Of a stretch of 64,000 bases of DNA, positions 1 through 64,000 are shown piece after piece. The stretch's first letter is position 1. Every line of letters starts with the position of its first letter. Made by a program: the position numbers and the translations under genes. The notes beneath the pieces were generated by a model, which saw only the letters and a program-made list of their open reading frames with translations, did not search any database and was not told the DNA's origin. Origin of the DNA: Styela clava (lineage: Eukaryota); assembly GCF_964204865.1 (NCBI RefSeq), contig NC_135259.1, positions 10,664,001 through 10,728,000 of the forward strand, given 5' to 3'.

Positions 1-2257
1 TCACTTATTATTTCAACTTATACTTCTAAGGCATGATACCTGAAATGTCTCAACTTCATAGATTTGGATGCAAGGTGTTACAGAAAACACCGACGTTTCT
101 TTAAAGTCTGTATCATCGAATCCCTGTGTAAAAGTATTAGAAGAGAAGCAATTTCAATATCCGTAGCAATCTATACATATTTCAGATTACCAAATAATTC
201 GTATCGACCAACGTGTCAATTTTTAATTCATACATAATTCGATTCAATACATAACGGTTTATCATTTGAAGGTTTGAAGCATATTAAAAATTCTATGTAT
301 ATAATATATATATAATATTTTTTGGATTAATGTTATTATTAGATTTAAAACTGCTCAGTACTGTCACATTATAATCCGTGTACAACCTGTGAAAAGCATT
401 CGTTAGAACAATGACCGTTGATTCTGAAGCTGTCGGCATTCGGAGGAATGAATATGCCCTGGATCGATTGAGATATTGTAATTATTCCAGCATCATATTT
501 TCGAAGGTTTTCTGTGTTTCTGCGAACTCCCGAACTGTCGATAATATTTGAAACAACCAAGCATATTTTGAATTTAAGTTTAATGCTGCTTCATCAAATG
601 CAATCGATGTGTACAGTGTGCACGATGATATAATATCCTGATTCCAAATAATATAAATGTATTAATGACTTTCCTCACGTTAACCTACTTAGATATGGAT
701 ATACGCCACAATATTCAAGGTTTTTAATGTAACTTTGAGTTAGGTTGCGCAAAACTAACTCCCTATCCGTCTTCAATGCCTTTATGCTTTTTAATGTAAT
801 GTTAATACTTTTGATTTGCCTGATTCTTCCTTACCAGGCTCCAAATCCGGATTATCATATTGGGTTTCTAGCAAAACGTATTTTGGCCCATCTTTTCCCC
901 CGAGCGGATATCCGGCCTCGATTGGAAAACGAACATTAGACATTCCTACAGCCCAAACAACGAACATTTTTGAACAGCCCGCCCGGAATGGATTCATTTC
1001 TGCGAAGCATTTCAGATCTTTTCCAAGCTGCGAACGAACCTGGAAGTCGGAATAAAAAATATTTAGATATTATCTAGTTATGAGAAGTGTTTTTTTGAAA
1101 TGTGCATGTGTTAAAAGGTAGAAAATCTTTGAAAATTTGTTGAATTATTTTATTTTTCTAACGCAGTTTGTAGCTATTGAAATAACCTAACATTTATTAA
1201 GTTGAGCATAGCAAAAACTAGCGGAGCAGCATCATTTTCTTTGCAATTTTCTTTATGCTTTCGAAATCGCCCATTAGATTTACTTATTATTCGTTGAATG
1301 ATGATCACCATTTTGCGGGATACATGGTGATATCTGCGAGCTAATTACGACACAGACCGCAGCACATTAGCTCCTACAAAATGAATATTTGATTCACGCC
1401 AAATTTTAGTGTAGCATTTTCACTTTCCCTTCGGCAACTCCGGTAAATCTTATACAAGTAAGCTAAAAAAGTAAATGAATGTGAGATGATATTTGGAATT
1501 AACGATATCCGGCTTATCCGTATCAGTGAAATTGTTTCCGTTCGCAAGTCTTACCTGCTGTCTTATCAAGATACTTTACTGAAAAAAGAATAATACAAAC
1601 CCTCAAGTCTTCACATAAAAATACGATCAAATGATGAACCTTCTTTTTGTTCCCCGGAGTGATGACAATGTCAAACTAGGAAATATACGAATATAAAATT
1701 AGACCAGTATATATATATATATATTCAAAAATGACGTATTCGGGTTGTATTTCACTTAATAGCGTTTTGTTCTAATGATAACAACTTCTGATATGTCATG
1801 ATAGTGGCTACTCAATCATTGAATACGTCTGTAAAGTTACAGTCTTTCAATTTAGACTCCAAAATAAGGTTTACGACTGCCATTTCCAAAGTATTTCTTC
1901 TTACCCCTATTACATGATGAACTTCCGGTTCCTCTGGTAATTTGAATAATTTGCATAGATAGAATGTATCAAGATTCGGAATTCGAAAATTTGTTGATCG
2001 AATATCACACTGCTTGTAAATCTCCTCGGCAAGGTTTGTTTGGAATTAGCAATATTAGCTAGGTTATCATGGCAATTTGCGAGCACTGCGATGCATTGTT
2101 GAACGTTATGAATTCCGTCTCAAGTTTAGGAAGATTGTTTGAAAGTTGACGGTTTGCTCGAATAAAATAATTTTTAGCAATATTTTTCTGTGAAATAGTA
2201 CTGGTTTGATTTAGAAAATTTTCACCCAAATATGTAATGAACTGGCTATACGGTGCA

Positions 2258-2290
<33 letters not shown>

Positions 2291-3232
2291 TATTAGTGGC
2301 TCTTCGATATCGATACGACAAGGCCTTATGGGTACGGAGAAAAAGTTCAGCCGTACAAGCGTACATCAGGGGGGAAGATTGCTAAAGCATTTATCTTTAA
2401 ATAAAGTAAAACAGCAAAATTTCGGGGAAAACTGAACCATAGGTCTCATTAAACATTTTGAAAACGTGGGAACGCTTTTTAGAAACTCTTTCTATTTTTA
2501 GGTACAGAAAATTTGAAATCGTTTTGTTCATTATTTGCGGAGTAGAGCGATTATTACCGACAACAAACCAGTCACTTCAACAACGAGGGAACAGCAATAT
2601 TTTAAAGTAAAGCTTATGCAAAATACCCGTTAAATCCAGTTCGTGTCCAAATTTACATTTTAGATGACAAGATCAAAGATAAATGAACTTATTCGTGTTG
2701 ACAAAAATGAACAAGTATAGAAAAAAAAAGAATCCATGTATAAAACTACCTTTATTATCAATCTGTATAACAGCATTAATCAGTTTCAAATTTTTTGCCT
2801 CTGAAATTACATAAAGATTCTAACTGAATAATATAAATATATACTGGTATCTGTTTTAATGATAGGACTATTAAACGTCGTTGCTGAGCTAGTTTCCAAT
2901 CCAGTTCAAAACGATGAAGCAATGGGGTTCTGGTTGGTATATTAATTTTTATACGTGGGATAATTAATTGGGAGTTTCAAAAAAGCAAGTATTGCACTAA
3001 CCTCTGTTTCTCATATGATAATTAGACTGGCCTGGCTGCATTCTAACAATATCGTTTCCACCATACGCCCAAATTACTCGATAAGTTCCTTCCTGTAAGA
3101 GTGAATTATATTTAGAAAAGTTGATTTCATAACCTTCTCAACTGCTCCGTGGCTTTTGTAAAATAGACAGGCAATCAGGCAATTTATGCCGTGGTTATGA
3201 CAATGGAAATCTTTCCAATTTGTCATATTCTA

Positions 3233-3639
3233 TCAATTTGATCATACCCAGGTTATGTTTGACTTAGAACACATCGCTAGACTGAAAATTTCGAACCGGA
3301 TCAATTTGATCATACCCAGGTTGTGTTTGACTTAGAACACATCGCTAGACTGAAAATTTCGAACCGGATCAATTTGATCATACCCAGGTTGTGTTTGACT
3401 TAGAACACATCGCTAGACTGAAAATTCCGAACCGGATCAATTTGATCATACCCAGGTTGTGTTTGACTTAGAACACATCGCTAGACTGAAAATTTCGAAC
3501 CGGATCAATTTGATCATACCCAGGTTGTGTTTGACTTAGAACACATCGCTAGACTGAAAATTTCGAACCGGATCAATTTGATCATACCCAGGTTGTGTTT
3601 GACTTAGAACACATCGCTAGACTGAAAATTTCGAACCGG
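3233..3639. repeat. Tandem repeat, 6 x 68 bp, in intron 8 of copy A
   Basis: Unit TCAATTTGATCATACCCAGG...GAACCGGA starts at 3233, 3301, 3369, 3437, 3505 and 3573; units nearly identical. Copy B has one diverged unit (~15334-15397). Confidence 0.95.
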
Positions 3640-6600
3640 CCCAACGCTAGAAATAGTAGATAAATAGAAAAATCTATTGAGCGGCTTTGGAAATTGAAAA
3701 ATTCTTTGTCATTATTGACGTAAACAGAAATCAGTTGAAAAACGTAGCTACAAATATAAATGATGATATTTTTGCTTAAATCAGCGACGCATGCCTCATT
3801 TTTGAGGTTACAGATTTTTGACTTATAAATTATAACTATACAGGTTTTGACTGTGTCTAACTGAAAGTACTTTACATACACATATGTTCTTGTCATCATT
3901 ATCACACGTGACTCGTTTCCTGATAACGGTTGCCATGGTGTGTGTTCCATTCTCCCAACTTTCAAGCAATTTAACATCCTGCTGTTCGTCAACATCAGGT
4001 ATGCCATTTTTATCCGAGTGACAGTCTTATTATGTAAGATTAATTATAGTTAAAATCAGGTAACCTAATCTAGTTTTATAGTTTAATGTTTCGTTAACTA
4101 CATAACAAACATACCACCAAGACATAAATGTCTTACCAATACGTAGGTTTCGCTGTTCAACTTTCCTGCGATAATTAAATCCGGACATAGAAGATGTCTG
4201 CGAGAAACCTATTTCTATCCAACCCGTTGTAGGAGCAATAAACTGAAACCATAAAAAAGTGAGAAAATTGAATAAAACGAAGGAGAGCAAAAAAAGGAAT
4301 AACGAAATGCGGTATCACGAAAGAGACAATCAAGAGATACAGCGAAAATCCGTAAGAATGAGAAAACTCACTTGCAATGATATATTCTCCTCGTCAAAAT
4401 TCTATTTTAGTTGCACAGTTTCTTCTGCATCAAGCCAAACACTATAAGGAAAATTTTCATCGATCACACCAAGATGCACTTCATCTATATTTGCTTTCGA
4501 TACGGGGATGGTTGGTGGCGTAGTAGTGGGCGTGGTTGCTGTCAAACGTGACGCGTTTTTACCATCCGTTTCTGGTTTTATTCCAAGAGTGTTCAATAAT
4601 CGACAACCTAAAAAAAATAGATAAAAATAATGTTACAGTAATTTACAGTCATGTTAATGTTACAGTCATTTCAATTATTATTTTTAGATAATTTCGACTT
4701 TGGAGGCTCAATTATTATATACGTTTAGTGTTGAAGTGCGTGTAATATTGGATTGCGAATACATTTGTATTCTTAATGTTTTGGTTCATAATTTATTTGC
4801 ATAGTTGCTTATCTGTATTACGTATATTTAAAGTAATAATTTACCTCTTTTTAATTCCCTCTGCTAATTATTTTAAATTTGATAAAAATTTTTAACGACG
4901 GAAAATGACATACCTCTGTTCGTCCAATGATAATCTTCACATAATATTTCTTCTGTTTTGTCTTTATCACCAAAAGCCCAAAGAAAGTTATTGTCTCCTT
5001 TCCAAATTAGATTTTGAATTATTTTGTTTAAGAACATAACATGCGTCATTGGTACTATAAATAAAAAGAAAAAAGAACCGTTTTTGTTCAACATAGTGTG
5101 AAGTTTCCATTTTTAACTTTTTACATATAGTTTCGTAAATAACAAAATACATTTACATTTTCGTATTCAGTTAAGTTATTAATGTAAATTAAACTTAAAC
5201 CTAATTTGATATTCCTATATGTGTGGATGTGAACAGAAAAACACTTTACAGATATCTCGTTGTCTTTTGTTGTATCTTTAGATTTGAGTGGTCGTTTAAT
5301 TTTCATGTAGGTTGTTCCATTTTCAGCACTGTTGAGTATTGTCACATCTTGATTGATATCTATTCGCATCATTCCCGTCATTTCAGAGTATGCATCCTGT
5401 GAGAGTGAACATTTAAACTATTTTAATATATATGCATACTTAAAAATTGTATAAATAAACATATATGTTTTTAGAAATGAAGCAATACCCAAGATATATC
5501 AAGATACTTCATTTTCTGATCAATGTTACTCATGTATAACAAATGAAAGACGTTCTTCGCTGGCTCTCGTATTAAATAAAGGAAATTCCAATAACGAAAA
5601 AGGGTTTAAATTACTATTCTAGATTGATACCGTTTCGAGCACGATTTAAAAAAATAAAGCACTTATTGGCGTTAAAATGTCATTAATCCATGTTCTTACC
5701 CAGGCGTACGGTTTTTCATCCTTTATGCCCATTATGATGAGATCTGCTTTTTGCATCGTTTTTGTCTCTGAAAATCCAATTCCGACCCATCCCAAAGTTG
5801 GCGCGGATACCTTGAAAAATACCAATTATGAATCTTCTATCTGTGATGTGGGATTTATAATTTATTGTAAGAGTAACAACTATGACTTCATTCCAAAGGG
5901 GTTGTAGTGTGAAAATGACCAAATCCGTGCGAAGACATAAAGTATTCTACATTTTGTAATTTAATTACATAATACAAAAAATATGTTTTTGAATCAGATT
6001 AAATCTTGCATATATTGCCAAAACATTATATAAATAATATAATAATACATTATATAATAAAAATATAGGTATAAATATGTCAGATTAGTATCAACTAATG
6101 GAGCGCCGCCCTATATTTATTCCCTTTTAAATTTTGCTTCATCTTAGATAATTGCAGATATTCAAAATTTACAAGATTTATTAGGGCACTGTAACAAACA
6201 TGTTTAAATTTAAAATGTATGATAAGGCAAAGACTGCCATTGCCATTGCCAACGTAGACTACGTTGACAGCGTAATGTAACATTAGTACTTGTAAACGCT
6301 GGATAGCTTAGTGCGAATCAAAAATTTCTCTATTTGACGAATGAAGAAAAGTCAACTAGTGTACACATACTTATCGCGTATTAATCGAAACTTAAAACAC
6401 GATAAACAATATTCTATTACTTGTCGAATGTGATATGTGATAGCTTCCTAGGAACTGCTTTCAGATGGCTTATGACACATTCTCTCGCAATATTCATTCG
6501 ATGCGACTTATCAAACGTTAAACCAAGGCCCTGTCGCATGGCGTCGAGCAAATGAGAAGTTTCGGCACACAACCCACACTTGGTATACATTATAGCGGAA

Positions 6601-6820
6601 TGTATTTGATACGCTGACCGCTGCATATGTATTTTTAGTTCAATAAGGTTTTCTCTTGAAACTAATGGTCATCTCACTTTGATTTTGGAAAAGCGGATTA
6701 AATTGAAAGGTATAATTTTCCCCAATTTGCTGTAGTTTTATGCCTATGGTATAGAGATAAGTATCAAATACAAAATGTATATACGCAAATTATTTTGGAC
6801 TGTTGAAAAAAGTGAACTAA

Positions 6821-8379
6821 AACAACACAAAGTCGCATCATTTAACATGGCGTGGAAAACTTTTGATAATACAATCTCTCGCTCTACCGTTAACACTACT
6901 GGAAGCTAAAACAAGAATAATACCAACCCGATACCTTAACAATATTCAGTCCATATTTTTTAAATATCTATGGTATCCTGAATACCTAGAGAGTATCGCT
7001 CGGAAAACGTTGCTCCTTCCCGTGAGAAAGGGCGGAATAAGTATGATAGATATTAAACTAAAATCTCATGCATGTCTTTTCCAAAAACTGACCACAATAC
7101 TTAGCATAAATGCCCCAACCGAATTCTGGCACTTCGAGGCGCTATATACTCTCGGCGCGAGAAAAAGAATCTTCGACAAGTCGCTATACAACAACTCGGC
7201 ACCCCGTGCACTCCAAATTGACCAGCACTGGCAGCATATCCTGAATATTGGTTATATTATGGACCTTGGCCAATCCGAAAGGGGAGGAGCAACCTTGCGC
7301 TTTCTTTACGATAGGTTAAAGTAAAGTCTTATGAATTCGACCGAACAGAAATATGTGAATGGCCAAAAATACACTTAGCAGATGACCGACTAAAGCAACA
7401 CTTTTCAAATGCCGAACGACAAACGTCATATAGGATTAAGAGAGATGGGTACCTCTTTGGCCACAGGAAGTGGAGGTTTGATATTTTACGAAACAACGAA
7501 AACTCTCACTTACTGAAATTGAACTGCAGATTCTGTAGAGAAAACCCGGATACCACTCCCCACATCTTTCTGAGGTGCCCCCAATATCTAAAGCTTCATA
7601 ACTCAGTTAGCCAAACACTGGAAATTATAACAGGCCACAAATTACCATTAAGTCGGCAACAAATATTCGACAACACTTTTGAAGATAAATACCAACTTGT
7701 TGTACTCAAAATTTTCTCTGTACTAAAATCTGAAGTCATCCAACTAAAAATTGAATTAGACAGGCAAAATAGATATGGAACCGTCTGCGATATAGAAAGT
7801 GTATATCAAAGAGTAATATTAAAATTTACTCAATAAATGGACAACATAATACTTACGCTTGTATCAGCCCAAATATTTGAACTCAGGTCAGACTAGAAAA
7901 CTCTACTACTTCAGAACAGAGTAGCGACTTAGCCACCCATAATAACTGCATCCCCGCCCCCCACAAACGGGAGCGTAAAACTGCTAAAACCATCACAACC
8001 CCTACGGAAATGATGAAAAGGTAGCTTCACAGTGGATGTCATGCTGTGTGCGCGCTACACGTCTTCACATAGTATGTACCGAAGCCAGGGCAGCGGAAGT
8101 TGAGCTATGCATGGCAATAACGGAAGCCCTGGGCTAACGTCATGCTATCTGGCAAATAGCGTGTAGAGAAGCTCGGGGTCGAAGTTTTTACCGTGCAATG
8201 CATAGCATATACGGAAGCTCCCAGATATGTATGACGGTCGTGTACCCCGCGACATGACTACGAAGCGTTAGTACCGATGTGACTCGGATATAACGTGTCT
8301 TCGAGACACTGATCCGAGACCAGAAAACTCCGTAAAATCCGTAAAAAAAAAAAATGAAAAAAAAAACAAAAAAAAAAAA
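6821..8379 (+). mobile_element. 5'-truncated L1/Tx1-type non-LTR retrotransposon in intron 1 of copy A (antisense to the gene)
   Basis: ORF2 C-terminal remnants (LLLPVRKGGISMIDIK; CCHC knuckle CRFC-x8-H-x4-C); poly(A) tail 8343-8379; TSD AACTAA at 6815-6820 and 8380-8385; copy B has the empty site (GTGAACTAAGATC, 18681). Confidence 0.9.
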
Positions 8380-9139
8380 AACTAAGATCAATTTCATGAC
8401 AAAGCACAATTAAAGCCCATACAGCGTATACTTTCACTTACTTCAAATATTATATCTTCGCCATCAAATTGCCAACCAACTGTAAAACCTTTTTCCATAT
8501 CTTCTGAAAACTCCAATTTTGCTTCACTTACGACAGCAAGCAATATCAAAGACGCTGAAGTTAGCAGCATGGCCGTAATGTTGTAGGGTACCCTCGAAGT
8601 CAAAAAAAAGTGACGGTTGCCTTAGTCTATACAAAAAGTGCTTTAAACACCATAACAAGTAAAAATCATCATAACGATTGGCAACATGCCATGTTTTCGG
8701 CATATAATTTGCGCATGGCGAGACGAGCCTTTTACTATCAAATGTGACCATTCTCGCAAGTCACACGGTATTTGAATATAAACTTGATCTAACACGAAAT
8801 ATTCCCTACTGTCGTGACAAGGCAATATTGCGTGAAGTTTCTATCACGTGGCATGCTCGCTCTCGGATTACTTCGAAATTAAATTATCTCAGAAAGCAAT
8901 CAATAAATATAAGAAAAAAAAAACATTATATAATTTTTTGCTGGAATTTAAAAACAAAACTTTCTTATGTACGTACAAAGGTTACGAATTTTGTTGTTAT
9001 TTGAAACGTATATTAATTAACATTGCCGCAGGCTTGTTAGCGCAAAAACAAGGTCACTTTGAATATGGCAACTTTGCGTTGCAATAATGCAGTTTCGAAC
9101 TAAATATGAGCAACCTTGTCGATGGATCAGCTCCATTAA

Positions 9140-9520
9140 ATAAACAACTTCTCAACAGCGTTTTGTTTCTGTTCCAACAGATATTCGACGAACTCCAAAA
9201 TTATGAAAAAGCAACAGGGCAAAAAAAAAAAAACAATATCGAAAAAACTCAAATACTTTGTCTTGCAAACAAAGAAAAAGAACTGCTGTTATCCCCTTTC
9301 AAAGCATATCAGAGGGAAATAGTTGAAATCATAGAAATATATTATGGCCACGGTCAAGATACTAAAACATGGTATGAAATGACACCAAGAAGCTATATAT
9401 TTTATCGGATTAAAAATGAAGAAAATCAATGAATATTATACAACAGCAGAACACCAAATCACCAAATCATACCAAAAATGTGGCAAAAATATTTGAAACC
9501 ACTAAAACAAATAACTAACT
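9140..9520 (+). mobile_element. Degenerate L1/Tx1-like reverse transcriptase fragment
   Basis: IFDELQNYEKATGQKK..NIEKTQIL resembles the post-YADD segment of L1/Tx1 RT; frameshifted; ends not defined. Confidence 0.55.
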
Positions 9521-10517
9521 CTCGTGTAACCTGATTTCTAAACTTGAGTTGGAGTCCAGCCTAACTTACAAACATGATTAACACAAGTAATTCGCCCTAA
9601 GGATGTAGACAGCGTGTGCCACCGAAGCCGGAACATATCGCTATTTTACGCAAAAACGCTGGTGCAGGCGATTTGTTCCGATTCTGGGATATTCGTTCCT
9701 ACCAAAGTCAAGAAATAATGCGTCATTAGATAATAATTAGTATTATTTTAGTAATTGGGTATGTGTAAAAATGTTTGATTATTAAATTACGTCGAGGTAT
9801 GTGTTGTGCGTATGTGTGCATATTGTGCGTGTGTGTTTTACCGATAGTGCAATGGCAGTTGCGGAATACTTTCCCTCTATTCATTATCATGACTAGTTAA
9901 CGCCTGGTAAACGTGTAATCAATAGAAAATGATATGAACTTCCTATGGCAAAAAAATCAAGATCTTCATGGGAATGGTTAGTATTATCGAAAGATTGGAA
10001 TAGGGGACACATTGATTGAGAATTGAAAGGCTGACTGTGAAGTGAAGACGTCAGTGTCTGCACAAGGCATCACGAGGTGAGTTATATTTAAAATCTGGGG
10101 AATCAATTTACTGTATATCAGATTTTTGTGGGATACTAATTATAGAACACTGAGAGTTGTATTTGATTACAAAAGAACCTGACCCTCATAAAAACTACAA
10201 AACACATTTTCTATAGTGTATGTACAGAAATTCTTATATATATATATATTGTTATAACTCCTTTATTCAGATTTAAAGACAATAATAATCGTAATAAAAA
10301 AACGAGTGAAATGGCTATGTCCGGATTTCTTCATTTATCTGCTGCATATTATACTTCCATACCATGTTTCATATTAAAAAAGGGACGCGATTTTTATTTC
10401 ATTATTGTGCGGAAAATTGACAAAGTTATAGTCAAGAGAGCTTGAATACATTATATTCCATTAACATAAGACATGATATGCCAGTGAGTTTCGACCAAAG
10501 AATGCTCTGCGCCACGT

Positions 10518-13500
10518 TTAAAGAGAAAGTTTTGCGGCAATTAATATAACAAGAATAAGAGCCGCAGCCATAACGACAAGCATAGCAGGCGAATCAACCT
10601 CTTCTGATGTTGACTCAATTTTAATTGATGTTCCAGTAATTGAGTCTTCTTCCCTGAGTGAACACACATTCTTCTCTTTAAATGGTTCATACTTTGGAAC
10701 CACGATGTCTTGCATGTAACCCTGTAAAAAACAAACATTTCGATGTATGCTTTTAAGGTAGGAAGTTGAATATTATCCCGTCATAATATATTTGTGATAA
10801 AACAGGTGAACTTAGTCTAATTCTAAGATCAGTACACCTGAAAACTAACTGACTTCTGCATTATATCACTATCACTTCCAGGCGTCAAATATATATTTCG
10901 ATAAAAGTTTTATTAAAAACAATTCAAGGCTAGTCAAAATCTTGCCGTAGTCATTATCCTATTTCTATAGAGATTTTCAAATATATATTCAAAACGTAAA
11001 TATTATACCAATAACAGTTTCTGCCTGTATGTGCAAAATGGTCTCCTTTTCGATTCAGCCATGTACTTCTCCGCGAATTTTCTTTTCTCATCGGTCCATT
11101 CAACCTTAAAATAAAGTACATGAATAGAAATTTTATTTACATGACAGATATTAGAAATATACTACCTCAACATTGACAGTTATTACTTATAATTAATATT
11201 TACCGTTGCATAGATAATATATCTGATTTACACCAACTAAGCCATTTTGCATATGACTTACTTTGTTCAAAACCATTGTAGCCAAAACATCCATAACTTC
11301 AACCGGCCTCTCTTGTGCCTCCTTTGCAATACGGTCACCTTCCTCTTTAGTTACGGACTCTCCAAGTCCCCAAACCAGACTGACAAAGGATTCCTCGGTT
11401 TCTGAATAATATTGTGTATTATACATAGTTTAAATCCATTTGTGGTGCAAATTTTTTCATTTTTTTCAAGTTGGTGGGCTAGTATTTAACATACAGATAC
11501 GTAACCACCTCAACTGGAATAATATTTCACAGTGTGACGATGCGAAATCTTGGGTAGTTAAGCGGAAGAGGCAAGATAAACAGATGTATGCGATATTTAT
11601 CAAAACAGAAGAAAAACAACGCTACAATTTGTACCAAGACTATTCTATGACAGAAAATTTTTGGATAATAAACTAAAAGTGTAGGAAATAGACCGATAAT
11701 TTATATTCAATGAGCATACGCTATATGTAAACATGTTTGTCGTAAGGAAAACGTTTTAGATTGAAAAACGAAAAATTCAAATATGATATTTAAAATACAT
11801 AATAAATGTATCATAAATATATATATAATCGTCAAAACAGGTAAAAACGAACTCATCTCACCCATAACTGGAACGCGAGAATCGCAGAAATCCAGTTTTA
11901 GTGCGGGGTAATGGAACACGAATGATGTACACATTTCGTTCCTTGTTCCCAAGCCGCCCTGAAAAGAAACAGTAAATAAAAAAGAAATAACGAAACATAT
12001 TTCATTTTAAAGTAACTCATACTTTCCAAAATACTGTCTACATTGAACTCATGTTAGATAACTAAGATTAATTTGTCGTGCTCCATTTACGCAATAAAAT
12101 TGAATTTCAAGTCAATATTTACATTTTATGCTTCGTCTTGACTGATATGTTTTAACTGTAATCGTATGTTGTAATTATACCCCAGGATCTAAGTGGGAAT
12201 TTCCGGCATTTCAATCTAATTATATATATACTGTATATATAATGCAATTAATTGACTTTCTCGAAACCTATTACATAAATAACAAACCGTGGTAACATTG
12301 GTTTTTCCAACCGTATCGTAGTCACACTGCATTATGAAAGAATCGCCTTTACGTATCTTCACATCCATGAATTGAGATTCTTGATAATCAAAGTCGTAAT
12401 GATCATCTTTTGCAATAGGCTCCAATTCCTTTTTGCCTCTGCAGGTTTAGAATCACTTGTGAGATGGCGTTTGAGTATGGATAAAATTTAGTATATATAT
12501 GGTATGTTTTTTACGGCTTCACTAATTATCGTTATGTGTTTTCAACGTATACTTCCAAAGCATGATACCTGAAATGTCTCAACTTCATGGATTTTGCTGT
12601 AAGGTGGCCGTGTAGTGTCACAGAAAACACTGTCGTTTCTTCAACGTCTGTACCATCGAATCCCTGTGTAAAAGTTTAAAATCTAATAAAAATTCTGTGT
12701 ATATGTATATATATATATATAATTCTTTTTTTTTTTGGATAAATGTTATTTATAAATTTAAAAAAACAGCTTTTTTAATTACTGCCACATTAGAATCCGT
12801 GTACAAACCTGTGAAAAGCATTCGTTAGAACAATAACCGTTGATTTTGAACCTTTCGGCATTCGGAGGGACAAATATGCCCTGGATCGATTGTGATATTG
12901 TAAGTAATCCGGCATCATATTTTCGAAGATTTTCTGTGTAGTAAAAGCGAACTCCCGAACTGTCGATAATATCTGAAATCATCAAGCATATTTATAAATA
13001 AGTTTAATGCTGCTTTAAATGTAATTGCGGTGTACAGTGTGAACGATGATATATTATCCTGATTTCAAATAATAAAAATATATGATTTTGCTCACGCCAA
13101 TATGCTTCGTTACGAATATAGGACTCAATATTTCAGGTTTTAAATGTAATATTGATATTTTTAATTTGTCCGATTCTTTCTTACCAGGCTCCAAATCCGG
13201 ATTATCATAATGGGTTTCTAGCAAAACGTATTTTGGCCCATCTTTTCCTCCGATCGGATATCCGGCCTCGATTGGAAAACGGAAATTAGACATTCCTACA
13301 GCCCAACCAGCGAACATTTTTGAACAGCCGGCCCAAAATGGATTCATTTCTGAGAAGCATTCCAGATCTTTTCCGAGCTTTGACTGATCCTGAAAGTCGG
13401 AATGAGGTATTTTGATTTTATTTTGTTATACGAAGTGGATTTTTAATGTGCAGGTGGTAAAAAGTGGAAAATCTCCGATAAATTACTTCATTTTTTCAAA

Positions 13501-16500
13501 ACTCAGTTTGAAAAGCGAGCTTCGAGCTAATTGCGACACAGACCACAAAGCATTTACTCAACTACGAAATGAATATTTATTTCACGCCAAATTTTTGTGT
13601 AGTATATTTTTGTGATATTGAGAATTAACGATAACCGGCTTTTCCGCACCTGTATAATTTAATTCTCTTTTCATACGCAAGTCTTACCTGCTGTCTTATC
13701 AAGATACTTTACTGAAAAAAATAAAATAGAAATACAAACCCTAAAGTCTTCACATAAAAACACGACCAAATGATGAACATTCTTTTCATTTCCTGGTGTA
13801 ATGACGATGTCAAACTGGGAAATAGATAAATATAAATTTGGACTAGTATATTCAAAAATGACGTAACCGGGATGTACTTCTCCTGGGTAGCTTTTTGAAC
13901 TACTTCTAATATACCATGGTAAAGTTGGCTACTCACTCATTGAATACATCCCTAGAGTTACAGTCTTTCAATTCAGATTCCAAAATAAGGTTTACAACTA
14001 TCCTTTTCCAAAGTAATTCTTCTTACCCCAATTACATGATGAACTTCCGGTTCCTCTGGTATTTTAAATAATTTGCATAGATAGAATGTATCAAGATTCG
14101 GAATTCGAAAATTTGTTGGTCGAATATCAAACTGCTTGTATTCCTCCTCGGCAATGTCTGTTTGGAATTCAGCAATATACACTAGGTTATATTGGCACTG
14201 CGATACATTTGGTGGTCGTTATGAACTTGTCTCAAGTTTGAGAAGATTATTGGATAGTTGATGAATTGCCCTAATTTATATATTATTGCCAAAATTTCCT
14301 CTGTGAAAAAGTACTAGTTAAAATGTTTTACTCAAATATATTCAGAGTAATGAAGTACAGTACAATATGAATACGATGAAGCATTGCCCAAATATATGAC
14401 ATCGCTAATCGATACGGCAAGGCCTTATGGCACTGAGGAGACATCGCCTTACAAGCGTAACGAAGCGATGAGGCGGGAATAAAGAATAAAGCGTTTTTTT
14501 ATTATTTGAGTAAAACAGCAAAGTTTCGGGGTAAAATGAAATAGCCGCTTCCACAGGTTTCAGAGAAAATTTGAAAATGAAAAAGTGGTGGTAGCTTTCT
14601 AGAATAGGAAATTTGAAATGGTTTTGTTCATTATTTACGGAGAAAATCGATAATTACCAACAACAAGACAGCCACTTCAACAACAACATGAGGAGCAGAA
14701 ACAATTTAGAAAAGCCAACCCTATATCCAGTTTGTGGCCAGATTTACATTTTGGATACAAGATCAAAGATAATTAAACTTATTCGTGTCGACTAAAATGA
14801 ATAGGTGTAGAAGAGAAAAATCCATGTATAAAACTACCGTTCTTATCAATCTGTATAACAGCGTTGACCAGTTTCAAACTCTTTGCCCCTGAAATTAAAT
14901 AAAGATCATCATTTGAAAAAAATAAATATATACCTATATATGTTCCAATATTAGAAGTATTGAAAGTCGTTGCTGAGCTAGTTTCTAATCCATTTCAAAA
15001 CGATTTAGCAATGGGGTCCGGAGTGCTATATTAATTATTCTATACAGATATATCATAATTTATTGGGAGTTTTAAAAAAAAACAAGGATTGCACTAACCT
15101 CTGTTTCTCATGTGATAATTAGACCGGACAGGCTGCATTCCAACAATATCGTTTCCACCGTACGCCCAAATTACTCGATAAGTTCCTTCCTATAGTAGTG
15201 AATTATATTTAGAAAAGGACGATTTTATAACGTTCTCAACTATTCCTCACCATGAAACATGGCCTCCGTAAAATAGACAGTCAACCTGTGCTGGCTTATG
15301 GGAATGGAAATCTTTCCGATTTGTCATATTCTATCAATTTGACTATACCCAGGATGTGTCATAGCCCATCCATAGACTGAAAATTTCGAACCGACCCAAC
15401 GATAGATATGGTAAAAAATGAAAAAAAAAAATGGAGAGGCTATAAAAAATTAAAAACTCTGTCATTGTTGACGTAATGAGAAATCTTTTGAAAAAAGTAA
15501 CTACAAATATAAATGATGTTATTTTTGTTGAAATCAGTGATACGCGCATGTTTCATTTTTGGTGTTATAGTTGGATATTGGATTTATGGTCTGTATTTAT
15601 TAACTACTACATTATAACCATACAAGTTTTGACTGGGTCTAACTAAAAGTACTTTACATACACCAATGATCTTGTCATCATCATCACACGTGATTCGTTT
15701 CCTGATGACGGTTGCCATGGTGTGTGTTCCATTCTCCCAACTTTCAAGCAATTTGACATCTTGTTGTTCGTCAACATCAGGTATGCCATTTTTATCCGAG
15801 TGACAGTCCTATTTAGTAAGATTAATAATAGTTAAAAACAGGTAACGTAAACTCGTTTTATAGTTTAATGTTTCGTTAACTTCATAACAAAAATACTAGC
15901 AAGATATAAATGTAATTTACCAATATGTATGGTTCGTTGTCCAACTTTCCCGCGATAATTAAATCAGCTCCGGACATAGAAGATGTCTGCGAAAAACCTA
16001 TTCCTATCCAACCCGTCGTAGGAGCAATAAACTAAAAACATAAAAAAGTAAGAAAATCAAATAAATAGAAAGAGAGCACAAAAAGAATTGAGGAAATGCG
16101 GTATCACGGAAGGGAGATGCAGCAAAAATCATTAGGAAGTAGAAAACTTACTTGCATTGAAATATTCTCCTCGTCAAAATTCCATTTCAAATGCACAGTT
16201 TCATCAGCATCGAGCCAAATACTATAGGGAAAATTCTCATCGATTACACCAAGATGCACTTCATCAATATTTGCTTTCGATACGGGGGTGGTTGGTTGCG
16301 TCGTAGTGGGCATGGTTGCTGTCAAACGAAACGCCGTTAGTTTACAAAAATATTGAAAAAAAGTTTCGATGAAGAAATAAAACTTTACCATCCGTTTCTG
16401 GTTTTATTCCAAGAGTGTTCAATAATCGATAGCCTGAAAATGCATAAAAATAGTTTTATAGTAATTTACAGTCATGTTAATGTTACAGTCATTTCTATTC

Positions 16501-18887
16501 CTATTTCTAGATGATTTAGACTTTGGAGGCTCAATTTTTTATAACTTTGGTGTTGAAGTGCGTGCTATATTAAATTGCAAATATATTTGCATTCTTAATA
16601 TTTTGTTTCTTAATTTATTTGCAAAGTTGCTTGTCTGTATCACGTGTATTTATAATAATAATTTACCATTTTTACTTTCACTGCTAATTACTTCACAACT
16701 AATATGAAAATCAATGGAGGACTTCTAATGAAAAATACCTTCAAGTATAGTTTTTAGTGATTAAATCAAAGGTGAATTTTTAACGATGAAAAATGACATT
16801 ACCTCTGTTCGTCCAATGATAATCTTCACTTAATATTTCTTCTGTTTTGTCTTTATCACCAAAAGCCCAAAGGAAGTTATTGTCTCCTTTCTAAATTATA
16901 TTTTGAATTATTTTGCTTATTAACATAACATGCTTCAGTGGCGTTTTCACAAAAAAGGAAATATCCCGCAAGGTAATGTGAATAAGATGAAAAAGGGCCT
17001 TTTATGTTCAGCATATTGCAAAGCTCCCATTTTTAACTCGTTCCGAAAAAAAAAACGTACATTCACATTTTTCTATTCAGTTAAGTTATTAATATTATTT
17101 AAACTCAAAGTTTATTTAATTTCAAATATGCGTGGATGTAAACATAAAAACACTTTACAAATATCTCGTTGTCTTTTGTTGTATCTTCAGATTTAAGTGG
17201 TCGTTTAATTTTCATATAGGTTGTTCCATTTTCAGCGCTGTCAAGTATTGTCACATCTTGATCGAAATCTATTTGCACCATTCCCGTCATTTCAGAGTAT
17301 GCATCCTGTGAGAATGATTATATAAATAAATTATGTATGTATATTCACAAATTGTATAAACAAACATATACAATGACCAAGATTTAGGATACCCGTTTTT
17401 TTGATCAACTCATTTAACAAATGAAAAACGTTCTTCGCTGGCTCTCGCATTAAATAAAGGAAATTCCATGAACTACAAAAAAATCAATTCTATATTGATA
17501 CCGTTTCGGGTACAATTTGAAAAATATAGCAACTATTGACGTTAAAATGTGATTAATCCATGTTTTTACCCAGGCGTACGGTTTTCCATCCTTTATGCCC
17601 ATTATGATGAGATCTGCTTTTTGCATCGTTTTTGTCTCTGAAAATCCAATTCCGACCCATCCCAAAGTTGGCGCAGAGACCTTGAAAAATAGTTATTACA
17701 AATCTTCTATCCGTGACGTTAGATTTATATTGTAATGAAAAAGTAAGTGATTTGTTAACCACGGGGTTATAGTGTGAAAATGCCCAAATGAGTGAGCAGA
17801 CATAACGTGAAATACATTTTGTAATTTAATCACGTAATACAAAACATATGTCTTTATTTCAGATAAAAGTTTGTAAGTATTGCCCAAACATTTTATTTAT
17901 CTTTATAAAACAAAGATAAAAAAAAAAAGTATAAATATGTCAGTTTTATATAAATTACTGGAGCTCCACCCTATACTCATGCCTGTTTGAATTCTGCTTC
18001 CTCTTAGATATTTGCAGGTATATAAAATGCGCGAGATTCATTAGCGCAATGTAACAAACATTTTTGAATTAAATTGTATGGTAAGGCAAAGGCTGTAATT
18101 ACCACGAGTCTATAGGCTGACAACTTAATGTTACGTTAGTACTCGTAAACGCTGGATAGCTTGCTGCAAATTAAGAAGAAAAGTGTTTTGAAATTAATAT
18201 AAAATGTAAGAGTCCAGAGTCACTTTTAATTACTTTGCCTCCGGCTGCATACTTATCGCCGTATCAATCAGAACGTAAAACACGATAAACAATATTGTTT
18301 TATTTTTCGGAAGATGTGATAGCTTTCTAAGAACGTGCCTCCGAAGCTTTCAGATAGCCCATGGCACATTCTCTCACATTATTCATTACATGCGACTTAT
18401 CACACGTTGTCTTAAAACAGGGCCCTGTCCTCATGGCGTTGAGCAAATATAAAGTTTCGGCACACAACCCACAAGTGGTATACATTATGGCGGAATATAT
18501 TTGACCCGTTGATCGCTGCATGTTTTCTTTTTCAAAATTTAATTAGTTTTTTCTCGAAAACTAGTGGCCATCTCACTTCGCTTTTCGAGATGCGGATTGA
18601 ATTAAAATTTACAATTTTTTTGAGTAGGCATCAGCTGCAAAATGTATGTACACAAACAATTTTAGACTGTTGATAAAAAAGTGAACTAAGATCAATTTCT
18701 TGACAAAGCACAATAAAAGACGATACAGCGTACTTTCACTTACTTCAAATATTATATCTTCGCCATCAAACTCCCAACCAACTGTAAAATCTTTTTCCAT
18801 AACTTCTGAAAACTTCAATTTTGCTTCACTTACGACAGTAAGCAATAACAAAGACGCTGAAGCTAGCAACATGGCCGTAATTTTCAT
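10518..18887 (-). CDS. MOXD1: Double-DOMON DBH-like (copper type II, ascorbate-dependent) monooxygenase, copy B, ~819 aa, membrane-anchored
   Basis: 20 GT-AG exons joining in frame: 18887-18744, 17680-17570, 17305-17159, 16890-16803, 16433-16389, 16318-16152, 16031-15921, 15808-15662, 15189-15099, 14888-14838, 14157-14027, 13814-13740, 13389-13185, 12972-12809, 12663-12569, 12438-12288, 11958-11862, 11401-11262, 11104-11009, 10721-10518 (2460 nt). Signal peptide; two DOMONs (GWVGIGFS..M..AD and GWIGIGFS..M..AD); CuH ligands VHHL and ETHYDNP; CuM ligands LHGHL and EMC; hydrophobic C-terminus. The symbol denotes family, not proven orthology. Confidence 0.9.
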
Positions 18888-19189
18888 TGTATTATTTATA
18901 CCTGTGTAAGAATAATACAATTACTGTTTTAAAGTACCCTCAAGCCAAAATAATCGAGACAGTTTCCTAAATCGATAGAGAAATAGTGCTTCAATCACGA
19001 TAAAAGGTAGGAATCAAGAATAAACATCTACGAAACCCATTTGTCATATGATCTATGACGTAGGTGCTTTCAAACAATTATATATAAAGTGCACCACAAA
19101 CTTATAATAGCAATCTTCTGACAAAAATAGGCTAAAGCGATTCAGTGATATGTCATTTTTTAAGCATATAAGATGCGCTTGCAGACAGC

Positions 19190-19545
19190 GAGACAAGCCT
19201 TTCACTATTCAATGTGGCCATTTCCGCAAATCGCACGGTATTCAAAAGCAAACTTAATCTAACACGAATAATTCCCTACTGTCGTGACAAGGCATTATTG
19301 CGCGAAGTTTCTTTAATATGAGATGCTCAATCTCAGATTACTTTAAAATTAAATTACCTCAGAAAGCAATCAACAAACATAAGAGAAAAAAAATTGTATA
19401 GTTTTTTGCTGAAATTTGAATAAAAATCCTTTATATGTAGAAAAGTTACGCAATTTGTTGTAATTTGATACGTATTAACATCGCCGCAGGCCTATTAGCA
19501 AAAGTGCTGGGTCACTCTCAATATTACACCATTGCGTCGCAACCA
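19190..19545 (-). promoter_or_regulatory. Upstream non-coding block shared by all three copies (candidate cis-regulatory region)
   Basis: Alignable with 8720-9090 (copy A) and, inverted, 44450-44820 (copy C); includes ATTCCCTACTGTCGTGACAAGGCA. Retention may simply reflect recent duplication. Confidence 0.3.
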
Positions 19546-20278
19546 AACGAAGTAGGAGTACAATAAACATCGTCGGTATTTGTCGATCTTTTCCATTCAT
19601 AATACGATGGTGCTCACTTTCCTTTCACCGACTGATTTATTCATTTTAGTGCAATTGCTATTCTGGCATCTATTTTCAAAGATTATTTTGGAATACGTGT
19701 AACGAAGATTTGACTTAGACTTTAAATATATAAATGAATCATCCTAGATAAAACCCATTATCATTGTTTGCTATCGTCATATCGTGATGTTATCTCCAGG
19801 AAAACGATGTTAAAACGACCTCATCTAATATAGATAACTGGATTTGTTCAGTATACAATCTGTTTGTTTTTTTCGTCCTTAATATTACCTTCGTCTACTT
19901 ACAGAGCAGAGAACAAAAATGCCAGTATCAGTGATTGTTTTTCCTTTTAACAATTTATTTCGCTGTTCCACTTGGCTATACGATGTCCATATTAAATTGC
20001 TTCCAGACAAAAATGTACCAGACGATACGATTACTTCAGGTGCGTGAAAAAGGATTAGATAAATGAATAGGTAATTATCGGAAACGCCCATTTTAACGCG
20101 AAGGCAATTGGAAGGTGCGAATTATTGAACAGAGTATTTAAGTGACGTGTTTAATCGCGTTAAAACTGATTGAATTTTCTGAGTAATTATATATTCACAA
20201 ACAACTAATTGTTGCATATTCCTATTATTTGAGACCCCCCCATCAGTATATGAGATGAGATATAGTTGTGTACAATAA

Positions 20279-21455
20279 CAAGTGAGCAACGCTCAAATAT
20301 ATGGCAACGTGGACCAGAGCGAAGCATTCCCTACCTTTGACGTTACCGGTACCATACTCTCAAAAACTTCCGAGTTTTTAGTCGCCAGAATTTTCAGAGT
20401 CATCCGTCGCGCTTGACGGATTAAAAACCGTGTTTCCATAATTAAAAGTAATAGATCTCAATTTTGGATGAAATATTAGATCTCATAACGTCAGGCCAAT
20501 AACCGAATTGCGTAAGTCATTTTTGGCGGTTTTGAGTTTTTTATAAAATAGGTATTTATGTAATGCTGCGCACCTGTCTGTTAACTCAGATTTTATTTTA
20601 AGAATTACGAAACCCATAAATATGAAGATTTTGTCTGATATGCAAATTTGTTCAATTGTTTCGTCATAAGGAATTATCATTGTTAACGCATGGTTATTGT
20701 GACGTCACAAGGACAAAATAACCTCGGCGAAGGATTTTCAAGTTTTTGCATCTCAGATTCTAGCTCAGCGCTTATAAATTTGAATTTATACTACAGTATA
20801 GGAAGGCGTGCACTTGTGATATTCACTGTCTGAGTCCAATCTTAGTCTTATTTCGGTGAGTGTGCAGAGCGTGTTATATTGATGGAATATATATTTTTAA
20901 ACACAAAAAATAATGTAATTGAAACAGATTAGCTATTTTGAGGATTAGACATCGTAGATACTAAGAATTACATTCGTTTTTGAATTGTTTGGTTTTCAGG
21001 ACTGGTCCATATAGTCAAGTCGCAAAATTGCGTATGTCCCCAAGTCATAGACACATTTCTGCCTAGGTCACAGTGCGCCATTATAACGTCACATAACTGC
21101 GTCATACAAATTAACTTAAAACCGGCTACGATCAATAACTTGAACTATGACAAATTATTGACTCTCAATGGCATAGCAATATCATTAGGAAGTTTTTTAC
21201 ATTTTTTATCAAAACTGCTAAAAATGACTTACGCAATTCGGTTATTAGCGTGACGATAAGATTCATAGAAAATTTAGGAATAAATAAAAGTAATCGCATT
21301 CTGGCAAAAAAATCAATTTTTAACTACTGAAAATTTCAAAGCAATTGGTTCAGTATTCGAAGAGAAAAGCGACTTTATCATGACGAGAGAGAAGAATATC
21401 AACAAGAACAGAAACATAATATCAAAACGATCAATAGGTCTACACACGTGTCCAA
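20279..21455 (-). mobile_element. Helentron-associated (HINE/DINE-like) non-autonomous repeat, interrupted by a MITE
   Basis: Same family at 24581-24785, 43088-43480 and 43481-43722; ends flanked by TT, short 3' hairpin GAGC-nnn-GCTC, no clear TSD. Class is inferred from structure. Confidence 0.5.
20489..21255. mobile_element. 767-bp MITE with ~45-bp TIRs and 4-bp TSD (ATAA)
   Basis: CGTCAGGCCAATAACCGAATTGCGTAAGTCATTTTT... is inverted at 21209-21255; ATAA on both sides; empty site in the mirrored arm (~43265). Confidence 0.85.
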
Positions 21456-22237
21456 TAATATATTCTTGATTGAATATTTTTTGATGAAAGATTTCAGATT
21501 CGTTCAAAAATTATAAATTGTATCATTGATTATTTATGTAGGTCGATGTTTGGGGTAAAGGCCTGTGAAATGCCTAATAAAAACATGTCCAGGTTAAAAT
21601 TTTTGTGTAAGTGGCATCATTTCACTTTCTGCTGTAATATTCGGTCTATTCGGACCAAACGATCTCCAAGCTATCACACAGTGGAACATACCATGACATA
21701 TTTATTGTGCGTCTAAAACAAACAAAAAAAATCTACCCAGAGTGTCATAAATACGGAGATTATGTTGAGAACATCATGAGAACTGGAAGTATTCCATATT
21801 CTATTAAAATAGATGGTATTTATTTAGAAAATCATCCCATTTCCTCATTTTGTTGTGGCTATATAAGTAGTAGAACAAGTTATATGAGTATAAGCATTTG
21901 CATACATTAGATCTGGGGTCGCCAACCTACAATATATGGACCAGGTGAAGTTCGCCAGGGCAGGACATCCGTCCCTGGACATATTTGTAACTATAAAAGC
22001 GGAAAAGTTTTCTTGTTTTGCATAATATCTGTTATTTTGAGTGCGTGCGTCTTAGTTTCTTTCTTCTTTGTAAACGACCACTTTTATATATTATCACCGT
22101 ATGCACATCAGATATCTATGATATCGCGTATGTGAAAATAAACTTAGATTCAAGTGCCAACGGATGCAAACGTACGATGTGCAAATATCGGGCCACGTTA
22201 ACAACCCGCCGCTGCATTCCGTGTCACTTATTAATAA

Positions 22238-25200
22238 TAGTCCGGCAGAATCGGGCCTATTGTTTTGGGACATAACGTATTTTTTATTGTTTAGATATAA
22301 TGTATATGACATATATAATGATACCCAGGTGGTTGTGGAGTATATAATGTTGAGCAATTTTTTTTAAGTGGATTTAAAGTAATCGGTCCAAGATGACGCA
22401 CATCTTGAACCCTGCCCTGGTAAACATACAATGTTCAGGTTGTGCGCCATCTTGGTACGAATACTTCAGGAGCGCCTTTTCGTTAAAAACAATTATTTCA
22501 CAACTACATGGTTTAGTTTTGCATACATAGTAACATTGAATCTCCTTACAATGTCAGAAATTCAATTTTAGTAGAATAAATGGTAGTTTATTTCACTAAT
22601 ACAAGCCAAGATCCATCGACAGCATCTAGCCACTTTCTATTGCGCTCTTCAAACTACATTTGCGTTGCCGCGCGCATTTCGTTTTCCTAGTTTAAGCTTA
22701 GGGACTTGGGAAATATTTTATTAGTTGAATTGGATTGGAATATTTGACTTCGTCTTTCACTCCGAACAAGGCCATGTAAAACCATCTACTGGTATCTAAA
22801 GATGTGTAACGTGTTTTCTTTTGGAAGAACCGCAACCTTTGAACCTGCGAAACCTAGATGTGCACGTGTTATGCCAACATAGTTGAGTCAAACGTTTTGA
22901 ATACTAGTACATCACACACATTTTCCTGTGTGCTTCGGTTGTACGTAGTAACGCGCACATGCATCAAATTCCACTTGATTTTTGAGCTATAAGGTTTTTG
23001 ACGAGCTTTTGTGTATGATTTCATTCCATAGAATTTGTATGCTGTTCTAAAGAATACTAGTTTCAGCTTTTTCATTCATTCAAACCGCGTGTTGAAAGTA
23101 ACTTTTGTAATATTGCGTGTTGGTTTCCAACATCCTTAAATCGGTGATGCCAGTAAATCTTTAATACAAAAAGACCAGTAACATCTGCAATAAAAACAGC
23201 AGTACCCACTCAAATGACAGCTGGGGGATGGATACTCTTACTATCTGCTCCATCGCGTGCTTCTTACAGTCTTACCAGTTTACATGAGTGCCAATTGGTA
23301 TCTAAGCTCAGCCAGAGACAAAAAGTTTCGGACTGCAGTTGGCGTGACGAAATGTTTTTGAATATATATTCTACAATAAGATTATTTGATTGCATACTAC
23401 TGAAAGTTCCGCCTTATATGTCTTTTCTCATTGCACTATTCCTTTACTGATATTCGATAATATGACGCTCATTTGACATAGTTCTTAAAGTGTGTAGATG
23501 GGTATAATCTTTTCCACGCTGTTTAGATGGGAATGCGCGAATATATATAAGAATTGCTAATATTGGTTTGCAATGCGATGAAATTCCATCTTGGCATTTC
23601 TGCCTCTCGCAATTGCTGCGTATACTTATCGGGGAAGTTCTGTGGCGTGGTTATCAAATGAAAAAAAAAACATGGGAGTATTTTTTCTACTTCTCTACTA
23701 CTATCAAACCTTGACATTTTGTGAAAACGTTTTTCCATGCAACCTTTTTTTTAAACATTCCTAACAACCACAATTGATTCTGTTATTAAACTTCCGGAAC
23801 AAACACATAAAATCATCAACAGATGCATATCACCAAGTAGATATTGCTGAATTAATCTTTGTTTTACCATTTTTCATGTAATTCTTTTTGGTAAGCCTGT
23901 TATCTATCGTAAATACAGCACATTTGACAATGTTGTAGTGTGACTATTTTGGCCTCACATTTTTGATATTTGTAGTTAGAGCTCTTGGGGCTCTGCCAAA
24001 AAAGTTACATACAAAATATTGGTTGTAAATTGCAAAACATGATCATGTTGTTGGAATAACTTGGCATTTTACCACCCGTATATCATTCATTGTTGAGAAT
24101 ATTAATAAAATCATAAAATTTAAAAATCCGTTTCCGTGAAATTTTTGTTGTAGCTGCTTCTAACAAAGAAATTCATGTGACCAAGCCTCATTGCACTGTA
24201 TCCGACACTAATAAATAGGACACCCAGTATGATACAATAAGAATAACAAGGGCATGAATACAAATCAGCTGATATAAGAGAGTATTGCACCATCATTGGC
24301 AAAACTTTCTCTCGGTCAAAGTTCTTAATACAAACAAACAAATAAATAAACGAGAGCAAGTCTAAACATGTTTATCGGGACCAGAATAACTAAAACTAAT
24401 AGGTTAATCACTAAAGTTAACTTTCTGCCTGTAACAATGACAACAGGCAAGAGAAGCAAGGTCGCCTCTTTTAGTTTATGACAGGGTTCCTTAAAAGGGA
24501 CCCCGTCCTCCTTGGAGGCCGCTGATCGGTTGGTTATCTGGGAGCACGAACAAACAGATGGAAATGCGAATATATAATAACAAGAGAGCTATGCTCAAAT
24601 ATATGGACAAAATAAAAAGTAATAGCCTTCTGGAGAAAATTTTTATCTTTAACCACTGAAAATTTCAAAGCAATTGGTCCAGTATTCGAAGAGAAAAGCG
24701 ACTTTTTAAAAACGTGTCAAAGAACAAGAACAACAACAACAACAACATAATATTGAAGCGATCGTTATGTCCACTACTTGTCCAACAATGTATTTTTATA
24801 GAAGAGAAAAAGCAAAAGTGCTGAGAGTCTTTGGTAGTTTGAAAAGCATTGGCATGGAACATAAGAATGAACTACATTCTTTCCCAGGGATATACTATAA
24901 AATATAGCAAATTTCTCATTCTTGTTCTCGTGATATCACTATCTTTCACTGCGTCGTCGTGATTATCCCGCTGCATAACAATTCTCGCTAACAAATAATT
25001 GACTGTTCTCCACCGGGTGTATATCCACTTGAACCACTGGCGACTGCATTAGCAGGCTTGTATTGTTAATTGCAACAAAAACGGGTATTTTGAAATAGTA
25101 CTCTTTATTTTACGCGTATGTTTCGACAGTATTTCCATATACTGTATATGGGTCGCTACCCAAAGCTGGGCTCAACAAATGCCTAAAAGTTATTGATTTT

Positions 25201-25480
25201 ATTTCCTATTAAATTTGGTGATTGCGTAGTTTGTGCACCAAGATTGCGCACAACCTGAACATAGTATTGTAACAGATTATGGTTCAGGTTGTGCGTCATT
25301 ATGATGCACAGGTTTGACGAAAAACACTAATGCAAATATCGAGCCGTAAAAAAATTGCTCAAGGCTGCAAACTCCACGCCGATGTAGAAATGATGGGCAA
25401 TGACCCCAAGATGAATAATCACAAATTAAAAAAAAACTTTATGTCTGAAATCAAACTTGGGCCAAAAAGGTCCCCTTATC
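22238..25480. mobile_element. Long-TIR DNA transposon derivative (Academ-like TAG...CTA ends), copy 1; right end cut by an LTR
   Basis: Direct duplicate of 59130-61930; degenerate TIRs of ~250 bp; the last ~10 nt of the right TIR are replaced by the retroelement LTR. Confidence 0.7.
24581..24785 (-). mobile_element. HINE/DINE-like insertion inside the long-TIR element
   Basis: Absent from the sister copy (61228-61240 reads TAATAACAATGTA); same family as 43481-43722. Confidence 0.7.
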
Positions 25481-25635
25481 TGTTCATAAAACATAGCGAG
25501 AGAATGTTTTTATTCTGGAAATAAGTCGGCTCAGGCATATGAATCATATATATCTCGTAAAATTGTATTTTCCTTTGCGATTAGCTCGTAAAACTTAGTA
25601 ATTTTCTTTTCGGTCAGCTCGCAAACTTGTCAACA
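25481..25635 (-). repeat. 155-bp 3' LTR
   Basis: On the minus strand TGTTGACA...ATGAACA (TGTT/AACA termini), preceded by purine-rich AAAATCAGGGA and containing AATAAA; mirrored at 42170-42291. Confidence 0.7.
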
Positions 25636-25648
25636 TCCCTGATTTTGA

Positions 25649-26110
25649 TCAGTTCCCTTGGTATCGGCCCTCACATAATAACACGTTTGGGTTAGATGTT
25701 TTCAATGCCGATGAACCCACGTCCCTTGGCGAGTTCGGATCAATGGAGATTGCTCTCATTTTCTTCCGAACTTTTGCCTTTCTTGTCCTAGTAAAATGTA
25801 TGTACTTTCGCGTCAGGGATCGCGTCGCCAACCTAGTTTGTAGTATGGATTCTACGTTTTTTGCTCGCGTTACATGCTATAGTGTTTTGTTACTAGAATA
25901 GTCATTATATGCTGGCGCAGTTCACATCTGGCCGTACGCTGATGCTAAGCCACTTTCTGTAACGATAACCCCTTCACTGCCTTGCATTACTCCCTGCGAG
26001 TAAGTCTTTTGGTATCTGACGCAAAGTTGTTTCTGTGAAGCATTCTGCAGTTGCTCCCATGGGTGGAAACCTTCGCTCGCAAATGAGCATTACCCAAGTC
26101 TGCAGTGGGT
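25649..26110 (-). pseudogene. Tpt1/KptA-like RNA 2'-phosphotransferase domain at the 3' end of retroelement pol
   Basis: L*HVTRAKNVESILQTRLATRSLTRKYIHFT...VRK..ISID...DVG...TSNPNVLLCEG matches the Tpt1 C-lobe pattern (HxT, SIL.xGL, RxxIH, R, ID, N.VLL..G). Upstream PMGA...SNARQ.R...SAYGQ weakly resembles the N-lobe. Confidence 0.7.
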
Positions 26111-29100
26111 TACCAAGACGCACTGTATTTTCTCTCTTCTTTCTCTTTTTTTTGTCTTTTAGCGTAGCGTGCATTTTGTTCTTTGTTTTGTCTGGCGACA
26201 TAGTATGTGTGGCCCACGCGCCTGTTTCATTTGACGTAAAGGACATTTCCATTCAGAATGCGCGAGGAAGACCATCGGAGGTAAAAACTATTTGAAATCC
26301 TGATAAGTGATTCAGCCATCTTTGTATCATTATTGGGTTTTTCGAGTTCTCTTTCATTCTCTTTAGTGGGCCAAATACTCCCGTATTGTCTGTTTTGATA
26401 ATGAATGGTATTGCGTACAGAATAGACTGCCACTTATCCACCGACTTGTTCAACAATTTTAAACCTTTGTACATGAGTCATACGCTCTTGCCGCTGGAGT
26501 GATCCATTTCTGGCTGAGGTTCCTTCCCCTTTACTGTTTGGAACTGGATTGCACCAAACCAATTTTCCGAAGCATTTGTCTCGATGTATAACGGGAATTT
26601 CTGATAGACATGGTATAATATTCTTGTGTTGTTCAATTGACTTTGTGCGATTTTATATTCTTCCACTGATTTATTAGTCCACATTACTGGCGTTACCCTA
26701 CCACGCGTGGCAGGTACTTTCTTAGAGCGTCGAACTTCGCCAGTTTCAGGCTTAGCGCAGCAGGGATATGACCTGATATACACCATAAGGATTCAATCCA
26801 GCATCTAATTTCGTATATATTCCGAGGTGGAGCCAACGTATATGTAATCCTTCTACAGCTATTCCGAGGAAGGCGTTTGATACTTCTGTCACATCGCAAT
26901 GAAAATAGGCTTTCTTTATGCCAAGAAGCGTTAGCACTTCCCTTTCCTGGGCCATTTGCGGGGGTGGTATTTCAATCGGTTTAATTGCAGCATTAAAGTT
27001 TGAAGATTTTGTACGACCCTCCAAGATTATTGCCAGCTTGCTTTAGTCGCTTATTCATCTTCTAGGGCGCTACAAATATCGCTAGTTTCCTTTATGAAAA
27101 CACCGTCTCTATTACTCCGAGGTCCAAGAAATATTTCACGGCTCCTTCGAGTGCTTGGCCCTTTCCCTTCAGGTTGTACAGTCCCGAGACAAAATGTTTT
27201 ACTGCCGACTTCTTTAACTCTATGTGTCCAGCTTTTGCGGCGATGATAAGTGACCCTTTAGGTCTTCTAATTCCCTGGCATAGGGGCCATTTACTTGCCC
27301 GTCCATCCTTCTTCCGAGATTATGGTATTTTCAGGTTAATTAAGTTCTGATTGGCATAGACTTCTTTTGCAAGGGCTATCGCCTCAGCGCCCAACCTTTG
27401 CCATTCTTCTCTTACTTTGTTTGGCGTGCCTTCTTTCAATATATAATTTCTTATTAGTTCGTACGTCGTAACTTGTCTATTTGGTTTAAGCATGACGGAT
27501 GATTTTCCTGCACTCCGTGAGTCACTCTTAGGTTCCCCGACTGTCATTGCCAAATCACTCATGCACGACGATGAGTTATTCATTTCTGTGGTTATCGATT
27601 GCAAGACTTGCACCTGTCCCAGTCATCCGAGTCCAAATTAGAGGAATCTCTTTCCACGTGACAAAAGGAACTTCAAGCCCATCCATATTTACTATCATTA
27701 GTAAATTTACTTGGCAACATTCTCCTATGCCCTTTAGGTTCATAGTAAGGGGTCGGCGGTTTTCCCAACTTGGATTATTTTGCTATTTTCATTGTCATTA
27801 ATTTCGGTACAGCTGAAAATATGGCTCCATTTTTTCATCCCCTAAATACATTAGTTCCCCCCCACCACCCTTTCACAAAAATACCAATAAAATTTATGTC
27901 ATCAGAGTTTTTCGGCCTCCCCAAAAAGCTGAAAAGAGGCAGGTTTTCATAGTTCATAATATTTAAACATTAAACATTCACAGGGTAAAGTTTTTTCGGG
28001 AAGTTGATGTACCGGTCCCATCAACTTCCGTACTAGTTTTCCGCCAAATCCAGGCCTTGCTTCATCTTGGATAAAGTTAATCGGGGCTGTTGCTGCATTG
28101 ATTGTAGCTCGAGTTAGTTGCGAGTTCCAGTGCGACCTCTTTCACCAATGGGTTCTATCCCGGGTTTTTGGTCTGTACCCGAAATATCTCTCACACAGGC
28201 TAGCTCTTTCCTCTAATGTTGGGGCCCTTGGGAGTCAAGGTACTTATTCAACTAATTTACATCGCGTAACCAAACCATCAGCGGATGGCAACCGTTTAGG
28301 AATCGGGACCACTTTTCCTCGCATTCTTGTAATAAATTATCAGCAATTTTCTCATTCTTGGCTTTATTACCCATTCTTCCTTATCATTTTTGTTCAATGC
28401 TATATTATTGATCCATAGCATTGATTTTACCATGCATGTTAGTCGCGATGTACCCAGGTGCCTTGCACAGGTAACACACTGATAGTGATTGACCGTTACT
28501 CGGTATGATGTACAGCCCAAGCGCTGCGAAAATGTTTGGTTGCGCTAAAAAATCATTTCGCCCACCTTCTTCATTTGCTAACACTGCGAGAGGTTGTTTC
28601 ATGATCAGTCAATTGATGCTGTCGTGACCCTTGTTGCTGAGGATATGTTCGTGGCGATGTTTGCTGTGAGCATTATTGTGGTGGCGTACTCTGTGGAGAT
28701 GATCGCGATGGCTTAATTCGCCCTCTCTCTCCTCTCTGGGTTTGAGACATTTTCCACGGTCTCTCTTTCTTTTTTGCTTGCCTTGTTATGGGCGCTATTG
28801 TCCGCTGAGTCGACAATTCGCTATTTACAGGGTACGAATGGTTCAGATATCCTTGCAGCGATGGGTGTATATTATATACATTCACCGGTGGGGGTGTGTA
28901 TGCCGGTTGCGACACGAGCATCGTTGCTATTAGCGAGTTGACCGAGGCGTTCGGATATCTTCCTCGCCTGTTCGTTGCCCCTACGGCTTGGTTATCCAAC
29001 AACTCGAAAATTCCAAAATTTTGTGGCAACCTTTCTCCAAGTATAACGTTTTTTGAACCAAATAAACACCATTTTTTATAAATGAATTTGTAAGTATGAC

Positions 29101-30182
29101 ATATAAACATACAATACTGGAGTCTTCCACGTGAGGACTGGTATTCTAGACTGGCGAGTCGGTTCTTCGGTGATGCTTCAGTAGCCTTGTTCCTAATCAA
29201 TACTTATTTCATTAGTTAATCAGGATGGGAAACGACTAAGGCTACTTGCAGTTTGCGTTTCCCCTAAGTGCTGTCTTTCCACGGCGTTCCTTTGACGTAG
29301 TGCATTCTTTGTCCTGTCCCTTTTGCAGACATACAGAAACAAATTCCGATGTTCACCGGTCCCGTCGACAAAGGTCCTCGCCCTTGTATGTCAATCTTTG
29401 TCTACACCAACTCGAGCCTCAGAACGACCCGATTCTGCCTATCTTATTTACTTTAATGGTTTAAACCTTAATACAACCAAATACTCCAATATTAGTTTGG
29501 TATACAAATATATACAAAACACAATTTAACCAAACTAATATACACATTTAATATATTAGACCGTTGTCTACAAAACATTTTATAACACCAGCTTGATCTC
29601 AGAAATAATATATTTATCATTCAATATTCTCAATATATACTAATCACATAATACTTTGACAAATGTCATGTTATGAAATATTCGATATACATTGGAATAT
29701 CATTACACACGCGAAAGATATTCGGCATATGATGTAAAATACTGTAACAAAATCACATTGTTCATCGATGTTAGTATTACCATATAAAACACAAGACCTA
29801 ACGTAGGGTGCTTGTGCAAAATCAACCATAGACCTTCAAGGATTTTAAATCGGTGTAAATTTCCCATTATAAACACCTAATATGGTGCGTTGGACTTGTG
29901 AAAATGTAATCTGACATGGCCATTGCTCCCAAAACAATCCCAATGGTGCCTCCTTTTTTCAAGTGTTTTTTTCTGCATCGTTATTTACCCGTATATAGGT
30001 ATGTATACAACTTAGAACTTACTGGTAACTACATTCGGGTTCTTTTCATTATTTTTTAAAATGCTGGGGGACAATTGTTTAAAGACACTTATGTCGATAA
30101 CATTCAGCAACAGACACCTCGATTTACAATGAAATAAACCATAAGTTAGTTGCCAACATTTATATTATAAACAGGACGATAA

Positions 30183-32244
30183 CACTGGCCACGCATGTTT
30201 AGTGCCCAAGGTTTCTAAGCTGATTTAGGTTAATTTAGGGGTGGTGAGTACGAAAATTATACTAGTTTTCTCTCATCAGGTCAAATTGTTGAAATATTTG
30301 CTATTTTATAACTTTTTGGTGCTTGGGTTGTGTGTGCACCAAGATGACGCACAATCTGAATCTTTACCTGATACACGTACTATGTTCAGGTTGTGCGCCA
30401 ACTTGGTACACATTCTACTCAAGCGCCCCCTTTTTACCTTAAAATTAAGGGGATTTCTATATCCATTTCAGCGTTATAATTGCAAGTATAGGTTTTAATT
30501 AGGTTTTAATTGCAAGTATAGGTTTTATTGCCATACGATTATGACATCACCCACCTTAAAAGTAAAAGTCAAATTTGCTATATAAAGAGATAAAGTGGAC
30601 ACCGTGTAGCAAATAAGCCTGCCGATTGTTGCATATTTTGTTAAGTAAGACATGAAATAAACAAGCTGCTATGTTTTGCTTCAGTTGCAGATGTTTGGAG
30701 CAAAAATTAAGCATGGCTACATCTCTTCTCCAAGGCGACATTGTTTAAACAATTTGAATTTATTTTGCTATATTGCGGAGAATATACATTGCAATCCAAC
30801 AGAAAAAGGATCAGTAAATTTGTGAAGTGTGCTTATCTTGCCTACTTCAATGTTATGCTGGGTGATCAGGATAAGGTATGGGCACCACATATTGTATGCA
30901 AGCAATGTGTTGAGCATCTTCCATAGTGAACAAAAATGGATAGAAAGTCACTCTGTTTTGGTATTTTAATGGTCTTGAAAAATTATTTTGATGACTGCTA
31001 CATCTGTGCAGTAAACACGAGGGTAATCAATAGGAAGAACGGTAGATCGTTAGTTTATTCAAACCTCGAGTCTGCAATTAGACTAATTCCACAATACAAT
31101 GAAATTCCTTTTCCAGTGTTTGAAGGCTTGCTCGAATTGGAATTGCCTGGCTCTGAAGAAGACTAAACCTCCGTTTTGTCCACTGATAGTAGTGAATGCG
31201 CTGTTTCAGACGTCGGTTTTTATTCTTTTTCACTGCCATAGTATTTTTCTCGTGGATAACTGAATGATCTGACTAGAGATTTCAACTTTTCCAAAGAATC
31301 TCCTGAATTTCCAGTTCCAAGACTCTCATAACCTTCTATAGAAAACGCCTTATTGAATTTTGTCATATTTCACTCAGGAAAAAGACATAGTATATTGCAA
31401 CGACGTTGCCGGCTTGCTGCGGCAGCTTGGTGTCCAAAATTGAAGCCTTTTTATAAACAAATCCAAAAAAAGTTTAAAATGCGTTTTTCTTCACAATTCT
31501 GGCTCCTCCTTGGGTTGAGCGTTACAAAATTGTGTTTTCTCCTCTTACATAAAGCTTGGCAGTTTGTGAATGCTCTTGAGAAAGATGGCGATTGTTTCAA
31601 ATATATTTGCAGGAAATTTTCAAGTCTAGCCGCAGAAAAATTAAAAGCTGGAATTTTTGATGGACCCCAGATTCGAAAGTTAATTATTGATGCAACTTTC
31701 TGTAATTTTATGAATGCATGAACGGCGTTTACAAATGTAGTAAATTTTTTTGAGGGGAAATTAGAGGCGCCCAACGACAAAGACTTTGTTGAAAAACTAC
31801 TCACGAGTCTCCGTCAACTTGGTGCAAATATAAGCATCAAGTTGCATATTTTGCACAGCCATCTTGCCTGTTTTCCAGAAAACTTGTTGGTCTATTAAGC
31901 GCGATGATGCCGGGGCCTCCCATTCTGGAAAATCAGCGAAACGTCAATTTATAGTTGATGGCATCTATTAGTTAGCATTTATTACAACAATTATTTACTA
32001 ATTGTAAATATTTTGGTGAGATTCCATAAATAAGTTCAATGCATTTACAGAAAAATGTTGTTTTCTTCAATTTGTTTATCTTTATGGTAGCTATCGGTCA
32101 TCCTGCAGAGAGTTGTATACCATAAAAGAAAAACTAGACCTGATAGAGAAAAAGTAACAGCATTTCTGGAATCAGCGCCCTCAAATTTGCTGAAAATGGT
32201 TAAAACATCTTAGGCTCCATAAAATTTTTTTTCGTCGGCTAGTG
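30183..32244 (+). mobile_element. Chapaev3-like (CMC superfamily) DNA transposon, decayed
   Basis: Ends CACTGGCC / GGCTAGTG with TAA TSD (30180-30182, 32245-32247); transposase motifs CGEYT, LGDQDKVWAPHIVC, DDCYIC, KLKAGIFDGPQIRKL, SIKLHILHSHL..FPENL; multiple stops. Confidence 0.85.
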
Positions 32245-32419
32245 TAATATATGTTGCACACATCAGCCATTTTGTTTTCGCCTCGTGGCCGCCATTTTGT
32301 TCTTAGGTCTGGTTATATTAGGAATTTTCAACTGTTCCATTTTACAATTATTTATGGGTTTTAATGTACAAGTTGACTTTTTATATAAACTTCTGTTTTG
32401 TGTGGGTTATTTGCAAAAC

Positions 32420-33310
32420 TTACTAATTTTGTAGTGACAAATTTCACGATAATGATAGTGCAACAATAGAAGTATTTCTTAAATTCTTCGATGATTTAGT
32501 CTTTGAACCAGTGATGGTGAAGAAACAAATAGGTCCGCTCAACAACATGTACAATGCCACATCAAGTATGGCAATATGGACTGATACCATAATGGAAGAA
32601 ATGAAAACATTTTCGAGGCTTACTCTGCTTATAGGTCTCATACAATACCCGAAGAAAAAAAAGTATTGGAAAAAAGATCCACGTTAGTATCATCTCATTT
32701 CCCACCAAGTTGGCATGAGCTACAACAGATTTGCCTTCCTACTGAGAAATTGGCACGTAGCAAATAACCTCAACGCTCAACAAAGTGATCGATTGCATAA
32801 AGTTGCAAAGTTTTTACAGTTGTTCATTTCAAATATCAATCGATTTATGTGCTTACAGGTAAAATACCAGTGAATGAAACTATGATCTCTCACAACAAGA
32901 ACAGCAAGTGTCGGACAAAGGCCTAAAAAAATTCTCATGCTCCAAGCCAAATCCTCAAAAGAACAGATGAAAAAATCTCCAGGAAGATATGCCATCGCTA
33001 TTATGAAAACGATTTACATGAGAACTATTGATGTGGACCCTGACATTGGGTTGATATTTTGCATTCAAAACTTTCGTTTGTATGTTTTTTCCTCATGATT
33101 GTATGTGCCAATGTGGAACATTCGATTTGTGCAGTGCATGTAGATATGATAAAATGCAAATGCTTCACACGTTCTGAGCAATAAATTTCTTTTCTATGAT
33201 AAGGTCTAACGTTTTCTGTGCTGTTTAAAAAACTGGCTTTTTTGCATCACATGCGATGCACCGACGTCAGAGCAGTATGTCATGTGTATCACATTTAATG
33301 CATCCCTTAA
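32420..33310 (+). mobile_element. piggyBac (PGBD4-like) remnant, internally deleted
   Basis: EMKTF..LTLLIGLI...YW...MSYNRF..LLRNWH...DRLHKV...V(D/N)ETMI, followed by a Cys-rich tail; inverted sister copy at 37740-38950. Confidence 0.75.
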
Positions 33311-33419
33311 AATAAGTCCATCTTTAAAAGATATTATCTATGCAACATCAAATCAACAACTACTCTTGTTGAATTTTTTTTTTAATATATATTGAATGAG
33401 GAAATTTCTTTCTGATATC

Positions 33420-34000
33420 AAATTGAAGGGACCGATGAGAAAAGAAAACTTGCGGGGAAGTACAAGAGTGAATCGAAAAAACGCGTAATTTATTCATACG
33501 TGAAGAATTGTTGGTAGGTATATTTAATTTCGATTATATATTTGAAAATTTTAATAAAGAATATATATAATAAGGAATACGGCAAGATATTTGCCGTTCG
33601 TGAATTGTGCTAAATATGTCTATACTCTATATGTTTTAGTATAAAAACTTAAATCGCTATAGTGATAGCGTTTATTCTACTATAATTCAAAATTGAGATT
33701 GCTTAAGGATTGGACTGGTCCTCCATACACATCCTCCGTTTTATTACAAAAGAGTCTATGCGTTACTATAACACACTTAATTTTTATTTTGTTTTGGTGA
33801 TACACACAAGATATCGCGATTCCGAAATATGAACCATTCAAAAAAAAAAAAAGATGTGTGCTTACTGAATGAAAAAAACTTAAATAATGGAACATCACCT
33901 AGAATTGAGTCAACCAATATCAATTCACCTGTAATATTTGTTGTTATAGCTGACTCTGTATTTATTGTTACATCATTTGCGGCGGAATTTTCTTTGTAAT
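33420..34000 (+). pseudogene. Orphan exons 19 and 20 of a diverged monooxygenase paralogue
   Basis: 33421-33513 translates like exon 19 (TDEKRKLAGKYKSESKKR). ~33797-34000 translates like exon 20 (YTQDIAIPKYEPFK...IFVVIADSVFIVTSFAAEFSL*). Acceptor sites and frames are damaged. Confidence 0.8.
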
Positions 34001-34199
34001 TGTACCCTGGAGCATGTTAATGTTTCCGAGTTGTCTCGAGCAACTTTGTCATTCTATATTGCATTTTTCAAACTCTTTGTTTTGGGACTTATTTAGGAAT
34101 TTGTTCTGGGACTTATTTAACGAACTATAGAACATGTTACGAATATGACACGGCGAGAAAAACATGTTATACAGGTGATTGATGATGGAAACTTGGCAT

Positions 34200-34835
34200 A
34201 ACTAGTTCACTCACTTTTAAAGTATTAACTTCAAACCTGATAAAAAGAATTAAAACAATAAGAGTGCATAGTATATCCACTACACAGAGAGTTCTTTTGT
34301 GCTTTTTGGTACAAGATATTTTTGTACATGGGTAAATTGTTTTCCAAGATTTGTAATCTAATTCACCCTAAGATATTTTTACTGCAAATAGGTTTGCTAT
34401 ATAGTCATTGATGTTTTCACTCCACATTCACGGAAGCCCCCTTTTGATTTCATATACTACCATATCGGAGGGTTCAAACACATAGGTAGATCCGAAAAGG
34501 TGAATATTTTTGGGCAGTAATAATCGGAAAAGCCATTTCTTTTCCGTGGAGTTTGAGACTAAGTGATTCCAAATGATGCATATTATCAGTCAGAAAAGTT
34601 GTACGTGATATGACTGATAAGTCATCTTGCACTAGTGCAATTCTACTCTACGAAGCGTTTGAGAAAATTTCTCAGACATTGACGCCTCACTTTCACATGC
34701 ATTACCATGTCAATATATGAACTTTCAAACTTATCAACCAATGAACGAATCCGTCTGTGTTTCAATGCGTGAGCAATAGTAAAATTACCTGTTCGTTTCA
34801 CAGAATCCCTTGTCACTTCGATCTGCACAATTGCT
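34200..34835 (-). mobile_element. hAT (Charlie/GTF2IRD2-like) transposase remnant
   Basis: HALKHRRIRSLVDKFESSYIDMVMHVKVRRQCLRNFLKRFVE resembles the family's ALNHRQF...H..VRWLSRG..LKRF segment; left boundary uncertain. Confidence 0.55.
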
Positions 34836-34841
34836 CTAGAT

Positions 34842-35000
34842 CAGTGTTTCTTCATCTGGGTTCGATCGAACAGCTGGCGTACGGTATATCAGTTCCAGGG
34901 CTTCGATGAAAATCATATGAAACAGTTGTATATATATCTTAAAACATTTTTATTAACCACACTACTAATAATGCTAAAAAAGCTATTTGTTGTATTAGGA
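34842..35000. mobile_element. One end of a hAT MITE
   Basis: CAGTGTTTCTTCATCTGGGTTCGATCGAAC follows CTCTAGAT and resembles the start of the MITE at 56511; partner end not found. Confidence 0.45.
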
Positions 35001-35339
35001 AAAAATAAAAACTAGATTGTCAGATGCTTGCTGATGATCGAATTAATCTTCTCTGTTCATTGTCTCGATGTTTTACAAGTAAAAACACGTTGCATTCTCA
35101 CATGTTTCCATCCCCGATAAAAATATTCCCAACCAATTCTCATTAATTGAAGAATTAAATGAATATGAAATCAAAATAACACGAACTAATCGCAAATGAA
35201 ATGGACAAGGATATGAGCTAACTGCACGGCCGCATGGAAATTAACAATGAACAAATGTTTTATTTCATTCATCAGTATTCTTATATAGATAAAAATTGTA
35301 AAAGCTCATAGCTTTTGAAAAAAAAAAATACATCTTGTA

Positions 35340-36260
35340 TCCTGTTAACAGATGCCGAATCGAATGCTGAGATAAAGGTTAAACAACTGGCGGTGTTAGG
35401 AGTGCTATCCAGTATAACGGACGGTATAAAATTTCTGCGAGACAAAAGGTTATTAGCAAGTCATATGCATTGTTCAAAGTGCAAGAGAGTTATGACTGAA
35501 GAGATTACGAAAACAAATAAATTAGATGTTGTGAGATGGCGTTGCAGGCAAAATGACTGTAGAAATACTGCAGTCATTCGAACGAATTCATTTTTAAAAA
35601 GGAGTAAAATTGATTTAATGAATTTGATAATATTAATTTACTGCCGAGCTATAGACATACCGCAACGATAGATATCTTACGAACCGATGTACGCCCGCGC
35701 ATTGTAGTCGATTGGCTACATTTTTGTACAAAATATTGATAAGTTCGACCGAATTGATAAGAGAATTTAAACGAATCGTAGAACCGAGTTTAGTTGTGGC
35801 CATCGACAGCTAATCGAAAAAGAAATTTGGTTATTTGGAGGAATATGTAGACGAACAAAAGAATTATTCATTGAACTAGTGCCGAAAACAGGTGGAACAA
35901 AAGCCACAATGGAAGATTTGATAAAGTCAAATAGTGAGCCCGGTACGAAATATGGAGCGATTGTTTTGCCTTCTATTGCGATATAGTAAAAATGGGACTA
36001 GGGTATAAACATCGGACGGTAAATAATAGCAAAATGTACATTACCGATGAAGGCGTCCAAACTAATGAAATTGAAAACAATTAATCAAATGGCAGAGAAA
36101 AGTCCAAGTGAATGCATGGGGTAAAAATGGCGATGATTGTCCTTACCTAGATGAGTAGCAGTGGAGGCGAAAGTATCCTTACCATACACATTTCATGAAG
36201 ATATTTGAAGCAATATCAGTGGATCTTAAATATAACGTAAATGACTTGAGCAGTCAATAA
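35340..36260 (+). mobile_element. Merlin (IS1595/ISXO2-like) transposase pseudogene
   Basis: N-terminal CSKC...WRC...C zinc ribbon, then IWLFGGICRRTKELFIELV, PGT.IWSD, Y.HRTVN, G.QTNEIEN; frameshifted; TIRs not located. Confidence 0.85.
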
Positions 36261-37739
36261 GACGTTCATGCTATACAAAGAAAGGATTCGAGACTAATGT
36301 GTTTTACATTTTTACGAACTCTAAAAATAACCAAAGCGCTCTGTGATGAAAATCTTTTAATTTTGACTACGCCCATACAATGAGCAAAAAATTATTTTGT
36401 TTGTAATTAATTCCTTGAAGTAGCGGCTTTGCCTTAACTTACAAAATATGGCAGGGTGGCACGTGTTCCAGGGGAAAAATAAAAAATTTAACGACGATAA
36501 GAACTTATTGCACAACCCAAGCCGCCAACAAACGGCCAAATTCGAATATGTGGGAATAGTTCTCGCTTCGCTTCCGACACCGAAGGACCTCTGCTGCAAT
36601 ACCATGTCTACTTAGCCAACAAGTTGCAAATCGACGACTTTTAACGACAACTCATCATAAGCCGGAATGAACTCAACTCACGCATTTGAATAATAAAAAG
36701 TTATTCCTCGATCTTCAAATGGATTCATATTTTTTTATTAAAGGGGAGGGACATATTGATACCCGTCTGCGTACTCTAATGAATCTTGAAAACGGACTTA
36801 TGGTGATGTGTTAAAATTGTATATTTTGGTATTATTTTTTTTTACTATGTATTTTTTTTATTGTTACCGGCTGAGATAATGGCTGCCGGTAGAATATTTC
36901 AATATAAATTTTAAGCGTTTTTGTAATTATTATTACGCATTTGGTTTGTTTGTTTATTGTTACTTTTTTATTCTGAATCTTTCCGCTGAATAAACGAGCT
37001 CACGCATTATACTAATGGCTGAATTCTGCTGTATCTGTGCAAAAAGACTTAGACTTATACAATTCTTTGTATTTGCTACGTATTACTAAAGATGATACCG
37101 GGGAGGAAAAATAAGAATCCCTGAAACCAATTTTGAAAAAACAGTTTCATTGTATTATGGAAACCCGTTTAGGTTTTTAATATTTTATAATATTTACGAA
37201 AGTGCTGAGTTTAAATGTTATTTGTATTTGAAGCTACATAGATAGGGAATGTCATAGCCTATGGGATCATTGGAATTCTGAATACCAGACGTTCTCAAGA
37301 AAAAGCAGACATTATTATCTCGTAGTAAAACTACAATATTTACCGCAACGTCTAAAATAAAGTTAGGTAATTGAAATATTATGATAGTTTGCCAAAAGGC
37401 AGTTTTTACTATCAGATGAAACAAATTGTATGTAATTGGTAATTCCAAAAGGTTCATAAGAAATTGAAAATAAAAATTAATCGTGTGATAAAAAATCCAA
37501 TTCCGCATCTGCTTATCAAATTGAGTTTATAAATAACTCCTTTTTCAAACTTGTCATCTGACGTGAGAAAAGCCTATTCCCATTTCAATCAGTTCACACA
37601 TATTATGGAATTGAAATATTTTATGAATAAAACGTTGGAATTTCTAATTAATTTTAATTCAGAGCGTAGGTAGTGGTATTGTTATTTTATGTTTTTATTT
37701 GAATTACACACTACTATTGTATTATATTGTATTACGCTT

Positions 37740-38950
37740 TAAGGAATTTTCCCTGTCCTGTGAATTACATGTGGTACAGATCACATACTGCTCTGACGTC
37801 AGTGCATCACTTGTGTAAACAGCACAGAAAACGTTTGACCTTATCATAGAAATCATAGAAAAGAATTTTATTGATCAGAACGTGTGAAGCATTTGTATTT
37901 TACCATATCTACATGCCCTGCACAAAACGAATCTTCCACATTGGCACATACGATCATGAGGAAGAAGAACATTAAAACGAAAGTTTTGAATGCAAAATAT
38001 CGTCAGGGTCTACATCAATAGTTCTCATGTAAATCGGTAAACATTCCAAGCAAAAAAAGCTTTTTGCACTCTATGCATTCTGTAGAGACTGTTTTGTTTT
38101 TGTTGTTGCTTGTTGTCGGTCAGAAGTTTTGGAAATTTTTTCATAATAGCGATGGCATCTCTTCCTGGAGACTTTTTCATCTGTTCTTCTGGAAATTTGG
38201 CCTAGAGCATGAGATACTTTTGTAGGCCTTTGTCCGACACTTGCTGTTCTTGTTGTGAGAGATCATAGTTTCATCCACTCGTATTTCACCTGCAGGCACA
38301 TAAATCGATTGAATATTTGAAATGACAACTGTAAAAACTTTGGCAACTTTATGCAATCGATCACTTTGTTGAGCGTCGAGATTACCTCCTACGTTCCAAT
38401 TTCTCAGTAAGAGAACAAATCTGTTGTAGGTCACGCCAACTTGGTGGGAAATGGGAAGATAATAGCGAGGATCTCCAGAAATGTCTTCATTTCTTTCTTT
38501 ATGGTATCAATTCATATTGCCATTCTTGATGTGGCATTGTGCATGTTGTGGAGCGTACCTCTTTGTTCAAAGACTCAATCATCAAAGAATTGAAGAAATA
38601 CCTCTATTGGTGCAACATCATTATTGTCGTAATGCACAATATTTTTACTTAGTCCACTTCTACCATAAAACGCAATTTGAGCTTTTGCTGTAACGTCTTC
38701 TTTCCAATATGTACAATTCTGTCTTTGTGGCTATTGTATGTTTGTTGGGGGAGGAAGAACAGGATTGGTATCGTTAGAATCGGATTCCGAAGCCCAACAG
38801 TCAATTGTGGATGTATCATTGTCTGTTGGTTGAAATTCTTCGTCACTGTCAGCCACCACTTTCGTCACTGTTTGACTCACTATAATCGTCATCATTATCT
38901 CTCTTACGTTTTCCGTGAAAAATTCCGTATTAAATGAATTGTACGAAGAA
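37740..38950 (-). mobile_element. piggyBac (PGBD4-like) remnant, inverted copy
   Basis: ORF 38177-38434 (YNRFVLLLRNW...DRLHKV...IRVDETMI) and an acidic N-terminal region (38731-38900); ends near TTAA at 37739-37742. Confidence 0.75.
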
Positions 38951-38959
38951 TCCGTACAT

Positions 38960-41900
38960 GAAACTGAGACTGACGCAACGCATACATATACAATTGCAAT
39001 AGGACCTACAGCTCCCCTGTTATCGCCCCCCCCCCCCCTCCTGCGCAACTACGCCTACCAGACGAGAAGCTTTCGCGAATTCTTGGGCAATCCACCCGGA
39101 TATTTCTCAAGGGTCTATGATGGTCGTGGAGGGTTCGATCACTAAAGGATTAAAACGATATGCATTCAACTGCAGGAAGAGGCAGCAGTGTTTTCGATAG
39201 GAGTGAAGGAAAGGACGTCGTAACTGACAGGATGGTACGTCATGGGCGCCTGCTTTACGACCTATGTTCGAGATATACCGAGCATTGCGTGAAATGGACA
39301 TCCAACTAGACGGCGAGATCATGTAAGATCCAGACAATGTTTGTAACTTCAGGGCAAAGCTACTCGAATCGTTGAGAATGTTAATGCAAGGCAAAGAACG
39401 TTATACTTGGAGGGAGGTTGTCAAGGAAATTTTGGAATTCCGAGTTGTTGGATAACCAAGCCGTAAGGGCAGCAAACAGGAAATAAAAGGAAATGTCTTA
39501 GCGAGATGGGAGAGGGCGAATTACGCCAATACGCGAATTACGCCAAAGCATCAATTGACTGAACATGAAACAACCCCTCGTAGTGTTGAAGAAGTTTCTA
39601 TGATAGCAAATAAGGTGGGCTAAATGATTTTTTAGCGCAACCAAGCATTTTTCTTCCGCTTGGGCTGTACATCAAACCTAGTAATAGTCAATCCACTATC
39701 ATTGAGTTACCTGCATAGCATAGCACCTGGGCACATCGCGACTAACTGCATGGTAAAAGCAATACTATAGATCAATAATAAAGCATTGGGCAAAAATGAT
39801 AGGGAAGAATGGGTAATCATTATCATGCCAAAAATGCTTGAGAATTTAGTACAAGAATGCGAGGAAAAGTGGTCCCAATTCCTAAACGGTGGCCAGCCGC
39901 TGAAGGTTTGGTTACGCGATGCAAATGAGTTGAATAAGTATTCCTCCTCCCAAAGATCCCCAAAATTAGAGGAAAGATCTAGACTGTGTGATTGATACAG
40001 ACCAAAACACGGGAATATAACCAATTAGCAAAACAGGTTGCACTGGATCTTGGAACTAACCCAAGATACAACCAATGCAGCCCCGATTAAATATATCCAA
40101 CCCAGCAGGGCATAACAAGAGATGCATTTAGCGAAAAACTAGTACGGAAGTTGATGGGACCGGTACATCAACTTCCCAAAAAACTTTACCCTGTAAATGT
40201 TTAAACATAATAAACTATGAAAACCTGCCCCTTTCCATTTTTTTGGAGAAGCCGGATTCCTCTAAATATATTTGGATTCGAATGGCCGGGACAGGTGCAA
40301 GCCTTGCAATCGATAACCACACAAATGAATAACCCATCGTCGTGCATGAGTAGTTTCGCAATGACAGTCGGAGAACCTAAGAGTGACGACTCTTTTGTGA
40401 GGTCCGACGCGGAAGGGCAACTAAAGTATGTGCAGACTCACCATGCGTTTCTGGCCAAGAACGGAGTTCAAAAGGTTAGACACCCAAGCAAACAAAAGGG
40501 TCAAATCCGGAAGATAGAGCCCCAGCCCGGACTCGAGGGGTCAAGTCTTGGACTATTGGGATGGATCACGGAGTGCAGGAAAATCATCCGTCATGCCTAA
40601 ACTAAATAGGCAAGTTACGACGTACAAATTAATAAGAAATTATATATTGAAAGAAGGCACGCCAAACGAAGTAAGAGAATATTTGCAAAAGTTGAGCGCT
40701 GTGGCGATAGCCCTTGCAAAAAAGTCTATGCCCCGCCATAACTTAATTCACCTGAAAATACGTAGTGCCCCAGATGATGAATGAGCGACAAAAGCAAGAA
40801 GCGGACTGGTAACAATCTTGGAGGCTCGTACTAAATCTTCAACCCTTGAATGCTGCAATTGAATTGATTAAAATACCACCCCCGCAAATGACCCAGGTGA
40901 AGGATGTGATAACGCTTCTTGGCCTAAAGAAAGCCTATTTCATTGCGATGTGACAGAAATATCAAAAGTCTTCCTTGGAATAGCTGTGAAAGTATACGTT
41001 GGCTCCACCTCGGAATATATACAAACTAAGAGGCTGGATTGGATCCTTAAGGTATATAGCAGATAATTTCCCTGTGCTAAGACTGAAGCTGGCGAAGGTC
41101 GACGCGCTAACAGGGAAAGTACCTGTGACGCGTGGTAGGGAACGCCAGTAATATGGACTAATAAATCAGTGGAAGAATATAAAATCGCACAAAGTCAATT
41201 GAACAACACAAGAATATTATACCATGTCGATCAGAAATTCCCGTTATACATCGAGACAGACGCCTCGGAAAATGGGGTTAGTGCAATCCTGTTCCAAACA
41301 GAAAAGGGGAAGAAACCTCCTTTCAAAATTGTTTACCCAATAGCCTACTCCAGCCATAAGTGGGGCACTCCAGCGGCAAGGACGTATGACACATGTACAA
41401 AGGTTCAAAAGCTTTGAAAAAGTCGGTGGACAAGTCGCAGTCTATCCTGTACGCAATACCATCATACCAATATCATAACAGACAATACGGGAGTATTCGG
41501 CCTATTAAAGAGAATGAAAGATAACTCGAAAAACCCCCCAAGTCCTCGATTGCTGATACAAAGATGGCAGAATCATTTATCAGGAATTCAAATAGTTTTA
41601 CCTTCAATGGTCTTACTCGCGCATTTTGGATGGCAACAAAAAAAAAAATGCACGCTACTTTAACAGGCAAAAAAATGAAAGAAAGAAGAGAGAAAATACA
41701 GCGCGCCCTGCAAGCATAGAGAATGCTCATATGCGAGCGAAGGTTTCCACCCATGGGAGCAATTGCAGAATGTTCTACAAAAACAACTTTGCATCAGATA
41801 CCAAAAGGCTTACTTGCAGAGAGTAATGCAAGGCAGCTACCGTTACAGAGAGTGGCTTAGCATCAGCGTACGCCCAGATGTGAACTGCGCCAGCGTATAA

Positions 41901-42291
41901 TGACAATTCTCGTAACGGAATCCTATAGCATGTAACGCAAGCAAAAAACGTGGAATCCATACTACAAACTGGTTTGGCGACGCAATCCCTGACGCAAAAT
42001 TACATACATTTTACTAGGACAAGAAAGGCAAAAGTTCGGAAGCAAATTAGAGAAATCTCAATTGAATCGAACGCGCCAAAAGACGTGGGTTCATCGGTAT
42101 TGGAAACAACTAACCCAAACGTGTTATTATCTAGGGGCCGATACCAAGGGAACTGACCAAAATCAGGGAGGTTGACAAGTTTGCGAGCTAATTGCAAAAG
42201 AAATTAACAATTTTACAAGATAGATAGGATTCATCTACCTGAGCCGACTTATTTTCGGAATAAAAACATTATCCCGCTGTGTTTCATGAAC
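38960..42291 (+). mobile_element. Degenerate Ty3/gypsy-type LTR retrotransposon with Tpt1/KptA-like domain, copy 2
   Basis: Reverse complement of 25481-29055 with different deletions. RNase H PLYIETDASENGVSAILFQ...PIAYSS (41169-41417); Tpt1-like HVTQAKNVESILQTGL..YIHFT..NPNVLLSRG (41929-42156); LTR 42170-42291. Confidence 0.85.
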
Positions 42292-43087
42292 TATTATCAA
42301 GTGATACGGAATGTAGCGGCGGGTTGTTAATTAACGTGGCCCGATATATGCACATATGTACTTTTTCACCCGTTGGCACTTGAATCTAAGTTTATTTTCA
42401 CATACATGATATCATATATATCTGATGTTTATACGGTGATAATATATACAAGTTTTCGTTTACAAAGAAAACGAAAACTAAGACACACGCACTCCGAAAT
42501 AACAGATATTATGCACAACAAGAAGACTTTACCGTTTTTATAGTTACAAATATGTCTAGGGACAGATGTCCTGCCGTGGCGAACTGCACTTGGTCCACAG
42601 ATTGTAGGTTGCCGACCCCAGATCTAATGTATGCAAATGCTTATACTCATATAACTTGTTCCACTACTTATATAGCCACAACAAAATGAGGAAATGGGAT
42701 GATTTTCCAAATAAATACCATCTATTTTAATATATTATGAAATACTTTCATGATGTTCTCATGATGTTTCCAACAAAATCTCCGTATTTATGAGACTCTG
42801 AATAATGTTTTTTGTTTTGTTTCAAACGCACAATAAATATGTCATGATGCGTTCCACTGTGTGATTGTTTGTAGCAGCTTGGAGATTGTTAGGTCCGAAT
42901 AAATATTACAGCAAAAAGTGAAATGATGTCACTTACACTAAAGTATTAACCTGGACATGTTTTTATTAGGCATTTCACACGCCTTTACCCCAAACATCGA
43001 CCTACATAAACAATCAATGATACAAATTAAAATTTTTGAACGAGCGAATCTGAAATCTTTTATCAAAAAATATTCAAAAATAAATTG

Positions 43088-43722
43088 TTGGTCACGTGAG
43101 TGGATCGTTTTTGATATTATGTTGTTGTTCTTCTCCTTCGTCATGATAAAATCGCTTTTCTCTTCGAATACTGGACCAATTGCTTTAAAATTTTCAGTAG
43201 TTGAAGATTGATTCTTTTGCCAGGATGTAATTACTTTTATTTATTCCTAAATTTCCAATGAATCTTATGAGATCTAATATTTCAACAAAAATTGCGCTGT
43301 GATACTTTTTAATTGTGGGAACACGGTTTTTAATACGCCAAGCGTGACGGCTGACTGTGAAAATTGCGACTGTAAAAATTGCGACTGTAAACTTTTTGAG
43401 GGTACGGTACCGGTAACGTCTAAGGTACGGTCTGCTTCGCTTTAGCCCACGTGTCCATATATTTGAGCGTTGCTCGCTTGTTGGACACGAAGTGGACATA
43501 ACGATCGTTTCAAAATTTTGTTGTTATTGTTATTTGTCTCCGTCTCCATTTTTAAAAAATCGCTTTTCTCTTCGAATACTGGACCAATTGCTTTGATTTT
43601 TTCAGTAGTTAAAGATAAAATTTTTCTCCAGAAGTCAATTACTTTGTTTTCGCTATGACGTCATCAAAATTATTGCCATTGGGTGGCGCTACGTGTCCAT
43701 ATATTTGAGCATAGCTCTCTTG
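43088..43722 (+). mobile_element. Two HINE/DINE-like elements head-to-tail (43088-43480, 43481-43722)
   Basis: Both end GTGTCCATATATTTGAGC...GCTC.CTTG|TT; the second is absent from the mirrored arm. Confidence 0.55.
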
Positions 43723-45114
43723 TTATTGTATGCAATTATATCTCATCTGATATACTGATGGGGGGTCTCAAATAAAAGGAATATGCAGCAATTTTATTGT
43801 TTGTGAATACATAATTCCCTAGAAAATTCAATCTAATTTAACGCGATTAAACACGTCACTTAAATTCTCTCTTCAATAAATTGCACATTCCAATTGCCTT
43901 CGCGTTTGAATGAGCGTTTCCGATAATTCCCTCTTCATTTAACTTCGATCTAAACCTTGTTCACGCATCTGAAGTAATTGTATCGTCTATGGACATCGCA
44001 TAGCCAACTGGGACAGCGGAAAAAAAATTGTTAGCAGGAAAAGCAATCACTGATACTGGCATTTTTATTCTCTACTGTGTAAGTGTCGAAGTCGAAGGTA
44101 ATATTCAGGACGAAAAACAAAACAGATTGTATCATGAACAAATTCAGTTATGTATATTGGATGAGGTCGTTTTAACATCGTTTTCCTGGAGATAACATCA
44201 CGATATGACGATAGCAAACAATGATAATTGGATTTATCTAAGATAACTGATTTATGTATTCAAAGTCTAAGTCGAATCTTCGTTACACGTATGACGAAAT
44301 ATTCTTTGATATTCGAAGCCAGAATAGCAATTGCAGTAAAACGAATATATCAGTCGGCGAAACGAAAGTTGTAGCTGTCTGAAACATCGTAATGTGAATG
44401 GAAAATCTCAACAAATATTGACGGTGTTCATTGTACTCTTACTTCGTTTGGTTGCGAGGCAATGGTGCAATATTAAAAGTGACCTAGCTCTTTTGGTAAT
44501 AGGCCTGCGGCGATGTTAATACGTATCAAATTACAACAACTTACGTGACTTTTGTACGTAAATAGGATTTTTTTTTAAATTTCACTAACAAATTATATAA
44601 TGTTTTTTTTTCTCTTCTGTTTATTGATTGCATCCTGAGACAAATTAATTTCAAAGTAACTTGAGATTGAACATGTCATATGATAGAAACTTCACGCAAT
44701 ATTGCCTTGTCATGACAGTAGGGAGTTTTTTGTGTCGGATGAAGTTTGCTTTTAAATATCGTGCGATTTGCGGAAATGGTCACATCAAATAATGAAAGGG
44801 CTTGTTTCGCTGTCTGCAAGCGCATCTTATATGCCGAAAACATAACCAATAACTGAATCGCCTTTTCCTATTTTTGTTAGAAGATTGCTATTATAAGTTT
44901 GTAATATATATACTTTATATATATCTGTATAAAAGCTTCTAGGTCTTAGATCATATGACGAATGGGTTTCGTAGATGTTTATTCTTGATCCCTACTTTTT
45001 GTCGTGATTGAAGCACTATTTCTTTATAGATTTAGGAAACTGTCACGATTTTTTGACTTCGAAGGTACTTTATAACAGTAGTAATATTATTCTTACACAG
45101 GTCTGAACATTACA

Positions 45115-48100
45115 ATGAAAATTACGGCCATGTTACTAACTTCAGCATCTATGTTATTGCTTACTGTCGTAAGTGAAGCAAAATTGGAGTTTTCAGAAGA
45201 TATGGAAAGAGGTTTTACTGTTGGTTGGGAATTTGATGGTGAAGATATAATATTTGAAGTATGTGAAAGTACGCTGTATAGGCTTTAATTGTGCTTTGTC
45301 AGGAAATTGATTTTAGTTAACTTTTTTATCAACAGTCCAAAAATAATTTTTGTGTGCATACATTTTGCATCTGATACCTGGAAAAATTTAAATTTAATTT
45401 TCGAAAAGTAAAGTGAGGTGACCATTAGTTTTCAAGAGAAACCCCAATAATTGGATTTTGAATAATAAAATATGCAGCGATCAATAGTCGAGACGTAACT
45501 ATTTATTTGTTCAATGCCATGAGACAGGTCCTTGTTTTAGGACAACATGTGATAAGTCGCATGGAATGACTAATGTGAGAAAATATGCCATAAGCTATCA
45601 CACCTTACGAAAAGTAAAACAATATTGTTTATCGTGTTTTACGTTCCGATTAATACAGCGATAAGTATGCAGCCGGGGGCAATGTAGTTAAAAGTGACTC
45701 TGGACACATTTTATATCATTTCAAAACACAATTAACATATTTACAAATGTGCAGATTAGTTCACTTTTCTTCTTAATTTGTAGCAAGCTCCAGCGTTTAC
45801 GAGTATTAACGTAACATTAAGTTGTCTGTCTAGACTCCTGGCAATGAAAGTCTTTGCCTTATACCATACATTTTAAATTCAATGAATCTAATGAATGAAT
45901 CTTGTGAATTTTAAATATCTGCAATTATCCAAGATGAAGCATAAATGGAGGGTGGTGTTCCGGTAGTTGTTATGAATCGGATATATTTGAACTTTATTTT
46001 AGATATAAAGACCTGTTTCAGATATATATATATATAATGTCGTGGCAATATATGCAAGATTTAATCACAATTAAAAACATACTATCGTATTACTAGATTA
46101 AATTACAAAATGTAGCTCACCTTATGTCTTCTCGCGCGTTTGAGCATTTTCACATTATAACCTCGTTGGTAAAAAATCACATTTGTTACTTTTTCATTAC
46201 ATTATAAATCGAACATCACATATAGAAGATTCATAATTACTATTTTTCAAGGTTTCCGCGCCAACTTTGGGATGGGTCGGAATTGGATTTTCAGAGACAA
46301 AAACGATGCAAAGAGCAGATCTCATCATGATGGGCATAAAGGATGGAAAACCATACGCCTGGGTAAAAACATAGATTAATGACATTTTAACGCCAATTTG
46401 TTTTTCAGATTGTGCCCGAAACGTTATTCATTGAATAGTAATTTAAATATTTTGTCGTTAATGGGATTTTATTTATTTAATACGAAAGCCAGCGAAGAAC
46501 GTCTTTTATTTGTTTCATGAGTTACATCGGTCAAAAACGGAGTATCTTAAAAAAGCTCGGTTATTGTATATGTTTGTTTATACAATTTGTAAATATCCAT
46601 ACATACTTACATAATTGATATAACCATTCTAACAGGATGCATACTCAGAAATGACGGGAACGGTGCGAATAGATTTCGATCAAGATGTGATAATACTTGA
46701 CAGTGCTGAAAATGGAACAACCTACATGAAAATTAAAAGACCCCTCAAATCTAAAGATACAACAAAAGACAACGAGATATTTGTAAAGTGTTTTTATGTT
46801 TCCACGGATATTTAAATGTTAAATTAAATTTTAGTACAATTGCATTAATAATTTGACTGAATAGAAAAATGTGAATGAATTTTTTTTCGAAACAAGTTTA
46901 AAATGGGAACTTCACAATATGTTGAATATAAAAGATGCTTTTTCCACATGTTTATATTATCTTGCGTGATATTATTTTTTTGTAAAATCGCCACTGTTCA
47001 TAAGCAAAATAATTCAAAATCTTTATTAGAAAGGAGACAATAACTTTCTTTGGGCTTTTGGTGGTAAAGACAAAACAAAAGAAACAACAGAGGAAGATTA
47101 TCATTGGACGAACAGAGGTAATCTCATTTTTCATCGTCAAAAAAAAATCACCTTTGATTTTATCACTGAAAACTAAACTAGAGGTTATTTTTCATCAGAA
47201 GTGCTACATTGTTGTTATTTTTGTTGTTGTAAAGTAATTAGTAGTGAATATAAAAAAAAGTAAACTAGTCATAAATATACGTAATACAGACAAGCAACTA
47301 TGCATATAAATTATGATACAAAATATTAAAAAATGCAAATGTATTTGCAATCTAATATAGCACGCACTTCGACATTAAAGTTCTTTACAAATTGAGCCTC
47401 CAAAGTCTAAATCTTCTCAAAAGAGGAGTTGGAATGACTGTAACATTAACATGACTCTAAATTACTATAACATTATTTATATATATATATTTTTTTCAGG
47501 TTATCGATTATTGAACACTCTTGGAATAAAACCAGAAACGGATGGTAAAATTTTATTTCTTCATCAAAACCTTTTTTTTAATATTTTTGTAAACTAACGG
47601 CGTTTCGTTTGACAGCAACCAAGCCTACAACTAAGCAACCAACCACTCTCGTATCTAAAGCAAATATAGATGAAGTGCATCTTGGTGTGATCGATGAAAA
47701 TTTTCCTTATAGTATTTGGCTCGATACAGAAGAAACTGTGCATTTAAAATGGAATTTTGACGAGGAGAATATCTCATTGCAAGTGAGTTTTCTACTTCCT
47801 ACTGATTTTTGCTGTATCTCTTAATTGTCCCTTCCGTGATAACGCATTTCCTTATTATTCTTGTGCTCTCTTCCTTTTTTTCAATTTTCTTACTTTTTCA
47901 TGTTTTCAGTTAATTGCTCCTACGACGGGTTGGATAGGAATAGGTTTCTCGCAGACATCTTCTATGTCCGGAGCTGATTTAATTATCGCAGGAAAGTTGA
48001 ACAACGAACCCTACGTATTGGTAAATTACATTTTATCCTGAAAGTGTTTTTGTGTCGTAGTTAACGAAACAATAAACTATAGAACTAGTTTACGTTACCT

Positions 48101-49038
48101 GTTTTTAACTATGATTAATCTTTACCAAATAGGACTGTCACTCGGATAAAAATGACATACCTGATGTTGACGAACAACAAGATGTCAAATTGCTTGAAAG
48201 TTGGGAGAATGGAACACACACCATGGCAACCGTCACCAGGAAACGAGTCACGTGCGATGATGACGACAAGATGATTGGCGTATGTAAAGTACTTTTAGTT
48301 AACAATCAACAAATGCAGACCATTAATCCAATGTGAAAATATAACACCAAAAATGAAACATACGTGTATCACTGATTCCAACACAAATATCATCAGTTAT
48401 ATTTGAGTTACTTTTCCTAATTTTCTATAGACTTCATTTTTTGTATTTTCTATTATTTCTAGCGTTCGTCCTGTTTTTGATTTTCAGTATGGCATCGGCT
48501 CTCTAAGTCTAGCCTATTCCGAGTATAGTTAAATTGATAGAATATTTCATATCGGAAAGAAACCTATTCCAATAACCACGGTAAGTTTCCTGTCTGATTC
48601 ACAAAAGCCACGTTCCATGGTAAAGAATAATCAAGCACGTTATAAAACCGCCCCATTTTAAATATATTTCACTACCTACAGGAAGGAACTTATCGTGTAA
48701 TTTGGGCGTACGGTGGAAACGATATTGTTGGAATGCAGCCTGGCCGGTCCAATTACCATATGCGAAACAGAGGTTAGTGCAGTTACATAGTTTCGAAATG
48801 GATTAGAAACTAGCTGGGCGACTACGTCAAATACTCCTATTATTGAAACATATACTGGTATACATAATAATATTTAGTTGATTAACTTTATTCAATTTCA
48901 GGGGCAAAGAGTTTGAAACTGGTCAATGCGGTTATACAGATTGATAAGAAAGGTAGTTTTTAACATTTGTTTTCTCTTCTATACATATATACATTCTAGT
49001 CGACACGAAGAAGTTCAATCATCTTCGATCTTCAAATT

Positions 49039-49074
<36 letters not shown>

Positions 49075-52000
49075 TTGAAAATAGAAAGAGTCTTAAAAAA
49101 GTGATCATCACTTTCCCACATTTTCAAATTTCTAATGAGACCTATGAAATCGACTATTTCAATTTCGAAATTTTGTTGTTTTACTTTAATTAAAGATAAA
49201 CTATTCGGCATTCCTTCCTGCCCGACCGCTTCCGTTACGCTTGTACGATTGCGACAGAACTTTTCTCGGTACCCTGAGGCCTTGCTGTATCGACGAGCCA
49301 CTATTATGTCCATATATTTGAGCTCTGCTTTGTCGTATTCATATTGCATCGTATAGCCACTTCATTGCTCTAAATATGATTTGATGAAATTTTTTGTATC
49401 AGGCCAGTATTCTTTCAAAGAGGAATTTTGCTAAAAATTTTCCTTATTGGGGCAATCCATTAACTACATCCAATAATCTTTTTACCTAATTTAGCTAAAA
49501 AAAAATTATTGGGGCAATCCATTAACTACATCCAATAATCTTTTTACCTTGAGACGAAATTCATAACGACCACCAATTAATGCATCGCAGTGCCATTATA
49601 ACCACTTATATTGCTGAATTCCATAAAGACATTGCCGAGGAGGAATACAAGCAGTTTGATATTCGACCAACAAATTTTCGAATACCGAATCTTGATACAT
49701 TCTATCTATGCAAATTATTCAAAATACCGGAGGAACCGGAAGTTCATCATGTAATTGGGGTAAGAAGAAATACTTTTAAAATGACAGTCGTAAACCTTAT
49801 TTTGGATTCCAAATAGAACCACTGTAACTTTACGAAAGTATTCAATGCTTGAATAGCCTACAGCCCTACACTACCATGACATGTTATCATTAGAACAAAA
49901 CGCTATTCAAAAAAATACAACCCGAATACGTCCCCTTTTAATATATATATACTAGTCTAAATTTGTATTCATCTATTTCCCAGTTTGACATCGTCATTAC
50001 TCCAGGGAACCGAAAGAATGTTCATCATTTGATCGTATTTTTATGTGAAGACTTGAGGGTTTGTATTTTTTTTTTCAGTAAAGTATATTAATAAGATAGC
50101 GAGTTGGACTTGCGTATGAAAAGAAAATTAAATTTCACAGATACCGATAAGTCGGATATAGTTAATTTAATTCTTAATATCATCTTACATTCATTCTTTA
50201 GCTTACTTGTGTTGGCTTTACCGGTTGTCGTCTCAGGGAAACTAATAACTCTACACAAAAATTTAGCTTGAATTGCATATTTATTTCGTAGTTAAGTGGA
50301 TGTTCCATGTGTCCCGATAAATGGTGGCCATCGTTCTGCGAATAATAAATGAACCTAGGGACCTGTGCCATAATTAGCTCTCAAATATTCCTATGTATTC
50401 CGATAAATGGTGGTCATCGTTCTCAAAATAATAAATGAACCTAATGAGCGATTTCCAAAGCATAAAAACAAATTGCAAAGCAAAACATGCTACGCCGCTT
50501 GTTTTATCAATTCTCCACTTGGCAAATATCCTTTCGATAGCTTCAAACCGCGTTTTGAAAAAATGAAGTATTTTATCAAGTTTTCGAAGATTTTCATAAC
50601 ACCTGCACATTTTAAAAATCTACTACTTATGGCTAGGTAATATCTAAATACCTAATTCCGAATTTCAGGGTCATTCGCAGCTTGGAAAAGACCTGGAATG
50701 CTTCACAGAAATGAATCCATTCTGGGCCGGCTGTTCAAAGATGTTCGTTGGTTGGGCTGTAGGAATGTCTAATGTTCGTTTTCCAATCGAAGCCGGATAT
50801 CCGATCGGAGGAAAAGATGGGCCAAAATACGTTTTACTAGAAACCCATTATGACAATCCGGATTTGAAACCTGGTAAGGAAGAATCGGGAAATTAAAAAT
50901 ATCAATATTACTTTAAAAACCTTGAATATCGGGCGCATACGTATTCATATCTGAGTATATTGCAGTGGCGGCGCGTGGTCATTTTGACAACCGTGGCAAG
51001 CTACTGCGGGACCAAGTCACCCCCATCTACGGGGACAGGATGAGCGCTGTAAGTTCTCCCATCATTTTATGAGTATAAAAACCATTCCATCGGTAACAAC
51101 CAAACGGCAAAAGCGACAATTTTTAACGATAAGAAAGTGTCTTTAAAACCGGTCCAAGTCAAGGGATTAATAAATATAAACATAATTTATTTTGAAACCT
51201 CTTTCAAAAGGAAAGGCAATATTTACCCAGATAAATACAATGACATATTAACAGAAACTTTGGGAAAGCAGACAAAACCTAAAATAAGGTTTAAAACGTT
51301 ACTATGAAGAAAGGAAAGTTAATGCAAAGATAAGGACATGCGTCGCTCACTCATAGATATATATGCTGCTAGACTTCTACTGCTTGAACATATATGCAAC
51401 ACGCCGCGGTTTCTTGGAAGCAAAATGCTCAATAACGCGCTGATTAAAGTCATGCATCCCAGAAATAACGTCTCTGTGAATGGATAGAACAGCCAAGAAA
51501 TTTAATCTATCTTGCTTCATTGTGTTTCTGAGATACGTTTTAATACGCTTCAGCGTGCTAAATGTTCGCTCTGCGTCGGCGGAAGAAATAGGCGTCGTCA
51601 AAATGATGTCCAGAAATTTTGCAGACGCCGCAAAGGTAGTTACTAGAGTGTTATCTATGAGGAACCCATAGAGCGCGCAAGTTGATGTGATGTTCAAAAA
51701 AGTTTGATTGGTGTATATACATCGCAATTCATTTTCCAATTTACCCTCGTTTATCATGGGGTGAAATTTGGAGACAGTAGCCAACAAATGGATGGGAAAT
51801 TGACGTGCAAATTTTAAAAAATTTTTGGGGTTCATCAAAGAGAACGCGGCAAGGTGTTCAGTGCGCAGACAATCGCCTATTTGATTCACCAGAATGTCAC
51901 AGCATTCCTTTGCAGACAAAATCAAACGCTGCGTTGTTTGCCCGCGGCGTAAAGAAGCACTCCATGTGTCGTCGTATTTAATTGTTTCCCGGATACGAGA

Positions 52001-64000: not shown

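What the first reader, a model, noticed from the sequence alone, without database searches (positions are those of the whole stretch)
25649..26110. LTR retrotransposon carrying a Tpt1/KptA-like NAD+-dependent RNA 2'-phosphotransferase domain at the end of pol
Seen: after RNase H and a Lys-rich stretch, one minus-strand frame reads ...LICERRFPPMGATAECF...SNARQ*RVIVTESGLASAYGQM*...KTL*HVTRAKNVESILQTRLATRSLTRKYIHFTRTRKAKVRKKMRAISIDPNSPRDVGSSALKTSNPNVLLCEG and stops about 14 nt before the LTR. The mirrored copy (41700-42156) has SILQTGL. The domain is intronless and inside the element. Known: the Tpt1/KptA C-lobe has HGT..SI..xGL..R.xVH...R...ID...G...N.VxL. The enzyme transfers RNA 2'-phosphate to NAD+ during tRNA splicing, and some homologues also ADP-ribose-cap 5'-phosphate DNA/RNA ends. 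The usual gypsy pol C-terminus is integrase with or without a chromodomain. Inference: a retroelement lineage captured an ADP-ribosyltransferase-fold enzyme, possibly to heal the tRNA primer, cap cDNA/RNA ends against nucleases or ligation, or counter host defence. I do not know this as a standard gypsy architecture, but could not check the literature. Both copies share two stops, so they were dead before duplication.
Basis: partly seen in the sequence, partly recalled or inferred. Interest (0 to 1): 0.9.

Follow-up and report, generated by a model that had tools for sequence, protein, structure and literature searches.

The report
Transposase-bounded retrovirus-like element with Tpt1 domain
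The window holds two decayed mirror-image copies of the end of a polymerase gene from a sea-squirt mobile element whose intact relatives fuse reverse transcriptase and RNase H to a Tpt1-type RNA 2'-phosphotransferase domain, and which carry a Merlin-type transposase with short inverted ends where a retrovirus-like element would have integrase and LTRs; I found no published description of this combination.

Summary
The Tpt1/KptA-like reading is real. It lies at window 25652-26128 (-), with a mirrored copy at 41638-42138 (+). Both copies are dead and share two in-frame stops.

Elsewhere in the genome, which is Styela clava or a near relative, intact relatives encode a Pol of about 1000-1070 aa. 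Its order is aspartic protease motif, RT, RNase H, Tpt1. The evidence for the Tpt1 domain:
- It passes Pfam's cut-off.
- It folds confidently (pLDDT 89) onto solved Tpt1/KptA structures (TM 0.7-0.8).
- It keeps the full Arg-His-Arg-Arg catalytic tetrad and the NAD-binding His/Thr.
- It is under purifying selection (dN/dS 0.17).
- It forms its own clade, and the host's Tpt1 is the weakest cellular match tested.

The "LTR/gypsy" label does not. There are no LTRs and no integrase.

In at least six diverged lineages the Gag-like and Pol genes lie downstream of a co-oriented IS1595/Merlin-type DDE transposase. Five of these also keep an env-like glycoprotein gene in between (the window copy does not). 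Where ends could be mapped, the whole 12-14.7 kb unit is bounded by about 25-bp GG-initiated inverted repeats and 8-bp target duplications.

The substrate of the Tpt1 domain and the role of reverse transcription are inferred, not shown.

The parts
25528..25651 (-). 3' untranslated terminal segment of the left (minus-strand) copy. The element terminus reads ...CCTGAGCC at 25528.
   Evidence: The terminal 18-mer matches its mirror at 42228-42245 with 2 mismatches, against 0.02 matches expected by chance. It ends in GAGCC, like the young family's 3' end.
25652..26128 (-). Decayed Tpt1/KptA-like domain at the end of Pol (left copy). In-frame stops lie at 26092-26090, 25924-25922 and 25879-25877. 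Catalytic His41 is now Leu, Arg83 is Gly, and the GHS His is Gln.
26160..28039 (-). Decayed protease-RT-RNase H part of Pol (left copy).
   Evidence: tblastn with intact Pol proteins: 40-64% identity in pieces, E as low as 1e-99.
28024..29069 (-). Decayed C-terminal part of the Gag-like ORF1 (left copy).
   Evidence: tblastn with ORF1 of the young family and of the C19 lineage.
35324..36254 (+). Decayed IS1595/Merlin-type DDE transposase gene. It is co-oriented with the right-hand Gag/Pol copy and upstream of it.
   Evidence: tblastn covers residues 1-319 of the intact transposase at 44-59% identity, E 2e-69. It is also listed as C13:10699342.
38936..40151 (+). Decayed Gag-like ORF1 (right copy).
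40115..41640 (+). Decayed protease-RT-RNase H part of Pol (right copy).
41638..42138 (+). Decayed Tpt1-like domain (right, mirrored copy). It shares the TGA and TAG stops with the left copy and has one extra frameshift between the two lobes.
42139..42245 (+). 3' terminal segment of the right copy. The terminus is at 42245.
15600..33200 (.). Left arm of a large inverted segmental duplication. Its partner is about 37850-48300. The arm contains the left Gag/Pol remnant plus host flank.
   Evidence: 32 inverted-repeat pairs at 83-96% complementarity.

Best explanation
The window's Tpt1-like stretch is the dead 3' end of Pol from an old, rearranged copy of a family of 12-15 kb mobile elements.

Intact members carry these genes on one strand:
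- a Merlin/IS1595-type DDE transposase;
- an env-like membrane glycoprotein;
- a small protein with a PWP3A-B_C-like domain;
- a Gag-like CCHC protein;
- Pol, read in the -1 frame, with the order aspartic protease motif, RT, RNase H, Tpt1.

The unit ends in about 25-bp imperfect inverted repeats that start with GG, and it makes 8-bp target-site duplications. It has no LTRs and no retroviral integrase.

Shown:
- This architecture, and its conservation across lineages.
- The Tpt1 domain is a true two-lobed Tpt1/KptA fold with the complete Arg-His-Arg-Arg tetrad and the NAD-binding His/Thr.
- The domain evolves under purifying selection.

Inferred:
- Gag-Pol is made by -1 frameshifting, so the Tpt1 domain travels with RT/RNase H.
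- There it uses NAD+ on phosphate groups of the element's nucleic acids. It either removes 2'-phosphates (internal or terminal) from template or primer RNA so that RT can use them, or it ADP-ribosylates 5'-phosphate ends.
- The transposase, not an integrase, inserts the DNA copy by recognising the terminal inverted repeats.
For: Tpt1 domain:
- Pfam PTS_2-RNA scores 28-38 bits (cut-off 26) at the C-terminus of intact 1007-1071 aa ORFs, after RVT_1 and RT_RNaseH_2, in three lineages and in public proteins P0004, P0135 and P0136.
- phmmer against PDB gives TkoKptA 9ld4 at E=1.8e-12 over nearly its full length.
- The AlphaFold2 model has pLDDT 89 and pTM 0.79. The top 22 Foldseek PDB hits are all Tpt1/KptA, and most full-length matches have TM about 0.65-0.8.
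- The tetrad R40/H41/R83/R136, H97, H116 and T118 are conserved in all intact element members. Residue roles are taken from PMC6333775, PMC6097658 and PMC12678800.
- dN/dS between two lineages (L017 vs L027) at dS about 0.4: Tpt1 0.17, RT 0.04, RNase H 0.05.
- The element Tpt1 clade has SH-aLRT support of 99. The host Tpt1 is the weakest cellular match tested, at 12 bits.

Element architecture:
- The young family is 14,706 bp with at least 10 copies; the three compared in full are 99.5-99.8% identical. Those three lack LTRs and share imperfect TIRs. TSDs are TATAATAC and TTCGGATC.
- A second lineage has TSD CAAGAGAG and GG TIRs and is about 12.0 kb long.
- The transposase scores 3.8e-16 on Pfam DDE_Tnp_IS1595. 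Two lineages pass NCBIfam's IS1595 cut-off (84 and 76 bits against 75).
- The Merlin hallmarks are taken from PMC8101967.
- The transposase and the Tpt1 domain are co-oriented and 6-15 kb apart in at least 6 lineages, including the window.
- No rve integrase appears in any Pol.
- A UUUAAAC slippery site followed by an 11-bp stem lies at the gag/pol overlap.
- The env-like ORF is conserved in 5 lineages (open in four). It has a conserved RRxKR site followed by a hydrophobic segment, long predicted helices and a C-terminal TM segment.
Against: - No enzymatic, transcript or cDNA data were available.
- It is unknown how a transcript could regenerate both terminal repeats, and no terminal redundancy or internal complementary region was found. 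Plain cut-and-paste transposition would explain the TIRs and TSDs without RT.
- The element Tpt1 clade has lost the conserved Lys two residues before the third tetrad Arg, and the 'IRA' Arg. Its chemistry may therefore differ from canonical Tpt1.
- The env-like call rests on sequence features and a weak language-model lead. The AlphaFold model of that ORF failed (pLDDT 32).
- The link to the transposase could not be checked outside this genome.
- One young copy is flanked by a 506-bp direct repeat instead of an 8-bp TSD. This is unexplained.
Confidence: 0.7

Rival explanations
1. It is a Merlin DNA transposon that merely carries captured retrovirus-like passenger genes. It moves only by cut-and-paste, and RT and Tpt1 play no part in transposition.
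For: It has every Merlin hallmark: an IS1595-type transposase, GG TIRs and 8-bp TSDs. No LTR, primer-binding-type redundancy or internal complementary region was found. The copies are nearly identical.
Against: - RT, RNase H and Tpt1 are under strong purifying selection between lineages (dN/dS 0.04-0.17 at dS about 0.4).
- Gag and Pol stay open and syntenic with the transposase in lineages whose transposases are only 46-52% identical.
- A canonical -1 frameshift signal is kept.
Passenger genes would not be expected to be maintained like this.
Confidence: 0.2
2. One reading: a conventional Ty3/gypsy LTR retrotransposon whose Pol ends in Tpt1 instead of, or after, integrase.
For: The RT and RNase H are of the RT_RNaseH_2 type. 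There is a Gag-like CCHC protein. The nearest named relatives of the RT are Tf2/gypsy polyproteins, at 22-28% identity.
Against: - No LTRs occur in three young copies aligned end to end, nor around either window copy.
- No rve domain occurs in any of seven Pols.
- The TSD is 8 bp, not 4-6 bp.
- The termini are inverted repeats, not direct repeats.
Confidence: 0.04
3. The window's stretch is a processed pseudogene, or a one-off capture, of the host TRPT1 next to a retroelement.
For: The window copy is intronless and dead.
Against: - The domain is fused in-frame to RNase H in many intact ORFs.
- The host's canonical Tpt1 (L001, 190 bits on Pfam) is the weakest cellular match tested to the element domain, at 12 bits.
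- The element domains form a separate clade with SH-aLRT 99.
Confidence: 0.01
4. The Tpt1-like domain is kept only as a structural or RNA-binding module and is catalytically dead.
For: Two positions conserved in cellular enzymes (the Lys at -2 from the third Arg, and the 'IRA' Arg) are lost in the whole clade. HGT is now H-[VLMA]-T.
Against: All residues shown to be essential are conserved in intact members: the Arg-His-Arg-Arg tetrad, the NAD-binding His/Thr and the His after the fourth Arg. The lost Lys is dispensable in the Runella and yeast enzymes (PMC6333775).
Confidence: 0.1

Closest known systems
Tpt1/KptA/TRPT1 NAD+-dependent RNA 2'-phosphotransferases (Pfam PF01885; e.g. TkoKptA 9ld6, P. 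horikoshii 8tfi, human TRPT1 7yw3)
   Same: It has the same two-lobed fold (TM 0.7-0.8), the same Arg-His-Arg-Arg tetrad, and the same GHS and H-x-T motifs.
   Different: It is not a stand-alone protein of about 180 aa. It is the C-terminal domain of a protease-RT-RNase H polyprotein. Identity to cellular enzymes is only 18-28%. The clade has lost the Lys at -2 and the 'IRA' Arg. Its activity is untested.
Merlin superfamily of DNA transposons (IS1595/IS1016-related)
   Same: The transposase is about 319-331 aa with a DDE_Tnp_IS1595 domain. The TIRs begin 5'-GG. The TSDs are 8 bp.
   Different: The Merlin elements described in the survey read (PMC8101967) are characterised by a transposase of about 319 aa. 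This family is 12-15 kb and also carries Gag-like, Pol (RT, RNase H, Tpt1), env-like and PWP3-C-like genes that are conserved and under selection.
Ty3/gypsy LTR retrotransposons and errantivirus-type endogenous retroviruses (Metaviridae)
   Same: It has a Gag-like CCHC protein, a -1 frameshifted Pol with a D-T-G protease motif, RT, RNase H of the RT_RNaseH_2 type, and an env-like glycoprotein.
   Different: It has no LTRs, no rve integrase and no chromodomain. RT identity is only about 25%. The env-like gene lies upstream of gag. The ends are TIRs and the TSD is 8 bp.
Teratorn (a piggyBac transposon fused with an alloherpesvirus in teleosts; PMC10175614)
   Same: A cut-and-paste transposase and its TIRs enclose a set of virus-like genes, and the whole unit multiplies in the genome.
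   Different: The viral partner here is a reverse-transcribing, retrovirus-like gene set rather than a herpesvirus. The transposase is Merlin, not piggyBac. The unit is 12-15 kb rather than 180 kb.
DIRS/Ngaro tyrosine-recombinase retrotransposons
   Same: It is a retroelement with a gypsy-like RT-RNase H, no rve integrase, an extra domain after RNase H (a methyltransferase in DIRS) and, as in DIRS1, inverted termini.
   Different: No tyrosine recombinase was detected and there is no internal complementary region. It makes TSDs, which DIRS elements do not. It carries a DDE transposase.

Membership tests
Tpt1/KptA (PF01885) | Profile match at or above Pfam's gathering score | tested here: met
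   Intact relatives score 28.4, 38.2 and 29.6 bits against a cut-off of 26. The window's own piece scores only 17.1 bits, because it is decayed.
Tpt1/KptA (PF01885) | Two-lobed fold: a winged-helix RNA lobe plus an ADP-ribosyltransferase-type NAD+ lobe | tested here: met
   The AF2 model has pLDDT 89. The top 22 Foldseek hits are all Tpt1/KptA, with E as low as 4e-12 and most full-length matches at TM about 0.65-0.8.
Tpt1/KptA (PF01885) | [quoted passage not shown] | tested here: met
   R40, H41, R83 and R136 (numbering of the L026 domain) are conserved in all intact element members. In the window's left copy they are mutated: H to L and R to G. The assignment of residues follows the Tko, Cth and Rsl numbering.
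Tpt1/KptA (PF01885) | HGT motif that binds the NAD+ ribose | tested here: inconclusive
   The His and Thr are conserved. The Gly is replaced by V, L, M or A across the clade.
Tpt1/KptA (PF01885) | NAD+-dependent removal of RNA 2'-phosphate, or ADP-ribosylation of a 5'-phosphate | not testable with these tools
   This needs a biochemical assay.
Merlin DNA transposons | IS1595/IS1016-type DDE transposase | tested here: met
   Pfam DDE_Tnp_IS1595 scores 3.8e-16 and 2.9e-12. NCBIfam NF033547 scores 84 and 76 bits against a cut-off of 75.
Merlin DNA transposons | TIRs of at least 24 bp starting 5'-GG | tested here: met
   The young family matches at 17 of its first 25 terminal bases, starting GGC. 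In the C4 lineage GGATCTAGTGAAG pairs with GGGTCTAATGAAT. The definition is taken from PMC8101967.
Merlin DNA transposons | 8-9 bp target-site duplication | tested here: met
   The TSDs are TATAATAC, TTCGGATC and CAAGAGAG. One copy instead has a 506-bp flanking repeat.
Ty3/gypsy LTR retrotransposons | Paired long terminal direct repeats | tested here: not met
   Self-BLAST of full copies and of both window arms finds none.
Ty3/gypsy LTR retrotransposons | rve-type integrase in Pol | tested here: not met
   No PF00665 hit occurs in three lineages here or in four public relatives. More distant gypsy hits do carry it.
Ty3/gypsy LTR retrotransposons | RT plus RNase H of the Ty3/retroviral type, with Gag | tested here: met
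   RVT_1, RT_RNaseH_2 and RT_RNaseH all hit. ORF1 has a CCHC knuckle, and a language-model lead points to Retrotrans_gag/PNMA.
DIRS-like YR retrotransposons | Tyrosine recombinase and an internal complementary region; no TSD | tested here: not met
   There is no recombinase hit in any ORF and no internal copy of the termini. TSDs are present.

The most novel reading that the evidence does not exclude
The family may be a previously unrecognised class of reverse-transcribing, possibly enveloped, virus-like mobile element. Under this reading it replaced the retroviral integrase/LTR system with a Merlin DDE transposase/TIR system: RNA is copied to cDNA, which the transposase then cuts and pastes. 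Its polymerase would carry a Tpt1 enzyme that uses NAD+ to heal or cap phosphate ends of the replication intermediates.
Probability: 0.4. Interest if true: 0.95.

Novelty: categorically new. Interest (0 to 1): 0.85.

Why it matters
Retroelements are classified by the enzyme that inserts them: integrase, tyrosine recombinase, or an APE, REL or GIY-YIG nuclease. A lineage that keeps Gag, protease, RT, RNase H and an env-like gene but pairs them with a Merlin transposase and inverted repeats would be a second, independent marriage of RT with a DDE transposase. The first such marriage is thought to have created LTR elements. It would also give a reverse-transcribing counterpart to Teratorn.

Tpt1 enzymes are widespread in organisms with no known 2'-phosphate RNA substrate, so their role there is an open question. 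A Tpt1 domain hard-wired to RT and RNase H, and kept by selection, points to a concrete and testable nucleic-acid substrate.

Practically, a RefSeq "probable RNA 2'-phosphotransferase" of Styela clava (XP_039263204.1) appears to be a fragment of this element's Pol rather than a host gene.

Tried and rejected
- **Ribozymes.** I tested whether Tpt1 clears the 2'-phosphate of a ribozyme- or tRNA-ligase-circularised RNA. Rfam at E<=1 over five loci, and at gathering score over the window, found nothing. The idea has no support, but it is not excluded.
- **Withdrawn reading.** I first read the clade as lacking the third tetrad Arg, which would make it a natural "step-2-arrest" ADP-ribosylating enzyme. 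Recounting against the TkoKptA numbering showed that I had taken the 'IRA' Arg for the tetrad Arg. The true tetrad Arg (in the K-x-R-F/Y motif) is invariant. I withdrew that reading. Only the non-essential Lys at -2 and the 'IRA' Arg are lost.
- **Env-like ORF.** The AlphaFold2 model failed (pLDDT 32), so no fold search was made. The homologue search found only a same-species fragment.
- **Other collections.** IMG/VR gave no relatives. The JGI/ENA metagenome scan gave two short marine contigs with close Pols but no flanks.
- **Word-index search.** A search with the Tpt1 region among Pol-sized proteins found nothing.
- **Window 5' end.** No convincing 5' TIR or TSD was found for the window's own copy. 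It is old and rearranged.
- **Literature.** Five full-text searches found no description of a Tpt1 domain in a retroelement, nor of a Merlin element carrying RT.
Full report
**1. The observation**

The minus strand of window 25652-26140 translates in one frame to a sequence that aligns along its whole length with the C-terminus of intact Pol proteins found elsewhere in this genome. Residues 851-1003 align at 50% identity.

- The 75-aa piece after the last internal stop hits Pfam PTS_2-RNA (PF01885) at E=0.006 over profile positions 105-176 of 177. This is below the gathering score.
- The frame carries three internal stops: TAA at 26092-26090, TGA at 25924-25922 and TAG at 25879-25877.
- It also carries substitutions at catalytic positions.
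- The mirrored copy at 41638-42138 (+) shares the TGA and TAG stops and has one additional frameshift.
- No LTR follows the stop. BLAST of each arm against itself finds no flanking direct repeats other than short MITE-like ones.
- Both copies end at a shared terminus...CCTGAGCC, at 25528 (-) and 42245 (+).

**2. The domain is a regular part of a Pol protein**

A six-frame search of the whole 377-Mb assembly with PF01885 found 24 places.

- One is a canonical, strongly matching Tpt1 (L001, 190 bits). A second, multi-exon locus lies on C8.
- Most of the others lie at the 3' end of open frames of 1021-1091 aa.
- In three diverged lineages (L025, L026, L027) the ORF reads, in order: about 390 aa containing a D-T-G motif, RVT_1, RT_RNaseH_2/RT_RNaseH, then PTS_2-RNA. 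The Tpt1 part scores 28-38 bits, above Pfam's cut-off.
- An upstream ORF of 870-960 aa carries a CCHC knuckle. A language-model lead points to Retrotrans_gag/PNMA.
- Pol is in the -1 frame relative to this ORF in all three lineages. In the young family the overlap holds UUUAAAC, then the ORF1 stop, then an 11-bp stem 5 nt downstream.

An exhaustive HMMER search of 1.8 billion cluster representatives found proteins with the same architecture:

- P0004, P0013, P0135 and P0136 were found in public (ENA) assemblies; contig sizes on record range from about 5 kb to 2.5 Mb.
- P0135 also has a retroviral-protease Pfam hit.
- None has an rve integrase.
- Their RT-RNase H region is 42-52% identical to ours. 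The next-best hits are Tf2/gypsy polyproteins with integrase, at only 22-28% identity.

**3. The domain is a genuine, probably active Tpt1**

- phmmer against PDB sequences gives TkoKptA at E=1.8e-12 over residues 2-171 of 180.
- An AlphaFold2 model built on a 70-sequence alignment has pLDDT 89 and pTM 0.79. Its top 22 Foldseek hits in the PDB are all Tpt1/KptA/TRPT1; most full-length matches have TM about 0.65-0.8.
[quoted passage not shown] Residue roles are taken from PMC6333775, PMC6097658 and PMC12678800.
- Two changes are specific to the clade. The Lys two residues before the third Arg is lost; it is dispensable in the Runella and yeast enzymes but needed for step 2 in TkoKptA. The Arg of the 'IRA' motif is also lost.
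- I first mistook the 'IRA' Arg for a tetrad residue, then corrected this by recounting the TkoKptA numbering.
- Between two lineages at dS about 0.4, dN/dS is 0.17 for Tpt1, 0.04 for RT and 0.05 for RNase H.
- In a quick maximum-likelihood tree the element domains form one clade (SH-aLRT 99) on a long branch. One unlabelled 185-aa protein falls with them and is probably another fragment.
- The host's own Tpt1 is the weakest of 84 cellular matches (12 bits). The best cellular matches include archaeal sequences. The origin of the domain is not resolved, but a recent capture of the host gene is excluded.

**4. The element is not an LTR retrotransposon**

Three copies of a young family were aligned end to end.

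- Homology is 14,706 bp long at 99.5-99.8% identity and stops at the same bases in all three copies.
- There is no terminal direct repeat and no internal copy of the ends.
- The ends are imperfect inverted repeats: GGCGCATGTTCAC...CAACGTAG pairs with GGCTCTAGTTCAC...CAACGTAG, matching at 17 of the first 25 bases.
- Two copies have 8-bp target duplications, TATAATAC and TTCGGATC.

Its first ORF (319 aa) is an IS1595/Merlin-type DDE transposase. Pfam gives 3.8e-16, and NCBIfam gives 84 bits against a cut-off of 75. GG-initiated TIRs of at least 24 bp, 8-9 bp TSDs and a transposase of about 319 aa are the published hallmarks of Merlin (PMC8101967).

A second lineage (C4/C9, 97% identical to each other at the 3' end) also shows GG TIRs. 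Its C4 copy has an 8-bp TSD (CAAGAGAG), and the TIRs enclose about 12.0 kb from the transposase to the end of Pol.

Genome-wide, transposase and Tpt1 hits are co-oriented and 6-15 kb apart in at least six lineages:

- the young family, with 10 copies;
- C9/C4;
- C19;
- C10;
- C1;
- the window itself, with the transposase remnant at 35324-36254 (+), Gag at 38936-40151 and Pol at 40115-42138.

The transposases of these lineages are only 46-52% identical to that of the young family.

Between the transposase and gag lies a conserved ORF of 809-844 aa. It is 38-41% identical between lineages and is found in five lineages (open in four). Its features fit a class I fusion glycoprotein:

- an N-terminal hydrophobic segment;
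- 14 N-glycosylation sequons;
- a conserved RRxKR site followed at once by a hydrophobic Gly/Ala-rich segment;
- long predicted helices;
- a C-terminal TM segment followed by a Cys pair.

I call it env-like with moderate confidence only. Its AlphaFold2 model was unusable and the language-model lead is weak.

A small ORF with a PWP3A-B_C-like domain is also conserved. The window's own copy shows no remnant of these two ORFs.

**5. The window in context**

The window holds an old member of this family caught in a palindromic segmental duplication. The arms run about 15.6-33.2 kb and 37.9-48.3 kb at 83-96% identity. The right arm, together with the unique centre, retains the order transposase, Gag, Pol, terminus. 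The left arm repeats only Gag, Pol, the terminus and host flank, in inverted orientation. I could not find a credible 5' TIR or TSD for this copy.

**6. How it most likely works**

Shown: the gene set, the ends, the TSDs, the conservation and selection, and the catalytic-residue conservation.

Inferred:

- (a) Gag-Pol is produced by -1 frameshifting, so Tpt1 is delivered together with RT and RNase H.
- (b) Because RT, RNase H and Tpt1 are under strong purifying selection inside a TIR-bounded unit, reverse transcription is part of the element's propagation. The transposase would then act on a DNA copy that contains both TIRs. A cut-and-paste enzyme can trim any extra terminal sequence, which would remove the need for LTRs.
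- (c) Tpt1 uses NAD+ on nucleic-acid phosphates.

For the substrate my estimates are:

- About 0.4: removal of 2'-phosphates from template or primer RNA, so that RT can read or extend it. The 2'-phosphate could be internal, as left by tRNA-ligase-type joining, or terminal, as left after cleavage by metal-independent RNases.
- About 0.35: ADP-ribose capping of 5'-phosphate ends of cDNA or RNA.
- About 0.25: something else, or a non-catalytic role.

No ribozyme or other Rfam motif that would point to a circular RNA route was found.

**7. Novelty**

Five full-text literature searches found no report of a Tpt1 domain in a retroelement polyprotein. They also found no Merlin or other TIR element encoding Gag or RT. 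A review that lists accessory domains of retrotransposon polyproteins names the chromodomain and the DnaQ-like exonuclease among the well-known accessory domains and does not mention a phosphotransferase (PMC6338049). The nearest concept is Teratorn, a piggyBac-herpesvirus fusion, described in 2023 as the first fusion of a cut-and-paste transposon with a DNA virus (PMC10175614).

The RefSeq protein XP_039263204.1 of Styela clava, annotated "probable RNA 2'-phosphotransferase", is 99% identical to a 230-aa open frame in a decayed copy of this element. This identifies the host as S. clava or a very near relative. It also shows that the domain has so far been annotated as a host gene.

**8. Limits**

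- There are no expression, read or biochemical data.
- The tree is a quick search without bootstraps.
- The env-like assignment is provisional.
I describe the copies without singling one out.

Noticed in passing
window 15600-33200 and 37850-48300: This is a large palindromic segmental duplication at 83-96% identity. Its unique centre (33.2-37.9 kb) contains the transposase remnant. The arms carry host sequence as well as the element's 3' half. The left arm has extra insertions at about 22.0-25.6 kb and 29.1-32.6 kb.
   Followed up: partly
G000 C2:23357623-23358128 and C2:23372837-23373342 (loci L028/L025/L029): One copy of the young 14.7-kb family is flanked by a perfect 506-bp direct repeat, plus 2 nt on the 5' side, instead of the 8-bp TSD seen in sister copies. 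It could be a very long target duplication from widely staggered end joining, or an insertion into a local duplication. It is unexplained.
   Followed up: partly
G000 C10:19385338-19385931: RefSeq XP_039263204.1, annotated 'probable RNA 2'-phosphotransferase [Styela clava]', is 99% identical to a 230-aa open frame in a decayed copy of this element. It is probably a Pol fragment annotated as a host gene.
   Followed up: yes
L001:1030-2136 (G000 C14:11064467-11065573) and G000 C8:15382710-15384227: The genome has a canonical Tpt1 (190 bits) as an intronless 369-aa ORF with a 150-aa low-complexity N-terminal extension. It also has a separate multi-exon TRPT1-like locus. Which one is the working host gene was not examined.
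   Followed up: no
window 22377-22497, 25211-25310, 30313-30427, 59277-59327, 61652-61740: A palindromic, MITE-like dispersed repeat of about 90 bp. It also occurs next to the young element copy on C2.
   Followed up: no
L028:6843-L025:2854 (element positions about 5713-8724 of the young family): About 3 kb between the env-like region and gag has no ORF over 90 aa and no Rfam hit. Its role (promoter, packaging or priming signals) is unknown.
   Followed up: no
protein P0012 (public ENA contig, 361 kb): A relative's predicted protein has RT, RNase H and a partial Tpt1 domain, followed by an Exo_endo_phos (APE-type) fragment. It may be a gene-model fusion with a neighbouring LINE.
   Followed up: no
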